Shown here: positions 1 through 64,000 of the stretch, in pieces
Layout: each line of letters opens with the position of its first letter
Position numbering within the stretch: position 1 is the first letter of the stretch
Origin: an uncultured Pseudomonadales bacterium
GTDB lineage: Bacteria > Patescibacteriota > Microgenomatia > UBA1400 > UBA12108
Length of the DNA stretch: 64,000 nt
NCBI GenBank assembly: GCA_964349305.1
Contig: CAYGFS010000001.1
Span: 15,209 to 79,208, forward strand
Direction of reading: 5' to 3'
Program-made: the position numbers and the translations under genes
The notes under the pieces: model-generated
Database searches by the model: none
The model's input: the letters and a program-made list of their open reading frames with translations, nothing else
What the model was told of the DNA's origin: nothing

Positions 1-1153
1 CGACAGTGGCATACTCTGGAGTGTTAATTTCGTCGACTAGACCAGTCAGGCCAGATGGAGCAGCTACGCGAGCCTGCATATTCAAAATTTTTCTGGCGGT
101 ATCACCCAAGCCATAGGTCAGCGCACCGCCACCCGTGAGGACAAGGCCAGCGGGAGTTTTGCCACCCATCCCGGCTTTGATCAGTTCAGATTTGATGAGC
201 TCAAAAATCTCGTTTAAACGGGGTCGCACGATTCCTTCCACAACTGCCTTGCGCGAGATTTTGCGCGGGGCGTCCTTGAGTCCGAGTTTGTGCAGATCTA
301 TTTCATCGGCTTGCTTTTTACTATTGACGTTTTTGGGGTCGAGTACTTTGGCGATCCGCTCATCCGGGGCCAAATTGCGTTTGATAAGCTCGGCAGAGTC
401 GAGTGAGACGCGCAGACCAATGGCGATATCATTGCTGATATTTTTGGCACCCACCGGAATCACGGCCGAGTGGGAGAGAGCCCCGTCAACGTAGACACAC
501 AAACTTGTAGTCCCCCCTCCAATATCGACCATGACCACCCCTAGTTCTTTTTCGGTGTCGTTTAAGGTAGCGACAGACGACGCCAGTCCGGCAAAAGTCA
601 CCGCGCGGGTGTCGACTCCGATTTCGCTCATGACTTTGCTCAAATTTTTGAGATTGACGGAAGAACCAGTGATGAGGTGAGCCTCGGCCTCGAGCCGGAC
701 TCCAGACATACCCACGGGGTCCTTGATCCCCTCTTGGTTGTCTACCAGGAAGAAGCGGGGGATGACATGGAGGATCTCTCTCTGGGGAGGGAGCGGGACG
801 GCTTTGGCGGCTTCGACCACGCGAGCGACGTCTTCACTCGAGATCTCGCCACCTTGATCTTGCACAGCAACTAGTCCTTTGGAGTTTTGTGATTCGATAT
901 GGAGGCCAGAGACTGAGACAGAGACGTCTTTGATAGAGAGTCCAGCCATGCGCTCGGCACTCTCGACGGCTTCGGTGACTGCTTCAATTGTGTCTTCGAT
1001 ATCGACGATTTGGCTTTTGCGGATACCTCGACTGGCCACACTGGCGACACCCACAACCCGGAGGGTACTATCTTCTTCACCTTTGACCGCAATTACGCAA
1101 GAAATTTTTGTCGAACCCAAATCGACCACAGAAAATTGGTTGGTTTTTTTCAT
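1..1153 (-). CDS. ftsA: cell division protein FtsA (actin-like ATPase); C-terminal end of gene runs off the window
   Basis: Minus-strand ATG at 1153..1151 gives MKKTNQFSVVDLGSTKISCVIAVKGEEDSTLRVVGVASV... Near coordinate 1 the same frame reads VLTGGGALTYGLGDTARKIL...PEYATV, typical FtsA C-terminal motifs. Absent from the ORF track because no stop codon lies inside the window. Confidence 0.85.
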   Translation of the reverse strand, partial: MKKTNQFSVVDLGSTKISCVIAVKGEEDSTLRVVGVASVASRGIRKSQIVDIEDTIEAVTEAVESAERMAGLSIKDVSVSVSGLHIESQNSKGLVAVQDQGGEISSEDVARVVEAAKAVPLPPQREILHVIPRFFLVDNQEGIKDPVGMSGVRLEAEAHLITGSSVNLKNLSKVMSEIGVDTRAVTFAGLASSVATLNDTEKELGVVMVDIGGGTTSLCVYVDGALSHSAVIPVGAKNISNDIAIGLRVSLDSAELIKRNLAPDERIAKVLDPKNVNSKKQADEIDLHKLGLKDAPRKISRKAVVEGIVRPRLNEIFELIKSELIKAGMGGKTPAGLVLTGGGALTYGLGDTARKILNMQARVAAPSGLTGLVDEINTPEYATV

Positions 1154-1156
1154 AAT

Positions 1157-1903
1157 TTATCTTAGCACAGGACGGCTAAAGCGCACATCAATAATCCGTG
1201 CACTCTCGCTAATTGTATCGTCGCTCAGGACCATCTGCAACAGGCGGAGCTGTTCGAGCTCGTCTTTTTTGGGAGTAAAAATGGCATTTTTACCGCCTTC
1301 GAGCGTGAGTTCGATGGTATTTTCGTCCATGAGAGTTAGCGATCTGATGGTAAAGAGCTCATCTGCCAGGCGCAACGCTAGTTTGAGTGAGGAGATCACC
1401 AGCGGATTGTCTGGAGTTTGGCCGATAATGACAGTCAGTGGACCAGGGACGATAACAGTCGGGACGTTGGGATCGGCAGACCTCGTAGCAATCACGCGGA
1501 AGCGATCGTCCATGACCACCCAGTTGGAGTCCCCCACAATTTGGAGAGCGACTACAGGATAAATGGACTGGAGGTTGACTGTGAGTGTGCCAGGCAAGGC
1601 GCGCTCGATCTTGACGTTTCTGATCGTAAAGTCGCCAGAAGTTAGGCGGGTAGTAATACTTTTAGTATCCAACGAGAAGATATTTTGCCCTTTGAGTTTG
1701 TCGAGCTCGGCCAACAAGACTGGGCTCTGACAATCCTGAAAGTCGAGTTTGCAGGTGATGGTATTGACTGCAAAAACAGGTGAGTAAAGCGTGAAGTAAC
1801 CCAGAAATAATACTCCCAGACAAATAAGCGCTGGCAAAATAAAGTCGGCAGTAATCACGAGATATTTGGATCTGGTAGGACGGAAAACTGGGGCTGTATC
1901 CAT
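1157..1903 (-). CDS. ftsQ: cell division protein FtsQ/DivIB (N-terminal TM segment + POTRA-like region)
   Basis: 248-aa ORF with one N-terminal TM helix, located between murG and ftsA as in canonical dcw clusters. Confidence 0.65.
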   Translation of the reverse strand: MDTAPVFRPTRSKYLVITADFILPALICLGVLFLGYFTLYSPVFAVNTITCKLDFQDCQSPVLLAELDKLKGQNIFSLDTKSITTRLTSGDFTIRNVKIERALPGTLTVNLQSIYPVVALQIVGDSNWVVMDDRFRVIATRSADPNVPTVIVPGPLTVIIGQTPDNPLVISSLKLALRLADELFTIRSLTLMDENTIELTLEGGKNAIFTPKKDELEQLRLLQMVLSDDTISESARIIDVRFSRPVLR

Positions 1904-1906
1904 ATA

Positions 1907-2971
1907 TTATTTTAAATCGTCTAAAAGATCGTCAACGAGGATTTTGGCGGCATTACTGGGGAGCTTCAAGGGCTTGGGTTTGAGTCCACGGACTACTTTT
2001 ACTGCTGAGATAAATTGGGCATGACTAAGCTCGCTTTGGGGCAAAATTACTCCCTGTTTGGCTTTGACTAAGATCTCGGCATTTTTATGTTGTTCGTGAT
2101 CGTGAGTAGACATAAGTGGGACTAGAATGCTTGGCAGCATAGTGACCGTCAGCTCGTAGGTGATATGGGCACCGGAGCGGCCAAAGTAGAGGTCGGTACT
2201 ATGGATATAAGTACCTATTTCACTTTCGCTGATATAGCCCACGGGGAGATATGAGTCGGCGAGGCTACCGAGGCTATTTTGGAGGGAGAGGGCGAGCTCG
2301 TAGTCGTGAGTAACTGAGCTCGTACCAGTCTGGTGGAGAATGTTAAACTCGGATATAAGCGCGCCTAGATGATTAAAAACAAATTGATTGATCACGTGAG
2401 CTCCCTGCTTCCCACCCATGATGAGTAAAGTGGGGCGGCGGCGGGTGAAAAATGATTTGGGCTTGGCACTCAGGATACCCTCCCGCAGCGGTAAGCCGAC
2501 TGCTTTCACTTTGACTCTGTCAAAATATTTGGCTGACTGAGCCCAAGTTAGGTACACCCTTCGCGCTAAGGCGCCAATCATTTTATTAGCGCGCCCGGCG
2601 GTAACGGTTTGCTCGTGGAGATAAATAGGGATACCCAGGGTTTTACCCGCGAGTGAAACTGTCCCGCCGAGATAGCCGCCAAAACTGAGGATGGCGGTAG
2701 GGCGGATTTTTTGCAATAAAGTAATCGTTTGGGCGAGGCCGCGCGGGAAGCGGATAAACTCGCGAATATCGAGCACTAGTCTGGCTGCAATCAGATCGTG
2801 AAAGGGGATTCCCGCCGCTTTGACTTCGATATATTCGGCACTATCGATGGTGTCTCCCCGACTGCTTTGGCGATGACCCAACCAAACAACCTGGTGTCCG
2901 CGGCTCATGAGTTCTTTGGCTACTACGAGGGCAGAGTTGTGGTGTCCGCCGGTAATGACAATTGTGTGCAT
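1907..2971 (-). CDS. murG: UDP-GlcNAc:MurNAc-pentapeptide-undecaprenol GlcNAc transferase MurG
   Basis: 354 aa starting MHTIVITGGHHNSALVVAKEL, GT28 fold motifs, canonical position after ftsW. Confidence 0.85.
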   Translation of the reverse strand: MHTIVITGGHHNSALVVAKELMSRGHQVVWLGHRQSSRGDTIDSAEYIEVKAAGIPFHDLIAARLVLDIREFIRFPRGLAQTITLLQKIRPTAILSFGGYLGGTVSLAGKTLGIPIYLHEQTVTAGRANKMIGALARRVYLTWAQSAKYFDRVKVKAVGLPLREGILSAKPKSFFTRRRPTLLIMGGKQGAHVINQFVFNHLGALISEFNILHQTGTSSVTHDYELALSLQNSLGSLADSYLPVGYISESEIGTYIHSTDLYFGRSGAHITYELTVTMLPSILVPLMSTHDHEQHKNAEILVKAKQGVILPQSELSHAQFISAVKVVRGLKPKPLKLPSNAAKILVDDLLDDLK

Positions 2972-2980
2972 AGCTTAATT

Positions 2981-4060
2981 CTAACCTTTTTGGTGGCGGG
3001 CGACGGAGAGGATGAGACCGACGCCGCCAAGCATAGTAATGAGAGCACTCCCGCCATAGGAAACGAGTGGGAGCGGGACGCCGGTCAAGGGAGTCAGGGC
3101 TACCATGGCTGCCAAATTGAGACAGACTTGAATACCGATCCAAGCTCCAATACCCGCAACCATAGTGGCGGCAAATTTATCTTTTTCGGCTGTCGCCACT
3201 TTAAAAATAAGCGATAAGTAATACAAAAAAGAGAGTATCAGGAGGGTCCCCCCGATAAAACCCAACTCCTCCCCTACGACTGCAAAAATAGAGTCGGTGG
3301 TAGCCTCTGGTAAGTAGGCATATTTTTGGCGGGAGCGGCCGATACCAAGACCAGAGACACCGCCAGAACCAAGCGATAACAGGACTTGGCGGATATGGTA
3401 AGAACTACCTTGGGTATCATGCAGGGGATCGAGAAAAGTTTTGACGCGCTCGAGGCGATAAGGGGCAGAGATTATGAGAATCGACCCAATGGTAAGTCCG
3501 ATCCCTCCGATAACCAGTAAATGCTTGACCGGATAGCCGGAAAGAAAGTAGAGGGTGACTGCCAAAATGGTGACTACGAGCGTCGTACCCATGTCGGGCT
3601 GGAGCATGATGAGCCCAGCTGTCAAAGCGATAAAGAACCCAAACTGGGGCAAACTAATTTTGCGTGCGTGCAACCAGGAGGAGAGATAGACTACTTCGAT
3701 TGCCTTGATTAGCTCAGATGGCTGGAGGGTCAGGCCGGGCAGGACGAGCCAGCGTCTAGCACCCTGAACCTTGGTACCAATCCCGGGGATCACGACTAAA
3801 AAAAGGAGGAGAAGTCCAACAATCATCATTAGAGGAGCAAGTTTTTCCCACGCTTTGGGGGGTATGAAGCTGGTCGCAATCATACCCAGAATTCCGACCC
3901 CTGCCCACTTGAGCTGAAGCTGCACAAAATACCATTTGTTGCCAAAATCGCGGGCACCTTCGGCGACACTCGCACTGTAAATCATAATCAGCCCAAATCC
4001 CAGCAAAATAATGGTCATAATAATAATGCGAGAAATAAGGGAAACGTGAATTTTGCGCAT
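2981..4060 (-). CDS. ftsW: SEDS-family peptidoglycan glycosyltransferase FtsW
   Basis: 359 aa polytopic membrane protein, FtsW/RodA family. Called FtsW from its position between murD and murG. Confidence 0.8.
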   Translation of the reverse strand: MRKIHVSLISRIIIMTIILLGFGLIMIYSASVAEGARDFGNKWYFVQLQLKWAGVGILGMIATSFIPPKAWEKLAPLMMIVGLLLLFLVVIPGIGTKVQGARRWLVLPGLTLQPSELIKAIEVVYLSSWLHARKISLPQFGFFIALTAGLIMLQPDMGTTLVVTILAVTLYFLSGYPVKHLLVIGGIGLTIGSILIISAPYRLERVKTFLDPLHDTQGSSYHIRQVLLSLGSGGVSGLGIGRSRQKYAYLPEATTDSIFAVVGEELGFIGGTLLILSFLYYLSLIFKVATAEKDKFAATMVAGIGAWIGIQVCLNLAAMVALTPLTGVPLPLVSYGGSALITMLGGVGLILSVARHQKG

Positions 4061-4078
4061 AATTTTAGACGTAAGACG

Positions 4079-5368
4079 CTAGATGCTAGACGCTAGTTTA
4101 CGAACAATATTGTTAAATTGGTCACCGCGATCAAATTCGTTTTTGAACAAATCAAATGAGGCAAAGCCGGGGGAAAGTAATACCGAGTCACCGGTGGTGG
4201 CTGACTGACTCGCTAGTTTGACTGCTTCCTGCATACTCGTAGCCGTGCCAATGATTTTGTCGCCGGCCACTTCCTGGATTTTGGCAATGTAGTCAGGAAT
4301 ATTTTGCGAGCCAAGAATAATTATTTTCTTTAAATTTGGATTAATTTTGACTTCAGCGATTAGCTCTTCGTAGGGTAGATTTTTGGTGTCACCGCCAGTA
4401 ATCCAGACGGTAGGGGCAGCCGCGGCCTGCAGTGCTTTGATCGCGGCAACCGGGGTGGTCGAGGTGGTGTCATTGATGTAGGTGACTCCGCCAACTACCG
4501 CTATCGTCTCCTGACGTGAGGGAACTCCTTTAAAATCCGCGATGACCTGCTTGACCAAAGTAGAATCCAGCTGCAGGACTTGGGCCAAAGCGGCGGCGGC
4601 GGCGATATTTTCTCGGTTGTGTAAACCCGGAAGTGGTGTAGTAAAAGTAGTCACATCCGATGCCGAGTAGGCAATTTTTTGGCCGGAAGAACCCCCTGAG
4701 ATGGCGAGTGATCCTGGGTTGTCGCGGTTGAACACGGTCACATCGGTCGAGTGCTGGTATGCGACGATTGCCTCTTTGTCGTGCTGGTACGCCAGCATAT
4801 CTGGATAGCGATTGAGATGATCGGGATAGAGATTGGTAATAACCGCAATACCGGGACTGACCTGGAGGTCGTGAAAATTGTGCAGCTGGAACGAAGAAAG
4901 TTCAAGGACTGCGTACTTTTTGTTTTCGAGTTGATCAAACAGAGACAGACAAGAAGTGCCCGCGATGTTGCCACCACTGATAATCTTGCCTGGATAAGCG
5001 GTTTCGAGGATGGCAGTAATTAGAGCAACTGTCGTAGATTTACCCCGAGTACCGGTTACGCCAATGGTTTTAATACCGCAATATTTAACAAAGACGGCGA
5101 TACTAGTCAGGACTGTTTTCCCCAGTGACATTGCATAGACAATTAGTTCATGACCATCGGGAACCCCGGGGTTTTTGATAAGAATATCTGCCCAATCTAC
5201 TTGCTCTTTGGTCTGTCCCTCCTGGACAAGCATGGTGTCTTTGTCAGAAAGTCGGACTATGGCCCCGTGCTTCTCGAGCCACAAGGCGTCCCCTGTCCCC
5301 CCTCCCTGCCTACCCAGGCCAAAAACAAGAACTCTTTTATCTTTGATCTCCTCTATAAATCTGTTCAT
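4079..5368 (-). CDS. murD: UDP-N-acetylmuramoylalanine--D-glutamate ligase MurD
   Basis: Mur ligase motifs (GVTGTRGKST). Start moved to the internal ATG (MNRFIEEIKDKRVLVFGLG); the 40-aa extension in the track overlaps murI and uses a non-ATG start. Confidence 0.8.
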   Translation of the reverse strand: MNRFIEEIKDKRVLVFGLGRQGGGTGDALWLEKHGAIVRLSDKDTMLVQEGQTKEQVDWADILIKNPGVPDGHELIVYAMSLGKTVLTSIAVFVKYCGIKTIGVTGTRGKSTTVALITAILETAYPGKIISGGNIAGTSCLSLFDQLENKKYAVLELSSFQLHNFHDLQVSPGIAVITNLYPDHLNRYPDMLAYQHDKEAIVAYQHSTDVTVFNRDNPGSLAISGGSSGQKIAYSASDVTTFTTPLPGLHNRENIAAAAALAQVLQLDSTLVKQVIADFKGVPSRQETIAVVGGVTYINDTTSTTPVAAIKALQAAAAPTVWITGGDTKNLPYEELIAEVKINPNLKKIIILGSQNIPDYIAKIQEVAGDKIIGTATSMQEAVKLASQSATTGDSVLLSPGFASFDLFKNEFDRGDQFNNIVRKLASSI

Positions 5369-5370
5369 AA

Positions 5371-6015
5371 CTACTTTAATCTTAACACTCTCATGACTTC
5401 TCTGACGACCGCGGCTGATGGGTCGATAAAGATGACCTTTGGCATGGCAGCGCGGAGAGCATTCAGAATGAGTGGGTAGTGAGTGCACGAAAGTCCAATG
5501 GCTTCGATTTTTTGCTTTTGCACAATGTTTTTGATCTCGTGAATATTCTTTTTCACTTGATCATAATCATTGAACTCTATGGCAAGAGCTAATCCTTTGG
5601 GTGTATAAACCTGAATATGTTTCCCGTATTGAGTAAGCAGTTTGGCGGTGGTAGTTGAGTCGGCGGTCGACTGAGTCATGAGGGCCAAAGCTGATTTGTA
5701 GATAGCTAAGGGTTTGATGACCGGTTCTACCCCGACCACAGGACAGCTGAGGTCGCTCCGGAGCTGGGTAATAATATTGGTGGTGGCGGTATTACAAGCT
5801 AGAACTAGCAACTTGGGATCCAAGGTTTTAAAGTCTGCTGCCAGCTGGGTGAAGCGCTGAGACAACCAGGCTGAGCTTTTGTCACCATAGGGGAAGTGAG
5901 CCGGATCGGAATAATAAACGATATTCTCTTTAGGTAAAACTTGTTTCAGTGGACGATAAATGCTCAGTCCGCCGATACCGGAGTCAAAGACAATAATTGG
6001 CCGGAGAGTACTCAT
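5371..6015 (-). CDS. murI: glutamate racemase MurI
   Basis: IVFDSGIGGLS signature near the N-terminus and a C-terminal cysteine motif (GLSCTHYP). Start set at MSTLRPIIVFDSGIGG; the longer track ORF overlaps mraY. Confidence 0.8.
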   Translation of the reverse strand: MSTLRPIIVFDSGIGGLSIYRPLKQVLPKENIVYYSDPAHFPYGDKSSAWLSQRFTQLAADFKTLDPKLLVLACNTATTNIITQLRSDLSCPVVGVEPVIKPLAIYKSALALMTQSTADSTTTAKLLTQYGKHIQVYTPKGLALAIEFNDYDQVKKNIHEIKNIVQKQKIEAIGLSCTHYPLILNALRAAMPKVIFIDPSAAVVREVMRVLRLK

Positions 6016-7043
6016 TACAAAAATGCTAGCCAGAGTCCAAGTAATGCCAGGATGATGGCGGCCAGCCATGCTCGGGTCACAATTTTGGGTTCCTCCCAGC
6101 CGATAGATTGCAGCCAGAGATGAACGGGCGAGAGTGGTAAGAGACGTCTACCGAGGTAGCGTTTACCAAACATTTGCAGCAAGCTAGAACAAATTTCGAG
6201 TACAAACAAACCCCCAATAATGGTGACCGCAATAATTTTGCCTAGCAAGAGCCCAATGACAGCGAGGGTGGCACCAAACGACAAGGCTCCCACATCCCCC
6301 ATCGTGATACGAGCAGGGTAAGTATTAAAGTAAAGAAAAGCTAAAATACCGCCCAACCACAGGGAGATAAAGAGCGTAATGGGAGTATCTAAAATAGAGG
6401 TGGCGAGGATAATCAGGGCAAACAAGGTAATCATGAGCAGTCCGCCCGCAAGACCGTCGAGTCCGTCAGTAATATTGACGGCGTTGCTAAAGGCAACAAT
6501 GATAAATGAGGAGAATGGGACAAAAAACCACCCTAGATTGATGACCCCAAAATAAGGCAAGTTGATAATACTGATCCCAAGTACGCGATAAAGATACCAA
6601 CCAATCCCAAGCCCAATCAAGGTCTGCACAATGAGTTTGAACCGCCAGGAAACCCCGACCAGGTGGGAGCTTTTGCCGAAAAACTTGATGATGTCGTCGT
6701 ATAAACCGAGTAGTCCAAATAAAATAAAAGTGGCAAATATAACATTGATTTCACCCCGATAATTGTAAACACTTTGGATATCGGCTCCGACTAATCTGAG
6801 CATGGCCATGACGAGCGCAAACAAGACAACGGTCGTCACAATGATGAGCAGGCCGCCGCCTACGGGCACCCCAGCTTTCTTTTTGTGGAGCTTGTTAAAG
6901 ATTGAGTTGACCGTCCCCATAAAATCGGCGGTTCCCCTGCCCGGCCGCTGGAATTTGAGGCTATAAAGCAAGTTGATAAAGGGAACAATCAGCGCGGCGT
7001 TGATGGTGAATGAAAAGAGGAGGAAGCCCAATAAATTGTTCAT
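6015..7043 (-). CDS. mraY: phospho-N-acetylmuramoyl-pentapeptide transferase MraY
   Basis: 342 aa polytopic membrane protein of the MraY/WecA family, in dcw context. Confidence 0.85.
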   Translation of the reverse strand: MNNLLGFLLFSFTINAALIVPFINLLYSLKFQRPGRGTADFMGTVNSIFNKLHKKKAGVPVGGGLLIIVTTVVLFALVMAMLRLVGADIQSVYNYRGEINVIFATFILFGLLGLYDDIIKFFGKSSHLVGVSWRFKLIVQTLIGLGIGWYLYRVLGISIINLPYFGVINLGWFFVPFSSFIIVAFSNAVNITDGLDGLAGGLLMITLFALIILATSILDTPITLFISLWLGGILAFLYFNTYPARITMGDVGALSFGATLAVIGLLLGKIIAVTIIGGLFVLEICSSLLQMFGKRYLGRRLLPLSPVHLWLQSIGWEEPKIVTRAWLAAIILALLGLWLAFL

Positions 7044-7387
7044 ATTAGCTTGGGAATAAAAACTACTAAACCAATGAGAGCAGCAAATATCGCTGAAATA
7101 AGTACAGCCCCAGCCGATACATCCTTCGCTCTTTTAATATTCTCGCTGTGTTCGAGCGTGACGGCGTCACATAAAAATTCGATAGAAGTATTGATCATCT
7201 CAGCCAACATGACGATTGAGATGGCGACCAGGAGATCTAAAATATGATCAAGGTCTATTTTGAGGTAGACAGCGGCAAAAATGACTAGCGAGGCGACGGC
7301 AAAGTGAATGCGGATATTGGCTTGGGTGGCAATAGCAGTCCAGATACCCCGAAAGGCATTTTGAAAGGAGATGGTGTGCTTTGACAT
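7040..7387 (-). CDS. dgkA: diacylglycerol kinase / undecaprenol kinase family protein (DgkA)
   Basis: 115 aa, three TM helices, DgkA motifs (EMINTSIE...). Embedded in the dcw operon. Confidence 0.7.
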   Translation of the reverse strand: MSKHTISFQNAFRGIWTAIATQANIRIHFAVASLVIFAAVYLKIDLDHILDLLVAISIVMLAEMINTSIEFLCDAVTLEHSENIKRAKDVSAGAVLISAIFAALIGLVVFIPKLI

Positions 7388-7411
7388 ATGACTATAATAT
7401 CACGCTTGTTG

Positions 7412-7489
7412 CCTGCAAGGACTGTCCTTGAAGCTGCCGCTTCGCCCTTCTCGGCTTGCAGCCGGGAATTCCTTTTAAGGACAGTCCTT
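7412..7489. repeat. structured palindromic element in the murA-dgkA spacer: CCTGCAAGG-led unit, palindromic 13-mers AAGGACTGTCCTT (7417-7429) and AAGGACAGTCCTT (7477-7489) flanking a GC-rich inner hairpin (GCTGCCGC..GCTTGCAGC)
   Basis: Direct reading: the two 13-mers are reverse complements of each other and each is self-complementary. The 3' copy overlaps the last codons and stop of murA. No T-tract follows, so this is not a classic intrinsic terminator. Confidence 0.6.
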
Positions 7490-8801
7490 AAATACGACGA
7501 ATATTTGCTGATAAATTCTGTAATCGCTCGTCGAAGCGTTCGTAGCCGCGATCGATTAGCTCAACGTTGTCGATCACAGACTCTCCCGTGGCCAAGATCG
7601 CAGCCATCACTAAAGTAGCACCGCCGCGAAGGTCTGGCACAGTCATGTGGGATCCGCGCAGAGGTGTGGGGCCCGTGACTTTGACGGCGTGGGGATAACT
7701 GGTAATTTCGGGATAGTTAAAATCGTAGAACTTTTCTGGGTTAACAGGTGAGGGATCGTAATACTCGATTTTGGCTCCCATCGCATTTAAATCTTTGGCA
7801 AATGCCAGGCGATGCTGGGTGACTGTTTCGACGATCTTGGATATACCTTGAGCTTGGGTCATCATAGTAGTCCAGAGTGGCTGCCAATCGGTCATGAAAC
7901 CGGGTTCAGGCGCAGTGGTGAGGTCGGCCGCAACCAAAGGTTTTTCATAATAAAAACGAATACCATAATCGGCAATGTCGTATTTACCGCCGATCTCGTC
8001 TAGCTTGGAGAGAAATGCCGTCAGATGGGCAGGGTTGGCACCCTCAACAATAATATCTCCGCGGGTAGCAATAGCCATCGTAGCGTAGGAAACGGCTTCA
8101 TTACGATCTGGCATGACAAAGTGGGTCGCGCCGTGGAGTTGGTTTACGCCGACGATCTCGACGTTGTCCCCTACTCTTTTGACTGATCCACCCATTTTGT
8201 TAAAGAATTCGATGAGATCATCAATTTCTGGTTCGTGGGCAGCATTCTCAATCACCGTTTTACCTTTGGCCAAGACAGCCGCGATAATGAGCGCTTCTGT
8301 TCCAGTGTGAGATTTTTTTTCAAAGCGATAGGTGGCGCCACGCAAACCATTCTCGGCGATCATTTGGATACCCTGGTCATCGCAAATAACGGTAGCTCCC
8401 ATAGCACGGAATCCGTCCAAGTGGCGGTCAATGGGGCGCTCTCCCAGAGCGCACCCGCCAGGGAGCGGGATAATGGCACGGCCTTTTTTGTTGAGGAGTA
8501 AACCGGCAAAGAGGGTGGCAGCCCGCGTCTTTTGCCCGGTGAAACTAGGGATTGTGTCGGTGGATAAACCATTACCCACAATATAGACCGTGTTATCTCC
8601 TGGCCGAGAGCATTTTACGCCGATGGCGTTTAGGGTTTGATAAGTTACGTCCACATCGCCGATTTGACTCATGTTGAGGAGACGCGATTCCCCGACCCCA
8701 CAGGCAGCCGCGATCATTAGCTTGAAACTAGCATTTTTGGCTCCTCCCAGACGAACTGCGCCTTTGAGGGGGGTACCGCCAATGATCTTAAAACTTGTCA
8801 T
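7488..8801 (-). CDS. murA: UDP-N-acetylglucosamine 1-carboxyvinyltransferase MurA
   Basis: 437 aa, MTSFKIIGGTPLKGAVRLGGAKNA... EPSP-synthase fold, catalytic Cys region (GGCALG). Confidence 0.9.
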   Translation of the reverse strand: MTSFKIIGGTPLKGAVRLGGAKNASFKLMIAAACGVGESRLLNMSQIGDVDVTYQTLNAIGVKCSRPGDNTVYIVGNGLSTDTIPSFTGQKTRAATLFAGLLLNKKGRAIIPLPGGCALGERPIDRHLDGFRAMGATVICDDQGIQMIAENGLRGATYRFEKKSHTGTEALIIAAVLAKGKTVIENAAHEPEIDDLIEFFNKMGGSVKRVGDNVEIVGVNQLHGATHFVMPDRNEAVSYATMAIATRGDIIVEGANPAHLTAFLSKLDEIGGKYDIADYGIRFYYEKPLVAADLTTAPEPGFMTDWQPLWTTMMTQAQGISKIVETVTQHRLAFAKDLNAMGAKIEYYDPSPVNPEKFYDFNYPEITSYPHAVKVTGPTPLRGSHMTVPDLRGGATLVMAAILATGESVIDNVELIDRGYERFDERLQNLSANIRRI

Positions 8802-8825
8802 GCGAACTAATTCTAACTGAGAAAA

Positions 8826-9800
8826 CTACTTTTGGCCAATAACAATGACTTCTTCCGTCAAGTCCACTCCGTATTTTGCTTTGATTTTGGTTTTAATTTC
8901 CTGAATTAATGTGAGGACGTCGGCTGAAGTGGCAGTACCATCGTTAACGATAAAATTGGCGTGGACCTCAGAGACTGAGGCGCCTCCGACCCGGAGCCCT
9001 TTGAGACCGGCTTTGTCCAGCAAATATCCAACGGATTGAATCGTATCGGGAGTGCCCAGACGCATGGCGTCGGCGAGCGGGATATTTTTGAACATACACC
9101 CAGAACTGGGAACCCCCAGCGGCTGGGTGGTGGCACGGCGTTTCACCGCGGCATTGGCGATTTCCCACAATTCACCTTTATTCCCTCTCTTCAATTGAAA
9201 TGAAGCTGAAAGAATAGTTTCTTTGGTCTTGTGAAAAATGCTGTAATCATAATCAAATTTGAGATCTTGTTGTGTATATTTTTTGATCTTTCCCTCTTGA
9301 TCAATCGCAGCTACTTCGATGATGTGGTCGCCAAAGAGCTTATCTAAATGATGGGAGTTGTTGTAGACGGCGCCCCCCACGGTACCGGGTAGCCCCAACA
9401 TATCCTCGAGTCCCTGTAAACCCTGATCTAGAGTGTAGCGGATGAGGAGATTGGCTGGGACACCTGAATCGGCTTGGACAATCGCTTCTTTAAGGTCGAG
9501 CTTGCCGTTTTCGACCCCACCAGCGAAACCTTTGAGTTGGATACCCGAAGTTTTGTTTTTGATAACTAATCCGCGAAAACCAGCGTCGGTGACCAAGATA
9601 TTGCTGCCACCACCAATGACTAGGTAGGGGACTTTGTACATAATGGCGGATTGGACCGATGCGGCAAGCTCGTCTGATGTTTTGGCTTCGTAGAGGAGGT
9701 CGGCAGGGCCGCCGAGTTTGAAATAGGTATGTTTGGCGAGCGGTTCGTCCATTTTGAGCCGATCGGAACCGAGGGATTGGATAATAAATGAGTAATTCAT
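8826..9800 (-). CDS. murB: UDP-N-acetylenolpyruvoylglucosamine reductase MurB
   Basis: 324 aa, FAD-binding N-terminal domain (YFKLGGPADLL, VIGGGSNIL) and MurB C-terminal domain. Confidence 0.85.
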   Translation of the reverse strand: MNYSFIIQSLGSDRLKMDEPLAKHTYFKLGGPADLLYEAKTSDELAASVQSAIMYKVPYLVIGGGSNILVTDAGFRGLVIKNKTSGIQLKGFAGGVENGKLDLKEAIVQADSGVPANLLIRYTLDQGLQGLEDMLGLPGTVGGAVYNNSHHLDKLFGDHIIEVAAIDQEGKIKKYTQQDLKFDYDYSIFHKTKETILSASFQLKRGNKGELWEIANAAVKRRATTQPLGVPSSGCMFKNIPLADAMRLGTPDTIQSVGYLLDKAGLKGLRVGGASVSEVHANFIVNDGTATSADVLTLIQEIKTKIKAKYGVDLTEEVIVIGQK

Positions 9801-9810
9801 AATTTACTTT

Positions 9811-9875
9811 AAGGTCAGACCTTCCCTCCTGATTGATTATGGTCGGGTTGGGCACTTCCTTCAAGGTCTGACCTT
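9811..9875. repeat. paired 13-bp palindromes AAGGTCAGACCTT (9811-9823) and AAGGTCTGACCTT (9863-9875) with a 39-bp spacer, spanning the murC stop codon and lying 10 nt upstream of the murB start
   Basis: Direct reading: the two 13-mers are mutual reverse complements. Same architecture as the AAGGACTGTCCTT/AAGGACAGTCCTT pair at 7417-7489. Confidence 0.6.
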
Positions 9876-11215
9876 GTAGCGTCGCCTATTTTCACCCATT
9901 TTTCATGGAGTTTGTAGACAAATCCCGCACCCATGGTGAGGATGAGATCGCCAGGTTTGGAGGCGGCCCAGACAATATCGGCGGCATTGTCCCACGTGAG
10001 CGCCATGGCCGCCGAGTTATGTTTAGCCACTTCGGCGGCGAAGGACTCCGGGGTAATTTGGTGAGCTACCCCTTTTTCCCTGGCTGATTCGAAAATAGGC
10101 ATGATGAAGGGAAGATCGGACAGGGCGATCGATTTAGCAAATTCGTCCAGCAATGCTTCGGTACGGCTATAGGTATGGGACTCGAACACGAGTAGAATGC
10201 GGGAGTCAGGAAAATGTGCTTTAAATGATTGAACTGTGAGCTCAATCTCGCGTGGATGATGGCCGTAATCGTCGTAAAGTAGGCGTCCAGCAACCTCTCC
10301 ATGGCTTTCCTGGCGTCTCCCTGCTCCATGGTAGGCCTTGATCGCTGCGAGTGCTTGCGATTCGCTTAAACCGGCCTCTATGGCGGCCAAGACGGCGGCC
10401 AGTGCATCCAACTTGTTTTGATCGCCAAACACGGAGAGCTGGAGTTGGGCATAGAGCGAGTGGTTTGATCCGTATGGTATCACTTTGATATCCTGCAGGG
10501 CCTGGCCCTGAAGGTCGAGAATTTGAGCGGTCAAAGGGTCGGAGGGATTACAGATCCAAGTACCACCTACAGGAATGGAGGCCACGAGGTCGGCAAACGC
10601 CTGACGGGTAGCGGAGGCGTCCGGATAAATATCGGGATGATCGTGGATGATATTGGTGGTAATCAGGATTTGGGGAGTAAGGAGCGCAAACTTTGGCCTG
10701 GAATCAGTCTTGCTAATGGCATACTCGTCTGATTCCACCACAAAGTAGGAATCATCCCCTGCATGACCGGGGGCACTGAGCCCAGCGATAGATCCAGTAC
10801 CGACATAATACCCGACATCACGCCCAGCTGCGTGAAAAAGTGCGGCCAGCATGGCGGATGTGGTGGTCTTACCCCCAACCCCAGCCACTGAGATGACTTT
10901 TTTATCACTGACAAACTCGGCCAGAGCTTCGGCGAGTGAGAGAGGGTCAGACACTCCCGGAGTGTGGGAGCCCTTCACTCCGGGAGTGATGGATGCAGTG
11001 GCTACATAAGCCCCAGAATAAATAATTTCATCAACGTCAGGGATCGGATCGGAAAAAGATTGAATTTTGATACCTCGCTTATTCAAAATATCGTCCGTGA
11101 TAAATGACTCATTTGTGTCTGACCCAGATATAGTCCAACCGGTATCTTGCATGGCGAGAGCCAGCGAACACATCCCTACACCCTTGATCCCGATATAATA
11201 CGCTGATTTGGTCAT
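9815..11215 (-). CDS. murC: UDP-N-acetylmuramate--L-alanine ligase MurC (carries two in-frame palindromic insertions)
   Basis: 466 aa, MTKSAYYIGIKGVGMCSLA..., Mur ligase P-loop (GVGGKTTTSAML). Confidence 0.9.
   Translation of the reverse strand: MTKSAYYIGIKGVGMCSLALAMQDTGWTISGSDTNESFITDDILNKRGIKIQSFSDPIPDVDEIIYSGAYVATASITPGVKGSHTPGVSDPLSLAEALAEFVSDKKVISVAGVGGKTTTSAMLAALFHAAGRDVGYYVGTGSIAGLSAPGHAGDDSYFVVESDEYAISKTDSRPKFALLTPQILITTNIIHDHPDIYPDASATRQAFADLVASIPVGGTWICNPSDPLTAQILDLQGQALQDIKVIPYGSNHSLYAQLQLSVFGDQNKLDALAAVLAAIEAGLSESQALAAIKAYHGAGRRQESHGEVAGRLLYDDYGHHPREIELTVQSFKAHFPDSRILLVFESHTYSRTEALLDEFAKSIALSDLPFIMPIFESAREKGVAHQITPESFAAEVAKHNSAAMALTWDNAADIVWAASKPGDLILTMGAGFVYKLHEKWVKIGDATRSDLEGSAQPDHNQSGGKV
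10492..10514. repeat. family-B in-frame palindromic element copy B1 (CCTGCAGGGCCTGGCCCTGAAGG) inside murC, encoding LQGQALQ
   Basis: 22/23 identical to 42573-42595 in an unrelated GT4 gene. 11-bp arms with a 1-nt loop. Confidence 0.7.
10952..10988. repeat. family-A in-frame palindromic element copy A1 (CACTCCCGGAGTG-TGGGAGCCCTT-CACTCCGGGAGTG; arms 13 bp) inside murC, encoding TPGVKGSHTPGV
   Basis: Second copy at about 36094-36130 in a GT4 gene with the same loop, stems changed in a compensatory way (T/A swaps), and an identical encoded peptide. Confidence 0.75.
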
Positions 11216-11216
11216 A

Positions 11217-11963
11217 TCATGGTTTTATTTTGGTTTGTGCTTTGGCAAAATCACTGCGATTGTTGACACCATGCCAGATAGAGTCATCTTTGACGAAGAA
11301 AGCCTCGACTTTCTTGCCATTTTTGAGCGCGATTTCGATCATGTCGGTCAAATAATATTCGCCTGAAAGCGGATTTTGTTGAATTTGGTCGATGTAGCTC
11401 TCTAGAAACTTTTTGTCAAAACAGTAAAACCCAGTATTAATTTCTTGGATCTGTTTCTCTCCGTCGGTCGCGTTTTTTTCTTCTACGATACGGAGGACTT
11501 TACCGTTTGCGTCCCGAATGATGCGACCTAAACCGGTGGGGTCTTCTTTGTGGATGGTGAGAAACAGGAGGTCGCAGCCGAGATCATTTTTCTTGGCGGC
11601 CATTTCGGAAAACAAGGCGGGGGGATAGAAAGCAGAGTCGTCGCCGTAGACTGTCAGGACTGTGGTGATATCTGAACCAAGATGTGGGATAGCGGTTTTG
11701 ATGGCGTCACCGGTGCCAAGCTGCTGATCCTGGACTGCGTAAGTTACTTTGTTGCCTAGTGCCGATCGAACTGAATCAGATTGGTAGCCGACCACGGCAA
11801 TCACCGTGGATATACCCGCCTGGTAGAGGTGGTCCACGGTACGGACAATCATTGGTTCGCCGCCGAGTTTGAAAACTACTTTGTTTTTGGTTTTGGCTTT
11901 CATCCGACTCCCACGGCCGGCGGCAAGGATGATAGCGGCGGTATTTGTTAAATCATAAATCAT
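11217..11963 (-). CDS. sugar-1-phosphate nucleotidyltransferase, GlmU N-terminal-domain-like (UDP-GlcNAc pyrophosphorylase-like); no acetyltransferase domain
   Basis: LAAGRGSRMK nucleotidyltransferase signature (as in GlmU VILAAGKGTRM), about 248 aa. Start set at MIYDLTNTAAIILAAG; the longer track ORF overlaps the murE 3' end. Confidence 0.6.
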   Translation of the reverse strand: MIYDLTNTAAIILAAGRGSRMKAKTKNKVVFKLGGEPMIVRTVDHLYQAGISTVIAVVGYQSDSVRSALGNKVTYAVQDQQLGTGDAIKTAIPHLGSDITTVLTVYGDDSAFYPPALFSEMAAKKNDLGCDLLFLTIHKEDPTGLGRIIRDANGKVLRIVEEKNATDGEKQIQEINTGFYCFDKKFLESYIDQIQQNPLSGEYYLTDMIEIALKNGKKVEAFFVKDDSIWHGVNNRSDFAKAQTKIKP

Positions 11964-11982
11964 AAATTCTTCAATTCTCAAA

Positions 11983-13269
11983 TTATTTCTTGTTGAGTGC
12001 TGCTTGTAATGCTTCGTGTTCGGACCAAGGTGTTTCAGTATATCCATCGAGGTTCATCGATTCTTCGTGTCCCTTGCCACAGGTTACTACCCAATCCCCT
12101 GGTTTGGCCAGTACATTGATAGCATAACTGATCGCTTTTTGCCGGTCGAGCTCGATCGTGACGCTCCCGCGCTTTTTCTTAGGGATACCGACCATAATTG
12201 CTTGGGCAATCTCGCCGGCATCTTCGACTCGCGGATCTTCGGAGGTCAAGACAATTTTATCCGCCAGTTCGGCGGCAGCTGCCCCCATCAAGGGGCGCTT
12301 GGAGGCATCTCTGAGTCCGGCGGAGCCAAAGACGACTATGAGCGACTCGCCCTCTCCTAGTTTGGAGCGCAAGTTGGTGAGAACCGAGCGCAAGGCATTG
12401 GGAGTGTGGGCAAAATCGACGAAGGCGTGAATACCTCTGGTATTATTAATCTCTTCGAGCCGACCGCGGACTCCGCGAAAACTAGAGAGAGCATGTTTGA
12501 TATCGATCGGACTAATCCCCAGCAGTAGTGCGGTAGAGATGGCAGCCAGAGTATTGTAGAGGTTGTACTCACCAGTGAGGGCGATCGTGTAGGTGGTAGA
12601 ACCCAGGGTAAAGACGGTCTTGTCGGCTAAGTATTCGATGTGGTCTGGCTTGATTTGTGAATCCGTCTGAATAGAATAAGTCGAGAACATTACCTTGGGG
12701 AGACGCGCATTGATGTCACCAAAAATCTCCAAATCTTTGTTGACGACGGCGTGGCGCGCATGCTTGAAAAGCTTGAGTTTAGCGTCGCGATAGGCGGCAA
12801 AGTTCGGGTGATAATCGAGATGTTCGTGAGTAATGTTGGTGAGGACAGCAATCTTCGGTCTGAGAGGGTAAACGCGGAATTGATCGAGGCCGTGGCTCGT
12901 GACTTCGAGGACTACGTAGCGGATTTTTTGTGAGCGCATGCGCCGCAGGAGCGCCTGGAGGGCAAAAGGATTGGGCGAAGTCACGTGGAATCCAGTTTTC
13001 AGGTTTTTGCGGCCTACTTTGGCATCGACGGTCGAGATGAGCGCGACCTTCTTTTTGGCAGTCTTTAAAATATGGTAAATGAGAGTAGAAGTGGTAGTTT
13101 TGCCGTCGGTCCCAGTAACCCCAATGATCTCCAAATCTCTCCCTGGATCACCGTACAGCCTCGCGGCCAAAAATGCCTTGGGAAGATGATAGGCATAATT
13201 GACGACAAACTGAGGAAAAAGCGGGCGAAGTTTTCGCGCTAAACTGAGGATAAGTCGCTTAATTTTCAT
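11983..13269 (-). CDS. murE: Mur ligase of the MurE/MurF type (UDP-MurNAc-tripeptide synthetase; MurE favoured), the only E/F-type ligase in the cluster
   Basis: GVTGTDGKTTTS P-loop, Mur ligase middle and C-terminal domains, C-terminal EDPR motif resembling the MurE DNPR. Start set at MKIKRLILS; the upstream extension overlaps ftsI. Confidence 0.65.
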   Translation of the reverse strand: MKIKRLILSLARKLRPLFPQFVVNYAYHLPKAFLAARLYGDPGRDLEIIGVTGTDGKTTTSTLIYHILKTAKKKVALISTVDAKVGRKNLKTGFHVTSPNPFALQALLRRMRSQKIRYVVLEVTSHGLDQFRVYPLRPKIAVLTNITHEHLDYHPNFAAYRDAKLKLFKHARHAVVNKDLEIFGDINARLPKVMFSTYSIQTDSQIKPDHIEYLADKTVFTLGSTTYTIALTGEYNLYNTLAAISTALLLGISPIDIKHALSSFRGVRGRLEEINNTRGIHAFVDFAHTPNALRSVLTNLRSKLGEGESLIVVFGSAGLRDASKRPLMGAAAAELADKIVLTSEDPRVEDAGEIAQAIMVGIPKKKRGSVTIELDRQKAISYAINVLAKPGDWVVTCGKGHEESMNLDGYTETPWSEHEALQAALNKK

Positions 13270-13295
13270 AGACTTTGATATTGTAACACTCTGAT

Positions 13296-15035
13296 CTAAT
13301 TTGACGGAGCGATGTTGTAACGGAGTAGCAGTTTTTTGGAGATGCCAAACCAAAGGGGGGCGGCGGTTTCGGCGGCCCACTGGCTGGTTTGGGGCTCTGA
13401 CAGTTTGACGATCATGACAAAACGCGGATTACCAGCGGGGGCAAAACCTACAAACGATGCCGTGGTCTTTTCGGAGTCGTAATGCCCTTCGACCGCGATT
13501 TGGGCGGTACCGGTCTTGCCGGCCACTTTGTACCCTTTGGGAGCGGCCCATTTGGCTTCACCCTGTTGAACGGCTTGGACCATAAGGTTGGTAATGCGCA
13601 AAGCGGACTCCTCTGAGACTACTTGTCCCCGGCTTTTGGGCGGGATCACGACCTCGGTATCGCCAATTACACTAGCGACGAGGTGTGGCTCCATGAGCTC
13701 TCCTTTGTTGGCGAGTGCCCCCACGGCCGAAAGCATTTGAATCGAGGTGACGGCGATACCCTGGCCAAAGGATGAGGTAGCGTAATCGATATCTCCCCAT
13801 TTACTGCGCAGCTTGGGGGTAATCTCCTCCTGGAGGTCGATACCCGTTTTTTGTCCGAAGCCAAACTTGTTGATATACTCGAGCATTTTCTCACCCCCAA
13901 GACGCTGCTCTGTCCACACCATCCCTACATTGTCGGAATGAACAATAATTTCTTCTGGAGTGGCATTGGGCCGATAAGTTTCGTCCCAGGTTTTGATGTT
14001 GTACTTGCCTATAGGGTAGGCCGCACTGCAAATATCGCAATGATCGTCTTCTTTGATTACCCCCTCATTAAAAGCTGCCGCCATGACCAAAACTTTAAAT
14101 GTACTGCCGGGCTCGTAAGAATTGGCGACGGCTGGATTTTTGTATAACCCGGTATCATAAAGATGAAATTTCTCTGGATCGTAGGAAGGCAAGCTGGCCA
14201 TAGCCAAGATACCACCAGTTTTAGGATCCATCACAATCACCTCTCCAGAACTGGCACCGTAGCGCTCCAAGCCCTTTTTGAGCTCCTCTTCGACGATATA
14301 TTGGGTACCACGCTCCAAGTGGAGCCGGAGTGAGCGGCCATTGCGTCCGGGCAGCAATTGAAAGTCACCGACCAGCAGCGGGTTGCCACCGGCATCTTTT
14401 TCTTGTTTTTCGATGCGGCTGCGGCCGGAGAGCTCGCGGTCATAAAAACCTTCGATTCCAAAGTAGCCAGTGGGTTTGCCCACGTCGTCCCTACCCACAA
14501 AACCAGTAAGCTGAGCTGACATGGAAGCCTCGGGATACTCCCGGACAAATGTTTGGTCAAAAGTCAGCCCTTTGATACCCTGCTGCTCGATACTGTCTTT
14601 TTCTTCCACGGAGAGGGATCTGGCCAGGACAGCGTAACCAGATCCCGTGAGCTTGTCGAGAATGGTGGATTTGGTGCTCTGTTTGAGCTCGTCGAGGGCG
14701 ACCTTGAGCTTGGCTTCATCGGTCGCGATAGCGGGATCATCGATGGTAAAACTGAGCCTGGACATGAGCTGATCGACGATCGAATTGGGCTTGTCGACCA
14801 CGGCCGGCAAGTAGACTCCGAGCGTGTAGACTGCTTGGTTGACGACGAGGGGGAAACCGTCGGATGTGATGATAGAACCACGCGTCCCCTCAACGACATC
14901 GCGGGAGGCATATTGATCATGAGCCTGGGCACTGAGCTCGTCGGTCCGGACAATCTGCCAATAGCTCAAGCGAATAATAATAAGGGCGAGGACGAATAGG
15001 AAACCGATATACAGTGTCTGAATTCGTGTATGCAT
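13296..15035 (-). CDS. ftsI: class B penicillin-binding protein / peptidoglycan D,D-transpeptidase FtsI
   Basis: N-terminal TM helix, PBP dimerisation domain, transpeptidase motifs STFK (EPGSTFKV), SDN (HSDNVG) and KTGT (AGKTGTAQ). Confidence 0.85.
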   Translation of the reverse strand: MHTRIQTLYIGFLFVLALIIIRLSYWQIVRTDELSAQAHDQYASRDVVEGTRGSIITSDGFPLVVNQAVYTLGVYLPAVVDKPNSIVDQLMSRLSFTIDDPAIATDEAKLKVALDELKQSTKSTILDKLTGSGYAVLARSLSVEEKDSIEQQGIKGLTFDQTFVREYPEASMSAQLTGFVGRDDVGKPTGYFGIEGFYDRELSGRSRIEKQEKDAGGNPLLVGDFQLLPGRNGRSLRLHLERGTQYIVEEELKKGLERYGASSGEVIVMDPKTGGILAMASLPSYDPEKFHLYDTGLYKNPAVANSYEPGSTFKVLVMAAAFNEGVIKEDDHCDICSAAYPIGKYNIKTWDETYRPNATPEEIIVHSDNVGMVWTEQRLGGEKMLEYINKFGFGQKTGIDLQEEITPKLRSKWGDIDYATSSFGQGIAVTSIQMLSAVGALANKGELMEPHLVASVIGDTEVVIPPKSRGQVVSEESALRITNLMVQAVQQGEAKWAAPKGYKVAGKTGTAQIAVEGHYDSEKTTASFVGFAPAGNPRFVMIVKLSEPQTSQWAAETAAPLWFGISKKLLLRYNIAPSN

Positions 15036-15049
15036 ACGTTAAATGTACA

Positions 15050-15319
15050 CTAGCGGGAAGCAACAGAGGCGGTGGTGGGAAGCGCGACCACTTTGGGACT
15101 CTCGACAAAGCCTAAATCGGCGAGTCTGGCACTCAAGCTGCCGAGTGACCCCGCACCGGCGACAGTGGCACGCATAATGGTGTTTTCATTTTGGATCTGG
15201 GCTATTTCGCTACTTAGCCGCGAAACCACGACTCCTTCATCAACCGCGGCATTGGTCAGGGTTACATTGCCGATCACGAGGGCAATTATGATGGCAAATA
15301 AGAATTTGATTAGTTTCAT
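15050..15319 (-). CDS. ftsL: small single-TM cell-division protein, FtsL-like
   Basis: 89 aa with an N-terminal TM helix, at the canonical position between rsmH and ftsI. Sequence is not diagnostic by itself. Confidence 0.45.
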   Translation of the reverse strand: MKLIKFLFAIIIALVIGNVTLTNAAVDEGVVVSRLSSEIAQIQNENTIMRATVAGAGSLGSLSARLADLGFVESPKVVALPTTASVASR

Positions 15320-16200
15320 GCGAGTCTCCTAGCAGCACGTAATTTAGCCGAGCGTGAGCGTGGGTTTTGACTTACCTCTTGCGAGGATGGTTCGACTGGC
15401 TTGTTGGTCAAAATTTCGATTTGGCCGGCTGACTCGGAGTCATTCATCCAGGTTTTGACAATGCGGTCTTCGAGGGAATGGAAAGCGATCGTGACTACTA
15501 CCCCACCCTCCTTTAAGCGGCTCAAAGCCGAGGGCAGTGCAGCTTTGAGCTCGCCTCTTTCGCCGTTGACGGCCATGCGAAGTGCTTGAAAAACCTTGGT
15601 AGCTGGGTGGATGCCGCGAGGTCGACCAACGACAGAGATAATGAGGTTGGCGAGTTGTTCGGTTGTTGAAATGGGGTTGATCAAGCGAACCCGACAGATT
15701 TCGTTCACAATGCGTTTGGCATTGCCATCTTCACCGAGGGTGGTGAAAAGCTCGACCAGTTCATTTTTACCTAGTCCATTGACCAGGTCGGCGGCGGTCA
15801 CCCCCAATTTGAGATCCATGCGCATATCGAGGGGAGCGTCGTAGCGGAAAGAGAAGCCGCGCTCTGGAGTATCGAGCTGATAGGAGCTAACCCCAAGGTC
15901 AAAAAGGATCCCGTCAAACTTGCCTTCTAAAGCTGGATTGTCTTTTTCCAGTGCTTCCGAAAATGCCAAGTTGATGGGCGTAAACTGCTCAATAAACCCT
16001 TCTTTAGTGATGCGCTCTATGGCAATATTTAACATGTCATTGTCGCGGTCGATGCCCACGACTTCGCTGCCGAGCTTGAGCAGCTCTAGCGTATGTCCGC
16101 CATAGCCGAGGGTGGCGTCAACATAGCGTTTACCCGGCTGGGGATCCAGGTAATGTACTACTTCGCTGAGCATGACTGGGGTGTGAATCGGATATGCCAT
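15316..16200 (-). CDS. rsmH: 16S rRNA (cytosine1402-N4)-methyltransferase RsmH (MraW)
   Basis: MAYPIHTPVMLSEVVHYL...DATLGYGGHT SAM-MTase signature, follows mraZ. Confidence 0.9.
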   Translation of the reverse strand: MAYPIHTPVMLSEVVHYLDPQPGKRYVDATLGYGGHTLELLKLGSEVVGIDRDNDMLNIAIERITKEGFIEQFTPINLAFSEALEKDNPALEGKFDGILFDLGVSSYQLDTPERGFSFRYDAPLDMRMDLKLGVTAADLVNGLGKNELVELFTTLGEDGNAKRIVNEICRVRLINPISTTEQLANLIISVVGRPRGIHPATKVFQALRMAVNGERGELKAALPSALSRLKEGGVVVTIAFHSLEDRIVKTWMNDSESAGQIEILTNKPVEPSSQEVSQNPRSRSAKLRAARRLA

Positions 16201-16202
16201 AG

Positions 16203-16634
16203 TTATATTCCTAGCTCCGACAAGGATGACTCGAGCTCACTTTCAGATGATGTTAGGCCGTCGACGTAGACGTGGTAGGCTGCTTTGCTCCAGATTTCGA
16301 CCCTACTGAGAGCCCCGGCAAAAACGACTTCTTTGGTAATACCTGCGAGGTTTATCAGATTTTCTGGTAGGTGGGTGCGGCCAAGTTTGTCGGTCTCTAG
16401 GGGCGCGGCATTGTAGGTAAGGAGACGGAGGAAATCTCGGGCAGGTTTGCTGGTGAGTGGCAAGGTTTGGAGCTTGTCGACAAGTTTGTTCCAGGACTCT
16501 GCCGTAAAGATAAAAAGACAGCCGTCTAGTCCTTTCGTGATGACTGAACCAGATGTAAGACTCTCACGGAATGATTTGGGTACAGAAACACGATTCTTTT
16601 CGTCGAGCTGATGATAATATGTACCAATAAACAT
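16203..16634 (-). CDS. mraZ: transcriptional regulator MraZ
   Basis: 143 aa, MFIGTYYHQLDEKNRVSVP... duplicated MraZ/SpoVT-AbrB-type fold, first gene of the dcw operon. Confidence 0.9.
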   Translation of the reverse strand: MFIGTYYHQLDEKNRVSVPKSFRESLTSGSVITKGLDGCLFIFTAESWNKLVDKLQTLPLTSKPARDFLRLLTYNAAPLETDKLGRTHLPENLINLAGITKEVVFAGALSRVEIWSKAAYHVYVDGLTSSESELESSLSELGI

Positions 16635-16644
16635 ATAAGACTAT

Positions 16645-16668
16645 CTCCCACATTTTCCCACTCACTTC
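16645..16668 (-). promoter_or_regulatory. putative MraZ operator: direct GTGGG repeats at 10-nt periodicity (minus-strand GTGAGTGGGAAAATGTGGGAGATAG) between the -10 box and the mraZ ATG
   Basis: Read on the minus strand 12-35 nt upstream of mraZ. Matches the E. coli pattern of MraZ boxes (GTGGG-type repeats, 10-bp phasing) lying between Pmra and mraZ. Confidence 0.45.
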
Positions 16669-16697
16669 ATTTAAGACCAAAGTGATACAGTTGTCAA
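16669..16697 (-). promoter_or_regulatory. sigma70-like promoter of the dcw operon: -35 TTGACA (16692-16697), 17-nt spacer, -10 TTAAAT (16669-16674)
   Basis: Minus-strand sequence ccgTTGACAactgtatcactttggtcTTAAATgaagtgagtggg...ATG. Perfect -35 hexamer and 17-bp spacing. Confidence 0.5.
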
Positions 16698-16781
16698 CGG
16701 TTTTGTACTAGGAAAATATGGTTTGTGCTATTTACCGAATGATACCCGAAATGTGAGTTATGGGACTATAAAATTATACCT

Positions 16782-17237
16782 TTAATTAAGCGCCTGCAAA
16801 CCATGTTCTAAAGATACGGAGATATTCAGGTGCCGGAAGTGGTCTTCGGTGCAGAAGGTGTCTCCTACCACAACTGAGAAACCCATCCTTGTTAATGACT
16901 CGAATAGTTCTCTACCGAACGCTGCTGTACTAGGGTTTCCCCCTTCAATCGTGACTGGCGGTCTTGCCCTGCCCCAAAATTCGGCTAGTTCCACTACATA
17001 TTCCGTGGCGCTTAGTGCCTGACTGGGCTCAAGATGTGTATATGTAGCTAATTTTTTTGATCTATCTAACGCAGATATGGCAAAACAACCTAAAAGATCG
17101 TTGTCAGTAATTCCCGTCCTGGGTCCCGAAAAGTCGAGTGATAGTATGTGATTTCTCCGAGTGTCGAATGAGTTATCGCTTAAAGCGCTGGCAGATATTT
17201 CCTTTACTGGATATTGTGCATGTTCACGGTGGACCAT
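16782..17237 (-). CDS. hypothetical protein; weak resemblance to RNase H-fold RuvC/YqgF-like nucleases
   Basis: 151 aa. ILSLDFSGPRTGIT resembles the RuvC/YqgF N-terminal IL(G)LD(P/L)G(S/T)(R/K)(T/V)(T/L)G motif, and PVTIEGG lines up with the RuvC catalytic AIEQVF region. Identification is tentative. Confidence 0.3.
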   Translation of the reverse strand: MVHREHAQYPVKEISASALSDNSFDTRRNHILSLDFSGPRTGITDNDLLGCFAISALDRSKKLATYTHLEPSQALSATEYVVELAEFWGRARPPVTIEGGNPSTAAFGRELFESLTRMGFSVVVGDTFCTEDHFRHLNISVSLEHGLQALN

Positions 17238-17239
17238 AT

Positions 17240-18040
17240 TTATTCCGCAGTGACAAGGAAGACATTGGCGGTGGCAGCAGCGGTGACAGTATCATCCTTG
17301 AGTTTGGAGATCAGTTTTTTCCAGGTCTTGCCGTCCCACTCGTAAATCGTGGGGTTGACATACTCGCCGGCGGGGAGCTTGAGCTCGACTGAGGCGCTAC
17401 CTTTGATTGCTGTCTGGGTGAAGTAGCCGTAGGGACCCGCGACTACCTTGGCACCGTCTGACAAGCCTTCTTTAGGGTAGCCAAAAGTTTTCATGGTAAT
17501 GATGACGGAGTCCTTTTTTAGGGCGGTCTTGGTCAGGGTCATGCTAAAACGTACATCGGTTGAACTAAAAATTGGGTCTTCGGGGTTGAAGTGGAGATAA
17601 TTCCAGCTTTCTTTAAGGCGAGTCTCGCCGTAGGTGACGGTCATACTCCCACCCGTGACGCCCTCATGATAAGTGATCTTGCCACCACCCGATTTACTGC
17701 CCAGAAGAATAGCTTTGAGAATGGGCTGCTGTTCGCTGCCCAAGAAAATGCTGCCCAGAGCCCCCTCTTGCTTGCCGCTAGCGTTGTAGATCATCTCGTA
17801 TTCGAGCTCACCCTCTGTGGGCGCACCAGAAAGCGAGATATCGAGGCTGCGGCCGGTTGAGTCAGGTGACAAAGTGATGAATGGTCGCTCCGCTAGAGGG
17901 AGAGTATTGATGGGGAGATCGAGTGGCGTATCGTCGACTACATCAGGACCTTTGTTGGATGATTTTTTGAAATAAAGCACGAGACCAACGATGATTACCA
18001 GTACGACAGCGATCGTCGCGATAAGGGCAGGTTTTTTCAT
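17240..18040 (-). CDS. hypothetical membrane-anchored (N-terminal TM) Gly/Thr-rich extracytoplasmic protein
   Basis: 266 aa with an N-terminal hydrophobic helix (IATIAVVLVIIVGLVLYF). Translationally coupled to glyS by an ATGA overlap. No recognisable domain. Confidence 0.5.
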   Translation of the reverse strand: MKKPALIATIAVVLVIIVGLVLYFKKSSNKGPDVVDDTPLDLPINTLPLAERPFITLSPDSTGRSLDISLSGAPTEGELEYEMIYNASGKQEGALGSIFLGSEQQPILKAILLGSKSGGGKITYHEGVTGGSMTVTYGETRLKESWNYLHFNPEDPIFSSTDVRFSMTLTKTALKKDSVIITMKTFGYPKEGLSDGAKVVAGPYGYFTQTAIKGSASVELKLPAGEYVNPTIYEWDGKTWKKLISKLKDDTVTAAATANVFLVTAE

Positions 18041-19428
18041 TGTTTTAGTTTAGCAGAAATATAACTTTGGAGTTTGTCGATAGATACGCGCTCTTGTTTG
18101 GTGGTGTCACGGTCACGGACAGTGACGGTTTGATCCTCGAGCGTTTGGTGGTCGATAGTCACACAAAATGGAGTCCCCATCTCGTCCTGGTAGAAGTAGC
18201 GCTTGCCGATGTTGCCGCGGTCATCCCAGGTCGTGTGATAGATAGATTTGAGAGCGTCAAAGACAGATTTAGCCTTGCCCACTAACTCCTCGTTGTTGCG
18301 TAGTAGGGGGAAAACGGCCACGGTGTAGGGAGCAAGATGTGGGGCGAGCTTGAGGACTATGCGGTGGTTCTCCTCGTCGTTCCAGTAAGCGTCGCAGAGC
18401 ACCATAAGGACTAGACGATCTATTCCTACGGCCGGCTCGATGACGTGAGGAACAAACTTTTTCAATGTGAATGGATCGGTGTAGCTCAAATCTTTGCCGC
18501 TGTGTTTGATGTGCTGACCAAGATCATAATCTGTGCGGTAGGCTAGCCCCCAAAGTTCTTTAAAGCCAAACGGAAAGTTGTATTCTAGGTCGACGGTTTT
18601 CTTGCTATAGAAGCTACGTTCCTGATCGTCGTGCTCGCGGACACGAAGATTTTTTGCTTGGATACCGAGTTTGTAGGTGACAAATCCCATCATTGCATTG
18701 AGCCACTGGTCAAATAGCTTTTCCCAGTTTTCAGTCTCGGGATTGAAGAAATATTCGATCTCTCCCTGTTCGAACTCCACGGTGCGGAAAGTTGCCTGAC
18801 CTTTGGTGATCTCATTGCGGAAACTTTTGCCCAATTGGCCTACCCCAAAGGGGAGTTTGAGGCGGGTAGAGTCCAAAATATTTTTAAAGTTGATGAAAAT
18901 GCCCTGCGCAGTCTCACCGCGCAAATATGCTAGGTCAGCGGTGGCCGCCAATATGCCCAGGTGGATAGGGAACAATTGGTTAAATGAGCGGGCTTCAGTT
19001 AAATCCTTATTGCCGCAAGTGGGACAAGGGATTTGGTTATCCTGGATAATTTGATTGAGTTCTGCCAAAGGTTTACCTTCAACCTTGGCTGGTTTACCCA
19101 CTTTTTCTAGATAATCTTCAATTAAATGATCGGCACGGGTACGAGCATGGCACGTTTTACACTCGACCATGGCGTCGGCAAAGCTAGCCACGTGACCGGA
19201 AGCCTCCCAGACTTTGGAGCTAGATATGACTGAGGAGTCAAGACCAATCATGTCATCCCGACCATTCACAAACATATCCCACCAGAGATCTTTGATTTTT
19301 TTCTTGAGCTCGGCACCGAGGGGACCGTAATCCCACGTATTGGCAAGGCCACCATAGATGTCGCTGCCGGGGAAAAGGAAGCCGCGACGTTTGGCGAGAC
19401 TGGTAATATCGGCAAGGGTAACTGTCAT
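18037..19428 (-). CDS. glyQS: glycine--tRNA ligase, alpha2 (eukaryote/archaeal-like) type
   Basis: 463 aa, MTVTLADITSLAKRRGFLFPGSDIYGGLANTWDYGPLG... class II aaRS motifs and anticodon-binding domain. Confidence 0.85.
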   Translation of the reverse strand: MTVTLADITSLAKRRGFLFPGSDIYGGLANTWDYGPLGAELKKKIKDLWWDMFVNGRDDMIGLDSSVISSSKVWEASGHVASFADAMVECKTCHARTRADHLIEDYLEKVGKPAKVEGKPLAELNQIIQDNQIPCPTCGNKDLTEARSFNQLFPIHLGILAATADLAYLRGETAQGIFINFKNILDSTRLKLPFGVGQLGKSFRNEITKGQATFRTVEFEQGEIEYFFNPETENWEKLFDQWLNAMMGFVTYKLGIQAKNLRVREHDDQERSFYSKKTVDLEYNFPFGFKELWGLAYRTDYDLGQHIKHSGKDLSYTDPFTLKKFVPHVIEPAVGIDRLVLMVLCDAYWNDEENHRIVLKLAPHLAPYTVAVFPLLRNNEELVGKAKSVFDALKSIYHTTWDDRGNIGKRYFYQDEMGTPFCVTIDHQTLEDQTVTVRDRDTTKQERVSIDKLQSYISAKLKQ

Positions 19429-19946
19429 GGACTTATTTTAGCACGGAGCGGACGCGCGACGAGGGTACCGATGTAGTCGTCGATTTCGTCAGTACTGAGC
19501 GGGCGATCGCCGTAACCCAAGATCTCCAACAGTTTCTTTTTGAAACGGTAGAGATATTCTGGTGTTTCAAAGCGGGAGAGATTGGCGAGAGCCGTCACCA
19601 GGAGCTCGTAGACTTCGGCGTGGGGATCGTGCTCGGGAGTCAGGGCGTCCACGAGCTCACCGATCTCAAATAGTCGCGAGATGTTGGCAAGCGTGGTTTT
19701 GCTCACATGGTGGCCATCGAGAAGCTCCACACTGGTCAACGTACGCCGGTCATTTTTTTCGAAAAGCTCAAACTTGATGTGGGAGAACAGATCGAGCTGG
19801 CTCCCCCGCTTGGATTTGACTGAACGCACACCGCGAGCGTAGACGGAAATTTTGCCTTCTTCCAGAGTATAGATCGTGAGGAAACGATCGGTTTCTTTGA
19901 CTACGTGTCGATTGATGATAATCCCAGAGAGTTTTTGGTACTTCAC
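19425..19946 (-). CDS. recO: DNA repair protein RecO (short form, N-terminal OB fold)
   Basis: 173 aa, MKYQKLSGIIINRHVVKETDRFLTIYTLEEGKISVYARGVRS... RecO N-terminal domain. recO-gly tRNA ligase adjacency is conserved in many Gram-positive-type genomes. Confidence 0.6.
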   Translation of the reverse strand: MKYQKLSGIIINRHVVKETDRFLTIYTLEEGKISVYARGVRSVKSKRGSQLDLFSHIKFELFEKNDRRTLTSVELLDGHHVSKTTLANISRLFEIGELVDALTPEHDPHAEVYELLVTALANLSRFETPEYLYRFKKKLLEILGYGDRPLSTDEIDDYIGTLVARPLRAKISP

Positions 19947-21898
19947 TTGGCTATTATAATCTCTTGGTCGGAGTTGAGATTGTAGACCTTGGGTTTACCA
20001 GAGCCGACTGTGATCGTGGTTTTGATTTCCTTGGTGCCGGGTTGTTTTTGAATCAACAGTTTGTAGTCGCTACCGGTAACCGTACCCGCGGGGGTGGTGT
20101 ATTCAACCTCGAGTTTTTTGACTGACTGGGGAGAGAGGGTAAAGAAGCCCTCAATGACTGTCTTGCCCAGATCTTCGGTTGTGGTCACGTCGAGCTCGTA
20201 TCCCTTGGCACTCTTGAGCACTGATCCTTTGGGGACATAAATGCGCTGCCAGTCACGCAGGATCCCGTTTAGACACAGCAGGCCAGCTTCGAGATTACAA
20301 TTGTCGCCCTTGCGCGGGTTTTTGTAGGTCAAAGTCAGTTTGGTGGTGGTAGAACCATCATCCCCGATACTCACGACAGCCTCTACCTCTTGGGTGACAA
20401 ACATGTTGGATTTGGCACCGGCAAAGTTGGTGTCGTTGATGTGGAGGTAATCGCCCACATAATCGTGGATGCGGCCGGCAGCACCCAGGACTTCTACGGC
20501 ATTTTGTTTATTTTCATCCCGGAAATACATCATTAGATGTTTTTCTTTGATCGTGTCGGTGAAGATATTGAAAAACTCAGCCCACTTGGCTTTGGGGGAA
20601 CCCATCATATTGGCTAGCATGGAGTTCATGAGTGGCCCGAGGATACTTTTGCGGCCTTCGCGAATCTCATAGGTCGGCCGGGTGATGATATTCTCTAGCT
20701 CATAGATGACTTGGGGACAGTCGCAGCGGGGATCGTTTTCGGCGGAGAATTTGCCACCATACCCAGGCACGCCAATAGGGCCTAAGACCTGGAGAATGCG
20801 GACAGGGACCTCGGTATCGATCGCAATAAGCGCATCAAACTCGGGAGCTCCCGATACTTCGCTCATATATCCCGTGAAGGTGTCCATGGAGTCTTTAAAG
20901 TCGGGGGAGAGGTTCATGTCGCGCAAGTTCCAGTTGTAGACGAGAGGGAGATATTTTTTGATGGGATCTGGGGCGGGAACTTTCTTTTTGAAGCCGGCGT
21001 CGAGCGTGTAGATATCCTCTGACACACCGGGCTCGATTTTGCCTTTGGTGATCTTCATGGTGGCATAGGCAGTCAGGAAACCGCCGGTAGGACGCAGCTC
21101 GGCATCGTTTTGGAACATGATCAAGTATTTTTTGGAGTCTGGATTGCCCAGGAGGTCGGGGAGTAATTTGACGATCGGTTGGAATTGACCGAGCGACTCG
21201 GCGGCACCGGCGACAGTAGTTTTGAGCGTAGTAATAGTTTCTCTGACTGGTTTGCCCAGAATCGATTTGGGGTAGCGCTTTTCATTGATAGCTTGGAACT
21301 CGGAACTCACTTCCTTTAATTTGGCGGACATTTGATCCATTTGGGGGGCTAATTTTTCTACCGTCTCGGCCACAAAGATAATCCTGTCTTCGGCAGTTGC
21401 CAACTGGAGATCGCCGGTTGTCGTACCAGTGAACCCCATAATGTCGGCGTAAGGTTCGATGGCCGCAATGATCATGTCGCCGATCTCCGTGCCCTTTTGT
21501 CCGGCGACAAAAACGTGATCGATATCTTTGAGGTAGAGTCCAAGCAGTGGGACGTAGCGCAGAGGCGCGGTGGATCCCCATGACTGTTTGGCGTCGGCGA
21601 GTGAGGTTTTGGTACTTTGCAGCTCCGATTTGGCGGCTTGCAGATCCCTGCTCTCAAAGGCGTTCATCATCGCCGTGGCGTGTGACTGGGTTTGCTGGAT
21701 CTTGGAGTACGTCGCACTGGCGGCAAGGCCAAGCCAAATGAGAATAGACGTAAGTAATAAGACGATAGACACCAGGATAATGAACCAGGGGCGCTTGTAA
21801 AATCTCTTTTTGGCGGGAGTTTCAAGAGATTCTGCTACGGCTTCGATTTGGGGTTCGCTACTTACCATTTCGAGATCATTGCCTGAGGTGTTTTCCAT
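19943..21898 (-). CDS. large membrane-anchored extracytoplasmic protein, DUF4012-like
   Basis: 651 aa with an N-terminal TM helix and a central QNDAELRPTGGF motif as recalled for DUF4012. This family commonly neighbours polyprenyl-P sugar transferases in Actinobacteria and CPR. Confidence 0.5.
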   Translation of the reverse strand: MENTSGNDLEMVSSEPQIEAVAESLETPAKKRFYKRPWFIILVSIVLLLTSILIWLGLAASATYSKIQQTQSHATAMMNAFESRDLQAAKSELQSTKTSLADAKQSWGSTAPLRYVPLLGLYLKDIDHVFVAGQKGTEIGDMIIAAIEPYADIMGFTGTTTGDLQLATAEDRIIFVAETVEKLAPQMDQMSAKLKEVSSEFQAINEKRYPKSILGKPVRETITTLKTTVAGAAESLGQFQPIVKLLPDLLGNPDSKKYLIMFQNDAELRPTGGFLTAYATMKITKGKIEPGVSEDIYTLDAGFKKKVPAPDPIKKYLPLVYNWNLRDMNLSPDFKDSMDTFTGYMSEVSGAPEFDALIAIDTEVPVRILQVLGPIGVPGYGGKFSAENDPRCDCPQVIYELENIITRPTYEIREGRKSILGPLMNSMLANMMGSPKAKWAEFFNIFTDTIKEKHLMMYFRDENKQNAVEVLGAAGRIHDYVGDYLHINDTNFAGAKSNMFVTQEVEAVVSIGDDGSTTTKLTLTYKNPRKGDNCNLEAGLLCLNGILRDWQRIYVPKGSVLKSAKGYELDVTTTEDLGKTVIEGFFTLSPQSVKKLEVEYTTPAGTVTGSDYKLLIQKQPGTKEIKTTITVGSGKPKVYNLNSDQEIIIAK

Positions 21899-22515
21899 AA
21901 GATTTTGAGATCATTCCAAAGTGAGCGAGTACTCACATATTGTGCGTCAAGGCCGACCCTTTTGTCAAACGTAACTTCGTTGCGACCAGAGACTTGCCAG
22001 AGGCCGGTCAAACCTGGTTTGGCGGTCAGAACAATTTTCATGAGCCTTGCGGTACCAGGGTAGCGCTTGACCTGCTCAGTCAATTCTTTTTCCAGGTAGG
22101 CACGGGGGCCGACCATGCTCATATCACCTCTTAACACGTTGTATAGCTGAGGGAATTCGTCGATCGTGAGGGCGCGCAGGATTCTACCAAGGGGTGTAAT
22201 GCGAGGATCATCCTTGGCTTCGAGTTTCCAATCCATGGCTTTGAATTTTTTGAGTAATTTCTTGTCGTGCTTGTGCAAAATATCGTCAGCGCCGATGACC
22301 ATAGAGCGGAATTTGTACATATCAAAACTCCGTCCGTTCTTGCCGACTCGCTTGTGCCGATAGACAATCGGGCCCGGAGAGCTCAAAACAATTAAAAATG
22401 GCACCGTAATCCAAATGGGCAAGAAAATAATGATCAAGAAACTGGCGACCAGAAGGTCTAGAATCCGCTTACCAGTGTCGTATGAGTACATCATAAATTT
22501 ACTGTTGAGACTCAA
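21862..22515 (-). CDS. polyprenyl-phosphate sugar phosphotransferase (bacterial sugar transferase, WbaP/WcaJ/CpsE C-terminal-domain type); initiating enzyme
   Basis: KFRSM, DE(F)PQLYNVLRGDMS(M)VGPR and LTAKPGLTGLWQVSGR motifs. The start may be the downstream Met (about 22497). Confidence 0.85.
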   Translation of the reverse strand: MSLNSKFMMYSYDTGKRILDLLVASFLIIIFLPIWITVPFLIVLSSPGPIVYRHKRVGKNGRSFDMYKFRSMVIGADDILHKHDKKLLKKFKAMDWKLEAKDDPRITPLGRILRALTIDEFPQLYNVLRGDMSMVGPRAYLEKELTEQVKRYPGTARLMKIVLTAKPGLTGLWQVSGRNEVTFDKRVGLDAQYVSTRSLWNDLKILWKTPQAMISKW

Positions 22516-23584
22516 TCATGACATAAAGATCTTTGACGAGAGGTGCTTGGCCAAGAGGAGCTACCAACATGTCGTCGTCCGTCTGGACTACGATCATCCC
22601 ATCTAGTCCGATCAGTCCCATGATGCCCGTTTTTTTGGAGACTATTAAAGAGTTTTTGACGTTAACCAGACTGGCTTGCCCAATTACGACGTTGCCGTTT
22701 TCGTCTTTGGCGAGGCCGTGATACAAAAGCTCCCAGGTACCAACATCGACCCAGCCAAACTCGGCGGGCATTTCCCACTGTGTGCTAGAAGGTAGTTTTT
22801 CATACAGTCCGTAATCGACAGATAATTTTTCAAATTTGGGATATTCGGCCTCTAAGACACTTTGGAATTTGGGGGTGTCGACATGGTTCGCAATTTTTTC
22901 GATAATTGCGTAAGTTTCTGGGGCGTACTCCCGGTAGAACTTGAGGAGGAGACTAGTTTTGGTCGCCATATAACCGGTGTGGATCAAATAATTATCCGAA
23001 CTATAAAATTCTTGGGCCTTGGTTATATCAGGCTTTTCTACCTGACGGATAAATTCGTAGACATCTGATCCTGCATGGGTAGCGATTTTTTTACCTATTT
23101 CAATCCAACCATTGTGGACACTGGGGTAAGTTGCGACCGCGTCTATTAATATCATTTTTTCATTGCTGCTGGCGAGACTGGCTGCTTTATTCAGCGCATC
23201 TAAAAAGACATCGACTTTTTTTACCAGGTGATCGGCACCCCAAAGCAAGACCATCACTGCTCCGGGATGTCGTTTTTCTATGATGGCAGTAGCAAGCCCT
23301 AGTGCGCCAAGATTGTCTCTCATGGCCGGTTCAAATATAAAATTTTCGGCTGGCACTTCTTTGGCTTGATTTTTGATCTGATCAGCAAATAAACCTGAAG
23401 TGGCAATATAGATATCTTTGGCGGCAAAAGTCTTTAATACCCGGTCAACTGTTTCACGGAACATTGAAGTATCACCCAAAATACTTTCAAACTGTTTGGG
23501 GTGAGCCATGTTGGAAATTGGCCACATCCGAGTGCCTTTACCACCACACATAATGAGTACTTTTACTTCTGGTTTGTCTGACAT
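22499..23584 (-). CDS. mannose-1-phosphate guanylyltransferase-like sugar nucleotidyltransferase
   Basis: VLIMCGGKGTRMWP nucleotidyltransferase signature and ManC-like length. Start uncertain: the track ORF extends to 23620 and overlaps the upstream GT4 gene. Confidence 0.75.
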   Translation of the reverse strand: MSDKPEVKVLIMCGGKGTRMWPISNMAHPKQFESILGDTSMFRETVDRVLKTFAAKDIYIATSGLFADQIKNQAKEVPAENFIFEPAMRDNLGALGLATAIIEKRHPGAVMVLLWGADHLVKKVDVFLDALNKAASLASSNEKMILIDAVATYPSVHNGWIEIGKKIATHAGSDVYEFIRQVEKPDITKAQEFYSSDNYLIHTGYMATKTSLLLKFYREYAPETYAIIEKIANHVDTPKFQSVLEAEYPKFEKLSVDYGLYEKLPSSTQWEMPAEFGWVDVGTWELLYHGLAKDENGNVVIGQASLVNVKNSLIVSKKTGIMGLIGLDGMIVVQTDDDMLVAPLGQAPLVKDLYVMIESQQ

Positions 23585-24654
23585 AGACTGTTGATCCTCT
23601 CCTTCATTTGTGTCGCCCAAATATTTTGATCAAACTGCTTCGCGCTGGCTACACAAACTGAGGGCACGAAAGTCATTGTATCAAACTGCTTGAGCGCTTT
23701 GGCAAATGAATCCACCGTCGCTTCCTCGAGTAAAATCCCCGCCTTGCCTGGAATAACAATATCGAGCGCACCACCCCGAGCATAAGCGATGACTGGCTTG
23801 CCGGCAGCTAACGCTTCACACATGGAGATCCCAAAATCCTCCTCATTGGCCTGGAGGTAGGCCAAACAATGCCGGTAGTAATTGGGTAATTCTGCGTCAT
23901 TGACGTGGCCGAGCAATTCGACAGTCGGACCAGCTATTTGCAGGAGACGCCCGTATTCGCTCCCCTGCCCAATAATTTTGAGCTTTACTTTCGCTTGGTT
24001 GGCAGCGCGGATCAACACGTCGATTTTTTTGTAGGGGACGAGGCGTGAGACCACGAGGAAGTAATTAGAATCTAGACTCCAGACTTTAGACTTTAGTGGG
24101 ACTGCAGAGAATTTTGTGGTATCGACAGGGGGGAATATTATTGCAGCATCACGATTGTAGATATTTTTTATACGTTTTTTCACTTGAGTACTTATTGCAA
24201 TCATTTCTTCTGGTCTACTAGCAGCGACCAAATCCCATTGACGCAAGTAATTGCCGACAAAGCGGTAGAGAGGATTTGAGAGGTATTCGCGAGCGTGTGA
24301 GTAGAGATAGCGAGTAGGAGTCAAGCAATAATATAGATGTTTGGTCCCAGGGCGAGTAATGACCCCCTTGGATTCGGCGCTGCCGATCGAGATAACTAAA
24401 TCGTAACTACGCAAATCGAAGGATTCAAAAATAAAAGGCATGAGAAACGGGATCCACTCGTGGTGCGTACGCAAGAATGGAACTCGATTAAGCCAAGAGG
24501 TATGGACGTGCCAATCTTTGGAAAAGGCCGCACGGATGGGATCCCAAACGCTGGTATACCAGTCTGCCTCAGGATACATCTTGTGAAAGGCGATCAAAAC
24601 CTGCTCGGCACCCCCTATTTTGTTTAGGCGATCATAAACTATGGCTACGCGCAT
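23563..24654 (-). CDS. glycosyltransferase family 4 (GT-B, retaining)
   Basis: 363 aa, MRVAIVYDRLNKIGGAEQV..., C-terminal E-x7-E-like GT4 region (LQANEEDFGISMCEALAAGKPVIA). Confidence 0.8.
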   Translation of the reverse strand: MRVAIVYDRLNKIGGAEQVLIAFHKMYPEADWYTSVWDPIRAAFSKDWHVHTSWLNRVPFLRTHHEWIPFLMPFIFESFDLRSYDLVISIGSAESKGVITRPGTKHLYYCLTPTRYLYSHAREYLSNPLYRFVGNYLRQWDLVAASRPEEMIAISTQVKKRIKNIYNRDAAIIFPPVDTTKFSAVPLKSKVWSLDSNYFLVVSRLVPYKKIDVLIRAANQAKVKLKIIGQGSEYGRLLQIAGPTVELLGHVNDAELPNYYRHCLAYLQANEEDFGISMCEALAAGKPVIAYARGGALDIVIPGKAGILLEEATVDSFAKALKQFDTMTFVPSVCVASAKQFDQNIWATQMKERINSLCQTNQK

Positions 24655-25708
24655 TGATCACCTCCGCAATATCTTTGGCTACATCGTCCCAGGTGCGGGG
24701 GAATTTCAGCGGGCGACTGCGTGAGACCGCTACAACGGATTTAATTTTGCTCACTAAATCGTCGACAGAATATGGATCAAAATAAGTGACTTTGTCGCCG
24801 TACACCTCGCGATATACGGGAATATTGCTGGCAATCACCGGTGTGCCGACCATGAGAGACTCTAGCCCCACGAGGCCGTATCCCTCCATCAGAGAAGGCG
24901 TGACAAGCAGCTGGGCGTGGCAATAGACTGAGACCAATTCTTCGTCGGAAAGCCCAGATAGAATGTGGATGCGGGTGCGGTCGTACGGCGCCAGGACTCT
25001 GGCTAAAAAAGGAGATTGTTGGGATACCATAACTAGCTCGTAGTCGGGAAACTGCTTGAGAGCTTCCAGTAATACCGGGAGGTTTTTGTGGGGATAAACA
25101 TTACCGACGAATAAAATATATTTGTTGGGAATCACAAATCTTAAATTCTCAAATTTCAAATTTTTGCGGAAAATCTCGTCCGGAGCCTCGGGGATAGAGT
25201 GGATATGTTCTGGTTTGAGACCCCCGAAACTGGCTAAAATGTCGTTCTTGACGGAGTTGGTCGGGACGATGATCTCTTGCGCGCTTGCTAGGGTGCGCTG
25301 GATAACCTGGTTGTAGCCAAAACGTTTGAGGGCATATAACCAAGGCGAGCGGGTAGTCGTGTCGCTGCCCGTAAAGTGGGTTTTGATCAAATCGTGAACA
25401 GTCACTATCTTGGGGATGCCCGACAAAATGGGAGTATTGAAGTGAAAAGTGTAGAGCAGATCACTCCCCAGAGATTTGAGCAATCTCGGCAGCTTGAGCT
25501 GTTCTGCCAGAGAATAATGGGGGATATCCGCATAGACCTTCTCTACGTTGTTCCCGCCCTCGAAGTGATCATATTCGGCAGTGCGAAGTAAGACCTGCAA
25601 GGTGTAACCTTGCAGGTGTTTGGGGAGGTATTTGAGGACATTGGTGGTGTAGCGGCCGAGACCCGTGTGACCGGAACCATAAAACCTGGCATCGATGGCG
25701 ATCTTCAT
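24632..25708 (-). CDS. glycosyltransferase family 4
   Basis: Start set at MKIAIDARFYG; C-terminal PSLMEGYGLVGLESLMVGTPVIAS. Carries family-B palindromic element copy B3. Confidence 0.8.
   Translation of the reverse strand: MKIAIDARFYGSGHTGLGRYTTNVLKYLPKHLQGYTLQVLLRTAEYDHFEGGNNVEKVYADIPHYSLAEQLKLPRLLKSLGSDLLYTFHFNTPILSGIPKIVTVHDLIKTHFTGSDTTTRSPWLYALKRFGYNQVIQRTLASAQEIIVPTNSVKNDILASFGGLKPEHIHSIPEAPDEIFRKNLKFENLRFVIPNKYILFVGNVYPHKNLPVLLEALKQFPDYELVMVSQQSPFLARVLAPYDRTRIHILSGLSDEELVSVYCHAQLLVTPSLMEGYGLVGLESLMVGTPVIASNIPVYREVYGDKVTYFDPYSVDDLVSKIKSVVAVSRSRPLKFPRTWDDVAKDIAEVINARSHSL
25593..25617. repeat. family-B in-frame palindromic element copy B3 (ACCTGCAAGGT-GTA-ACCTTGCAGGT) inside a GT4 gene, encoding HLQGYTLQV
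   Basis: 11-bp arms with a 3-nt loop. The outer CCTGCA..TGCAGG matches copies B1/B2, while the inner arms differ but stay complementary. Confidence 0.6.
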
Positions 25709-25715
25709 AGTTTGA

Positions 25716-26612
25716 TTATAGACTAAGTCTAGCGATCTTGAGGAGTTTGATCCCAAGATAAACGAACCAGCTCACAAAAAATGGATACTTGTTGGCGTAG
25801 TGTTTGCGATAGAAAATCTCCATCGCTTCGATTGACCAGAGTTTGACCTGGCGGGTGGTACTCCGCTCTGCTGTGGAAACCGTCCTGCTCTGCCTCGACA
25901 TGCCAGTCGTGATCCCCTTGTAGTGGAGCACAGACACAGCTGGATAGTACCAATTGCGATATCCTGCCTGTTTAAGTCGGTAACAGAGATCGAGATCTTC
26001 ACCGTAAAGGGGATAATCTTCATCCCACCAGCCAAGCTGGTTCCCGACCTCTTTGCGCACGAGCATAAACATGCCCCCAACGGCATCTATTTCATGCTCG
26101 GTCGCGTAGCCGAGATATCTTTTGGTGTAGCGATTAAATAGTGGTGTCGTGGGGAATAGCTTGGCTAATCCACTGAAATGGGTAAAGCTTGCCCAGGGGG
26201 TGGGGAAACCGCGATGGCTGGTCTCGTCGATACTGCCAGTGAGCGCCAAGTTGACCCTGGCGGTGAGGGCTCCAATCCGCTTGTCACTCCACAACTTGTC
26301 GTAACATTGTTTGAGATCATGATCCGCTTGGAAAGTCACGTCGGGATTGAGGAACAAAATAGTGTCGGCACCGGCGCGAGTAACCCCCAGATTGTTGGCA
26401 GCCGAGAAGCCGGTTGCGGTATCACGACTTACCCATATGACGGATTTAAATTCTTGTGCCACCATCAACTTGGAATCGTCAGAAGACGCGTTGTCGACGA
26501 CGATGATCTCGGTGCTAATCCCCTCTTGAGCTAAAACCGATTTAAGGGTTTCACGCAAAAAATCTTTGGCGTTGTGATTGACGATAATAACGGAGATATC
26601 GGGTTTACTCAT
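25716..26612 (-). CDS. glycosyltransferase family 2 (GT-A)
   Basis: ISVIIVNHNAKDFL...IIVVDNASSDDS and a DxD-type region. One of the few genes here with a canonical SD (GGAGA 7 nt upstream). Confidence 0.8.
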   Translation of the reverse strand: MSKPDISVIIVNHNAKDFLRETLKSVLAQEGISTEIIVVDNASSDDSKLMVAQEFKSVIWVSRDTATGFSAANNLGVTRAGADTILFLNPDVTFQADHDLKQCYDKLWSDKRIGALTARVNLALTGSIDETSHRGFPTPWASFTHFSGLAKLFPTTPLFNRYTKRYLGYATEHEIDAVGGMFMLVRKEVGNQLGWWDEDYPLYGEDLDLCYRLKQAGYRNWYYPAVSVLHYKGITTGMSRQSRTVSTAERSTTRQVKLWSIEAMEIFYRKHYANKYPFFVSWFVYLGIKLLKIARLSL

Positions 26613-26645
26613 AATTCTCCAATCTCAAATTATCAAATTCTCAAA

Positions 26646-27833
26646 TTAATTATTGAACTCGTTATAAACCGAGTCCAGCTCTTTGGCGATTATATCCCAG
26701 CTATAGCCGCGACGAACAATCTTTTGCCCGGCAGCCCCGAGCCTATTTTGAAGCGCGGTATCTTTGAGGAGTTTGACGGTGGCTCGCGACAATCCGTCGG
26801 GTGTATCGGCAATCAGTACGTCAATGCCGTTTTTGAGGTCGAGTCCCTCGGCAGCCAAAGTGGTTGCTACTACCGGGGTCCCGGTGATCATGGCTTCTAA
26901 TACTTTGTACCGCGTCCCCTTTCCGCTGCGGATGGGGGCCAGGAGGACGTGAGCGGTAGAGAAAGCCTTGCGGATGTCGTCGATACCACCGAGGACTTCG
27001 ATCGACGGTTCCTTAGCATACGCCTTGATTCTGTCGGTAGGGGAAAAACCCACAATTTTGAGCTTGGCATTTGGCAGCTCCCGCAAAATGAGCGGCCAGA
27101 TCTTTTTGACGATTTCTTCGACGGCTTCAATGTTGGGCAGCCACTTGAAAGTCCCAACAAACAAGACTGTGGGGTCTTTGGGTAAGTTCTTTTTGACCGC
27201 AGAGAAAAAGTCGAGATCGACCCCGTTGGCGACGACACTGGTATTGGTACGGGATCCCAGCTCGTGCTCAATAAAAACCTTGTCTTCGGCAGACATGGTG
27301 ATGAGCTTGTCGGCCTTTTTCCAAAAATAGCGCTCCCAATACTTGATTTTGGCGATGTCGATGGCGAGGATGGGACGCAAGAAGATGTTGGCTTTTTTCA
27401 TATAATCTTGATAGCCAAGATACTCGATGGTTTGCTCGGCCAGAATAATTGGGATGTTGGTGCTGGGGATATTGGGCATCATGTAGAAGGTCTCGGCGTG
27501 AATGAGGTCGTACTTGGCGTGCTGGAGTTCGCTCTCGACTGCTTTTTTCATTTCGAGCGGTAAATTGCGCGTGACGACGAAAGGATAAGAAGAAAAACCC
27601 GCCAAGAGGATATTGCGGAGCACAAAAGGATTTTTGGTGCGTTTGAACAGCTCGATTTTCTTACAATACTTTTGCAGCTCGGAGAGATGTTCCCGCTCGC
27701 GCTCGTCTTTGATGAGAGCAAACAAGGTAATATCGTGATTTTTGGATAAGTGCTTGAGGAGGTTGTAGGTGCGGATTTGACCGCCTGATACTAGGGGGTA
27801 CGGGAGATAGGGCGTGAGCATTAACACTTTCAT
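26646..27833 (-). CDS. glycosyltransferase family 4
   Basis: MKVLMLTPYLPYPLVSGGQIRTYNLLKHL N-terminal and GT4 C-terminal domain. Confidence 0.8.
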   Translation of the reverse strand: MKVLMLTPYLPYPLVSGGQIRTYNLLKHLSKNHDITLFALIKDEREREHLSELQKYCKKIELFKRTKNPFVLRNILLAGFSSYPFVVTRNLPLEMKKAVESELQHAKYDLIHAETFYMMPNIPSTNIPIILAEQTIEYLGYQDYMKKANIFLRPILAIDIAKIKYWERYFWKKADKLITMSAEDKVFIEHELGSRTNTSVVANGVDLDFFSAVKKNLPKDPTVLFVGTFKWLPNIEAVEEIVKKIWPLILRELPNAKLKIVGFSPTDRIKAYAKEPSIEVLGGIDDIRKAFSTAHVLLAPIRSGKGTRYKVLEAMITGTPVVATTLAAEGLDLKNGIDVLIADTPDGLSRATVKLLKDTALQNRLGAAGQKIVRRGYSWDIIAKELDSVYNEFNN

Positions 27834-29269
27834 GGATTCGTATCCCCGTTTGGAACAAGATGGACGATGGCATATAGATCGGTTTCATAAACTAGAGTGT
27901 ATTCTTTTTTGAGTCTGGCAAATTCGTCTTCCTTGCTGGTGGTGACGTAATAAGTCGCTCCGTGTTTCATGCGCATTTCGGCATCACCCCCGACCGGCCA
28001 GCCTCGACGATTAGTCTGATACAAGAAGCTGGGATCACCCTGATACGGAGCAATCACCAGGGCATCCTGGGGAGTAATTTCGTCGACTTTTTTACCTGCC
28101 TCGACGATGGCGGGATTGTTGATATTAAAGAAACCACGGACCTCGAACCAGCCAAGTGCCAAAGATAGAATTAAGAGTCCAGACACCAGAAGTAAGTTAA
28201 TAAAATATTGCAATTTGCTTTTTGCAATACCAAGCAGAGAAAAAGAGCCGATGGCAACTAGGACTACACCTGGGGCGACGATGGGTAGCTGATAATAATC
28301 GTGGTTGACGTTGCCTTTGGCGAAGATGGTCATGTAAAGCAAAATGGCGAGAGTCCAGACGAAAAAAAGCGAAGTATTTTTTTTGAGATGAGAAGTGAAT
28401 AACCCGGCAACAAAAAGTGCAAACCCGCCGGTGGCAAAAATGAGCCGGTTGAGACGATCAAAAATCAGCCAGCGGAAGAATGCACCTTTGAAACGGATGC
28501 CATCACCATTGAGGAGCCAGGTCGAGGCAAAAGACCCCTCGGGATGCAAGGAGAAGTGATATCGCCACAGCGCGAGGGGGATAAAAGATCCAAGCGCCAC
28601 GATATAGACGAGTGGTTTGCGAAAGGCTTTGGTACCCCAGTTAATCATCACCCAATAAAACATAGGGATACTCATAAAGATGGCGTAGGGTTTGACGAGC
28701 ATGGCGAGAGCAAAAGTGAACATGAGTGCGATACCGTAGCTATTTTTTTCGGTTTTGACCCACAGGACACACCAATAAAGCGAGATGATCGACAGGGCCA
28801 CGAATGAAGGATCGGGCATGAATACCCGGCTGTAGTAAATATTATATGGCAGCAATAAATAGTAGACCAGTGAAAGGAGGGCGGTGCCTCTGCCGATCAG
28901 CAGACGAACTATCCCGTAGAGCGCAAGTGCTCCCAGGATAGACATGGTAATACTGACTAGACGCCCGATGGACTCGTGAACCCCAAACTGGCGATAAAAC
29001 GAGGCGACCACGGCGTTGTAGAGCGGGAATTCGTTGATAAAGTAGCGGTTGGGGTTCGCAAGATTGTGCTCGTTGAGCGCCAGCAAACTATCGGACTGAG
29101 GATAGAGGAGGCTAAAGCCATCTTTGACAAAATTGCGCGCGACCGCAGCGGTGTCGGCTTGGCGCCAACTATGCCAATCGGCGAGGGGGGCATTGAGGCG
29201 GTATAAACGTACCAATATACCAATGGCCAACAAACTAATGACAAGGAGGATTTCAAGCTTTTTCCACAT
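27830..29269 (-). CDS. polytopic membrane glycosyltransferase, GT-C superfamily (ArnT/PMT/GT39-83-like)
   Basis: 479 aa, about 11 TM helices, ArnT/PMT-like N-terminal region (YRLNAPLADWHSWRQADTAAVARNF). Confidence 0.6.
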   Translation of the reverse strand: MWKKLEILLVISLLAIGILVRLYRLNAPLADWHSWRQADTAAVARNFVKDGFSLLYPQSDSLLALNEHNLANPNRYFINEFPLYNAVVASFYRQFGVHESIGRLVSITMSILGALALYGIVRLLIGRGTALLSLVYYLLLPYNIYYSRVFMPDPSFVALSIISLYWCVLWVKTEKNSYGIALMFTFALAMLVKPYAIFMSIPMFYWVMINWGTKAFRKPLVYIVALGSFIPLALWRYHFSLHPEGSFASTWLLNGDGIRFKGAFFRWLIFDRLNRLIFATGGFALFVAGLFTSHLKKNTSLFFVWTLAILLYMTIFAKGNVNHDYYQLPIVAPGVVLVAIGSFSLLGIAKSKLQYFINLLLVSGLLILSLALGWFEVRGFFNINNPAIVEAGKKVDEITPQDALVIAPYQGDPSFLYQTNRRGWPVGGDAEMRMKHGATYYVTTSKEDEFARLKKEYTLVYETDLYAIVHLVPNGDTNP

Positions 29270-30896
29270 GGGTATCCTCGATCTGTGTGGCTCGCACCAC
29301 TAAAGCGGCCAAAATCCAGAGTGTGTAGGCGACTTTACTGGATTCAAAGACGTCAATATACGTGGCGTTGACGAGGAGACCGACGATCGCGCCGATGGCG
29401 CCAAGGTAGATGATTTGATACAGCGGCGAGGAGGTCCGCTTGAGTTGGCCATAAACCAAGTACAGCAGGACGGCAAGAATGGAGAGGAATGAGAGGGTAC
29501 CAAGTAATCCCGTCTCGCCAAGCATGCGCAAATAATCATTGTCGGTCGACTCTGCCTGGGTAAACTCGTCGTTGAAAGTTTTGGTGAGAGTGGAATACCC
29601 TGTGCCCAAGAGCGGATTGCGTTTGAACCCTGCGATGGCGCGAGGCCAGAGGGCGTCCAAACGGATGGCCACTGAGAGACCGTATTTGAGCGCGTTTTCG
29701 CTATAGCCACCGCCGGTAGTTTTGGTGGTCGTACCGCTGGCGGTAGAGACTGTCACGCGGTTGGCATCTTCCTCAGCAGTGACATCGGGGGGTAAAGGTT
29801 TGACGGGAGAAGGCGGGATATCTGAGGGTACGGCAACAATGGCAAGCTCGTCGGTAGAAATTGCGTTTTGGGGAGGCTTGGGTTTAGCGGGGTTGAACCA
29901 ATTTCTTTGCCATGCTTGGAGAGCATACCAGCGATCTTTGACCTCAAAGATTTTTTCTTCAATTTTCCCTGTTTCCATCCAGGGAATAAACTGGTGGATC
30001 CTTTGCGCGGAATTGATAAATTGATAAAAGCGTGCGGATAAATCGCCAAAGAAAATCATAATAACCATGGAAACAGCCATGGTCAAAAACCACTGTTTGA
30101 GACTCCACTTGAACCCGCGGAACTTGACCAAGATTAAAGCGATGGCTGTGATCCCAACTAGATAGCCAATAAAGGAAGTACGGGAAGCTGTCAAAATAAA
30201 TGACCAGTAGGCCATAAGGGCTACGACAGCCAAGCCGATTTTGACAGCCTGGCGTTTGACCAACCAAATTGAAGAAACCAGGAAAGACAGCAGCATCATG
30301 AGGTAGGCACCATAGTCGTAGTGTCCGCCAAAGGTACTCATTACGCGAGAGGTCGGAGAAAGATAGAGCCGAATCCCTTTGCTAAACTCCCGATTCATGG
30401 TCGAGAATGCTGGCCAGTAGAGGTATTTTTGACCAAAGCCATAGAGCACGACAAGAACCAGGGTAATAAAACCAGTTTTGAGTAAATTGATCAGATCGCG
30501 ACGATTACGGACACCGCTATAAGCAATAAAGAATAGCGAGAAATACTCGAACCGGCGGAAAAGATGGAGAGCCAGTTTAAATAAATGCTCAGGAAAAAGC
30601 GGCACTGTTTTGGTCAGGAAAATGGCACTCAGTGAGGATAAAACCGCCACGCCCAAGTAGATCATGATCAACTTCGCTACCAAAGTACTGGGAAACTTGA
30701 TTTTGCGCCGCATGAGCTGGACTCCCCAGACTAAACAAGTGAATAGGATGAGGATGTCTTCGAGACGGAGGCGCACAATGTACCCCTCGATCAAGTCGGA
30801 CAAAGGAATCTTGGGGTAGAGCGGGATCACGACGATTAAAATGCCGGTGAGGAGCGTCAGGATGTTTTGGTCTAGCCACTTGAGTATTTTTTTCAT
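29253..30896 (-). CDS. O-antigen ligase/polymerase-like membrane protein (Wzy_C domain) with a Pro/Thr-rich insertion
   Basis: 547 aa polytopic. The TASRTSFIGYLVG and DNDYLRMLGETGLLG motifs are typical of the O-antigen ligase (Wzy_C) domain. Low-complexity segment PPSPVKPLPPD...STASGTTTKTTGGG. Confidence 0.6.
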   Translation of the reverse strand: MKKILKWLDQNILTLLTGILIVVIPLYPKIPLSDLIEGYIVRLRLEDILILFTCLVWGVQLMRRKIKFPSTLVAKLIMIYLGVAVLSSLSAIFLTKTVPLFPEHLFKLALHLFRRFEYFSLFFIAYSGVRNRRDLINLLKTGFITLVLVVLYGFGQKYLYWPAFSTMNREFSKGIRLYLSPTSRVMSTFGGHYDYGAYLMMLLSFLVSSIWLVKRQAVKIGLAVVALMAYWSFILTASRTSFIGYLVGITAIALILVKFRGFKWSLKQWFLTMAVSMVIMIFFGDLSARFYQFINSAQRIHQFIPWMETGKIEEKIFEVKDRWYALQAWQRNWFNPAKPKPPQNAISTDELAIVAVPSDIPPSPVKPLPPDVTAEEDANRVTVSTASGTTTKTTGGGYSENALKYGLSVAIRLDALWPRAIAGFKRNPLLGTGYSTLTKTFNDEFTQAESTDNDYLRMLGETGLLGTLSFLSILAVLLYLVYGQLKRTSSPLYQIIYLGAIGAIVGLLVNATYIDVFESSKVAYTLWILAALVVRATQIEDTHVEKA

Positions 30897-31810
30897 GATC
30901 TAGCTATAAAATATTTTTTGTATTCTAACACTGCCTGCCTGCGGCTAGGGATCAGGCTAAAGATCGCTATCCGCATTGTTACTCCAGTATAGATGATGAT
31001 GCGGATAATCCATAATAGAGCTGGCGAGTGCTTGCGATAGATATATTCTATCCCCTTGAGTTCGTTTAAGAGACGAGTGGCGGAAGATTTTTTGGTGCTG
31101 GCGCTGCCGAGATGAACAATTGATGAGGCAGAGACAAAATAGGCTGACCGACCGGTTGTCTCGGCCAGTCTTTGGAAGAGCTCGATCTCTTCGGCGTACA
31201 TGAAAATACTTTCGTCAAAGCCGCCAACCCGAAGGAAATCGGCACGCTTGAGCAATACGCAGGCTCCCATGAGCCAATCGACTGGACGGGAATGGGTATA
31301 CCAACGTGCGTCGTACAAGTGGTAGGGAGAAGCAAAGAGATACTTGATAAGGGGCAGTTTGTCAAAGCCCCACATCCATCCCACAACGGCCCAGGGGGTA
31401 GGGAAATAGCCGGCCGATTGCTGGAAACTGCCGTCCTCGTAGTGAAACCCTGGCCCAACAGCCGAGATTTGATCGTTTGACTGGATAGTTTTAACTAAGC
31501 TCGAGAGAGTAGTGGCCGATAAATAAGCATCGGTATTGAGTAAGAGCAGATACTCCCCCTGGGCTTGTTTAGCCCCGAGATTGTTGCCGGCACCAAACCC
31601 GAGATTGGCACGACTAGCGACTATTTTGACCTGCGGATACTTTGACTTGATGGCAGCCACGGTGCCGTCGCTGGAGTGATTGTCCACCACAATGACCTCT
31701 AATTCTTCTGATTTGAATCCGGTGGTGGCAAAAACGTGTTTGAGACAAGTTAAAGTTAGATCACGAGTATTGTAGGAAACGATTATGACAGAGACGAAGG
31801 GTTTATGCAT
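30893..31810 (-). CDS. glycosyltransferase family 2
   Basis: FVSVIIVSYNTRDLT...VIVVDNHSSDGT and a DxD-type region. Confidence 0.8.
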   Translation of the reverse strand: MHKPFVSVIIVSYNTRDLTLTCLKHVFATTGFKSEELEVIVVDNHSSDGTVAAIKSKYPQVKIVASRANLGFGAGNNLGAKQAQGEYLLLLNTDAYLSATTLSSLVKTIQSNDQISAVGPGFHYEDGSFQQSAGYFPTPWAVVGWMWGFDKLPLIKYLFASPYHLYDARWYTHSRPVDWLMGACVLLKRADFLRVGGFDESIFMYAEEIELFQRLAETTGRSAYFVSASSIVHLGSASTKKSSATRLLNELKGIEYIYRKHSPALLWIIRIIIYTGVTMRIAIFSLIPSRRQAVLEYKKYFIARS

Positions 31811-31845
31811 AATCTCAAATCATAAATTCTCAAATTCTCAAATAA

Positions 31846-32460
31846 CTATTGAAATAATTTGAAGCGGCCAAGACGATATTTTGGATTTTTGAGTCCACGC
31901 TCACCGATGAGTTTAGCTGGGACGCCACCCACAATGGAGTTTGGTGCCACGTCTTTGGTCACCACTGCCCCGGCCGCCACGACGGCACCGTCTCCAATTG
32001 TTACTCCAGGCAGGATAATGGCGCGCGGACCAATAAAGACGTAATCCCCGATGGTAACTGGCGCGCCTTGGGCGACAAAATCTGGCGAAGACAAGTCGTG
32101 TTCTTGGCTGTAAATCATGACCTGCGAGGCAATGTCGGTGTGATTCCCGATTGTGACCGGCTCCCGCCCATCGATGAAGGTGGCGTAGCCGACAATAGTT
32201 CCTTCGCCGATTTTGATCTGGCGTGGATCAAAAACTCTCACCCCGGTGTGGAGGGTGCTGTGCTGGCCGAGGTGCAGTCCGAAGGCGCGCCAAATACCGT
32301 TGCGGATAGTGTGCGAGGGAATATAGGTTGTCAGGTGTAACAACATGAGTCCAAAATCGAGAGCATAACTCTCCAGCCTGGGTAAAAACTTCTGGGTGAA
32401 GGCTTGACTCCAGGTGTATGATTTGCCGTGTTTATCGCGTAGGGGAAAGTCCATACGCAC
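31846..32460 (-). CDS. hexapeptide-repeat (LbH) sugar O-acetyltransferase, WcaF/WbbJ/maltose O-acetyltransferase-like
   Basis: Repeated [LIV]GxxxxI hexapeptide units ([31 protein letters not shown]). Confidence 0.7.
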
Positions 32461-32479
32461 ATTGTACTAGTCAGAGAGC

Positions 32480-32977
32480 TTATTTGACAATGATGGTGCC
32501 GGTTTGGGTAGAGTTTAGGTGATTGTGATATTTATAAGTTCCAGCCTTGTCAAAAGTGAGGGTCTGACTCTCCCCCGGTTTGAACATACCCAAGTTGAGG
32601 GGGGCATAGTCGGTGTGACTGGGATGAGGGTCGGAACTGACGTTGCTGGGTTTGGCAGCGCTACTGGTCCAGGTGATCGTATCGCCAACCTTGATGCTCA
32701 GGAGTGAGGGGGAATAGCCGGTGTCGGTGATGGCAATTTTGAACTCAGTGGCACCCTCAGCGGTCATGGCGGCTGGCGCGGCACTCCCAGTTACGGAGGT
32801 GGATGAGTCCGCGGGGGCTGGGCTAGCATACATCATGGTATCTGGAGTTTTTTGGTATCCGGCGTAGTAATAGTAGCCTGCATATACTGCCCCGCCAACT
32901 ACTAGATAAACGAGGAGCCAAAACCAGGGTGGTTTTTTGCTATATCCACTACTTTCATAATTCATACTGGTATCCAT
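32480..32977 (-). CDS. membrane-anchored cupredoxin-like domain protein (type-1 Cu ligands apparently absent)
   Basis: 165 aa with a TM helix, then a beta-rich region ending GTYKYHNHLNSTQTGTIIV, plastocyanin-like but without Cys. Confidence 0.35.
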   Translation of the reverse strand: MDTSMNYESSGYSKKPPWFWLLVYLVVGGAVYAGYYYYAGYQKTPDTMMYASPAPADSSTSVTGSAAPAAMTAEGATEFKIAITDTGYSPSLLSIKVGDTITWTSSAAKPSNVSSDPHPSHTDYAPLNLGMFKPGESQTLTFDKAGTYKYHNHLNSTQTGTIIVK

Positions 32978-33023
32978 ATAGGTATAAGTTAATCCATTGG
33001 CAAAACCTTGTCAACTGTACGGT

Positions 33024-34157
33024 TTACGACAGATTTTTCCATTTGAGGATGTAAAACCCGTAGAGAAGGAAGGTGTTCCAACCCACAAATAATCCAGTCA
33101 TGAGGTGCCGCTCTGCTGGTGTAAGACGGTCGTAGAGATAGGCAATGCCGATCCCAAAATAGGGTACTGCCGCAAAGGCGAGCCGCTGGCCAAACCCCGC
33201 CGTCATGGACGAGTGAGCGGACCAAAAAGACCCCAGCAGCCAGAGGGCTAGGATGGTGGCGAGGATGAGATATTTTTTCATTTTGAGGAGGCCAGACACG
33301 CCCAGTAAATAGAGCGGAGACCAGATAAACAGACCTTTTTGATAAGAAAAAAGATATTCAAACAGATGAACTAAGCGAAAGGACCATTGGTTGGAGCTCT
33401 CCGTGACATAGAAATTGCGGGTCACCGATTCATAATAGTAGGCTTGAGCCGCCATTTGGGGCGCAACCCCGACAATGATGCCCAGTCCCAGCAGCCACAA
33501 TTTGGGCACATCCCACTTCAGCAGCAGAAAAATGGGGAGGAGCAGCAAAGTGTCGGAGATCCGCGTGATATGCAGGAGCCCAAACAAGATGCCGAGCGCA
33601 ACAAGACGGAGGGGTGAATACCGAAAGTTGTAGGTCCAGGAGAGCAAAAAGGCAATGAGAAAAAATGCCAGCTGGTGAGAGAGCGCTGGCTCGAGCGCAG
33701 TGTAATAAAATACATTAGAGCCAAAAAACAACGCGAGAGTGGTGGCTGAGACAGATTTAGCGCTAAAGAAATGTCGGAGGTATTGCTCTAAAAAGTAAAG
33801 GCCTGCGAGCATGAGGATGATGCCAGTCAAACCCGGGGCGAGCTCGTGCCAGAGATCAAAGGGATTGCCACTGAAGACCGATGTGAGTGCCAGGGCAGGA
33901 AGCCAGGCCAAGCTCGTACCGACGGAGTAAGGATTGTGGGCAGGATCCCAGAATACCCGAGAAAAAACATAGTCCCGACCCGGGAAATTTTGGAGATAAT
34001 TGATGACTGGATCGGCTTTGAAGGTCCCCTCAGTCAAGAGACTGAGGCTGGTCACATAGTAACCATTGCCGTCGCCGTAGAGGGCGTGACGTGTGTAGAT
34101 GGCGTGAACGAGAAAAAGAGAGAGGGAGAGGGCGAAAAAGAAGAGATATTTTTTCAT
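33024..34157 (-). CDS. hypothetical polytopic membrane protein (possible GT-C glycosyltransferase or polymerase)
   Basis: 377 aa, about 10 predicted TM helices, no diagnostic soluble domain. Confidence 0.4.
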   Translation of the reverse strand: MKKYLFFFALSLSLFLVHAIYTRHALYGDGNGYYVTSLSLLTEGTFKADPVINYLQNFPGRDYVFSRVFWDPAHNPYSVGTSLAWLPALALTSVFSGNPFDLWHELAPGLTGIILMLAGLYFLEQYLRHFFSAKSVSATTLALFFGSNVFYYTALEPALSHQLAFFLIAFLLSWTYNFRYSPLRLVALGILFGLLHITRISDTLLLLPIFLLLKWDVPKLWLLGLGIIVGVAPQMAAQAYYYESVTRNFYVTESSNQWSFRLVHLFEYLFSYQKGLFIWSPLYLLGVSGLLKMKKYLILATILALWLLGSFWSAHSSMTAGFGQRLAFAAVPYFGIGIAYLYDRLTPAERHLMTGLFVGWNTFLLYGFYILKWKNLS

Positions 34158-34161
34158 TCGG

Positions 34162-34650
34162 TTAACCCAGAATCGGCAACGGGCGGGGCGATCTGAGGTG
34201 ATCGATATAGAGTGCTAAATCCTCACCGTGATCAAAGGCAATTTGGTCCATGGGCGGTAAATCGTCGAGCGGGAACCATTGAAGTCGTGAGATCTCGGCG
34301 TCATTTGTCCCGATTTGCTTGACTGCATCGGCAATAAAAATCATATCTACATTTTGCCGATCCTCCTTGGGACGATCTGGATTGTCATTAATGCGGAATA
34401 GACGCAGATTGGTTATTTCCCAGCCGCTCTCTTCCATAACTTCGCGTTTAACTGCGGTCTCGAGTTTTTCTCCAAACCCAAAGAACCCGCCAAGCAGCGC
34501 CCATTTGCCGGATTCCAGCATGGTCAAACCTTTGACTGGAGCACGTAATCCCATGAGCACTAGGCCATCTTTGATGACAATGGCGTTGACCGTAACGTGA
34601 CGTAATCCTGGACTGGCTAGATTACCATTTTCAAAGGTACAGGAGATCAT
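34162..34650 (-). CDS. NUDIX hydrolase
   Basis: Nudix box GGFFGFGEKLETAVKREVMEESG (GX5EX7REUXEEXGU). Confidence 0.8.
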   Translation of the reverse strand: MISCTFENGNLASPGLRHVTVNAIVIKDGLVLMGLRAPVKGLTMLESGKWALLGGFFGFGEKLETAVKREVMEESGWEITNLRLFRINDNPDRPKEDRQNVDMIFIADAVKQIGTNDAEISRLQWFPLDDLPPMDQIAFDHGEDLALYIDHLRSPRPLPILG

Positions 34651-35768
34651 TTTTGGTGTCCTCTAGCGGCAGTCATTTTGAGAATCTTGAGTGTTTCGGC
34701 GGCACATTTGTCCCAGGAGAAATGTTTGGCGCGCGCGAGGGATTTTTTGACCCATTGCTCCCGATCCCCCCTGATCTCGGTGATGGCCCGGGCAATGTCG
34801 GCCGGATCACTGGCGTTGAAGAGCACGCCAGCGTCGCCGACCACTTCGGGCAGCGAGGAGTTGCTCGCGACGGCTACCGGGGCGCCACACCCCATGGCCT
34901 CAATGGCTGGGACACCAAAACCTTCGTAAAGTGAAGGCAAAACGTAGACATCGGCGTAAGTGTAGAGAGTTTTGCGGGCTTCGTCGCTGACATACCCAGT
35001 GAGCACAATATCTTTGAATTCCGGTGAATTTTTGATTACATCGAGCGTATCGTCGGCGAGCCAGCCTATTTTGCCGGCAATGACGAGCTTGCCTTTGTAG
35101 CCCGATTGCTTGAGGAGGTGAAACGCCTGAACCAGCTTGATCGCGTTTTTGCGGGGCTGGATGGTACCTAGAAATAGAAGATAGTTTTTAGACTCCAGAC
35201 GATAGTTGGAAAGTAGTTGCGAGGATATTTTTGGACTCACGTTGAAAATATCGGAGTCGTAACCATTGTGGACGACAGAGATTTTATTTTCTGGGACTTC
35301 ATAAATAGTCATTAAATCTTTTTTGGTCGCCTCCGAAACGGCAATAACCGAGGTGGCATGATTCACGGCTGCGCGCGTCCAGTGCTTGAGTTTGTAGAGA
35401 TCGCTTGGTAGAAAAAGGTCGGGGAAATATTCGTAAGCTAAATCATGAATCGTCACTACGCTCGGGCTGCCAACATATGTAGGCATATAGTGAGCGGGAG
35501 ACCAAAATACGTCGTTTTTGGCATGAGTCATGAGATAGATCGGTAGGCCAAAACGAATCCAAGCTTTGGTAGGACCTACCTGCTGATATTGCCAATGATC
35601 AGATTCGGCGGGGAGATCGCCCTGCAAGGGATCACGGTGATAAAGGGTAAAGTCGATCTCGGTACCCTTGTACAAATGTTTGAGAATATGGAAACAATAC
35701 TGCCCAGTCCCGACCCTATTACTGGCGTTGGCTTCGTTGATGTCAATGCCGATTTGCAATCTTTTCAT
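34647..35768 (-). CDS. glycosyltransferase family 4
   Basis: Start set at MKRLQIGIDINEAN; the 30-aa TTG-initiated extension in the track was rejected. C-terminal PSLYEGFGVPAIEAMGCGAPV. Coordinates here may be off by 1 in my line counting. Confidence 0.8.
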   Translation of the reverse strand: MKRLQIGIDINEANASNRVGTGQYCFHILKHLYKGTEIDFTLYHRDPLQGDLPAESDHWQYQQVGPTKAWIRFGLPIYLMTHAKNDVFWSPAHYMPTYVGSPSVVTIHDLAYEYFPDLFLPSDLYKLKHWTRAAVNHATSVIAVSEATKKDLMTIYEVPENKISVVHNGYDSDIFNVSPKISSQLLSNYRLESKNYLLFLGTIQPRKNAIKLVQAFHLLKQSGYKGKLVIAGKIGWLADDTLDVIKNSPEFKDIVLTGYVSDEARKTLYTYADVYVLPSLYEGFGVPAIEAMGCGAPVAVASNSSLPEVVGDAGVLFNASDPADIARAITEIRGDREQWVKKSLARAKHFSWDKCAAETLKILKMTAARGHQK

Positions 35769-36849
35769 AGACCTCCAAGATATTTTTTGCGGTTGATTCC
35801 CAGGTAAATTGACTGGCTTGCTTGAGCCCACGAACTTTGAGAGTGGCATGGCTGGCAAGGGCGGTGGTGATGCCTAGTCTGATAGAGTCGATGTCGAGTG
35901 GATTGACGAGAATAGCGGCTTCGCCCGCAATTTCGGGGAGAGATGAGAGACTCGAGGTGACGACCGGCGTACCACAGGCCATGGCTTCGAGCACGGGGAA
36001 ACCAAAGCCTTCATAAAGTGAGGGGAAAGCAAAGACACTGGCGCCGCTATAGAGCCCGGGTAAGTCAGACTCGGGGACAAAACCTAACGCAATCACACCC
36101 GGTGTGTGGGAGCCCTTCACACCGGGTGTGTCGGGTACACCCCAGCCGTGCTTGCCCACAATGACAAGCGGCAGCTCCTGACCTTTGGCGGCTTCGGCTA
36201 AACGGTCAATATTTTTGCGAGGTTCTTGAGTACCTAATGAGAGAATATATTTTTCTGGTAACTTATATTTAGTTTTCACTCGATCTATTTCTTCCTTCGA
36301 TTGAGACAAATATTGTGGAGATACACCTGGATAAACTACGTCAATGCGCAGCGGTGAGAGATTGTATATTTCCACTAGATCATTTTTTGTACTCATTGAA
36401 TCTGCGATAATATGAGTGTCGGAACTGACAATCTTTTTGAGCCGTCTAGTTTGGGTTCCCAGGATGAGCGAGTCAACGGTCTCGGGATATTTGACAAATA
36501 CTAGGTCGTGAACGGTCGTGACAATTTTGGCTTTGGCACTGGGCTGGCTCCAATCCGATGCGTGTACCAAATCGACCGCGCCGGTTAAGAGCTCAAACGG
36601 AATCGAGGTATCGTTTAAGGCATAACCGGCTAGTTTAGGCGGAAGCGGGAAAATCTTCCAGGTAGCTTTGTCCCAGGGTGAGGTCTGACTGAGCCGCGTA
36701 AAAAATGCACGCTGGCGGAGCGTGCCGGCATAGAGCACAAATTCGTGAGGTGAATTTGAGTTTAATAATGCTTCGGTTAAACCCTTCACATATCTGGCTA
36801 CCCCAGTCCCTTCGTAACACATCTGAGAAACGTCGATCGCGATTTTCAT
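35743..36849 (-). CDS. glycosyltransferase family 4 (carries family-A palindromic insertion encoding TPGVKGSHTPGV)
   Basis: MKIAIDVSQMCYEGTGVARYV... C-terminal PSLYEGFGFPVLEAMACGTPVV. Confidence 0.8.
   Translation of the reverse strand: MKIAIDVSQMCYEGTGVARYVKGLTEALLNSNSPHEFVLYAGTLRQRAFFTRLSQTSPWDKATWKIFPLPPKLAGYALNDTSIPFELLTGAVDLVHASDWSQPSAKAKIVTTVHDLVFVKYPETVDSLILGTQTRRLKKIVSSDTHIIADSMSTKNDLVEIYNLSPLRIDVVYPGVSPQYLSQSKEEIDRVKTKYKLPEKYILSLGTQEPRKNIDRLAEAAKGQELPLVIVGKHGWGVPDTPGVKGSHTPGVIALGFVPESDLPGLYSGASVFAFPSLYEGFGFPVLEAMACGTPVVTSSLSSLPEIAGEAAILVNPLDIDSIRLGITTALASHATLKVRGLKQASQFTWESTAKNILEVYEKIANRH
36094..36130. repeat. family-A in-frame palindromic element copy A2 (CACACCCGGTGTG-TGGGAGCCCTT-CACACCGGGTGTG)
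   Basis: Same loop as copy A1 at 10952-10988. Both 13-bp arms differ from A1 at two positions yet remain perfectly complementary. Coordinates +/-2. Confidence 0.75.
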
Positions 36850-36852
36850 GAC

Positions 36853-38175
36853 TTATTGCTCATATATATCTACCTGGATGCCCGAGTAAACCTGCTGCTT
36901 GCTAATAGTATACCCAGAACGCTCAAAGTTTGCCCGACCGAGCCTGTGCACATCAAAGAGATCCTCGGCGTAGCGGATATAGTATACCCGCGCACCACTT
37001 AAATCCTCGTGACTGGGCTCGATGATTGGTCGAGTAATTGAGTAATAGAGTAACGGGGCAGATTGTGCACGAGAGGGCATCGCCAATGATGCCCCAACTG
37101 GTAAATCTTGAACCAGGGCCCGCCAATCTTCCCGGTGATAGCGGGGAGAAAACCAGAAGATTACCAAACATACTAACTGAATAACGACTAACATACTAGC
37201 GAATTTGGTAGATGCATGCTCAGAGCCGATTGCGAGGAGCAATAGGTAGGCGGGCAAAACAAAGAGGACGCGGAAATAGGAGTATACCGGTATTACTCCG
37301 GCTGTGATCAACCCCAAAATAACGGGGAAGACTGCCCACATGAGCAATATAAGATATTTTTTATAGTTGAGTCGGCGCAAAATATGGAGATGTAAAACCG
37401 CCATAACGGCGACGAGCGCAGCGTAGAGCCATTTGTTGTCAAAACCAATCCGACCGATATTGAATTTGACCCAAGTGAGTGGCAGTGATTTCCAGGTCAG
37501 ACCGCCGACCACTTGGCTCCACTCAGGACTACTGGTCATAGTCGAGCGGCCGATGTCCAAAGAAGCGATAAATGAAGGGAGCCAAAATAGCAGTGTAAGG
37601 GCAGAGCCTATTTGGATGGTGAGTAGATCAGAGCGCTTTTGCCAAATGACATAAATCCCTTGCGCGAGGAGAGCGAACCAAGAGAGATACGACGTCCAGA
37701 GAAATGCGGTAGTAAATAGAAGATAGGAGATAGATGCTAGTTTAGATGCATTTTTGTCTTTAACTAATTGAATAAAGTAGTAGAAGCTGGCCGTGACCAG
37801 GAAAGCCGTCAGAGCATAGGTGCGTCCCTCTTGGGAGTAGTAAATAAGGAGAGGATTGGTGGCGGCAAGGAGCCCAGCGATGAGGCCTACTTTGCGGCTG
37901 CCAACCAACTCCCCGATTTTGGCCACAAAATAAACGGTTAATACTCCGGCAAGCAGCGAGGGTAAGCGGAGGACAAGCTCGCTATAACCAAACAGCTGAG
38001 TGGTGGCGTAGCCAAGGAAATGGTAGAGCGGCGGCTGATAATCGGCCAGGGCGTACGAGAGGAGCGGGCCCATCCGACCCATGAGTGCTAGAGCCTGGAT
38101 AGCCTCGTCCAACCACAATGACTGGTTGATGAGCACTAGGCGAAGAAATAAGGCTAAAGCCAGGATATAACCCAT
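36853..38175 (-). CDS. polytopic membrane glycosyltransferase, GT-C superfamily (PMT/ArnT-like)
   Basis: 440 aa, about 11 TM helices, N-terminal LWLDEA motif (DE acidic loop typical of GT-C enzymes). Confidence 0.55.
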   Translation of the reverse strand: MGYILALALFLRLVLINQSLWLDEAIQALALMGRMGPLLSYALADYQPPLYHFLGYATTQLFGYSELVLRLPSLLAGVLTVYFVAKIGELVGSRKVGLIAGLLAATNPLLIYYSQEGRTYALTAFLVTASFYYFIQLVKDKNASKLASISYLLFTTAFLWTSYLSWFALLAQGIYVIWQKRSDLLTIQIGSALTLLFWLPSFIASLDIGRSTMTSSPEWSQVVGGLTWKSLPLTWVKFNIGRIGFDNKWLYAALVAVMAVLHLHILRRLNYKKYLILLMWAVFPVILGLITAGVIPVYSYFRVLFVLPAYLLLLAIGSEHASTKFASMLVVIQLVCLVIFWFSPRYHREDWRALVQDLPVGASLAMPSRAQSAPLLYYSITRPIIEPSHEDLSGARVYYIRYAEDLFDVHRLGRANFERSGYTISKQQVYSGIQVDIYEQ

Positions 38176-38210
38176 ACCACAATTGTACCAGGCCAGTGTA
38201 GTATTGAGTT

Positions 38211-39833
38211 ATGAAACATATCGTGAGATCGTTTGTGGCTCTGGCTATCCTCCTTATTTTGAGTTTCTTTATGCGGGACCTGGCGAGACCTGGACTCCCA
38301 ATGCTGCACGATAGCAACCCGCATATTTCGCGCATGATTGCCTTTCACACTGCCCTAGAAGACGGACAGTTCCCGCCGATGTGGGCAAAGGAAATGCTGG
38401 GTGGGATCGGCTCGCCAGTGATGATGCTCAACTACCAGCTCCCCTATTTTATGACAGAAGGCTTGGTCAGGATGGGACTGTCAGTTTTTGACAGTTACAA
38501 AGCAGTCCTTGGACTATCTTTTGTTGTGTCCGGGATACTGATGTATCTGGCGCTCGTGGGTAAGTATGGCCACCTGGCGGCCTGGGTTGGAGCCATGATC
38601 TATACGCTCGCACCCTACCGGTTTGTAGATATCTTTGTGCGGGGAGCACTGGGTGAATCCATCTCTTTTATTTTTCCTCCCCTTTTGATCTACGGTTTTT
38701 TGCACAAATCGACACCTATCATGGTTTTGGGTTGGGCCGGGTTGTTTTTGACTCACCCCGTGGCGGCTGCTACTTTTTCGGCGTTTTTCTTGGGCTATAC
38801 TTTGATGTTTGGGGGCAGTCATAGTTTGACGGCTAAACTGAAATATTTCTTTGGTCCATATTTTGTGGCTTTGGCTATCGCCATGTTCAATTTGCTGCCT
38901 ACGATCGCGCTGACTAAATATACGTATTACGATCCGAGTCTGTCAGATACTCTGCTGATGTTTCCGACACTCAATCAGTTGATATCCTCACCGTGGGGAT
39001 ACGGAGTCTCACTGCCGGGTACAAATGACGGAATGTCGTTTTCCCTAGGATTCGTAGCCTGGATAATACTGATAGGTGGGAGTATTTGGGCGATAGTTAG
39101 GAAAGATAAATTGATCGGATATTTGAGCACAGCATCCTGGCTGAGCCTGTTGCTAATCCTCCCGATCAGTCTACCGATCTATAAATTGTTCCTGGGACAG
39201 ATTATTGATTTCCCTTGGAGACTTTTGCTGTGTTTGGTATTTGCCGCAGCATGGATGGGGGCGATGCTAAGTAGCAAGATTCTAGATGCTAGATTCCAGT
39301 GGGGACTAGCTGCATTAATCACACTGATTCTCTTGGGGTCGTCACTGCCGATGGCACATACCAATACTTATTGGAGCAGCGATAAAGATACAACTTTTTT
39401 TGCGCGAGAGACAGGAGACAGCTACGGTGAGTATGCACCGCTCACGCGCGTGACCCGAGATAGTGCGCCATTTTGGCTGAGAGCGGAGTTTGTAGAAGGG
39501 AGTGGTGAGATCGCCACAATCAATAACCAATCCAATAGGCAGAAATATCAAGTACTGACTGAGACCGGCGGCAAGGTGCGGATTAATACAGCGTATTTCC
39601 CGGGCTGGAATATACCGGACAACTGCCAAGTTTCGAAGAGAACTTTGAGTCACATCGATGATTCGGGTCTAATAATCTGTGAAGTACCGCGCGGCGACTC
39701 CACTTTGGAAATTAAGTTTACGACCCCCCCTGTGCAGCGAGTCTCTAATCTGATAACATTGCTGGGAATAGGAGCATTTATATGGATTTTGTTTCGGTCA
39801 TTTTACCCACCTTTAACGAGCGCGAAGCGATAG
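38211..39833 (+). CDS. polytopic membrane protein, probable GT-C-type glycosyltransferase (YfhO/PTPS-related-like)
   Basis: 540 aa, 10 or more TM helices then a C-terminal beta-rich extracytoplasmic domain. Divergent from the 36853..38175 gene across a 35-bp spacer. 3' end overlaps the next gene by about 50 nt. Confidence 0.5.
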   Translation: MKHIVRSFVALAILLILSFFMRDLARPGLPMLHDSNPHISRMIAFHTALEDGQFPPMWAKEMLGGIGSPVMMLNYQLPYFMTEGLVRMGLSVFDSYKAVLGLSFVVSGILMYLALVGKYGHLAAWVGAMIYTLAPYRFVDIFVRGALGESISFIFPPLLIYGFLHKSTPIMVLGWAGLFLTHPVAAATFSAFFLGYTLMFGGSHSLTAKLKYFFGPYFVALAIAMFNLLPTIALTKYTYYDPSLSDTLLMFPTLNQLISSPWGYGVSLPGTNDGMSFSLGFVAWIILIGGSIWAIVRKDKLIGYLSTASWLSLLLILPISLPIYKLFLGQIIDFPWRLLLCLVFAAAWMGAMLSSKILDARFQWGLAALITLILLGSSLPMAHTNTYWSSDKDTTFFARETGDSYGEYAPLTRVTRDSAPFWLRAEFVEGSGEIATINNQSNRQKYQVLTETGGKVRINTAYFPGWNIPDNCQVSKRTLSHIDDSGLIICEVPRGDSTLEIKFTTPPVQRVSNLITLLGIGAFIWILFRSFYPPLTSAKR

Positions 39834-40480
39834 TTCCCCACGCCCAGCACGTATCCAAAGTGCTGAGCAAAGCTGGATACAAACATGAAGTGCTGGTGGT
39901 AGATGATGACTCTCCCGATGGTACTGCCGAAGTGGTGAGAGCAGCGGGTAAAAAAAATCCCAATATCAAAGTGCTCGTGCGCAAATCCAACCACGGTTTG
40001 GGCCTATCGATTGGGGACGGAGTAAGGAAAGCTAAAGGCAATATCATAATTGGGATGGATGCCGATGGCAACCATGATCCCGAGGATATGCCCAATATGC
40101 TCAAGCATTTGACTGGAGAACGACGACTAGTGATCGCCTCGAGGTTTAAGGGTAATGGTGGTATGTCTGGGTGGCGGATGCTGCCGACTTTCCTGTTTAA
40201 CGGCATGTTTAGATTGTTTGGGCTGCCTATCTGGGACAACACCAGTGGTTATTACGCTGTCCGTAAAACTGACTTAGAACAGCTTGGGTTAGCGCGAATT
40301 TACTACGGCTATGGTGATTACCATTTGAGACTTGTATTTTATGCCGCCCAGGCCGGATGGAAAATGATCGAGGTGCCAACTACCTACCAGGCCAGGCTGG
40401 GAGGACAGTCAAAATCGAAACTGCTCAAGATGGCGGTAGAGTACACCAAGGAGGCTGCGAGATTGAGATTTGGTCAGTGA
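39782..40480 (+). CDS. GT2 polyprenyl-phosphate glycosyltransferase (DPM1/ArnC/GtrB-like)
   Basis: VSVILPTFNEREAI...VLVVDDDSPDGT...MDADGNHDPEDM, about 230 aa, DPM1-like architecture. Confidence 0.8.
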   Translation: MDFVSVILPTFNEREAIVPHAQHVSKVLSKAGYKHEVLVVDDDSPDGTAEVVRAAGKKNPNIKVLVRKSNHGLGLSIGDGVRKAKGNIIIGMDADGNHDPEDMPNMLKHLTGERRLVIASRFKGNGGMSGWRMLPTFLFNGMFRLFGLPIWDNTSGYYAVRKTDLEQLGLARIYYGYGDYHLRLVFYAAQAGWKMIEVPTTYQARLGGQSKSKLLKMAVEYTKEAARLRFGQ

Positions 40481-40497
40481 ATGATATAATATAGGAC

Positions 40498-41010
40498 ATG
40501 AGTTTAGATCTTAGGGAAGCGAAAGCACAATTAAAACAGTCTTTGCATAATGAAGAGTTGGTTGCTGGATTATCAAATTCTTGCGAAGATCTCGACCCAT
40601 TATTGTTCTGGATTATGGGGGATGCAATCGGAATGGCGATGCTAAAGTCAGATTCAAAAGAAATATATAATTTTGTGGTAGGTTTGCAAGGTACTTTATT
40701 TAGTGGTAGCTGGGATTCACCAAAGAATATACATGAAGAGCAAATTGAACTTTTTTCAGATCAGGCAAAACAACGAATCGGTGCGGATAGGATCACTAGA
40801 GAAAATGTAGAAATTCGCTTATCTGAGATGAACTTAACTGATCTGTTGGTAATATTATATGAGCTAAGAACTTTTTCTATAGAAGATAGTACAAGAAAAA
40901 GAGTGGTTAGAAATATCGGTAAAACTATTAGAAATGAAAAAGGGCTTGAAAAATTAAGTGTACCCATTAAATACCTCAAGAAGATTATAGGTGACGAAAC
41001 TTATAACTAG
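40498..41010 (+). CDS. hypothetical protein, AT-rich orphan gene
   Basis: 170-aa ORF whose DNA is clearly more AT-rich than its flanks. No recognisable motifs. Confidence 0.4.
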   Translation: MSLDLREAKAQLKQSLHNEELVAGLSNSCEDLDPLLFWIMGDAIGMAMLKSDSKEIYNFVVGLQGTLFSGSWDSPKNIHEEQIELFSDQAKQRIGADRITRENVEIRLSEMNLTDLLVILYELRTFSIEDSTRKRVVRNIGKTIRNEKGLEKLSVPIKYLKKIIGDETYN

Positions 41011-41021
41011 TGCGCCACTAA

Positions 41022-41882
41022 TTATTTTGATAGTTTTCCAGTTAACAACATCTCGGTAATCCCAACAAAGCGACCGAAATCGTAGATTATTTTATAAATT
41101 AAGAAGAGAGGCTCATTGGGAGATTTGATCATTCCTAGGACTAGCGAAATGGGCATGGACGTGCGGGTGAGGGCGTAGAAGCTACCAAGGAGTCCGTATT
41201 TGTATGGCCGCTTGGCAGACCAGCGAGCCTGGCGGAAGACGGCTCCGAGCGTACCGGGATTGTGGTGGTAACAGATAGCGCGGGTGGCCAGTGGGCGCAC
41301 GCCGAGCTTATTAAACAAGCTCCAGGTATCGGTATAGCCGATGTTATCGAACCCCCCTACCCTGTCAAATTCGGATTTGAGGATGGCGCGAAAATCGGTG
41401 CCGTACGTGGGAGGGCCTGCCTGCGCAGGCAGGTTCGGTGGAAACCTTTTTTTGTCTTCCCACCCCTCTTCAATATTGAGACAGCGCGCCCAGACGTTGT
41501 CCCAATTGGCTACTCGCTCTTCCATGGTATATGTCCCGATCGCTTTCTTTGACTGAATTGGCTGGATTAAATCTTTAACATAATCTTTATCAAAAACCAT
41601 GTCGGCATCGACAAATAATAGGATGTCTGATTGCGCATGACTAGCACCCAAGTTGCGGGCGAGGGCCGGACCGCCATGGTTTTGTTTAATTAAAGTATAT
41701 TTGCGATCACCCATTACTTCGATAATTCGAATTATCGTAGTATCGGTACTACCATCGTCGACGACGATGACTTCGATTGGGACGGACTGCATAAGTAAAG
41801 ACTCTAGACAGGCTTGAATCGTTGACTCTGAGTTGTAAGCCGCGAGGATAGCAGAAGCAACTAATTTATTTGATGAGGTCAT
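41022..41882 (-). CDS. glycosyltransferase family 2
   Basis: ASAILAAYNSESTI...[12 protein letters not shown]...FVDADMVF. Contains the 18-bp perfect palindrome CCTGCCTGCGCAGGCAGG (41413-41430) in-frame (NLPAQAGPP). Confidence 0.8.
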   Translation of the reverse strand: MTSSNKLVASAILAAYNSESTIQACLESLLMQSVPIEVIVVDDGSTDTTIIRIIEVMGDRKYTLIKQNHGGPALARNLGASHAQSDILLFVDADMVFDKDYVKDLIQPIQSKKAIGTYTMEERVANWDNVWARCLNIEEGWEDKKRFPPNLPAQAGPPTYGTDFRAILKSEFDRVGGFDNIGYTDTWSLFNKLGVRPLATRAICYHHNPGTLGAVFRQARWSAKRPYKYGLLGSFYALTRTSMPISLVLGMIKSPNEPLFLIYKIIYDFGRFVGITEMLLTGKLSK

Positions 41883-42933
41883 GAAACTCCTGACTAATTT
41901 GTTTGACCACTGATTTTAACGCGTATGGTTTGAGCTGTGCGCCATAGTCGATTTTGCTGAGTGAGTGAGCTTGCTTGATCCCCTCGACGATGGCTGTGAT
42001 ATTGTGCGGATCGACATAGATACCCTGGTTGCCGATGATGTCACGACGGATGGGGTCGTCTGAGGCCACGATGGGGAGACCGGCAGCCATCGCTTCAAGG
42101 TACACCATCCCAAATGCTTCTTGAGGATCTGGTACAAAACAAAAGATATCACTGCCGCGATAGTAATCAGCTATCTCGCTATGTTCGACTTGTTTGATCC
42201 ATTTGAACTCACCGGGATAGTGACTGAGTTGCCTGGCAATATGACCCTGCTCTTCCCCGTCCCCCACTAAACAGAGTGATACTGACAGCTGGGAAGTGGC
42301 GGCAATCACCGAATCCACATTTTTGTATTTGGAAAGGGCGGAAACAGTGAGAACGACGGGGGACGGGAGTCCAGTAAGGGGTTTATGCTTGCCTCGGAAA
42401 GGTGTTGGATCGAACGGATTGGGGATATAGACGACTTTGGTGGATGAGGGAGCGATCCCACGAGCCCACACCTCTGCATCTGGTGTCAGAGCAACGAATA
42501 AATCTGGTATGGCGCGCAGGCTAGATTTGTCGTGATGACCAATACCGGCATGGCCAAAAGTGATTATCTTGGCCTGCAGGGCCTGGCCCTGCAGGATACG
42601 AACTTGGAGTGGACCGTTAATGGCTACGATAATGTCGGGCTTAAATAGAGCCAGCTGGGGAATGGAGGACTGGGTAAACTGGGCGACCAACCCACTCTCC
42701 TGGTCGACGTGGAGACGAAAAAGTAATTTCTCCCACATATTGCGGGGGGCAGAGGGCGGGATTTGACTAAGTGGGTTAACTCGTTTGACTAAGTAGGGCT
42801 TGGGCGATACAGGGCCTGATTGGATCATGAGGACGTCGTGATGTTTGGATAGTTCACTGGCGAGTTGATCGACCACGACCTCGCTACCTCTTTCGATAAG
42901 TCCCATGGTCATGTGCAAAAAAATTATTCTCAT
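41866..42933 (-). CDS. glycosyltransferase family 4
   Basis: C-terminal FGMVYLEAMAAGLPIVAS. Carries family-B element copy B2 encoding ILQGQALQA. Confidence 0.75.
   Translation of the reverse strand: MRIIFLHMTMGLIERGSEVVVDQLASELSKHHDVLMIQSGPVSPKPYLVKRVNPLSQIPPSAPRNMWEKLLFRLHVDQESGLVAQFTQSSIPQLALFKPDIIVAINGPLQVRILQGQALQAKIITFGHAGIGHHDKSSLRAIPDLFVALTPDAEVWARGIAPSSTKVVYIPNPFDPTPFRGKHKPLTGLPSPVVLTVSALSKYKNVDSVIAATSQLSVSLCLVGDGEEQGHIARQLSHYPGEFKWIKQVEHSEIADYYRGSDIFCFVPDPQEAFGMVYLEAMAAGLPIVASDDPIRRDIIGNQGIYVDPHNITAIVEGIKQAHSLSKIDYGAQLKPYALKSVVKQISQEFHDLIK
42573..42595. repeat. family-B in-frame palindromic element copy B2 (CCTGCAGGGCC-T-GGCCCTGCAGG), perfect 11-bp arms
   Basis: Near-identical (22/23) to copy B1 at 10492-10514 in murC. 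Confidence 0.7.
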
Positions 42934-43769
42934 AATTTTTTAGAATTAAGATTCAAGATTTTAGACGAAAGAAATCTTTTTGTTTGTTTGATTGGTGTAA
43001 TAATATAGGCTAAAGCTTCATATAGCATACTGCGATGAACCAGAGGATCTGGAACCAAATCAGGTCGAGGAAGTTTAAAAACTTCGGGCAGTGAACCCTC
43101 AATATTTATCCCCCGCTCAATTTTGTATTTACTGCGATTGAACATGGGCAGATTACCACCCATACTCGAGCGTTTTAAATACATGGCGTGATAGAGATAG
43201 GTCTGAGTGATATACCATTCTTTTGGATCATGGCTCAAAATAGAATAACCCTGTCCATCGTAAAATCCTTCGTTTGGGTAATCTCCCTGGTAAGCCAGTC
43301 CTTTGATTTTAGTTTTGTTGACTAGTCTGACGAGTAGGTGACCGTGATGACCAAACAAATTGTAACTCCCAACTGATTCGATTTGGCGGTGATAAACATC
43401 ACCCAGGAGATCAAACCGACGAACCACAATACCTTCATAGCGATCGGATTTGATGGCGGCAAGACATTCCTTGGCAGTATTATCGGGATAAACTTCGTCA
43501 CCGTCGACAATCCAAATCCATGATGTAGTCGTGAGGTCGAGCTGCTGTGATCTGATCGCTGTGACCTCTGCTGGTGTATTGGCAGTTGTTTGAGTGAGTT
43601 GGATTTTAGAAGACTTGATAGATTTAATCACTGCCACGGTATGGTCGGTAGAACCAGTATCGGTAATGAGAAACTTATCTACGTACGGAAGGATCGATTG
43701 GATCGCAAACCATACCCATTGATCTTCGTTTTTGACGATCATGTGAGCCGTGATTTGGGTAGCTGTCAT
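42930..43769 (-). CDS. glycosyltransferase family 2-like (GT-A)
   Basis: HMIVKNEDQWV...ITDTGSTDHT...WIVDGDEVY. GT-A/DxD architecture. Confidence 0.65.
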   Translation of the reverse strand: MTATQITAHMIVKNEDQWVWFAIQSILPYVDKFLITDTGSTDHTVAVIKSIKSSKIQLTQTTANTPAEVTAIRSQQLDLTTTSWIWIVDGDEVYPDNTAKECLAAIKSDRYEGIVVRRFDLLGDVYHRQIESVGSYNLFGHHGHLLVRLVNKTKIKGLAYQGDYPNEGFYDGQGYSILSHDPKEWYITQTYLYHAMYLKRSSMGGNLPMFNRSKYKIERGINIEGSLPEVFKLPRPDLVPDPLVHRSMLYEALAYIITPIKQTKRFLSSKILNLNSKKL

Positions 43770-45037
43770 AGCCTTTTATGACCCAGAAACTCTAGGTAAG
43801 TTTGGCGCACGTATAAAAGAGTAAAGGTGGTAACTGTGAGGCGGACGACAATCCTTACCATAGCAGCCCCGACCAGTCCATACTGCGGAATAAATAAGAG
43901 ATCTCCCACAATTAACACAACGGTTTGGATAATCCCTGTAATGGCATAGTACTGAGGTTTATCGAATAAATAGAAAAGCGCGATATAGGGTGAGGTCGCT
44001 CCGCTGATACCGGTGGCGAGCAACAATAATTGGAGCGGGAATGTACCAGAGAGATAAGCCGGCCCAATGGTCAAGTTAATGGCGAGACCCGCAAAGGGAA
44101 TGGTACAAATGAGCACAAACAAAACTAAGAGTGACAGCCGCCAAGCTTTGGACATATATTCTCTGAGATGTTTGGGATCACTGTACCGCGCCACCCGGAC
44201 ACTGAGAACCGAGCCGATCGACCAACCAATCACGCTGGCAAAAGTGGCAATGCGAGCGGCTCCAGACCAAATCCCGGTATCGTAGCTGCGCATAAAAGAC
44301 TGGACTATGAGCGTATCAACGTTGTCGGCGAGAGTAGCAGCGATGGCCGCAATGCTAGTCCATTTGGCAACACTCAGAATAATCCGCAGGTCTTTTTTCC
44401 AGGTATTTGGGAGCCTAAATGAAGAGAGGATCTGCCGATTCCATCCTAGTAAAGCACCAATGCCTGGCAGGAGACCATAAATCAAAAGCGCGCTCGTGGC
44501 GTGCAGCACTCCCTGCCAAATCAAAATCAACCCAAAGATAAGTTTGCCCAGTGCTTGGGCAATAGTAATCCGAGCCACCAGGGCAAAGCGGTGAGTTGAT
44601 TGCATGAGGGCCGTAGAATACTCAAAGAAGACCGTGCCAAGTGAAAGGACAAAGGCCAAACGGATTAAACTAATGTTCTCGAAATGGAGCAAAGTGTGAC
44701 TGATCCAGGGGGCTAGTATCCAGGCTGAGGTAATGGCGAGAGTAAAGCTAGCCAGTTTGAACCAAAGCGCGACTCGCATGAGCCTGTCAGCCAAGTCTCC
44801 GCTTTGATCGTGCACTCTCGCCACGGCCCGTTCAACGGCCATGTTGGTACCCAGGTCGGAGAGTCGTACCACAATTTGCATGGCCGCAAAAGCAGCGGAA
44901 AATAGTCCAAACTCCGTCGGCCCCATATAGCGCGAAAAAAGAATAAGGGCAATGGCGGAGGCGACCGTGCCAATAACATTACCAGACCCAAGCACAAAAA
45001 TGGATAATAACCCCGTCGATTTTACAAGTTGGGACAT
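43766..45037 (-). CDS. oligosaccharide/polysaccharide flippase, Wzx-like (MOP/PST family)
   Basis: 423 aa, about 12 TM helices, PST-family N-terminal pattern. Confidence 0.7.
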   Translation of the reverse strand: MSQLVKSTGLLSIFVLGSGNVIGTVASAIALILFSRYMGPTEFGLFSAAFAAMQIVVRLSDLGTNMAVERAVARVHDQSGDLADRLMRVALWFKLASFTLAITSAWILAPWISHTLLHFENISLIRLAFVLSLGTVFFEYSTALMQSTHRFALVARITIAQALGKLIFGLILIWQGVLHATSALLIYGLLPGIGALLGWNRQILSSFRLPNTWKKDLRIILSVAKWTSIAAIAATLADNVDTLIVQSFMRSYDTGIWSGAARIATFASVIGWSIGSVLSVRVARYSDPKHLREYMSKAWRLSLLVLFVLICTIPFAGLAINLTIGPAYLSGTFPLQLLLLATGISGATSPYIALFYLFDKPQYYAITGIIQTVVLIVGDLLFIPQYGLVGAAMVRIVVRLTVTTFTLLYVRQTYLEFLGHKRL

Positions 45038-46134
45038 ACAGCTCTTATTGTCTCACAGACAGTCCCTATTTGGTCATCGGTGATAGCCAAGCCAGATGGC
45101 AGGTAGCAGCCGTCCCTGGCAATCCTCTGTGTGACCGGGAATGACCCACCTCCCAAGCCTTTATCGGTGAGGGCTGGCTGGGTGCTGGGAGCATAAAAGA
45201 AATCGCGGGTATCGATCCCTTTGGACAGTAATTTGGCGCGAAACTCATCTTTATTGCAGCCAAATTTGGACTCGTCAATCAGGATGGCGTACATCCAGTA
45301 CACGTGAGTCGCCCAATTTCTTGTAGTAGGGAGGGTGATTCCAGGAATATCTTTTAATCCTGCTAGGTAAAGTTTGGCCATATGCTGTTTGGTGGCGAGA
45401 AATTCGCCGATGTGCTGGAGCTGACCGCTGCCGAGGGCTGCCTGCATGCTGGTCATGCGGTAGTTGTAGCCGAGGGCGTCGTGGATAAAGCGCTTGGCTG
45501 TACTGTGGGCTAAATCTTTCATCCTCCCCGCAAGTTCCGCCATCTGATCATTGTCGGTTGTCACCATGCCACCCTCGCCGGTGGTAATTATTTTGTTGGC
45601 GTAAAAACTAAAGGCATTCACGTCTCCGATAGATCCAGTCAGTTTGCCTTTGTAGGTAGCCCCGTGAGCTTCGGCGGCGTCTTCGATGACTACCAGGTCG
45701 TGTTTTTTGGCGATCGCCAAAATGGGATCCATATCGGCGGGATGACCGTAGATATGCACTGGCATGATGGCTTTGGTTTTAGCAGTAATTGCGGCCTCGA
45801 TGAGAGCAGGGTCAATCGTGTAGATATCCGGCTCGACATCGACAAAAATGGGAGTGGCCCCGGTATGCATGACCGCCATCCATGAGGCGGCCATGGTAAA
45901 TGCCGGTACGATGACTTCGTCCCCCTCGCCAATCCCGGCCGCCAGTAAGGCAATGTGGAGCGCAGCAGTACCGGTATTGACCGTGATGGCGTGTTTGACT
46001 CCCAGATACTCTGCAAATTCGTGCTCGAATTCGCTGAGGTAGGGTCCGGCAGAGGAGATCCAACCCTCTTCGAGTGCTTTGGCGACCAAGGACTTTGATT
46101 CTGGGGTAATGACGGGGGCGTTGACGGGTATCAT
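45022..46134 (-). CDS. DegT/DnrJ/EryC1/StrS-family PLP-dependent sugar aminotransferase
   Basis: 370 aa, VNTGTAALHIAL...VIVPAFTMAASW... and the conserved Lys region (SFYANKIITTGEGG). Confidence 0.85.
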   Translation of the reverse strand: MIPVNAPVITPESKSLVAKALEEGWISSAGPYLSEFEHEFAEYLGVKHAITVNTGTAALHIALLAAGIGEGDEVIVPAFTMAASWMAVMHTGATPIFVDVEPDIYTIDPALIEAAITAKTKAIMPVHIYGHPADMDPILAIAKKHDLVVIEDAAEAHGATYKGKLTGSIGDVNAFSFYANKIITTGEGGMVTTDNDQMAELAGRMKDLAHSTAKRFIHDALGYNYRMTSMQAALGSGQLQHIGEFLATKQHMAKLYLAGLKDIPGITLPTTRNWATHVYWMYAILIDESKFGCNKDEFRAKLLSKGIDTRDFFYAPSTQPALTDKGLGGGSFPVTQRIARDGCYLPSGLAITDDQIGTVCETIRAVCPNL

Positions 46135-46568
46135 AGGGCGATAGGGGGATCTTCCCGATAAAATTTCATCAGTTTGTCACCGGGGAATGGCCCTTGCTTG
46201 ACTTCAATCAAATAACATTGCTCGAGGACTTCAAAACCATGACCGCCCGATACCTGGAGGAGAATGTCTCCCTGCTCCAGCATAACTTCCTGCAAAATAT
46301 TCCAGCCGTAATCGTAGATGGTGGCTTTGATCTTGCCTTTTTCGACGTACAAAAACTCTTGGGTAGTATCTACTTTGTAATGGATGTGTGGGTTGTGGAC
46401 GTGATCGCGGATTCGCTTACCTGAGGGATGCCCAATCATACCGACCTGCAAGGTATAGTCGTCGGGGGTTAAAAAATTGACACCGTCAGGACGATGAGCT
46501 TTGCGGAAAACGAGGGCGAATATTTGGCCGTTGCGCTCGATGACTTCTTTGCCTTTTTCCATAGCCAC
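46131..46568 (-). CDS. small cupin-fold protein, possible NDP-sugar isomerase/epimerase (WxcM/FdtA-like)
   Basis: 145 aa beta-rich, immediately downstream of and overlapping the DegT aminotransferase. Contains a half-copy of the family-B element (GACCTGCAAGGT, encoding YTLQV). Confidence 0.4.
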   Translation of the reverse strand: MAMEKGKEVIERNGQIFALVFRKAHRPDGVNFLTPDDYTLQVGMIGHPSGKRIRDHVHNPHIHYKVDTTQEFLYVEKGKIKATIYDYGWNILQEVMLEQGDILLQVSGGHGFEVLEQCYLIEVKQGPFPGDKLMKFYREDPPIAL

Positions 46569-46581
46569 ATTTTACACTAAC

Positions 46582-46872
46582 TTAAACAAAGTTGATTTGG
46601 AGAGTTTTACCTAGAGCTCTGGCGATCCTGGTCGCCATTTGGAGGGTGGGACTGACACTGCGTGATTCGATACGAGAGATGACTGCCTGGGTAGTATTGG
46701 CCCTTTTGGCTAGTTCTTTTTGAGATACTTTGTGATCAATTCTGGCTTGGATGATTTGACGTCCGAGCTGATAGTCAGCTTCACCGTCTTCCCATATCTT
46801 GCGGAAGCCAGGTTCTTTCATCAATCTATCAATTGTCTTATCTAAGTCGTCTTTCTGCGGTTTTTTTATCAT
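46582..46872 (-). CDS. XRE-family helix-turn-helix transcriptional regulator
   Basis: HTH_3 signature VSQKELAKRANTTQAVISRIESRSVSPTLQMATRIARALG in a 96-aa protein. Confidence 0.75.
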   Translation of the reverse strand: MIKKPQKDDLDKTIDRLMKEPGFRKIWEDGEADYQLGRQIIQARIDHKVSQKELAKRANTTQAVISRIESRSVSPTLQMATRIARALGKTLQINFV

Positions 46873-46984
46873 GCACGTATGATATCTTATTAGATATATT
46901 TAGTCAATAGTCATTGCCTGTTTTTGGCCGAAAATTAAATCTCTCTTACTAGTATGATTGGATTTTTTCTTAAAAAGGTGGAGT

Positions 46985-47065
46985 ATGTATACGGTATTTC
47001 CTTTTTGGAGACAAAATATTCTTATATTATTTTTACCCAATATTCTGACCTCCCAAAAGTCGTAA
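46985..47065 (+). CDS. candidate small ORF (26 aa, hydrophobic: MYTVFPFWRQNILILFLPNILTSQKS) with a strong Shine-Dalgarno sequence, divergent from the XRE gene
   Basis: AAAAAGGTGGAGT precedes the ATG (GGTGGAG 3 nt upstream of it), a rare canonical SD in this window. Lies in a 275-bp AT-rich spacer. Below the ORF-track size cutoff. Confidence 0.25.
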   Translation: MYTVFPFWRQNILILFLPNILTSQKS

Positions 47066-47148
47066 CCATTTAATTTCTTCAGGTCAATAACTGATGATCG
47101 ATGTAAGTATCTATATCTATGAGGTATTTGATGTTATACATAAGAGGA

Positions 47149-47754
47149 TTATCTAAACTGAGCAATGAACTGCCAAATATTATCCCAAACAGAGCGAGGC
47201 GGACTGAGTGTTGCAGGAGTTTGGGGCAAATCGAGCTGACTGTAGGGAGTGAGACTTTCTACGCTCAAGACATTGGATGTGGCATGGTAAGTACCTACTA
47301 CGACGACTGGTTTCTCAGCCAATCTAGTGGTGTGGTTAAAACCGCCCGCGTAATCGATCACGTACACATCGGAGGTGGGCAAAACTAAAATGTCCCGTGG
47401 CGTACCCCCCATATTGACTTCGTGAATTACCCCTAGCTTGGACATGGGAATGTTCGCTCCCCTGCCCTGCCAAAGCAAATAAAGAACATAAAGAGCGATG
47501 GGTAAAACGAGTAGGGGTATGGTAAAGCGGAGAGAGATGATGGTATTTTGTGATTTCCAAATGCGTTTGAGCGCGAGCCACAGCCGCCCAATCGGATTGT
47601 TTAACTTGAGATTGATATCCACAATGGGATCGTTCAGGTTTTCTGATTGCTTTAAATCCAGATCAATGGCGTGAACCCCGTTGATCGACACTGAGCGGCC
47701 AATGGTCTTTTTACTTTCACTGGCGCGGTCTGAGAGATCGAGAGGATTGGGCAT
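47149..47754 (-). CDS. hypothetical membrane-anchored protein
   Basis: 201 aa with one internal TM helix (IPLLVLPIALYVLYLLW). No known domain. Confidence 0.4.
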   Translation of the reverse strand: MPNPLDLSDRASESKKTIGRSVSINGVHAIDLDLKQSENLNDPIVDINLKLNNPIGRLWLALKRIWKSQNTIISLRFTIPLLVLPIALYVLYLLWQGRGANIPMSKLGVIHEVNMGGTPRDILVLPTSDVYVIDYAGGFNHTTRLAEKPVVVVGTYHATSNVLSVESLTPYSQLDLPQTPATLSPPRSVWDNIWQFIAQFR

Positions 47755-48841
47755 GAATTAACTGTAGCAAATTTGGGAGAGTATGCAAGAGATAAACTAG
47801 GAAGAGGTAGAGACTAGGGAGTACTGGCAGCAGGTAGCGCGGGAACATGAGTCGGGAGGAGATAAAAAGCAGTAATACCGCGATGGTAACTAAGTGGATG
47901 AATACCCCTTGGTGTTGGCGCAGGTGGCTCAGACCTGTGACAAAGCTGGCGATAATTGCTGCCGGCCAGGCTACAGAATAAAAAGGCGAGGGAATTAACT
48001 CCTTGTTCCCCCACCAAGTCTGCCACTGTCCGCTAAATATGAGCCGAAAAATCTCCCCCTTGGGATACTCTGGGACATAGTCCTTGTACAGCCGCAGTGT
48101 TTGGTAGTGCAGTAAGAAGAAATCAGATAGGGTATGACCGTGCACAAAAAACATGATGTACCCTGCCAGATAGGTCAGGCCAGCGACTGCAAAAATTTTG
48201 AGGAGAATCTGAGTGAGGCGGGGTGTGTGGTAGCGGTACAAAATAATAATCGTAATCACGCCAAAGAGAACGCCGTAGGAGAAAGACTTGGAAAGGGCGA
48301 GTAATCCTAGGACCAGTCCGCCCCACCAAAAGTCTAAGCGATATTTATTACGAGTGAGAAACAACAGATAAAGTAAAGTCCAGAAGGTCAGCGAGAGATC
48401 CACGAAGGGGCGCATTAGTTGGTCACGAAAGAGTGGGTCGAGCGCGAGCAAGATAGGCGGGAACATGGCAGCGAAGCGACCCAGGATGGGCAGGGAAAGA
48501 TAATAAAGTAAGACAAGACTGAGGGCACCAAACACTAGCTGGGCGGGCAAAGCATTGCCCCACAATGTTGTGGATATACCAAAGAAATATTTAGTGAGAG
48601 GCTGGACTTCTGGACTGATCAGGGTTGGATCATTCCCCTGTATTGACCTGTAACCAGCAAGCGTAAACAGCTCCGGGTCGTCGATATTACCGCGGAATTC
48701 ACACTGGGGCACACAATATTGCGAATGATCATAAACCTCTTGCCAATGATCAACGTCAAATTTGGTTTGGTAGATCCCTTGATTCAAAAATAGATGGCCG
48801 ACAATAAAGATCGAGAGGATAAATATAAATATATTTTTCAT
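47717..48841 (-). CDS. hypothetical polytopic membrane protein (possible GT-C-type)
   Basis: 374 aa, about 9 TM helices. Confidence 0.4.
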   Translation of the reverse strand: MKNIFIFILSIFIVGHLFLNQGIYQTKFDVDHWQEVYDHSQYCVPQCEFRGNIDDPELFTLAGYRSIQGNDPTLISPEVQPLTKYFFGISTTLWGNALPAQLVFGALSLVLLYYLSLPILGRFAAMFPPILLALDPLFRDQLMRPFVDLSLTFWTLLYLLFLTRNKYRLDFWWGGLVLGLLALSKSFSYGVLFGVITIIILYRYHTPRLTQILLKIFAVAGLTYLAGYIMFFVHGHTLSDFFLLHYQTLRLYKDYVPEYPKGEIFRLIFSGQWQTWWGNKELIPSPFYSVAWPAAIIASFVTGLSHLRQHQGVFIHLVTIAVLLLFISSRLMFPRYLLPVLPSLYLFLVYLLHTLPNLLQLIHAQSSRSLRPRQ

Positions 48842-48843
48842 GC

Positions 48844-50400
48844 CTAACTAGATTTTCTTTGTATTTTAAAAGCAGAATACAGGAGAAAACAGAGCGAGAT
48901 CGCATAGACAATAATCCACAAATACCAAAAGTCTCCTTTGGCAAAAAATGGCTTGTACTGGCTGATTTGGGTAATGAAAGCGGTAAACGAGCTCAGATCG
49001 TAGTAACTGGAGAGCAGCCGCCACAATCCTCCCAGCTGCATCCAGATGATAAAAACTGTAACTCCCCGCAACAGCCAAGTACGTACTTTGCCCCTGCGGC
49101 TGAGGGAGAGAATCCCGATGAGTAACAATGCCATGTGTGAAGCAATGGTGGGGAAGAGGTAGCGCGCTTGGACACCGATAGAGTAGCCAACCGATTTGAC
49201 GTATTGGTAATCAAAATAATAAATCGCAGAGGCATATACAAGGCTGGCCAAAAGGAGAAAGATTACATTGGGCCAGGGAGTGATTACTTTGATACGACGG
49301 ATAACCTTGGATAAATAGAGCGCTAAACCAGCCACAGAGAGGAGAACTAAACGGTTGGCTACCTGCCAATAAACGCTCGGCAATACTACCCCTAGCCATT
49401 TGAATACTCCCCAATACCACACAATATTTTGTGCTACTAGTTGATTGAGGGAGAAGCGGAGATACTCGACCACACTAGCACCGTGGATATTACTCGACAT
49501 CAACCAACCCTTGTAGCGATTGCCGGGGCCAAAAATAACGGCGAGGCCGATTAGCGCCATCACAGCGAAGGAAAGAAGCAGCCGCCACTTTTTGTGCGCG
49601 ACTATGTGTACGAGTAATGCCAGAATAATTACAGGAATGGCGAGATAACCCTGTGGTTTGGTGAGGATATCGAGCGCGGCAACCAAAACGCTGATGGCAC
49701 CTAATCGCAGGGTGGGGCCGGAGCGAACCAGTCTTAACCCTAGATAGATCACCATGGCAAAGATTAGATTGTGGAGGTTATCGGAATTGATCCCAGCTGA
49801 GAGAAAACTATACATAGGCTGGAGCATAACTAAAAGAGTCAGCACAATGGCGGACTGGGTGGACGCAAATAAAATGACGCCCAGCCGATACACGATAATT
49901 GCGGTCAGCACGGCAATCAGACTATTGCCGATCCGCAAGACAAAGATGCGGGTGATAATATCGGAGCTGCCAACCACCCGGTACCAAACACTCAAATAGT
50001 CGTAGTAAAGCCGCGGGTAATGGGCGGCTTCCTGACCCACATAGAGACTACGGGACTGGCTAGTGTTGAGTGCTATGATGTCCGCTTCGTATTTACCTCT
50101 CAGTGAGTCAGTAAAATCGAGGCGGAACTCTGGGTGGTATGTCAGCTGGTTATGACCCAGCCCATCGCGTAACACTCCCAGATATTGCTGAGTCAAATTC
50201 ATCTCCTCTGTCATGTCCAGTTCTTGACCGCGGGGTGATCTCCCCTCTTGCACCAGGAAATTGACGGTGCCAACGTGAGCTTGCTCATCGGGGAACTCAA
50301 ACAGTGGGGTAGCTAAACTCCAGAACAAAATCGCGCCAAAAATGGCCAGGAAAAATTTAAACTTGCCGCTGAACATAGCTATTCCATCCATCACGAACAA
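48844..50400 (-). CDS. polytopic membrane protein, DUF2142-like (putative GT-C glycosyltransferase)
   Basis: 518 aa. N-terminal FPDEQAH motif after the first TM helix, as in DUF2142-type membrane proteins. Start may be a downstream Met, since the track ORF overlaps the galE 3' end. Confidence 0.45.
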   Translation of the reverse strand: MFVMDGIAMFSGKFKFFLAIFGAILFWSLATPLFEFPDEQAHVGTVNFLVQEGRSPRGQELDMTEEMNLTQQYLGVLRDGLGHNQLTYHPEFRLDFTDSLRGKYEADIIALNTSQSRSLYVGQEAAHYPRLYYDYLSVWYRVVGSSDIITRIFVLRIGNSLIAVLTAIIVYRLGVILFASTQSAIVLTLLVMLQPMYSFLSAGINSDNLHNLIFAMVIYLGLRLVRSGPTLRLGAISVLVAALDILTKPQGYLAIPVIILALLVHIVAHKKWRLLLSFAVMALIGLAVIFGPGNRYKGWLMSSNIHGASVVEYLRFSLNQLVAQNIVWYWGVFKWLGVVLPSVYWQVANRLVLLSVAGLALYLSKVIRRIKVITPWPNVIFLLLASLVYASAIYYFDYQYVKSVGYSIGVQARYLFPTIASHMALLLIGILSLSRRGKVRTWLLRGVTVFIIWMQLGGLWRLLSSYYDLSSFTAFITQISQYKPFFAKGDFWYLWIIVYAISLCFLLYSAFKIQRKSS

Positions 50401-51325
50401 TTAAGCGAAGGGTGCTGACTGGTTCCCAACCGAGGGTAGACTGGGCGAGGCTAATGTCAGCGAGAGAGTAGCTAATATCGCCAGCCACTCTGGGCCCATA
50501 AACGACCGGGACTTTTTGGTTGGTTACGATCTCGACTTCTTTGATGACCTCCCCGATGGTACGACCCTCCCCGGATCCGAGGTTGAGAGTAAAAGAGGGT
50601 TTGCCTGCACGCAAATGGTGGATGGCGAGGATAAAAGCCAGAGCAATATCTTCGACGTGTACATAATCCCTGACTACCGTCCCATCCTGAGTATCATAGT
50701 CGTGGCCGCTAACAATGACTGATTCATCTTCCCCACCCGCAACTGCGAACAATCGCTGCATAATAGCTCGGCTGCCGCGGCTCTGACCCAGCCGACCTTC
50801 TGCCTCCGCTCCTCCGACATTGAAAAAGCGGAAAATCCCATACGAGCCAGTTGGTTCAACTAATTCTTTAAGCGAATATTCTCCCGCTAGTTTGGTTTGA
50901 CCATAAACATTGGTCGGAGAACAGGGGTGTGATTCTTTAATTGGTGCTACCCCGCTGGGGGTACCATAAACTGCCGCCGAGCTGGCATAAAGAAACCGCT
51001 TAACCCCGACTTTGACCCCAGCCTGCCAAACATTGCGTGAACCCTGATCGTTGACCTCTGTGTAGAGCTCGGCGAGACTATTGCTTTCGGCCGCATTGAC
51101 GAGCGCGGCCAAGTGGATGATCTCGGTAATATCATGAGAGGCAAAAAGATTGTCCAAGGCGGCGATGTCTCTGATGTCACCAACCACCAGTTCTTCACTA
51201 TAAAGTAGCGCCTGCTTGTTGCCCTGAGTCAGATTGTCAAATACCACAACCTGCTCACCGGCCTCACTGAGGGCTTTGACCACATGGCTCCCGATATACC
51301 CACATCCACCCGTCACTAAGATCAT
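50357..51325 (-). CDS. galE: UDP-glucose 4-epimerase / NAD-dependent epimerase-dehydratase (GalE-like)
   Basis: [16 protein letters not shown] Rossmann motif, SAAVYG and YGQTK catalytic region. Confidence 0.8.
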
Positions 51326-51352
51326 GGAGCCATTATACGGTACAATATCCTC
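51326..51352. promoter_or_regulatory. compact divergent promoter region: TATAAT 6 nt upstream of the galE ATG (minus strand) and TACAAT 6 nt upstream of the GT2 ATG (plus strand), implying leaderless transcripts
   Basis: 27-bp spacer ggagccattatacggtacaatatcctc. Minus strand reads gaggatattgtaccgTATAATggctccATG. Confidence 0.4.
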
Positions 51353-52051
51353 ATGAAACAGTACGGCAGCGTGTCGATCGTAATCCCGGTTTATAACGAG
51401 AAAAAATCCCTACCCAAAATAATTACTAAAGTATTAGAAGCGCCAGTTGCGGGACTGAGTAGGCAAATCGTGGTGGTAGATGACGGGAGTACCGACGGTA
51501 CGTCAGAGCTGCTAAAGAAAATGCGAATAAAGGGGCTTAAAAAGATTTTTTTACCCACCAACAAAGGTAAAGGAGCCGCACTGCGCGCAGGATTTGCGGT
51601 TACAACGGGCGAGATCGTGATTGTGCAGGATGCAGATCTCGAATACAACCCGCAAGACTATCCCGTGCTCTTGTCGCCTATTTTGGCCGGGAGCAGCGGG
51701 GTAGTTTATGGGTCGCGCGAGCTGACAATTAATACCCATTCTTATCCGATATTTTTTTTGGGCGGCAAGATTGTCACGCTCGCCACTAAACTCTTATTTG
51801 GCGGGAAGCTAACCGATGTGCCGACGGGTTACAAAGTGTTTGACCGCCAAATCCTGATGAAACTGCCCCTGCGGTGCGTACGATTTGAGTTTTGCCCAGA
51901 AGTGACGGCGCTCTTATTGCAGCGAGGGATCCCTATTGTAGAGGTACCAATCCGCTATGCTCCTCGCACTATTACAGAAGGTAAAAAAATCAAATGGCAG
52001 GATGGCATTGAAGCAATCACGACACTGCTGCGAGTGAGGATTGGTTTATGA
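51353..52051 (+). CDS. GT2 polyprenyl-phosphate glycosyltransferase (DPM1/GtrB/ArnC-like)
   Basis: [14 protein letters not shown]...[12 protein letters not shown]...[12 protein letters not shown], 232 aa. Confidence 0.8.
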
Positions 52052-52614
52052 GACACCTAGCGTTTGGGGAAAGCAAAAGATCATGGCTAGACCATATCAT
52101 TGCCTACGTTCGCATCTCAGCTATCAAGCGTGAGATAGTCCAGGGCGGTAAGCTGCTAGACCTAGGATGCGGATACAACGGTGAGCTACTCCAAGAACTA
52201 AGCGGACAGATCAGCGGCGGAACAGGGATAGATTTGAGCGTGAACCCCAAAACAAAATTGATGAAAGGGAGAGTCGATCAAAAACTGCCGCTTGAGAGTA
52301 ATACGTTTGACGCGGTCTCGGCTCTAGCCATTATTGAGCACGTGGACTACCCGGAGATTATGCTGAATGAAAGCTACCGGGTACTCAAACCGGGCGGCAA
52401 ACTGCTGATTACTACCCCGTCGCTCATGGGTAAACTGCCTCTAGAAATCATGGCCTATTTAGGACTGATTAGTAAAGCTGAGATCGATGACCACAAACGC
52501 TATTACACGAGATCCTCACTTCGCCAGGCTTTGATGGATGTTGGGTATAAACAAGTAAAAGTAAAACATTTTGGGATCTTGTGGCTCAATTTGTTGGCAA
52601 AGGCAACCAAGTAA
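52048..52614 (+). CDS. class I SAM-dependent methyltransferase
   Basis: [16 protein letters not shown]-binding motif I and [12 protein letters not shown] post-I region. Translationally coupled to both flanking genes. Confidence 0.75.
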
Positions 52615-54462
52615 ATGTCGATCAGCGAGCTGGTGCAAGTGAGTGGATATTTTTTACTTTTTTTGTCGTGTGTAACTGGGCTAGGTATTTTTACCGTATC
52701 GATTATCACTAAACGGATCAATTTGGCGGATATCGGGGTGTACATTCTGATTGGCCTAGGCATGTTGGGCAACCTAGCTTTAGTCCTGGGACTTGGTGCT
52801 AGCTTCACTCGGACAAACATCCTGATCATCGCGAGCTTGGGGATAGTGCTGGGGGCTTGGCAGCTAGTCAGATTGCGACGGTTGACTGTTATACCTGGGA
52901 AGAACTTGATCAAAGCCATAAAAACAGATTTGCTGGCTACATTGTGCTTGGTATTTGCGGTGATCTCTACAGCGACCTTGTATTTCTCAGCCATGCAACC
53001 ACCCCATGCGACCGACGAACTGCATTATCATTTCCCCCAAGCTAGGCAAATTGCGCAAACCGCGACAATAAACTGGTCATTTGACGGACACTATTTTTAC
53101 GGCAATATTCCCAAGCTGGTAGATGTGCTGTTTGGAGTAGGTCTAACTGTGCAAGGATATCAGTTAGCACACTTGCTCAATTACACTTTTTTAATCGGCT
53201 TTGTCTTGTTAGTCATGTTGGTGGTTTACCGGAGATACGGATACCGCAGCGGCGTATTTGCCGTCCTACTATTGCTATTGTTTGAAGATTTTACCTGGAA
53301 CGCGACTGTCGGATTTGTGGACTCGGCCACGTCTACACTAGAGATAGGCTCACTCCTGTTACTCATAACCTGGCTAGACAAAAAGAAAAATGATCTGCTG
53401 CTGATGTCGGGACTCCTGATTGGATTCTCCCTGGGAGCCAAGTATTCTCCCCTCCCCACAGCCCTCTTCATGACCATAATCGTCCTGAGCGTGAGCATCC
53501 GTGATAAAACCGGAAAATATATGATGGTGTTCAGCGTGCCGGCACTCCTAGCTGGTGGTTATTGGTATGTCAAAAACTGGATTTTATTTGGTAATCCTTT
53601 TTATCCCATGTATTTTGGCCACAAAGGAGTAAGTGAAGAATCGTATCAGAGTCTAATGGAGGCGATCTGGCAATGGGAAGCCAAAACTGGATCTGTCTTT
53701 TTGGCTAAACTGAGCAGGTGGCGGACATATTCTGAGCTCAGTACTTATCTCGCGATTTGGGTGTCCCCGCTGGCGATATGGTGGGGTAAGAAAGATAAGT
53801 TTTTGGCCCTTCTGTCTCTATACTTTATGCTGTATGTGCCCTACTGGTTCTTTTTTGCTACACACCAAACACGATTTCTCTTGACCGCGTTGCTGGTGGC
53901 CAATATTGTCTTGGCGATCATGCTGGCCAAACTCCCCGCCAAGATAATTGGCTTGGGAATAATGGGGCTACTGGCGACTTTACTCTATATCCGCCCTTAC
54001 CCTGGTAGAACTTTGTTAGAGCATTACATCTGGATGAAACTACATACCGTCGAGCGACAGTACGGCCTAGGAAATGTCACTGAAACCGAGTATTTGCATA
54101 GGGAGTTTGGGTGTCAGTACGACGCCATCAACTATTTAAATCATCTAGAAGGAAAAGAAAAAGTCATCGATAATTGGAGCGTGTGGCATGCTCCGAGTCT
54201 AGGTTACTTTGCCGCTAAAAATAAATTTGTTATTTATACCCCCAGCGATACAGACTTAGATGAGATTTTCGCTGACTTGAAAGCAAATTCAATCGGATAT
54301 TTGTACGTGAATACCAATATCAGGAGCCAATATTTACAGAACACTGATTCGATAGTAGAGAAAACCAAACCGGGCAAACTAAGGGCAGATGAAGTATTTA
54401 TACCCAGATCTCAACTCGTTTTTGAAGTCGATACCTGCAAAGTATACAAATTGGTGTACTAG
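52615..54462 (+). CDS. polytopic membrane glycosyltransferase, GT-C-like
   Basis: 615 aa. About 12 TM helices followed by a C-terminal soluble domain. TDELHYH acidic motif in the first large loop. Confidence 0.5.
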   Translation: MSISELVQVSGYFLLFLSCVTGLGIFTVSIITKRINLADIGVYILIGLGMLGNLALVLGLGASFTRTNILIIASLGIVLGAWQLVRLRRLTVIPGKNLIKAIKTDLLATLCLVFAVISTATLYFSAMQPPHATDELHYHFPQARQIAQTATINWSFDGHYFYGNIPKLVDVLFGVGLTVQGYQLAHLLNYTFLIGFVLLVMLVVYRRYGYRSGVFAVLLLLLFEDFTWNATVGFVDSATSTLEIGSLLLLITWLDKKKNDLLLMSGLLIGFSLGAKYSPLPTALFMTIIVLSVSIRDKTGKYMMVFSVPALLAGGYWYVKNWILFGNPFYPMYFGHKGVSEESYQSLMEAIWQWEAKTGSVFLAKLSRWRTYSELSTYLAIWVSPLAIWWGKKDKFLALLSLYFMLYVPYWFFFATHQTRFLLTALLVANIVLAIMLAKLPAKIIGLGIMGLLATLLYIRPYPGRTLLEHYIWMKLHTVERQYGLGNVTETEYLHREFGCQYDAINYLNHLEGKEKVIDNWSVWHAPSLGYFAAKNKFVIYTPSDTDLDEIFADLKANSIGYLYVNTNIRSQYLQNTDSIVEKTKPGKLRADEVFIPRSQLVFEVDTCKVYKLVY

Positions 54463-56765
54463 TTAGCTTGCGACTCACGGACATATATCTCCCAGATATT
54501 ACCGGGCGAGACAGCAATATCTTTACGAAAATATTTTGGATTTTTAATGAACTGGACGAGACGGGTATTACTATCAAGCAAGTCAAATTTCGTAAGGGAT
54601 AAATCGTCCTGCGCTATCACAAGATAATCGACCTGATTGTCCACAAAGTATTGCATGATCTCAGCATCCGAAGAGTTTAGAATAGGAAATAGCTCTTTGA
54701 CACCATAGCCGGAATACATATTCCACGCGATTAATGCGGTTTGATAGGCAGTAGAGGTGGGTGGACCAAAGATTAATATTTTAGAACCTAGCCTAGCATG
54801 TGACTTGAGATAGGGTGAAACAAATTCTATTTCACCGGAGTTACCAAACAGCATTAGCTGTTCCCGTCTGGCAAAATCCCATGGTCTATAATGAGAGACG
54901 CGCACAATGATAAACAAATAAGGTAAAAGTAAAAAAACCAAGGCAGCGATAGATAGACTGACATATGTGGGTTTAATGTTTTTGATACGAAGAATGGTAT
55001 ATACCAAAAAGCTTGCGCCTAACCCTACAGCAATCATGAGCGGATATGGATTTTGCCCATCAGTGTGACCGGCAACCTGGCGAAGCCAGTAGTTGATTGT
55101 CTGTAGTGAATTTTTTACGACTTCTTCACTATTTTGAGTACTCACCACGACCGGATTGGCATTATTTAGTGTAGCTTGTAGATGGGAAAACGAGGGACCA
55201 AAGTTCCAGCCGATAAAATCAGATTGTGTCAGGGATAGTGCAGCAAAGGCGATAACTCCTACGAGTATTTTCTTGGGTTTTGTGGCAAACTTGACGATGC
55301 CAGATGTAATTGTAATTGCTATGATCGGGAATATGATCAGTAAATAGCGGTTGTTGGCACCCCCAAAAAAAGTCAAAGTGAGGAAGTATAGATAAAGTGA
55401 CCAAAATAGTGGGATTAGTAATAGTTTGTTCGTGATCAGCGAAAAAAAGCCAATTATTTTGGGAATGAGGTAAACAGTGCCAAATGTAGGTGCGAGCAAT
55501 AGTGCTAGAAAATCAGTGGCGGACAATTGCTCTACTTGGGTTTGCACAAGTCTTTGGATGACATAGAACTGGTGATAGTCGGAAGTGAGGGGAGTTGTTC
55601 CGCTCCCGTAGAGAGCGATGTTGCGGTAGAACCACGCCAAGCCAAGCCATGAAAGAGCTAGCGGAGCGAGACAGCAGAGAGCTGTCCAGCTATAGTGTCG
55701 TGCTTGATTCTTAGATATTGAAAACAAGGCAAGCGCGAGAGACAGTAGGGAAAAAATTACGAGCGCTGATAGGCTAGGGACGGCGTAGCCAAAGCCGGTG
55801 AGTCCGGTGAGTGGATGTCTGGTCAAGTAATAAGGAGCAATAATAAAAATTCCAAGAGGAAACCGAAGCCAAGCCCTAGCCCACGCCAACTTGATCGCAA
55901 TAATTATTAAGGAGATATAAACCAGCACTAATCCCTGACTTTTCAGCAGAATGCTGGCAGCTAAGATAATTCCGAGTGCAGCACTGAGATAAACCTGGCT
56001 GCGGGCTGATGATAAATTAAAATAGATGTATTCGAGGAAGTAGAATGTGGTGAGTCCGATAAACCCGTATATTACGTCAGGATATAGGCTCCAGTTGAAG
56101 AGCAAGCCGTCGATCCCTGGTAATGACAGTAAAATAATAATTGTGACAATTGAATTGAATTTAGATAAGTACTTTCGGGCATATAAATAGGTGAGCAGTA
56201 ATATCCCTATGAAAGCTGGCAAAGTCAAAAAGCGGAAATTTTCGGTAAATAGGGAATTTGAAAGGATATAGTTAGAGGCATACAAAATAGGTCCCCCAAT
56301 GGGGGGGATTGTCATGGGGTCGGCAGTATAGACATCTTTGAACGGGGCATGACCAGTTGTCACGATACTCCTGGCATAGGGTAAATACGAGTTAATTATG
56401 TCTGGATCAATGATTGGATGAACTGCGTATATAGTAATAACCTTAAATATCATAATAATGGTTATTAGCACGGCAAATTTTTCGATCCGCGATAATTTGG
56501 CTAGGTACAATACTTTGGATCTAAAAATTGTGCGAATACTTTGGAGAGTCAATATTCCTCCTAGTGTAGTGAGAATATAAACCGCCAATCGTATGTTAAT
56601 TTGCGAGAAAAGACTGCTCCAAGAGGCTAATACGATAAATAGACCCGAGCTAAGCGCCATGGAAAAAACTATTTTCTCAAAATTGTGCCACCCCTGTACC
56701 AATTTTGAATTCCAAATTACCCCAGTGAGAGAAAAGTAGAGAATAAGCGGGAAAATCAGACCCAT
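54459..56765 (-). CDS. large polytopic membrane protein (768 aa), probable GT-C-type glycosyltransferase/polymerase
   Basis: About 20 TM helices plus a C-terminal soluble domain. AT-rich gene. Tail-to-tail CTAG overlap with the 52615..54462 gene. Confidence 0.4.
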   Translation of the reverse strand: MGLIFPLILYFSLTGVIWNSKLVQGWHNFEKIVFSMALSSGLFIVLASWSSLFSQINIRLAVYILTTLGGILTLQSIRTIFRSKVLYLAKLSRIEKFAVLITIIMIFKVITIYAVHPIIDPDIINSYLPYARSIVTTGHAPFKDVYTADPMTIPPIGGPILYASNYILSNSLFTENFRFLTLPAFIGILLLTYLYARKYLSKFNSIVTIIILLSLPGIDGLLFNWSLYPDVIYGFIGLTTFYFLEYIYFNLSSARSQVYLSAALGIILAASILLKSQGLVLVYISLIIIAIKLAWARAWLRFPLGIFIIAPYYLTRHPLTGLTGFGYAVPSLSALVIFSLLSLALALFSISKNQARHYSWTALCCLAPLALSWLGLAWFYRNIALYGSGTTPLTSDYHQFYVIQRLVQTQVEQLSATDFLALLLAPTFGTVYLIPKIIGFFSLITNKLLLIPLFWSLYLYFLTLTFFGGANNRYLLIIFPIIAITITSGIVKFATKPKKILVGVIAFAALSLTQSDFIGWNFGPSFSHLQATLNNANPVVVSTQNSEEVVKNSLQTINYWLRQVAGHTDGQNPYPLMIAVGLGASFLVYTILRIKNIKPTYVSLSIAALVFLLLPYLFIIVRVSHYRPWDFARREQLMLFGNSGEIEFVSPYLKSHARLGSKILIFGPPTSTAYQTALIAWNMYSGYGVKELFPILNSSDAEIMQYFVDNQVDYLVIAQDDLSLTKFDLLDSNTRLVQFIKNPKYFRKDIAVSPGNIWEIYVRESQAN

Positions 56766-57847
56766 GGCGAGCCGTTAATAGCATGTGCGATTTGGACGAC
56801 CTCAGCTTTGGACAAATACGGACCACAAGGAATGGAGAGTATTTCTTTAGTCAGCTGACGCGAAACCGGCAAATTGAGATCTGCGTATTCACGATTAAAA
56901 AGAGGCTGGTCTGGGATCAGGATGGGATAATGAACGAGGGTGGGAATATTTAATTGTTGCAAATATGTTTGTAATTCATTACGCTTTTTGACTCTGATGA
57001 CAAACTGATGGTAATTGGCCTGGGTAGAGGGTAGTGGCAAAATTGGATCTATTTTGGATTTATCTAGGTTTTCTAGATAAATTTTGGCATTGGCGGATCG
57101 GCGACCATTGAGCTCGTTTAAGTGCTTGAGCTTTTCCCTCAGTAGGGCTGCCTGGAGTTCATCTAACCGACTATTTAAGCCATAGACGACGTGCTCGTAT
57201 TTCTTGGCCTGACCATAGTCACGGATTTGGCGGCATTTGGTGGCCAAAGCATCATCATTCGTCGTAATACATCCGGCGTCGCCAATGGCACCAAGATTTT
57301 TGGTCGGGTAGAAACTAAAACAACCAAGCTCACCAATCGTGCCAAGCATTTGCTGCTTGTACATTGAGCCGTGCGCCTGTGCAGCATCCTCGATGACGAA
57401 TAGGTTGTGGGTCTTCGCTATCTCTCGAATTGGCTCAATTGCACAAGCATTGCCATAGAGATGGACGGGCAAGATCGCACGGGTTTTAGGTGTAATGGCC
57501 GCTTTGATTAATGCTTCATCAATTTGTCCATCAAGCTTGGTGTCGACAAAAACTGGAGTGGCTCCGACCGCGATAATAGCCAAGGTTGTGGCAATGGCTG
57601 AAAGCGGAGTAGTAATAACTTCGTCCCCCGGCCCGATGCCGAGCGCCATCAGCGATATTTGGATGGCTTCTAAACCGTTTGATACGCCGATGACGTGCTT
57701 TGAACCCAAGTAGTCAGCAAATTCGGCTTCAAATGATTCGACCTCTTTGCCTAAAATATACCACCCTGAGTCGAGAGTCCTAGTAAAGGCGGCATGATAC
57801 AACTCGGAAAATTCCTTGGCTTCGGCTTTAAAATCGACAAATTGCAT
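56756..57847 (-). CDS. DegT/DnrJ/EryC1/StrS-family sugar aminotransferase
   Basis: 363 aa, VSNGLEAIQISL..., conserved Lys region (SFYPTKNLGAIGDAG). Confidence 0.85.
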   Translation of the reverse strand: MQFVDFKAEAKEFSELYHAAFTRTLDSGWYILGKEVESFEAEFADYLGSKHVIGVSNGLEAIQISLMALGIGPGDEVITTPLSAIATTLAIIAVGATPVFVDTKLDGQIDEALIKAAITPKTRAILPVHLYGNACAIEPIREIAKTHNLFVIEDAAQAHGSMYKQQMLGTIGELGCFSFYPTKNLGAIGDAGCITTNDDALATKCRQIRDYGQAKKYEHVVYGLNSRLDELQAALLREKLKHLNELNGRRSANAKIYLENLDKSKIDPILPLPSTQANYHQFVIRVKKRNELQTYLQQLNIPTLVHYPILIPDQPLFNREYADLNLPVSRQLTKEILSIPCGPYLSKAEVVQIAHAINGSPWV

Positions 57848-57852
57848 AGTAG

Positions 57853-58287
57853 TTATTTGTTTTTTAGATCGACTTGCTTCTTAAATTCGGCGTACTGCCG
57901 GATATAGTCAGACTCCTCATACTTGTCTGAGGCCAGTATAAGCATCACGGTGTCGCTGCCAATGTCGTGCATCTCGTGCCAGACCATAGGACGGAGAATG
58001 ACACCAATTGAGGGGTCGTCTAGGACTACTTCTTCCCGGTTGTAACCATTGTCGAGGATCATTTTCATACTCCCACGAATACAGAAAAAAACCTGTTCGA
58101 GTTTTTTGTGAGTATGATAACCTCTGGGTAAATTGGGCGCGTTATCGACCATGTAGTAAACCCGTTTAATCACGAAGGGGATCTGCTTGCCAGTTTCGGC
58201 CACACACATGAGACAATCATCATTGATTGTTTGCAAGATTACTTTTTCGATTAAGGGTTTTTTTGCCATAAGCCACGAACGTGCCAA
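57853..58287 (-). CDS. FdtA/QdtA-like (WxcM C-terminal domain) NDP-sugar 3,4-ketoisomerase, cupin fold
   Basis: 144 aa. IPFVIKRVYYMVDNAPNLPRGYHTHKKLEQVFFCIRGS matches the FdtA-family core. Adjacent to the DegT aminotransferase (FdtA-FdtB-type pair). Confidence 0.65.
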   Translation of the reverse strand: MARSWLMAKKPLIEKVILQTINDDCLMCVAETGKQIPFVIKRVYYMVDNAPNLPRGYHTHKKLEQVFFCIRGSMKMILDNGYNREEVVLDDPSIGVILRPMVWHEMHDIGSDTVMLILASDKYEESDYIRQYAEFKKQVDLKNK

Positions 58288-59234
58288 TATAATGGACCCA
58301 GATGCTTTGAGATCTTACTTCTGAGTATAGCAGATAGTTTCCTCTGCGGAGGATCGAGCTTAAAGGTTGGATCAATGGTTTGGACCAGTTTGAGTTGTTT
58401 ATTTAATTCTTGAATATATGGCTGATAAATATATTTGACGGTGTGTTTGTCAAATTGATATCCGTGTGCATAGTCGTAATTGGACGGATTCCAATATTCT
58501 AGTTGGTGGAAGTGATACACGACTAGTTTATCGCGATTGATATATACCTCGCCTTGGTTTTTGGTTACCTGGTACTGAGCAATATTCCAGGGGGCTGCAT
58601 TGACGCCTAAATTCTGGGAAATGGAGATACTCTGATATTTCTTGGGCCACTGGTTGAGATAAAGCTGATCGCCAAATCGCCCTGGTTCCTCTTTGAGATA
58701 GCACCACTCGTTACACCGCTCTCTCCACCAATTGATGCAAGCCCTCCCCTCTTTGTCATTTTTCCAAAACTGGACTGCGACATTAAATCGCCCCGAGATA
58801 TTGTCTCGGTATTTTTGATCTTGAGGATACCGATGCTCCACCATATAGATGGATTTGTCACCCATTTCTTGGATAATTGCACCAGGTGAGGAGTAAAAAT
58901 ACAGATCTGCGTCAAGATAGGAGACAACATCGATATCTTTATGGTGAGCCAAGACATATCGCGGCAGAGAGGGAGTACAAGTCCAAAAATATTCGACCAG
59001 ACTGCGATTAGATTTGGCCTTTTTCAAGGCAGAATCTTCAAAATCTGACAGGGCAATGGTGGTGACCCCTTTGAGATGCAAAGTATCCAAAATGTTCTGG
59101 GTATATGGGTCCATACACAGTACATCGAGTTTGGCGGTGGGATCGTGCCTAAGTAGGGAGGCGTGGAGTGCCAGTCCTTTGAGAAGGTAGTTTTTGTTAA
59201 AATAGGTACTATAGCGCAACTTGGGTGACTTCAT
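58251..59234 (-). CDS. nucleotide-diphospho-sugar transferase, GT-A fold with DxD (family uncertain)
   Basis: 327 aa with VVSYLDADLYFYS DxD motif. No further assignment possible. Confidence 0.4.
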   Translation of the reverse strand: MKSPKLRYSTYFNKNYLLKGLALHASLLRHDPTAKLDVLCMDPYTQNILDTLHLKGVTTIALSDFEDSALKKAKSNRSLVEYFWTCTPSLPRYVLAHHKDIDVVSYLDADLYFYSSPGAIIQEMGDKSIYMVEHRYPQDQKYRDNISGRFNVAVQFWKNDKEGRACINWWRERCNEWCYLKEEPGRFGDQLYLNQWPKKYQSISISQNLGVNAAPWNIAQYQVTKNQGEVYINRDKLVVYHFHQLEYWNPSNYDYAHGYQFDKHTVKYIYQPYIQELNKQLKLVQTIDPTFKLDPPQRKLSAILRSKISKHLGPLYWHVRGLWQKNP

Positions 59235-59236
59235 AA

Positions 59237-60109
59237 CTAATGATTGTACTGCGCTTTGATCCGCTTAAGCAATTTGTGAACCCCTGGGAATGGTAAGGTT
59301 AACAAGTAAGCCGTCTTAAGTATCAGTCTGAGGTAGTTGATTGTGCGGAATCTCGCCGGGCAAGCGAGGGTAATAAACCAGAATTGATCAATGATATTGA
59401 GTTTTGACCTCCGATCAAACATGAGTTCGAGTGATTGTTTGAGGCTAATTGTTTCTGAGAGAGAATCACCAATCCCAGTATTCCTGACGTCGTTGGTAAC
59501 TACACAATCATCTCTGACAACAAGGGTATAGCCTAGTCTTTTCGCGCGAATCGTCAGCTCGTAATCTGAGATATAGTGGGGAAGATGATGAGACAGGAGT
59601 CCGATGTGATGAAACATGGACACTGGGTAGAGCGTACCTTTGGTGGTGATCGCGTCGAGTGGATCAGATGACTTGGTTCTGCCCGCGATCTTCCCCCGAG
59701 ACCAATCGATCATAACGCCCAAGTCCCACAATTTGCCAGTCTTTTGATCGATTATTTTTGAGCCAACCACCATTTTCTCTTTGGCATACTTGGAAATCTG
59801 AGCAAGATATGATTCATCAATTTGACAATCGTTGTTAATAGTTAGGATATAGTCGTTGCCACTAGCATGCTGCAAAATGTATTGAATACCGATGTTGAGT
59901 GATCCTGTCCACCAGAGATTGCCGCTGCCTGTGATCACTTTGACTTGGGGGTAGTGCTGTTTGAGATAATTACCAGTACCATCGGTTGAGCCGTCATCAA
60001 CTACCACAATTTGAAAATTCTGATATTTTTGCTTTGCTAAACAGGTTAATAGCTGTTTGAGATTGGTCAAATCGTTGTGGACTGCGGTCAAAACGTAGAG
60101 TTGGTTCAT
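59237..60109 (-). CDS. glycosyltransferase family 2
   Basis: YVLTAVHNDLTNL...[12 protein letters not shown] and a DxD-type region. Confidence 0.8.
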   Translation of the reverse strand: MNQLYVLTAVHNDLTNLKQLLTCLAKQKYQNFQIVVVDDGSTDGTGNYLKQHYPQVKVITGSGNLWWTGSLNIGIQYILQHASGNDYILTINNDCQIDESYLAQISKYAKEKMVVGSKIIDQKTGKLWDLGVMIDWSRGKIAGRTKSSDPLDAITTKGTLYPVSMFHHIGLLSHHLPHYISDYELTIRAKRLGYTLVVRDDCVVTNDVRNTGIGDSLSETISLKQSLELMFDRRSKLNIIDQFWFITLACPARFRTINYLRLILKTAYLLTLPFPGVHKLLKRIKAQYNH

Positions 60110-61104
60110 TTGGTCGTTTTCTTTTGCAAAATAATCAAATAACTTTCTCCCATGCCAAGTGCATCAACCAGGCGGTTAATCGGCATCACTATCCAGACGG
60201 AGAAACGAACAGCTGCCACGATTACTCTGTGAAGCAAGGAGGTGGCTGTGGGAAGATTTTTTTTAGCCTTGTCACCTGTTGAGACAGCTTGTGTCCAGAT
60301 TGGATTTTGCCTCCCCTCTTGTATGGGTGTAAAGAGAGCTCGCAGCTGCATAATAGTCCACAAGTTAGGGGTAATCGTACGACAGGTGACAACTTCCAAT
60401 CCTGCTTGATCTGCAAGTAGCGATAATGATTTCCGAGTAAAAAAATTGAGATGATAGGGGATGTGCCAATGAATCCAACGTCGTCTAAAAATATGCCGGT
60501 AAAGGGCGTCGTAGTTTGGCAAACTCAAGACAAGTTGACCGGAAGCTACCAGCTTTTTACCCGCTGATCGCAAGAACTTTTTGGGGTCTGGCTCGTGTTC
60601 TAGGACTTGGCTACCGGTGATTAGATCAAACTGAATATTCTGGAACGGCAAATCGGTAATAAAACCTTGATGGACATTTAGTTTAAGCTGACGTGCAACA
60701 CGCGCACCATGTGGATCTGGCTCTACACCGTAAGCGATACCCCCTAGGGCTTTGATCTCCAGTAGTGAGACGCCGGAGGCAGAACCGATATCCAAGACTT
60801 TTTGACCTTTGCGGGTTTGCCAGTGGGTCGTATTGTCGACACCCTCAAACCAGGCTCTCCACGGGGAGATTAACCTTATCTGAGATTTGAGTGTTTTGGC
60901 ATCAACGACCGACAAGGGGTAATGGTCGGTATAGAACTGCCCTATTTTGGCGCGAGTGAGTCCCGGAGCTGTTTTGCCAAACCCACACGCAATGCAGCGG
61001 TAAATGTCATGCAATCCCGGGGCACCGTATCTATCGTCAAATAAACGTGATTGATTGAGCCGCATCGGCTGATGGCAAATCTGACAGGTCATTTTTTTAG
61101 CCAT
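60106..61104 (-). CDS. class I SAM-dependent methyltransferase with an N-terminal Cys4 zinc-ribbon
   Basis: CQICHQ...CIACGF zinc ribbon, then VLDIGSASGVSLL (motif I) and a Methyltransf_11/23-like core. Confidence 0.7.
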   Translation of the reverse strand: MAKKMTCQICHQPMRLNQSRLFDDRYGAPGLHDIYRCIACGFGKTAPGLTRAKIGQFYTDHYPLSVVDAKTLKSQIRLISPWRAWFEGVDNTTHWQTRKGQKVLDIGSASGVSLLEIKALGGIAYGVEPDPHGARVARQLKLNVHQGFITDLPFQNIQFDLITGSQVLEHEPDPKKFLRSAGKKLVASGQLVLSLPNYDALYRHIFRRRWIHWHIPYHLNFFTRKSLSLLADQAGLEVVTCRTITPNLWTIMQLRALFTPIQEGRQNPIWTQAVSTGDKAKKNLPTATSLLHRVIVAAVRFSVWIVMPINRLVDALGMGESYLIILQKKTTK

Positions 61105-62309
61105 ATTTTTTGACGAAAATTCAAGTAATTAGTGGATAAATAGTATAGGTAAAATAGCACGGCAACACTGGTCGAGAGATTGATGAACGATAAACTCATG
61201 CCGCTATCTACAAAAAGGTAATTAACAAAATCAACTGAGACACCCTGACCGAAGCGATAGAAGAGAAATAGATTTAAAAAGAGAATTGTCGAGATTCCGT
61301 AGTACCAAAATCGTGACTGTTTAGTCGGATACGCATGATACATAATCAGTGAGAGCATAAACGCGGGAAATAAGTGATTTTCGTGAGCTCCGGTAAACAA
61401 CATGGCATAGCTAAAGAGGATGGTTAGACTAGTTTTCATTACTCCTATCACCTTATCTTTAGTAATCATCATATTTAACAATGAAAGACCGGAGACTAGT
61501 ATAAACATAATTTTGCTCAGGTTGGAAATCCAGGATGGAGTAAGATTCTCTGGAATAAAAATCTGCCGAATGAGCCAGTGGAAGTTCATCGCATTGATCG
61601 AGAGGTACTTGCCATGACCTGCAGACATGATAATAATATTAACAAAATCTCTCAAGTCATACACCAGAAATACAATGGCTACCGTGAGTAAGCACCCTAG
61701 AGCAAATACTATGCCATGGCGAAATTTAAACTTTAACCGCAGCGGATTAAAACTTATTTCTACAAATGAAAGTAGGAATGCAGGTACCAGGAATATGGGA
61801 ATCAACTTGATAAGAAAAGTGATGGCCAAGTTGATACCAGAGAGAAAATATCGTTTTTGCTGGTAAAAATAATACGCAAGAATTAGAGAAGGGACAACAT
61901 AAATGTCGATGTATCCCAAGACCAGGGTGATCCAAATGAGGGCGGGATTGAGGAGGATTAGCAGTTTGTTGGTAACCGACGTTTTGAGCAGTAATACTGA
62001 GATAAGGAGGAAGAACAAAATACTATATTTAATCGGCAAATACTCCCTGCCAATAACTTCTGGTTTTTGATAATCTTCGAGCCAACTCTGATCATAATGG
62101 AAATCAGAAAGTTTGGCTGTGGACCAAATAATAAGCGACGATAAAGGTGGGTAGTACATGTTGTAGACCTTATATGCTCGGGTAGGGCCGTATTCTAGAT
62201 TGACCGATGCGCTACGGACCCAGGCGGCCATATCGGATGTGCCAAATAGTGGAAAACTAAAATAAATGGTCAAGCATGCCAATAAACCTAGTAGAACAGT
62301 GTGTTTCAT
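61089..62309 (-). CDS. hypothetical polytopic membrane protein (possible GT-C-type)
   Basis: 406 aa, about 11 TM helices, AT-rich. Confidence 0.4.
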   Translation of the reverse strand: MKHTVLLGLLACLTIYFSFPLFGTSDMAAWVRSASVNLEYGPTRAYKVYNMYYPPLSSLIIWSTAKLSDFHYDQSWLEDYQKPEVIGREYLPIKYSILFFLLISVLLLKTSVTNKLLILLNPALIWITLVLGYIDIYVVPSLILAYYFYQQKRYFLSGINLAITFLIKLIPIFLVPAFLLSFVEISFNPLRLKFKFRHGIVFALGCLLTVAIVFLVYDLRDFVNIIIMSAGHGKYLSINAMNFHWLIRQIFIPENLTPSWISNLSKIMFILVSGLSLLNMMITKDKVIGVMKTSLTILFSYAMLFTGAHENHLFPAFMLSLIMYHAYPTKQSRFWYYGISTILFLNLFLFYRFGQGVSVDFVNYLFVDSGMSLSFINLSTSVAVLFYLYYLSTNYLNFRQKIWLKK

Positions 62310-62881
62310 AAGTCTTTCTTTAACATAGTATTCCCATACGACGCGTAGACCTTATGATAACCGTTTTTGAGATAAAAATTGATGGCTTTAGTGTTGGATG
62401 TATAAGTATCAACATAAATGCAGCGCGGGATGTCCACAATAAACTTGTCGATAGATTGAATTAATTTTGAACCAATATTCTTCCTGCGATAGTTTTCGTC
62501 GACCGCGATAGTCATAATGCCGGGATACGACTTTGGCAGATATTTATTGCTCTGCAGCATGAACAGCCGATGATTGACTTGCAAAATGATCGTCCACGGG
62601 TGGATACACATACCCAGGACAACTTTACATAGTTCGGCTGGAGAAAATCGCTTGGCGATTTGGTCAACTACTGTAGGCAAATCGAGAGCGAAGGAAATAA
62701 TTCCAATTACTTGATTATGCTCTTTGTAGAGGATGACTTTGGCGGCTTTTGACTTGATGGTGCTTTCATAAAGCTTGCGGATCAGCCAGCTGCCAATCTG
62801 AGAGTTGGGAGTATTGCCGAGCGCCTGGAGATGGAGCTTGGTAATTTGATCTAAATCCTTGAGACTCGCTGTTACGATCAT
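62306..62881 (-). CDS. GNAT-family N-acetyltransferase
   Basis: Motif A IAVDENYRRKNIGSKLIQ. Start set at MIVTASLKDLD to avoid overlapping the upstream gene. Confidence 0.65.
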   Translation of the reverse strand: MIVTASLKDLDQITKLHLQALGNTPNSQIGSWLIRKLYESTIKSKAAKVILYKEHNQVIGIISFALDLPTVVDQIAKRFSPAELCKVVLGMCIHPWTIILQVNHRLFMLQSNKYLPKSYPGIMTIAVDENYRRKNIGSKLIQSIDKFIVDIPRCIYVDTYTSNTKAINFYLKNGYHKVYASYGNTMLKKDL

Positions 62882-62885
62882 AAAA

Positions 62886-63527
62886 TTACTTGGTGAGAAA
62901 TACCGCTGTACTAGCAAAGAGGTTGGGATAATTTTTGAGGACTATCTTGGTGCTACCGAATAAACTTTTTGGGAAAATATGGGATTCCTTCAATATTTTG
63001 AATTTGTTCCGGTCGCAAAAGTTGCGGAAATCCTGGATAGATAATTGATGGATATGACCGGTAGAATACCAGTCGTAACTAGGTATCATAGTTTTGGGCA
63101 TCACCCCTTTTATAAGCAGTTCTAACCGATTGAGTGCAAACGCAAAATTGGGAAAAGTCACAATTTGAAAGCGACTAATGCGGTGCATTTCTTGGAGGAG
63201 AATTTCTGGATACATGACCATCTGCAAGGTGACGTTACAGGTGGCATAATCAAATTGCTTGTCTTTGTAGGGCAGGAGTGTATCAATTTTGCCCTGCCGA
63301 ACTTTTAGACCTTTCTGCAGGGAAACTTTAACCCCGCTCCGGCTGATTTCTACCCCTTCTCCCTGAACTTTCTTGGAGTTTTTTAACAATAAAAGCAGGG
63401 AGCCATCCCCAGATCCCAGGTCAATAACTTTAGCGCGTGGTTTGTCGATCAGGTCAGCGATAATGGGATATTCATCGCGACTCGCGGTAGAGTCTGCGCT
63501 AAAATGATAATTGCGATTGTCATTCAT
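62886..63527 (-). CDS. class I SAM-dependent methyltransferase (MetW-like small MTase)
   Basis: VIDLGSGDGSLLLLL motif I, about 210 aa. Confidence 0.65.
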   Translation of the reverse strand: MNDNRNYHFSADSTASRDEYPIIADLIDKPRAKVIDLGSGDGSLLLLLKNSKKVQGEGVEISRSGVKVSLQKGLKVRQGKIDTLLPYKDKQFDYATCNVTLQMVMYPEILLQEMHRISRFQIVTFPNFAFALNRLELLIKGVMPKTMIPSYDWYSTGHIHQLSIQDFRNFCDRNKFKILKESHIFPKSLFGSTKIVLKNYPNLFASTAVFLTK

Positions 63528-64000
63528 AGATATTTTGCCAAGATATTACTTAGTTCCTGCATCCTATGTGTATAGGTATGTTCCTTCAAAGTGCGCTCCT
63601 GACCTGCCTGAGCAATCGAAGTTCGCTTTGCTGGGTTTTCCAGGTAGTATTGTAGGCTCCCAATCAGGTCTTGGCTATCTTTGTAAGAAACCAGTTCTTT
63701 GCCGACTTTAAATAGCTTGGAGAGATTTGATTTAGTGTCGGTGATAAGCATGGCTTCCATCCCGGTTGATTCGTACAATCTCATGTTGTTGGCATTGTTA
63801 AGCGCAGAACTGATATGTCGATTAATGACTATTTTGCTGCTGGCGAGGATTTGATACATGTCCCTGCCCCAAGCTTCGCCGTGGTAATGCTTGCGCAAGG
63901 GGGAGCGTGGCGACAAAAATTCTAGACCCTGTCCCCAAACATGAATGGGTACGTGCCTCGCAACTGTTTCAAGAACCTTAGTCCCACTCAAGTGGTACGG
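63524..64000 (-). CDS. C-terminal part of a GT-B glycosyltransferase (CgeB/GT1-4-like C-domain); N-terminus beyond window end
   Basis: The frame stays open to the window edge. The C-terminal region resembles glycosyltransferase Glyco_trans_1_2-type domains. Confidence 0.45.
   Translation of the reverse strand, partial: PYHLSGTKVLETVARHVPIHVWGQGLEFLSPRSPLRKHYHGEAWGRDMYQILASSKIVINRHISSALNNANNMRLYESTGMEAMLITDTKSNLSKLFKVGKELVSYKDSQDLIGSLQYYLENPAKRTSIAQAGQERTLKEHTYTHRMQELSNILAKYL

Follow-up and report, generated by a model that had tools for sequence, protein, structure and literature searches.

REP sequences, and the REPINs in which REP doublets form hairpins, are associated with RAYT transposases (Bertels and Rainey, 2011, PMC3116915; Bertels et al., 2017, PMC5581495). 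Rickettsia palindromic elements (RPEs) are about 150 bp in length and are clear insertions relative to orthologs (PMC10969869). The stretch of DNA analysed here, 64,000 nt in full and referred to below as the window, carries a 23-bp palindrome in the coding sequence of murC and similar palindromes in two GT4 glycosyltransferase genes, GT4a and GT4b (Table 1). With little more than even confidence, we incline to the reading that the murC 23-mer belongs to a REP-like family of short palindromic repeats that form hairpins, are specific to a clade of Woesebacteria-like Microgenomates (Candidate Phyla Radiation, CPR) and are maintained at the nucleic-acid level.

All three window palindromes fall into one family, with the consensus CCTKCARGGNC-N-GNCCYTGMAGG (in searchable form, CCTDCARGGNCNGNCCYTGHAGG). 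The first-pass annotation had described these three copies correctly in sequence and coordinates, including the 22/23 identity between the murC and GT4a copies and the 11-bp arms of the latter. Its half-copies and degenerate intergenic copy also exist, as the half-site CCTGCAAGG occurs five times in the window (at 7412, 25594, 25608, 35621 and 46445) against 0.47 expected. Further, its search pattern matched the window twice, compared with 0.00 matches in 100 shuffles, and the family is real and common to unrelated genes. Nine distinct perfect hairpins with arms of at least 9 bp were found in the window, compared with about two in Markov simulations. No Rfam family matched anywhere in the window at the gathering score. 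Paralogy between the GT4 enzyme and the host of the YTLQV half-site was considered and rejected, the two proteins not being homologous.

Copies occur between genes and at gene ends as well as within genes, and are single, in tandem or arranged as inverted doublets, each of which folds into a single long hairpin. The composite at the murC 3' end encodes the MurC tail ..TRSDLEGSAQPDHNQSGGKV together with the stop codon, and its palindromes pair into a single long hairpin (z = -3.4). Similarly, the halves of the intergenic composite form an inverted pair that folds into one long hairpin (z = -3.8). Both doublets have complementary centre bases and fold as REPINs do. The 23-mers had been annotated as a second, distinct family, a separation that is not borne out, as they grade into the AAGGTC-N-GACCTT palindromes of the murC 3' end and of 7412-7492 through intermediate forms such as CCTGCAAGGCC-A-GGCCTTGCAGG and CCTGCAAGGTC-T-GACCTTGCAGG. 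Intrinsic terminators were rejected as an explanation: a terminator scan of 7000-11500, which spans the murC internal copy and both composites and lies outside the two GT4 copies, returned no family palindrome, and no T-run follows the stems.

Table 1. Positions of the murC gene, family copies, composites and isolated half-sites in the window.
Feature	Position	Strand	Sequence and structure
murC internal copy	10492..10514	-	CCTGCAGGGCCTGGCCCTGAAGG; coding strand C CTT CAG GGC C-A-G GCC CTG CAG G; encodes D-LQGQALQ-D; 10/11 arm pairs
GT4a copy, in GT4 gene 41866..42933	42573..42595	-	CCTGCAGGGCCTGGCCCTGCAGG; perfect 11-bp arms; I-LQGQALQ-A
GT4b copy, in GT4 gene 24632..25708	25593..25617	-	ACCTGCAAGGT-GTA-ACCTTGCAGGT; 11-bp arms, 3-nt loop; H-LQGYTLQ-V
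murC host gene	9815..11215	-	three palindromic features: internal copy, 3'-end composite, REP-like doublet insertion at 10951-10989
Composite element at murC 3' end	9811..9880	-	palindromes 9858-9880 GCTACAAGGTCAGACCTTGAAGG and 9811-9824 GAAGGTCTGACCTT, 33-nt spacer between them
Intergenic composite	7412..7492	-	degenerate 23-mer at 7412-7434 (9/11 pairs) and TTTAAGGACAGTCCTTAAA at 7474-7492
Isolated half-site CCTGCAAGG	35621..35629	+	possibly a decayed copy
Isolated half-site CCTGCAAGG	46445..46453	+	in gene 46131..46568, read YTLQV

Ortholog DNA was obtained from 11 exact-protein look-ups and from a genome scan with a GT4 alignment; the scan gave about eight usable relatives, and the 80 loci kept from it did not include the source genome. 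An exact look-up of the window MurC gave no entry. A metagenome scan with a MurC alignment returned, among the matches listed, generic MurC genes whose identity did not exceed 37% and no ortholog DNA of use. The degenerate consensus with at least 9/11 arm pairs matched 16 times, every time in Microgenomates-type loci, and had no match with that pairing in about 2 Mb of other loci from the same scans. The 11-mer half-site was observed 29 times in 271 kb of related loci, where 1.8 occurrences were expected, and by our estimate nearly all of these lie within full palindromes. Most of the copies found are coding, a proportion biased because sampling was centred on genes; the predominantly extragenic placement of REPs was not seen.

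Database proteins corresponding to murC carry the domains PF01225/PF08245/PF02875, while those corresponding to both GT4 genes carry PF00534/PF13692, with PF13439/PF20706 in addition for GT4b. Recent paralogy is excluded, as had been anticipated, by the range of hosts: MurC, two different GT4 enzymes, GlyRS and RsmH. The flanks had been called unrelated, which is right for the DNA and wrong for the protein, as MurC and GT4a both read IL..LQGQALQ..K.I..[YF]G.

The copies had been taken for insertions, and the orthologous sites do not bear this out. GT4a and GT4b each align without gaps over the segment in 120 orthologs, including orthologs without the motif (identity of the GT4 orthologs aligning gaplessly at both sites, 47-80%), and the same nine residues are present in MurC orthologs at about 69-77% identity; a site shorter by 2-3 residues occurs only in distant MurC orthologs. 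The motif L[QK]G.[ATSP]L[QK] was found in 41/120 MurC, 24/120 GT4a and 53/120 GT4b orthologs, and other orthologs show graded near-motif peptides at the GT4 sites (LKDHTLQ, LRGEALR, LKRMALK). At the DNA level, the murC site retains 9-11 pairs through paired changes in four related loci (L163, L168, L172, L173), the GT4a palindrome is kept in another four (L006, L161, L164, L165), and the central 23-mer of GT4b (25594-25616) is identical in the L176 ortholog at 73% protein identity. Since relatives are occupied at these same positions, the three window copies are not recent insertions; they are old and have been vertically inherited in place. True in-frame palindromic insertions do occur in this genome and belong to other families (41416-41433, 6 aa; 10951-10989, 12 aa, in murC). 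Of the two palindromic insertions once ascribed to MurC, 10951-10989 is thus genuine and 10492-10514 is not an insertion. Nor is MurC uniquely tolerant of such sequences, because in the same clade they are also found in GlyRS, RsmH, a GT2 enzyme and a hypothetical protein.

The arms change together across orthologs. CAG/CTG is replaced by CAA/TTG, the Gly codons GGC, GGT and GGA go with Ala GCC, Thr ACC and Ser TCC, and CTT goes with AAG. Under a codon null model that holds the peptide and the local codon usage, about 6/11 pairs are expected, whereas all 13 sites show 9-11 (site-wise P between 6e-5 and 2e-2). Neither CTC nor AAA, the favoured codons for Leu and Lys, appears in the copies at these sites. 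Across 18 distinct copies, 92.9% of the cells are paired. Pair 10/14 is never unpaired, being CG in eight copies, UA in eight and AU in two, while pair 7/17 is AU in 13 and GC in three, and pair 4/20 is GC in seven, UA in five and AU in one. The observed covariation score was reached by none of 500 shuffles, although palindromic form had been part of the grounds for choosing these copies; a cleaner test is the codon null model, for which sites were selected by their peptide. Where residues are identical, codon identity is just 0.54-0.55 in the palindrome compared with 0.41-0.43 elsewhere, and the sequence therefore drifts while the pairing is kept. The few mismatches are mixed in type (G.U, A.C, A.A, C.U) and compatible with a role in RNA or DNA. 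These observations show that complementarity itself is conserved, with neither the peptide alone nor conservation of the exact sequence explaining the arms. As the arms change together, a DNA- or RNA-level constraint would help to set seven amino acids of essential enzymes.

It had been proposed that all copies are read in the Leu-Gln frame. This is true of the five internal protein sites found, all of which give L-Q-G-x-(A/T/S)-L-(Q/K), and fails for frame-C copies in the MurC C-terminal tail and in the RsmH loop of L176. In the AF2 model of MurC, the copy lies in a loop between helix 226-233 and strand 243-246; in that of GT4a (pLDDT 91), it forms the end of helix 107-114 and the loop before strand 121-125. 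The two modelled sites are thus predicted to be helix-to-strand loops of an alpha/beta domain, and the sequence context of the remaining coding sites resembles them. If the repeat-family reading holds, repeat DNA is the source of the recurrent peptides LQGxxLQ and LPAQAG and of C-terminal tails such as RSDLEGSAQPDHNQSGGKV, which would then probably have no function as protein motifs.

Comparison of relatives further shows that single lineages have gained copies in other loops, namely in GlyRS and RsmH. GlyRS and MurC of L168 contain an identical 23-mer (23/23) with the same A.A mismatch. RsmH of L168 has a perfect copy where three orthologs hold an unrelated peptide of equal length; about 15 of the 24 bases differ from those orthologs and the flanks are conserved at the protein level. 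In L176, the same RsmH loop carries a frame-C variant with three extra residues. The murC-murB junction holds no copy, one half, one copy or two copies in different relatives. A possible promoter facing outward, TTGAAG-17-CATAAT, is contained in the element that lies upstream of murB. In L163, glyS is followed by the same spacer motif as in the murC 3' composite, and positions 2086-2150 of that locus have, judged by sequence layout alone, the two-palindrome arrangement of the window doublets. Palindromes are also preferred places for additional small palindromic insertions. At these sites P0004 has a duplicated DLQ, and L171, L166 and L169 carry insertions in the loop. Concerted evolution within a genome was examined and is suggestive only: three near-identical pairs were seen, but the greater likeness of copies within a genome did not reach significance (permutation P = 0.08), and their mean distance was not lower.

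Several rival explanations bear on these data. The palindromes may instead be a non-mobile functional cis-element. Such a stem-loop or dimer-binding site would be required at a certain density by a nucleic-acid-binding protein, by mRNA processing or stability or by chromosome organisation. It would have arisen by point mutation in L[KQ]G..L[KQ]-like loops, which are few changes from the consensus because the codons of Leu and Gln, and those of Leu and Lys, are reverse complements of each other. Unchanged length at GT4a, GT4b and L168 RsmH, the graded near-motif peptides, the retention of sites over deep divergence with compensatory changes, the intergenic occurrence of the same sequence and the helix-loop-strand context shared by the modelled MurC and GT4a sites all agree with this account. 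It sits poorly, however, with the 23/23 bases shared by GlyRS and MurC of L168 down to a mismatch that weakens the stem, with RsmH gains in two lineages and two frames, one of them adding residues, with the replacement of so many bases in L168 RsmH between conserved flanks, and with the variable copy number at the murC-murB junction; complementarity at pair 10/14 would also be unexpected for independent half-sites of a duplex-binding dimer. We regard this cis-element account as rather unlikely, though the likeliest of the rivals. The account originally offered, that the murC and GT4 copies are in-frame insertions of mobile elements like RPEs and that orthologs without the element are shorter, seems improbable. 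Palindromes common to unrelated genes in one benign frame, true insertions of other families in this genome and the shortened site in distant MurC orthologs all speak for it; yet both GT4 sites are gapless even in motif-less orthologs, the segment is already present in the closer MurC orthologs, 23 bp is not divisible by three and RPEs are about 150 bp long (PMC10969869). For the three window sites, this insertion account is largely refuted by the ortholog alignments. The likeness it drew to in-frame palindromic elements survives in part, in the behaviour of the family.

Slightly less probable still is a purely local mutational origin, in which L[QK]G..L[QK] quasi-palindromes have their arms corrected by intrastrand template switching and there is no family, mobility or function. 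Arms whose symmetry extends to a 1-nt centre, beyond what an RNA hairpin requires, are what such correction would produce, as are the joint changes of both arms and the duplications and insertions attracted to palindromes (P0004 and the three loop insertions). The convergence of unrelated sites on one sequence, the same 22-23-mers between genes and in other frames, and a perfect family member in L168 RsmH from an unrelated peptide are left unexplained. Chance and codon usage, by which two genes share LQGQALQ by accident and the codons commonly used for it complement each other, can claim that a shared 7-residue peptide among some 20,000 residues is not rare by our estimate, and that the sole IMG/VR match is a high-GC phage tape-measure gene with an identical 23-mer, read SLQGLALQA in GC-rich codons. 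This genome, however, has 48% GC, uses mostly CTC for Leu and AAA for Lys and would be expected to give only about six pairs for these peptides; the pattern appears in no window shuffle, and the palindrome persists in orthologs with compensated changes. Chance with codon usage, by far the least credible of the accounts, is refuted by the window shuffles, the codon null model and the covariation.

Returning to the REP-like repeat family, we propose that a hairpin- or cruciform-dependent process would create, homogenise and preserve the copies. This process could be the work of a structure-specific enzyme on single-stranded DNA, repair templated by the hairpin, or a combination of the two. Only copies in permissive loops and benign frames would survive selection on the host protein, and the gene-end hairpins are probably REP-like mRNA 3' structures. 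Against this reading stands the unchanged net length at GT4a, GT4b and L168 RsmH, which would not be expected from simple transposition and indicates patch replacement or evolution in place. No enzyme could be linked to the family in the window or the related loci. Y1/RAYT-like (PF01797) genes were seen only in the L163 and L168 loci, with none in the window by tblastn, and those two genes are flanked by a different palindrome family of TCAC..CCSGG..GTGA hairpins. A RAYT as cognate enzyme is rejected on present data, which sample loci rather than genomes, given the different flanking palindrome and a window that lacks the gene.

More speculatively, and with clear doubt on our part, CPR Microgenomates may carry undescribed ultra-short (18-23 bp) self-complementary elements that enter coding sequence by insertion or by equal-length patch replacement and are then kept as perfect hairpins by a structure-dependent mechanism. 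Across a large clade, such elements would dictate recurrent peptides (LQGxxLQ/K, LPAQAG) in the loops of enzymes that are essential, and the LQG-type palindromes would also serve as landing sites for an 18-bp palindrome. If the repeat-family reading is true, nucleic-acid hairpin constraint fixes part of the sequence of MurC, glycosyltransferase, GlyRS and RsmH in a CPR clade, its visible signs being Ala/Thr/Ser substitutions that track the third base of the Gly codon and Gln/Lys substitutions that track the Leu codon. REP/REPIN-type biology would thereby be extended to the CPR and to coding sequence. The elements would further provide a compact case for how very short palindromes spread and persist, as well as convenient lineage markers.

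Among known systems, HIP1 of cyanobacteria is an 8-mer palindrome of very high frequency. Like HIP1, the present motif is palindromic, tolerated in genes and conserved between orthologs, whereas its unit is a 23-bp hairpin with co-varying arms. CTGCAG occurs nine times in the 64-kb window, and CCTGCAGG three times, all within these elements; neither the hexamer nor the octamer is iterated or over-represented on its own, and a HIP-like identity was rejected on these counts. DNA uptake sequences (DUS/USS) are asymmetric motifs, hyper-abundant as single copies at about one per kb. They share with this family a clade-specific short motif that lies between genes (in inverted pairs) and in permissive protein loops with preferred frames, and that varies between lineages. 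Half-sites here are, in contrast, essentially confined to full palindromes, at a density of about 0.1 per kb. In the related loci, counts of the short half-sites CAAGGTC and CARGG[ACT]C match expectation, without an excess of asymmetric single copies, and the uptake-sequence idea was rejected, as half-sites show no enrichment by themselves. Quasipalindrome-templated mutation, known from E. coli, is a local mutational process of intrastrand template switching; it would keep arms complementary up to the centre and make palindromes hotspots of rearrangement, as here, while leaving one shared sequence across unrelated loci and frames unexplained.

The family resembles RPEs as a set of in-frame palindromic repeats in unrelated housekeeping genes of a reduced-genome bacterium (here MurC, two GT4 enzymes, GlyRS and RsmH), with a recurrent tolerated peptide at fold-compatible positions. 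It differs in sequence and phylum, in a unit of 23 bp (seven codons) rather than about 100-150 bp, in window copies that are not insertions and in arms that co-vary across orthologs. The differences from REPs and REPINs are that many copies here are coding and conserved at orthologous codons, several of them replacing sequence at constant length; that the palindromes are perfect with a 1-nt centre and show no conserved GTAG-type 5' tetranucleotide; and that the RAYT-like genes of relatives are flanked by another palindrome family. REPs number hundreds per genome; for the present family we estimate about one copy per 10 kb over roughly 240 kb of related loci. The resemblance lies in the short repeat itself, as REPs are palindromes of 20-40 bp with several sequence families per genome; in placement at gene ends and inside operons as singlets, tandems and inverted doublets that fold with a spacer; and in vertical inheritance, long persistence and a junction copy number that varies between relatives.

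The three palindromic copies proposed in the first-pass annotation were re-read from the window with the same sequences, coordinates and translations, and the murC and GT4a copies are identical at 22 of 23 bases. According to precomputed Pfam domains, one host is a Mur ligase and two are GT4-type glycosyltransferases. The window is assigned to a CPR bacterium because MurC homologs sharing 65-77% identity belong to MAGs of Candidatus Woesebacteria, Collierbacteria and the Microgenomates group. The annotation's palindrome pattern gave two matches in the window versus 0.00 in shuffles, CCTGCAAGG occurs in five copies versus 0.47 expected, and nine distinct perfect hairpins with arms of at least 9 bp were found versus ~2 in simulations; CTGCAG (9 copies) and CCTGCAGG (3 copies) showed no iteration on their own in the window. 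Matches to a degenerate consensus (at least 9 of 11 arm pairs) were confined to Microgenomates-type loci; ~2 Mb of unrelated loci retrieved together with them gave zero matches. The only IMG/VR match lies in the tape-measure gene of a high-GC phage, where it encodes SLQGLALQA, and GC-rich codon usage alone yields such a sequence. The 11-mer half-site was found 29 times versus 1.8 expected (271 kb), and because nearly all half-sites lie inside full palindromes by our own estimate, an asymmetric uptake-sequence-like motif is argued against. No Rfam family matched and no terminator-like T-run was found. Positions 47000-64000 of the window have a GC content of 0.43-0.45 (0.47-0.52 elsewhere), lack copies of any palindrome family and may have a different origin from the rest.

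Palindromic elements and RAYT-like genes in the window and in loci of related genomes (L-numbers); arm pairs are scored out of 11.
Feature	Locus and position	Strand	Sequence	Arm pairs	Translation or remark
murC copy	window 10492-10514	minus	CCTGCAGGGCCTGGCCCTGAAGG		DLQGQALQD
GT4a copy (gene 41866..42933)	window 42573-42595	minus	CCTGCAGGGCCTGGCCCTGCAGG; CCTGCAGGGCC-A-GGCCCTGCAGG	11/11 (11-bp arms)	ILQGQALQA
GT4b copy (gene 24632..25708)	window 25593-25617	minus	ACCTGCAAGGT-GTA-ACCTTGCAGGT		HLQGYTLQV
GT4a copy	L161		CCTGCAAGGCC-A-GGCCTTGCAGG	11/11	two synonymous compensating changes
GT4a copy	L006		CCTTCAAGGCC-T-GGCCTTGAAGG	11/11	
GT4a copy	L165		CCTACAAGGAC-T-GTCCTTGAAGG	10/11	Gly GGA with Ser TCC
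GT4a copy	L164		GCTGCAAGGTC-A-GACTTTGCAGG	9/11	
MurC copy	L163			9/11	
MurC copy	L168		CCTACAAGGTC-A-GACCTTGAAGG	10/11	
MurC copy	L172		CCTGCAAGGTC-T-GACCTTGCAGG	11/11	
MurC copy	L173		CCTTCAAGGT-GTA-ACCTTGAAGG	10/11	
GT4b copy	L176			10/11	23-mer identical despite 73% protein identity
18-bp perfect palindrome	window 41416-41433, GT2 gene 41022..41882	minus	CCTGCCTGCGCAGGCAGG		in-frame, six residues, LPAQAG
Same 18-mer elsewhere	L166 10367; L169 ~2733; L176 10093-10110 and 19398; L168 hypothetical protein				
Inverted doublet in murC	window 10951-10989	minus	TCACTCCCGGAGTGA, 9 nt, ACACTCCGGGAGTGT		ITPGVKGSHTPGVS
RAYT-like gene, PF01797 (Y1_Tnp)	L163 19656-20312; L168 18081-18749				~220 residues, between ftsW and murG

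That the coding copies are ancient and not insertions is well supported. In MurC, the nine residues align without gaps in orthologs of 69-77% identity (TLQGLTLQG, DLQGQALKS, NLKGQALKN, NLQGQTLKG), and only more distant orthologs have 2-3 fewer residues at the site. All 120 GT4a orthologs (47-64% identity) are gapless across the segment, distant ones carrying an unrelated heptapeptide of equal length such as KAYFPKV, and the GT4b alignment with 120 orthologs is likewise gapless, ranging from LQGYTLQ, LQGQTLQ and LQGQALQ to LKDHTLQ and LKKHELL. Of 120 orthologs each, 41 for MurC, 24 for GT4a and 53 for GT4b have the motif L[QK]G.[ATSP]L[QK] in full. These gapless alignments contradict the RPE-like in-frame insertion initially suggested for the three sites, while the idea holds as a general phenomenon for other palindromes of this genome, namely the murC doublet and the GT2 palindrome. 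Structure models place the two coding copies that were modelled in loops with good support: GT4a residues L113-Q119 (pLDDT 91) are predicted to take up the C-terminal end of helix 107-114 together with the loop that leads into strand 121-125, and MurC L234-Q240 the loop from helix 226-233 to strand 243-246, where confidence is reduced. In Rossmann-like domains, helix-to-strand loops of this kind face away from the substrate site.

Composite elements at the murC 3' end (9811-9880) and in the spacer at 7412-7492 each consist of two palindromes that share the core AAGG(T/A)C-N-G(A/T)CCTT, and the equivalent places in relatives carry full-length family forms (following glyS in L163, CCTGCAAGGTCTGACCTTGCAGG and then GAAGGTCAGACCTT with a conserved spacer between them; CCTGCAAGGTCAGACCTTGCAGG at the murC 3' end in L172). 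The window murC 3' element contains a 22-mer, CTACAAGGTCAGACCTTGAAGG, that matches base for base the copies inside MurC and GlyRS of L168. The second, distinct family of the first-pass annotation thus merges with the composites, and a single clade-specific hairpin repeat family is well supported. Across the murC-murB junctions of five genomes there is no copy, one half, one copy, two tandem copies or a composite. The murC 3' composite encodes the MurC C-terminal tail RSDLEGSAQPDHNQSGGKV, which recurs sporadically in orthologs; it also contains, on the minus strand at 9836-9864 upstream of murB, a sigma-70-like TTGAAG-17-CATAAT followed by AGGAGG, a consensus match by which it might drive or modulate murB expression. 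In L131, an AT-rich (36% GC), distant CPR locus, palindromes with the core AGGTC-N-GACCT occur at 2119-2141, 13188-13208 and 17279 (two of the three were checked, both outside long ORFs), so the core may be older or wider spread than the 23-bp form.

The palindrome is maintained as nucleotide pairing more than as sequence. Among 18 distinct copies, 92.9% of cells are paired, and pair 10/14 is CG in eight, UA in eight, AU in two and unpaired in none; the covariation score was reached by 0 of 500 shuffles and slid registers collapse, so that covariation of the arms is well supported. The encoded peptide is itself palindromic in codons (CTG/CAG, TTG/CAA, CTT/AAG, GGC/GCC, GGT/ACC and GGA/TCC pair), and the DNA of orthologs makes use of this complementarity. 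With observed peptides fixed and synonymous codons resampled from this genome's usage, ~6 of 11 pairs are expected versus 9-11 at 13 sites (P 6e-5 to 2e-2 each), and the preferred codons CTC (Leu) and AAA (Lys) are used at none of the 13; chance is unlikely. Conserved residues share codons only slightly more often inside the palindrome (codon identity 0.54-0.55) than elsewhere (0.41-0.43).

The favoured explanation is a REP-like, hairpin-dependent process that would create and maintain copies, with protein-level selection filtering their frame and location. Its main rival, a selected cis-element that would evolve in situ within pre-adapted L[KQ]G..L[KQ] loops, has on its side the gapless range of peptides at the two GT4 sites. 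Gain of copies in some lineages is well supported. Within 21 kb, L168 carries three copies in coding sequence, each in the frame xLQGQxLKx; its GlyRS and MurC copies agree at 23 of 23 bases, including an A.A mismatch, and its RsmH copy is perfect. Three RsmH orthologs have the unrelated peptide DKDQKILTG of equal length, with ~15 of 24 bases different and flanks conserved at the protein level, and in L176 the same loop is three residues longer and holds the variant CCTACGAGGTCCGTCCTCGTAGG, read in another frame as PTRSVLVG. At the GlyRS site, two orthologs are shorter by five residues; the window gene keeps the length and encodes a different peptide. These gains point to copy-paste or patch replacement and are difficult to reconcile with slow convergence, although similarity among copies within a genome was not statistically established (P = 0.08). 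A purely local template switch is unlikely.

Orthologs also carry additional insertions within or adjoining the palindrome. LPAQAG in the window GT2 gene is a true insertion relative to five orthologs, and three of six insertion sites of its 18-mer touch an LQG-type palindrome. In relatives the 18-mer sits after Ala5, again read LPAQAG (L166/L167), between Gln2 and Gly3 in a different frame, read ACLRRQ (L169/L170), and immediately 5' of the GT4b palindrome (L176). A 39-nt insertion occupies the loop of a perfect copy in L171. The distant CPR locus L097 carries CCTGCCTGCCGGCAGGCAGG, and a perfect 18-bp palindrome with a HIP1-like core (TTTTGGCGATCGCCAAAA, core GCGATCGC) occurs once in the window, at 45705-45722. 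The murC doublet inserts 12 residues that MurC orthologs lack, with AF2 pLDDT <50 there; given its likeness to the RAYT-flanking hairpins of relatives, it is probably an in-frame REPIN insertion from their family.

Our literature search turned up no account of palindromic repeats lying in-frame in genes of CPR bacteria, and the nearest described systems are REP/REPIN (PMC3116915, PMC5581495) and RPE (PMC10969869). No enzyme linked to the 23-bp family was found, and no Y1_Tnp/RAYT-like gene occurs at the ftsW-murG junction or elsewhere in the window; those of L163 and L168 lie between copies of a different palindrome, with TCAC(N3-5)CCSGG(N3-5)GTGA hairpins on each side whose stems differ between the genomes by compensating changes. 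L168 has a third such hairpin within the 3' portion of its glyS (2346). This gene and its flanks match the RAYT/REP arrangement. In both composites of the 23-bp family, the centre bases are complementary and the two palindromes pair up to form a single long hairpin (z = -3.4 and -3.8), which matches the REPIN architecture (PMC3116915).

Follow-up and report, generated by a model that had tools for sequence, protein, structure and literature searches.

Rickettsia palindromic elements (RPEs), ca. 100–150 bp long, are tolerated in frame within functional genes and decay with time. In Proteobacteria, both the excess of perfect short inverted repeats and their conservation have been put down to template switching (Lavi et al., 2018, PMC5941160), a process that can both create and maintain stems with multi-base compensatory changes (Mönttinen and Löytynoja, 2022, PMC8794818). 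The authors who found coding palindromes in the mitochondria of Nematomorpha proposed that they are parasitic in character and undergo repeat conversion (Mikhailov et al., 2019, PMC6649704). REP/REPIN-RAYT systems are made of stem-loops of 20–40 bp present in many copies, mostly extragenic, with some intragenic REPs documented (Di Nocera et al., 2013, PMC3733652). Coding palindromes and inverted repeats maintained by template switching are already known, and the one that we describe here, B3, is a variant found in an uncultured lineage of the candidate phyla radiation (CPR), a group for which our literature search found no description of intragenic palindromes, REP-RAYT-like elements or tiny in-frame palindromic indels.

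The window, i.e., the whole stretch of 64 kb that was analyzed, is coding-dense, with 56 ORFs, 51 of them on the minus strand, and genes that abut or overlap. To judge from the names under which homologs and related contigs are recorded, it is of Woesebacteria/Microgenomates (CPR) affiliation. B3 is located in the gene of a GT4-family glycosyltransferase (Table 1) and its two arms (25593–25603 and 25607–25617) are complementary at 11 of 11 bases. Read on the minus strand it is CAC CTG CAA GGT TAC ACC TTG CAG GTC (H L Q G Y T L Q V), corresponding to H31-LQGYTLQ-V39 of the enzyme, and both the palindrome and its LQGxxLQ peptide are as the first-pass annotation had described them. In an AlphaFold2 model (mean pLDDT 87.5) these codons cover the end of helix 17–31, the turn 32–35 and the start of strand 36–41. 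The two other copies that had been named, B1 and B2, also exist, both encoding LQGQALQ, and the inner arms have indeed changed on both sides, since B3 differs from B2 at two stem positions, each of them altered in both arms. This comparison involves non-homologous positions in different proteins, and the proper test of covariation is the one among orthologs of the same site. A positional homology of B2 and B3 within the GT4 fold was considered and rejected, residues 113–119 and 32–38 belonging to different secondary-structure elements.

Table 1. Palindromes of the window and the genes that contain them.
Feature	Position	Strand	Description
B1	10492..10514	−	CCTGCAGGGCCTGGCCCTGaAGG; B2 palindrome with one mismatch (CTT vs CAG); LQGQALQ
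B1 host gene	9815..11215	−	MurC-like Mur ligase
B2	42573..42595	−	CCTGCAGGGCC-T-GGCCCTGCAGG; perfect, 11-bp stem, 1-nt loop; LQGQALQ
B2 host gene	41866..42933	−	Second GT4
B3	25593..25617	−	ACCTGCAAGGT-GTA-ACCTTGCAGGT; perfect, 11-bp stem, 3-nt loop
B3 host gene	24632..25708	−	GT4-family glycosyltransferase, 358 aa; Pfam Glyco_transf_4 and Glycos_transf_1
B4	9859..9879	−	CTTCAAGGTC-T-GACCTTGTAG; one mismatch; C-terminal tail of Mur ligase, different frame (TRSDLEG)
B4 partner	9811..9823		AAGGTC-T-GACCTT; smaller; overlaps stop codon
B5	7413..7433	.	CTGCAAGGAC-T-GTCCTTGAAG; murA-dgk intergenic spacer
B5-related palindrome	7474..7492		TTTAAGGAC-A-GTCCTTAAA; overlaps murA stop codon
18-mer	41416..41433	−	CCTGCCTGCGCAGGCAGG; perfect palindrome, separate family; in-frame insertion of six codons (LPAQAG)
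18-mer host gene	41022..41882		GT2

The palindromes of the window share with template-switch repeats the excess of perfect short inverted repeats over null models, the retention of orthologous positions and a seemingly simultaneous multi-base compensation. They depart from them in that the two arms code for protein in phase with each other, amino acids are altered by the compensations, the host belongs to the CPR and several sites have one sequence core, something that templating alone does not predict. As in Nematomorpha, perfect repeats are found within functional genes, both arms code for conserved protein with codon degeneracy keeping the pairing, gain and loss are dynamic, and conversion is suspected rather than function. 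However, the nematomorph repeats reach 284 bp, are mitochondrial and occur in many copies per genome, whereas those of the window are bacterial and 21–25 bp long, are located at helix-turn-strand junctions (modelled for B3 only) and show a covariation that can be traced across ca. 30 species. The likeness to REP/REPIN-RAYT resides in palindromes of 20–25 bp, a size range to which the stem and loop of B3 conform, in a dispersed family with a covarying stem, and in copies at gene 3′ ends or over stop codons together with some intragenic ones; the five copies counted in 64 kb include three coding ones. The difference is that the coding copies are old, orthologous and not insertions. Regarding RPEs, the 18-mer of Table 1 is likewise palindromic DNA in frame within a functional gene, but of only six codons, while B3 was not inserted and remains free of mismatches.

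Part of the likeness of B1, B2 and B3 is imposed by the genetic code. The palindrome of B3 is in phase, i.e., codon i is the reverse complement of codon −i. The Leu codons CTG, TTG, CTT and CTC pair with CAG and CAA (Gln), AAG (Lys) and GAG (Glu), and the Gly codons GGC, GGT, GGA and GGG with GCC (Ala), ACC (Thr), TCC (Ser) and CCC (Pro), so that any palindrome placed in phase on L-x-G-x-x-L-x is bound to give L[QKE]Gx[ATSP]L[QKE]; it is because in-phase pairing fixes the codon partners that the three peptides look partly alike. The palindrome itself is more than chance. The pattern CCTGCA-N11-TGCAGG has two matches in the window against 0.02 expected, and perfect stems with loops of up to 6 nt number two at 11 bp or more and nine at 9 bp or more, versus 0.07 and 1.4 in dinucleotide shuffles. 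Over the 56 ORFs we counted seven coding stems of at least 9 bp, with 1.36 expected, a figure that none of 200 synonymous shuffles reached, every protein sequence and the codon usage of each gene being held fixed. With the background codon usage of the orthologs, the probability that HLQGYTLQV is coded as an 11-bp stem is ca. 7.5e-4.

The GT4 gene that contains B3 has many orthologs at 57–80% identity. A profile search of genome contigs with the full-length alignment gave, among the matches listed, mostly paralogs of 33–39% and at least four useful orthologs, and a better yield was obtained with an N-terminal alignment on a metagenome collection; the ortholog DNA sample comprises 37 distinct sites from about 30 related species. 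Near relatives have L[QPRK]Gx[TAS]L[QK]VLLR at the site and distant ones LKDHQLFV, LKKHKLHI or LSSHELLV. Since the distant orthologs are equally long here, B3 is not an insertion, and the possibility of an inserted mobile copy similar to RPEs was discarded, given that orthologs with and without the palindrome do not differ in length. The codon for Gly and that at position 5 go together, GGT with Thr ACC, GGC with Ala GCC and GGA with Ser TCC, being complementary in 23 of 24 orthologs (the lone exception, L109, has GGT with Thr ACA). In the same way, Gln CAA is found with Leu TTG or TTA, Gln CAG with CTG and Leu CTT with Lys AAG, and the outer pair of L089 is TTG with CAA. When orthologs were selected by the peptide only, full complementarity was found for 18 of 21 Q..L pairs (expected fraction 0.10), 13 of 14 G..T (0.144), all five G..A (0.19) and all five G..S (0.02); for L..K it was 4 of 9 (0.048). 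The arms use minority codons, TTG and CTG accounting for 10% each of the Leu codons, and in the background of these orthologs GGA represents 9% of Gly and TCC 22% of its family. In an out-of-sample prediction, seven orthologs were picked beforehand by peptide (four G.A and three G.S), and in every one of them the Gly codon was the one expected and the Gln and Leu codons were concordant. Perfect stems of 11–12 bp were present in the window copy and in four orthologs (L085, L086, L139 and L141).

Over the 37 sites, 74.3% of the cells were paired compared to 66.2% after shuffling, and the covariation score was 0.223 versus 0.128 (0/500 in both cases), with slid controls ranging between 0.03 and 0.13. 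The statement of the first-pass annotation that covariation maintains complementarity, which it had based on the different copies, is thereby strongly supported between orthologs of the B3 site. On a gene tree built without the site the pairing states are interspersed, and three of the pairs have switched from one Watson-Crick combination to another at least nine, six and six times, approximate values given that the NJ tree is star-like and poorly resolved. Even the sister sequences L139 and L138 differ in this way, with CAA/TTG in one and CAG/CTG in the other. Many species retain the palindrome at the orthologous site, and its arms have changed together many times independently, a synonymous position of one arm being coupled in these changes to an amino-acid replacement encoded by the other. 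Among the hairpin-bearing orthologs there are few mismatched intermediates and no enrichment of G·U; the pair formed by the third base of the Leu codon and the first base of the Gln/Lys codon is mismatched in 15 of 23 of them, CTA being much over-used. In several lineages (L003, L004/L104/L105 and L095) the palindrome has been lost, indicating that it is dispensable.

The other two coding sites behave in a similar way. Orthologs of the second GT4 have LQG[QL]AL[QK] at the B2 site, and the distant ones are without it. The Mur ligase orthologs read L[QRPS]Gx[ATS][LR][QK] at the B1 site, with T, A or S at position 5 in 53 of 54, and among the combinations are Q..L (38), P..R (4) and S..R (3), once more pairs of reverse-complement codons. 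Compared to the window copies the DNA is compensated in L172, in which the ortholog of B1 is perfect (CTT CAG GGC CTG GCC CTG AAG), and in L145, in which the B2 palindrome is CTT CAA GGC CAG GCC..TTT AAG. B2, like B3, is not an insertion, and at B1 there is a length difference of ca. 3 aa to distant orthologs. Beyond these sites, CARGG-N5-CCYTG occurs five times in the window versus 0.27 expected (0/100 shuffles), with complementary inner bases in all five; three of the copies are the coding LQG sites and the others are B4 and B5. As these two are free of the LQG coding constraint, some factor at the DNA level or a common origin must be added to the constraint of the code, and the shared core at unrelated sites points to either an additional sequence-specific factor or a common origin. 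The description of B3 as a diverged copy of a palindromic family was right in that a sequence family exists, but B3 is not a copy dropped into the gene, as the equal length of the orthologs and its vertical inheritance indicate.

The 18-mer is a different matter. Two GT2 orthologs at 72% identity are devoid of it, and it is the only one of the two, B3 being the other, for which a length polymorphism by presence and absence was seen between orthologs. Identical 18-mers are found in L144 directly beside the B3 palindrome and again in an unrelated gene, in L145 inside the right arm of the B2 palindrome, and in L146 inside its left arm, where it is read in another frame as QACLRR. At the insertion sites examined, neither a target duplication nor any target motif common to them was found. 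Other Patescibacteria have related 20-mers, and a scan of IMG/VR for the 18-mer gave 25 contigs, with GC between 38 and 67% and no conserved flanks.

Our preferred explanation, to which we give a probability of about one half, is that B3 is a vertically inherited coding palindrome whose arms would be kept complementary by templated copying from one arm to the other under the constraint of the protein. The complementarity would be maintained at the level of DNA, in the course of replication or repair, through quasi-palindrome correction or template switching, in which the inter-strand type probably takes part, a point change on one arm being either reverted or copied onto the other. Of the reverse-complement codon pairs, selection on the protein would then let through only those acceptable in the surface turn, with T/A/S at position 5 and Q/K at position 7. 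No RNA function would be needed, and the palindrome would persist inside coding sequence, where a harmless deletion is impossible, by being continually perfected anew. Palindromes of the B3 type may also be preferred sites for the landing or formation of the 18-bp in-frame palindromic indel. The same even odds, taken jointly with this explanation, apply to a family with the consensus CTN-CAR-GGN-(N)-NCC-YTG-NAG that would be small and specific to this lineage of Woesebacteria. Several observations weigh against templated copying as the whole story. Selection for pairing predicts an identical Watson-Crick covariation, template switching being read here from patterns; pure templating leaves unexplained the CARGG/CCYTG core common to unrelated sites, including the intergenic B5 and the out-of-frame B4; and a frequent homogenization of whole arms does not predict the mismatch between the third base of the Leu codon and the first base of the Gln/Lys codon, although the complement of CTA is a stop codon.

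One alternative is a coincidence, by which a common LxGxxLx peptide at the helix-strand junctions of Rossmann-type folds would happen to form a palindrome through codon usage. The location of B3 in the model agrees with it, B1 and B2 appear to be at similar helix-Gly-strand junctions judging from their sequences, and we estimate that a common 7-mer peptide is not rare per se among ca. 20,000 codons. However, the pairs are complementary despite being built from minority codons, the synonymous shuffles never reached the observed number of stems and the value for the window copy alone is of the order of 7e-4, so that chance or peptide constraint as the origin of B3 can be ruled out for practical purposes and hardly any credence is left for it. 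A functional hairpin in the mRNA is a live alternative, as is a REP-like DNA hairpin, and these readings and ours are not mutually exclusive. In the case of the mRNA, which we consider unlikely, the stem would act within the coding sequence as a barrier to 3′-5′ decay, a processing site or a translation pause, its covariation would reflect selected RNA pairing and its placement inside genes would result from streamlined operons with almost no intergenic space, as the packing of genes in the window would suggest. REP-like hairpins at gene 3′ ends classically stabilize mRNA. The stem of B3 is stable (−17.9 kcal/mol as RNA, z −5.2; −12.0 kcal/mol as DNA, z −6.2), has been conserved for long with compensatory changes, and the related palindromes at 7474–7492 and 9811–9823 are located at gene 3′ ends over stop codons. 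The center of the palindrome argues against a selected RNA fold. In tests that rest on ca. 23 sequences, the central Gln codon was CAG in all nine B3 orthologs that have it compared to 35% in the background (p = 8e-5), the central Asp was GAC in 2/2 and the central Leu CTG in 2/3; with the first and third bases of this codon paired, only its middle base is left free, too few to close any hairpin loop. In the same sequences the non-Watson-Crick cells comprised 5 G·U, 11 A·C and 21 others, i.e., the pattern of a wobble-tolerant covariation is absent. The central codons include the reverse-complement partners TAC/GTA, CAG/CTG and GAG/CTC, which are what an in-place inversion would produce. Besides, the position within the gene is inconsistent (codons 31–39, 113–119 and 235–241 in three genes), B3 had no match in Rfam at E up to 1, there was no terminator-like site (GC-rich hairpin followed by a U tract) and no promoter in 25300–25900, and the palindrome has been repeatedly lost. 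A hairpin for TadA-type editing with a UAC loop was also rejected, since the residue encoded at the center is variable (Y, Q, L, E, D, K, V) and UACG does not occur. The first-pass annotation had gone from covariation to a maintained potential for secondary structure; the complementarity is indeed maintained, but it does not prove a selected fold, and we favor reading the covariation of B3 as concerted evolution at the DNA level.

As a REP-like element, B3 would be recognized, in the form of a single-stranded DNA hairpin, either by a RAYT/IS200-type transposase of the Y1 (HUH) class or by some other host protein that binds hairpins, the stem being kept because recognition requires the fold and the CARGG foot. 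A dispersed family of five members in 64 kb, with intergenic and out-of-frame copies and a covarying inner dinucleotide, is what such an element would look like, intragenic REPs are on record (PMC3733652) and the lack of target duplications at the 18-mer insertions recalls elements of the IS200/IS605 type. In addition, the related genome L172 encodes a Y1_Tnp protein of 218 aa (PF01797, 35.8 bits) flanked by inverted ATCACATACCCGGTATGTGAT palindromes, a REP-RAYT layout, and these have the same architecture, in which outer and inner bases are fixed and the middle covaries; in three other genomes the region upstream of the B3 gene contains covarying relatives of them. The lineage thus has REP-RAYT-like machinery, although not in the window, where tblastn found no Y1 transposase. 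The palindrome flanking the L172 protein is, however, a different one, unrelated to those of the window, B1–B5 have no conserved GTAG or CGTC tag beside them (the CTAC of the orthologs is at a Leu codon inside the stem, on the wrong side), and compared to distant orthologs none of B3, B2 and B1 is an insertion, save for the ca. 3 aa at B1, all of which makes this origin rather improbable. We regard as quite doubtful, too, the more specific proposal that intragenic palindromes serve as landing pads for a hairpin-specific enzyme (Y1/HUH or other), by which mini-palindromes such as the 18-mer would be pasted in frame. Far less probable is that B3 acts as a palindromic operator or is recognized by a dimeric DNA-binding protein or by a restriction-modification enzyme, for instance of the CTGCAG/CCTGCAGG type. 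The symmetry does continue through the center, the CARGG/CCYTG half-sites are common to the five copies and B2 has two CCTGCAGG sites. But the bases of the half-sites change, always jointly on both arms, something that no fixed protein would accept and that bases without contact would not require, and the outer CTGCAG is missing in most orthologs, with CTA or CTT and AAG instead. The explanation by restriction sites was discarded, as CCTGCAGG appears only three times in the window (0.77 expected) and the outer hexamer is not conserved.

This is an unusually clean natural case in which the symmetry of the DNA overrides codon preference and steers the sequence of a protein: Thr, Ala or Ser follow the Gly codon, Gln or Lys follow the Leu codon, and Pro..Arg replaces Gln..Leu. 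It is also a warning that coding DNA devoid of any RNA function can give rise to Watson-Crick covariation, which is usually taken as the gold standard for a functional RNA structure. With three genes and dozens of species, these sites provide a test bed for distinguishing templated mutation from selection on structure, and they bring the CPR into the range of intragenic palindromes, of REP-RAYT-like elements and of very small palindromic indels in frame. If the palindromes were truly landing pads, mobile DNA would be editing the surface loops of cell-envelope enzymes in these bacteria, with the symmetry of the DNA dictating the residues.

The perfect 18-bp palindrome CCTGCCTGCGCAGGCAGG is carried by the GT2 gene of the window and is missing from two of its orthologs; it behaves as an in-frame indel, and its translation is LPAQAG in one frame and QACLRR in another. 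We found the same element inserted within or adjoining the palindromes B2 and B3 (those of the two GT4 genes) in related genomes, and no target duplication was found at the CCTGCCTGCGCAGGCAGG insertions. Variants of 20 bp, CCTGCCTGCCGGCAGGCAGG, are present in other Patescibacteria lineages, in two copies that are a few kb apart at most. In L060 the copies have their flanks in common, which suggests that the element is there part of a longer repeat unit.

Coordinates of palindromes and of the transposase locus
Feature	Location	Remarks
18-bp palindrome CCTGCCTGCGCAGGCAGG	window 41416-41433	perfect
18-bp palindrome CCTGCCTGCGCAGGCAGG	L144 10093-10110, 19397-19414
18-bp palindrome CCTGCCTGCGCAGGCAGG	L145 10366-10383
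18-bp palindrome CCTGCCTGCGCAGGCAGG	L146 2740-2757
18-bp palindrome CCTGCCTGCGCAGGCAGG	L100 783-800
20-bp variant CCTGCCTGCCGGCAGGCAGG	L054 340-359, 1341-1360
20-bp variant CCTGCCTGCCGGCAGGCAGG	L060 240-259, 1470-1489
20-bp variant CCTGCCTGCCGGCAGGCAGG	L131 2053-2072
Perfect palindrome	window 42918-42941	9-10 bp per arm
Perfect palindrome	window 45705-45722	9-10 bp per arm
Perfect palindrome	window 57058-57082	9-10 bp per arm
Perfect palindrome	window 41720-41737	9-10 bp per arm
Perfect palindrome	window 1275-1293	9-10 bp per arm
Intergenic palindrome	L090 1139-1165	directly upstream of B3-orthologous GT4 gene
Intergenic palindrome	L139 239-265	directly upstream of B3-orthologous GT4 gene
Intergenic palindrome	L138 243-263	directly upstream of B3-orthologous GT4 gene
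Locus of the Y1_Tnp (IS200/RAYT-like) gene of 218 aa	L172 18541-19256	related Woesebacteria genome

Among the other perfect palindromes of the window, one, AAAAAATTAT-TCTC-ATAATTTTTT, covers the B2 start codon and another contains the HIP1-like (cyanobacterial) core GGCGATCGCC. The GC skew of the + strand is positive nearly throughout positions 1-64000, and as the minus strand carries 51 of the 56 ORFs, C is enriched in the coding strand.

The Mur ligase gene holds the palindrome B1, and directly after this site the orthologs P0271, P0288 and P0352 have an insertion of ca. 13 aa, SLAS(T/M)SDSESRR, which at the peptide level looks as if it (the part SDSES) were palindrome-encoded. The C terminus of the window protein (9815-9960) is ca. 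25-35 aa longer than in most orthologs among the matches listed, and this extra tail translates through two B-like palindromes that would, absent read-through, be 3' flanking DNA. In an ortholog of the B3 gene (L117 1201-1487) a perfect 12-bp palindrome is kept, and the reading frame is broken a few codons past it (LQVLLAPISS...), suggesting a deletion or a pseudogene adjoining the palindrome.

The three intergenic palindromes upstream of B3-orthologous genes have a constant outer ATCA/TGAT and inner ACC/GGT, with a middle triplet that covaries (aat/att, cac/gtg, cga/tcg), and are related to those bordering the L172 transposase. There, the Y1_Tnp gene and a MazG-like gene are inserted between ftsW and murG, an insertion that the sister contig L173 lacks, with one ATCACATACCCGGTATGTGAT copy on each side. 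This layout is like that of REP-RAYT systems, i.e., palindromes with a Y1 transposase.

Follow-up and report, generated by a model that had tools for sequence, protein, structure and literature searches.

A 23-bp perfect palindrome in a GT4 glycosyltransferase gene, a probable copy of a REP-like hairpin repeat family with a RAYT-like Y1 transposase partner in Microgenomates

Palindromes of the window and their host genes

The window, i.e. the whole 64-kb stretch of DNA that was analysed, shows a positive GC skew throughout; genes for glycosyltransferases and for the cell wall (murB, murC) predominate, most of them on the minus strand. The closest named relatives of the window's proteins belong to Woesebacteria, Collierbacteria and Microgenomates. 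Three genes of the window contain palindromes of one family:

41866..42933, minus strand: GT4 glycosyltransferase gene (Pfam Glycos_transf_1, 1.2e-25), coding for P0001
42573..42595: 23-bp palindrome CCTGCAGGGCC-T-GGCCCTGCAGG within this gene, translated as LQGQALQ (minus strand); canonical member of the repeat family
9815..11215, minus strand: murC, coding for UDP-N-acetylmuramate--alanine ligase
10492..10514: second copy, CCTGCAGGGCCTGGCCCTGAAGG, within murC, 22/23 identical, giving L(CTT)QGQALQ on the minus strand
24632..25756, minus strand: second GT4-type glycosyltransferase gene
25594..25616: third family member, CCTGCAAGG-TGTAA-CCTTGCAGG, within the second GT4-type gene, read on the minus strand as LQGYTLQ

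The sequence at 42573-42595, CCTGCAGGGCCTGGCCCTGCAGG, consists of two perfect 11-bp arms around a central T (11+1+11) with CCTGCAGG at both ends, in agreement with the original prediction, which described a perfect palindrome with a one-nucleotide loop; its reading as LQGQALQ is likewise confirmed in the minus-strand ORF 41866-42933, where it corresponds to residues 107-113 of P0001. The 23-mer contains no stop codon in any frame. As single-stranded DNA it is predicted to fold into a hairpin of -12.8 kcal/mol (z = -4.8). Since a palindrome with 11-bp arms turned up in one of 30 Markov shuffles, one such palindrome alone is not non-random, and it is the repetition and the family context that carry the non-randomness: no 23-mers within three mismatches were found in 100 shuffles, compared to the two sites observed in the window.

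The second of these sites, already noticed in murC as a near-identical copy, does belong to the same repeat family and differs from the GT4 copy by a single base (CTGAAGG) with the LQGQALQ frame shared. The copy at 25594-25616 had been missed. It possesses a 9-bp stem shared with the other copies, with one G:C pair changed to A:T on both sides, and a different loop, and its stem and loop type match the palindrome found around a transposase gene in another locus, L080 (see below).

All three window copies are intragenic and all use the L-Q-G-x-x-L-Q frame. Their host enzymes are Rossmann-type, and the palindromes occupy helix-cap or loop positions, namely a helix-to-strand transition in each of the three proteins as well as in a GT2 glycosyltransferase encoded in locus L035. 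In the AlphaFold model of P0001 (pLDDT 89) the site comprises the last turn of helix 101-109 and the loop ahead of strand 115-119, and in MurC it separates a helix (LTAQIL) from a strand (IKVIPYG). A background of palindromes scattered with no bias in position or frame, which the original prediction had named as the outcome speaking against it, is therefore not what was found.

Aligned with 120 homologues, the GT4 site shows no difference in length except for separate, nested insertions. LQGQALQ pairs residue for residue with peptides such as LKRMALK, LRGLSSK and KAYFPSI, and its first Leu is the conserved helix-end Leu of the GT4 proteins, the codon of which is overlapped by the palindrome. 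A simple in-frame insertion at this site was considered and rejected in view of the gap-free alignment; the data allow replacement or in-place conversion of the sequence. A gain of residues of the kind produced by Rickettsia palindromic elements (RPEs) is likewise absent at the GT4 site in the 120 homologues. The MurC loop differs among orthologues by about 3 aa, not by 7-8.

The Y1 transposase gene and the distribution of the repeat

A scan for CCTGCAGGGCCWGGCCCTGMAGG across 185,579 species-representative genomes, of the kind the original prediction had suggested, resulted in 42 loci, none of the fetched ones matching the window itself, and linked the 23-mer with a gene for a Y1 (IS200-like) transposase, with copies of the repeat both on the flanks of the gene and within it. 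Out of these loci, 33 with a GC content of 38-52% hold 46 copies of the 23-mer and come from Candidatus Collierbacteria and Microgenomates MAGs, as well as from MAGs titled "uncultured Pseudomonadales" that share their gene set. The other nine are single matches in genomes of 58-70% GC, which we take, together with one viral match, as chance coding matches. A phage origin of the 23-mer was rejected, as the sole viral match is a 64%-GC contig resembling the chance matches in high-GC genomes.

Thirteen copies are present in GW2011_GWB2_45_17, and related genomes contain from 5 to 13 or more copies each among the fetched loci. The immediate flanks are not conserved between copies, so the 23-mer itself is the unit. 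No conserved flanking tetranucleotide or target site, the GTAG/CGTC tag of REP elements included, was detected, the flanks of all copies being variable. About half of the copies in the relatives are located within open frames of at least 200 codons, several of them at ORF ends; those in long ORFs use the LQG[QL]AL[QK] or the PAGPGPA frame, and the CRA[RW]PCR (CRARPCR) frame is never used. The extragenic predominance typical of REP elements is seen neither in the window nor in the relatives. In L004 and L005 there are REPIN-like inverted doublets with copies 9-15 bp apart.

The MAGs deposited as "uncultured Pseudomonadales bacterium" (L004, L006, L007, L009, L011, L019, L020, L022, and also L023, L027, L031, L035, L036, L039 and L042) have a GC content of 42-52%, hold many 23-mer copies and carry a Collierbacteria-type transposase (72% identical in L027). 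The taxonomic label of these low-GC MAGs looks wrong.

No Y1 transposase gene was found within the 64-kb window. In five other loci (L029, L034, L013, L027 and L012) a 224-aa ORF with a Y1_Tnp domain is enclosed by four copies of the 23-mer within about 750 bp. The main clusters and the palindrome variants of other transposase lineages are:

L029, 4242-5004: transposase gene with its 23-mer cluster
L034, 3609-4368: transposase gene with its 23-mer cluster
L013, 6482-7252: transposase gene with its 23-mer cluster
L078: transposase palindrome variant CCT[A/T]CAAGGCCWGGCCTTGAAGG
L079: transposase palindrome variant CCTGCAAGGTCAGACCTTGCAGG
L080: transposase palindrome variant CCTACAAGG-TTACA-CCTTGAAGG, with an extra copy inside ruvC
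L023: transposase palindrome variant GCAGGTTC-S-GAACCTGC, read internally as AGSEPA

The 224-aa protein matches the Pfam family Y1_Tnp (IS200-like) with an E-value of 2.9e-11 and 44 bits (cut-off 23), possesses an HFH motif and a KYIH tyrosine aligning with the tyrosine region of ISDra2 TnpA, and has ISDra2 TnpA as its best solved relative; the gene looks catalytically intact. Its sole NCBIfam match is REP_Tyr_transpos (NF047646) with 42.9 and 36.6 bits, below the curated RAYT equivalog cut-off of 80.

Of the four copies, one precedes the start codon by roughly 30-50 bp and one follows the stop codon by about 10 bp. The remaining two are inside the ORF and are translated as LQGQALQ and, in another frame, as PAGPGPAG, one of them being located after helix α-1 and the other 8 residues beyond the catalytic-Tyr motif KYIHRNP. 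The orientation of the central base or loop varies between the copies and between transposase orthologues. The clusters in L029, L034 and L013, with copies spaced 190-320 bp apart, were also considered as a CRISPR or integron-like array, which was discarded as each of them is one transposase gene with its flanking and internal copies. In the lineages of L078, L079, L080 and L023 these four positions are taken by a different palindrome variant in each lineage.

Covariation between the two internal peptides follows the pattern expected if both frames translate one 23-mer. In 104 sequences out of the 120 best transposase homologues, Q7 at site 1 occurs with A7 at site 2 in 29 cases and K7 with E7 in 43, with a single discordant case (Fisher 1.6e-19, a value not corrected for phylogeny). 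Ala5 at site 1 pairs with Pro-Gly at site 2 and Thr5 with Ser-Asp, and within site 2 Gly3 pairs with Pro6 and Arg3 with Leu6.

The transposase gene adjoins a PPDK-enolase-iPGM gene set in L078, L079 and L080, where the proteins are 61-75% identical, and has a similar copper-ATPase context in L029 and L034. Within the fetched loci there is one full transposase copy per genome, with no tnpB.

The L023 gene (1700-2700) codes for a Y1 transposase with 43% identity and is flanked by the 17-bp palindrome GCAGGTTC-G/C-GAACCTGC, the centres of which are opposite on the two sides; its internal palindrome (AGSEPA) occupies the position of PAGPGPAG in L029, and the same MAG holds many copies of the 23-mer. 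A truncated 138-aa Y1_Tnp ORF is located at 18814-19230 of L077 in the dcw cell-wall cluster, between ftsW and murG, on a 964-kb contig which also encodes the full-length family member P0313.

Symmetry at orthologous coding sites and the nature of the repeat

Hairpin repeats persist at orthologous coding positions with compensatory evolution. At the GT4 site, the DNA variants found in orthologues are themselves palindromic:

L044: GT4 orthologue variant CCTTCAAGGCCAGGCCTTGAAGG
L055: GT4 orthologue variant CCTGCAAGGCCAGGCCTTGCAGG
L057: GT4 orthologue variant CTGCAAGGTC-A-GACCTTGCAG
L043: GT4 orthologue variant, more diverged, ACTTAGGGG...CCTCTAAGT

In 13 orthologues 69.9% of the cells are paired at this site, compared to 56.3 ± 2.9 after shuffling (0/500) and 29-44% in slid controls, and both sides have changed in 10 of 11 pairs, values to be read bearing in mind that the tested structure was derived from one of the sequences and that relatedness inflates shuffle tests. 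At the MurC site the positions variable among eight orthologues are the paired positions 4/20 and 7/17 and the centre. Taken alone, the MurC covariation is weak (28/500, the same eight orthologues). Six of the 82 conserved four-fold codons of these murC genes have an invariant third base, and two of these belong to the palindrome, where they encode Gly and Ala.

Two simple histories were tried and rejected. A single ancient acquisition followed by decay only does not fit the NJ tree, in which the full-match state is scattered and includes distant branches (P0051, P0081), the tree being too weak to tell gains from losses. Strict genome-wide homogenisation is opposed by the three different variants carried by the transposase, MurC and GT4 sites (P0313, P0147 and P0048) in one 964-kb contig.

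The sequence at 42573-42595 is identical to the copies flanking and inside the Collierbacteria Y1 transposase gene, and the putative link of the window copies to a transposase rests on this identity with relatives. REP/RAYT systems are recognised by one syntenic Y1 gene located between copies of its own repeat (PMC3116915, PMC3733652, PMC6006769), and the pattern in the relatives points to a REP/RAYT-like system here. It is therefore quite reasonable to suggest that the palindrome belongs to a REP-like family of hairpin repeats in bacteria of the candidate phyla radiation (CPR; Microgenomates/Collierbacteria), whose partner would be a RAYT-like Y1 HUH tyrosine transposase; on the comparisons above we consider this probable. 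Counting against it are the lack of a transposase gene in the window, the missing tag, the RAYT score below the cut-off, a copy number of tens per genome at most rather than hundreds, the three differing variants in the 964-kb contig, the weak MurC covariation and the fact that a classical insertion at the GT4 site was not demonstrated.

How the copies arrive and are kept we infer by analogy with IS200/IS605 and RAYT biochemistry. The hairpin would form on single-stranded DNA, e.g. on the lagging-strand template, and the Y1 enzyme would bind it and cut or join beside it, whereby copies may be seeded and/or maintained. The GT4 copy would have arisen via replacement or conversion of pre-existing codons rather than simple insertion and would persist because its peptide is tolerated, coding copies surviving where the peptide is harmless. 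The arms may stay complementary through selection for the hairpin or through arm-to-arm template switching. A more far-reaching version, which we put forward only tentatively and regard as rather doubtful, is a self-referential REP system of CPR bacteria, in which the Y1 gene would encode, in two frames, two of its own target hairpins that evolve together with the flanking copies, and further copies would overwrite helix-cap or loop codons of housekeeping enzymes at unchanged length. If true, this would mean transposase-dependent or hairpin-templated conversion instead of cut-and-paste or copy-and-paste insertion.

The palindrome might alternatively be a hairpin selected by the host, i.e. a stem-loop of the GT4 and murC genes, in mRNA or DNA, that serves the cell, for instance by pausing translation at the boundary of a domain or loop or by affecting the stability or processing of the transcript, the transposase likeness being secondary. 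Palindromic variants at the site in many orthologues, the compensatory changes and the unvarying synonymous sites would all suit such a role, as would the location at helix-to-strand transitions in every case and the unchanged length, which in-place evolution expects. The identical 23-mer is nevertheless also present in intergenic DNA, is read in two frames, and both flanks a transposase gene and lies within it, and the family occupies three genes of the window; moreover, the intermediates are not G:U-compatible on the sense strand (e.g. the T4/C20 mismatch), and no Rfam family reached its gathering score anywhere in the 64-kb window. We therefore regard a host-selected hairpin as unlikely. 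It is less likely still that the palindromes are the ends and solo relics of an autonomous IS200/IS605-type (MITE-like) element rather than part of a domesticated RAYT/REP partnership. The Pfam Y1_Tnp match, the likeness to ISDra2 TnpA, the score below the RAYT equivalog cut-off and the truncated Y1_Tnp ORF in the dcw cluster of L077 are all compatible with such an element, but both flanks consist of the same symmetric palindrome instead of distinct left and right ends, the position is conserved and syntenic in three genomes at 61-75% identity, and there is one full copy per fetched genome and no tnpB.

It is highly improbable that CCTGCAGG/CTGCAG forms the basis of a signal for restriction-modification or DNA uptake, a meaning raised in the original prediction. 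The element does hold two SbfI/PstI-type sites and a central CCWGG, and CCTGCAGG occurs three times in the 64-kb window against 0.77 expected; none of these sites, however, is outside the palindromes, and CTGCAG is neither avoided nor enriched (9 observed, 13.0 ± 3.1 expected). DNA uptake sequences have a very high density, of the order of one per kb, whereas the window has about one copy per 20 kb (three in 64 kb) and related genomes have 5 to 13 copies or more each among the fetched loci. It is also the whole 23-mer that is conserved as a unit, and the variants of other lineages, e.g. CCTTCAAGG...CCTTGAAGG, do not contain CTGCAG. Chance or convergence at the protein level, with LQGQALQ being a favourable helix cap and the DNA identity following from codon usage, is the hardest of all to credit. 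A shared 7-mer of common residues is by our estimate not very improbable in about 20,000 codons, and single chance matches do occur in high-GC genomes and in one 64%-GC viral contig, but the nucleotide identity of 22/23 has no counterpart expected in shuffles, the same DNA is also found in the PAGPGPAG frame and in non-coding DNA, and there are multiple copies per low-GC genome.

The REP/RAYT-like reading can be compared with several described systems. REP/REPIN elements are associated with RAYT (TnpA-REP) transposases, and a RAYT gene with flanking REPs is called a REPtron (PMC3116915, PMC3733652, PMC6006769). The present family resembles them in being a short GC-rich dispersed hairpin repeat, of a length within the 20-40 bp range of REP elements, with a Y1 HUH gene bracketed by copies, a gene that appears to be single-copy and syntenic, inverted doublets and a repeat variant for each transposase lineage. 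It differs from them in having no GTAG/CGTC tag and a near-perfect symmetry, with the orientation set only by the central base or loop, as well as in the low copy number, the many intragenic copies, the CPR host, the two copies read in two frames inside the transposase ORF and a protein whose score does not reach the curated RAYT threshold.

A translated REP is not new in kind, as intragenic REPs and RPEs have already been documented (PMC3733652). Intragenic REPs were described in Opitutus terrae, in Xanthomonas recB and elsewhere by Di Nocera et al. in 2013 (PMC3733652); as in our case, these hairpins are translated within known proteins, and at least one is located at about the same site in related species (PMC3733652). 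They are described as insertions adding residues (PMC3733652), whereas the GT4 site has no length difference from its 120 homologues. RPEs are described as longer palindromic insertions adding peptide segments (PMC3733652). They are comparable to the present repeat as palindromes tolerated in-frame inside essential genes and encoding surface segments; the latter differs in having only 23 bp, in the unchanged length of the GT4 protein and in its putative link to a Y1 transposase. To our knowledge, no dedicated transposase of RPEs has been identified. With IS200/IS605 elements such as IS608 and ISDra2 the system shares the Y1 HUH fold and motifs. TnpA of these elements recognises subterminal hairpins on single-stranded DNA, and by analogy the Y1 enzyme may do the same here. 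The ends of IS200/IS605 elements are two different imperfect hairpins bounding the mobile unit, unlike the one symmetric palindrome here, of which there are four copies at a syntenic gene, both within it and on its flanks, and solo 23-mers in other places.

In a literature search we found none of the following features: a CPR host, an untagged near-perfect palindrome, two in-ORF copies in two frames evolving with the flanks, and the occupation of orthologous coding sites without length change. The search also yielded no publications dealing with Microgenomates palindromes or transposases. Ultra-small CPR genomes are thought to contain little mobile DNA, and the reading proposed would give a concrete, REP/RAYT-like identity to short perfect palindromes in their essential genes. 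For annotation, such palindromes account for unusual conserved peptides and for small indels of CPR proteins, and they can confound assembly and alignment. The LQG..L[KQ] and P..P..[AE]G positions are shared by more than 7,000 database proteins of one transposase family, which forms a natural data set for the co-evolution of hairpin and enzyme and could also show whether REP spread can proceed by sequence replacement.

Other short repeats

A second repeat family is represented by a REPIN-like doublet at 10952-10997 in murC and at 36094-36139 in a GT4-type gene (35743-36849). It consists of two inverted 13-bp palindromes (CACTCC-C-GGAGTG ... CACTCC-G-GGAGTG) parted by TGGGAGCCCTT, and both genes translate it as TPGVKGSHTPGV. 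In the second copy all four arms are changed in a compensating manner (CACACC/GGTGTG). Among MurC orthologues the doublet behaves as a presence/absence insertion, being carried only by P0126 and P0130.

The third family is an 18-bp perfect palindrome, CCTGCCTGCGCAGGCAGG, read as LPAQAG and located at 41416-41433 of the window in a GT2 gene (41022-41882). It is also found at 3333-3350 of L045, at 3122-3139 of L077, in L049-L052 and in L054. Comparison of L045 with L044 shows that, in GT4 orthologues, it is a genuine in-frame insertion of 18 bp, and in L049-L054 it is nested in the 23-mer site.

The MurC homologues P0151 and P0168 possess an extra 13-residue segment, [AT]SLAS[TM]SDSESRR, directly after the LQG..LKG site, which may be another short inserted element. 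There is also an AT-rich direct repeat (family D1) ending in ...AAATTCTCAAATTCTCAAAT, which is present in the window in four copies (11940-11983, 25119-25162, 26603-26646 and 31800-31843), at least the first of them being located within an ORF (11217-12047).
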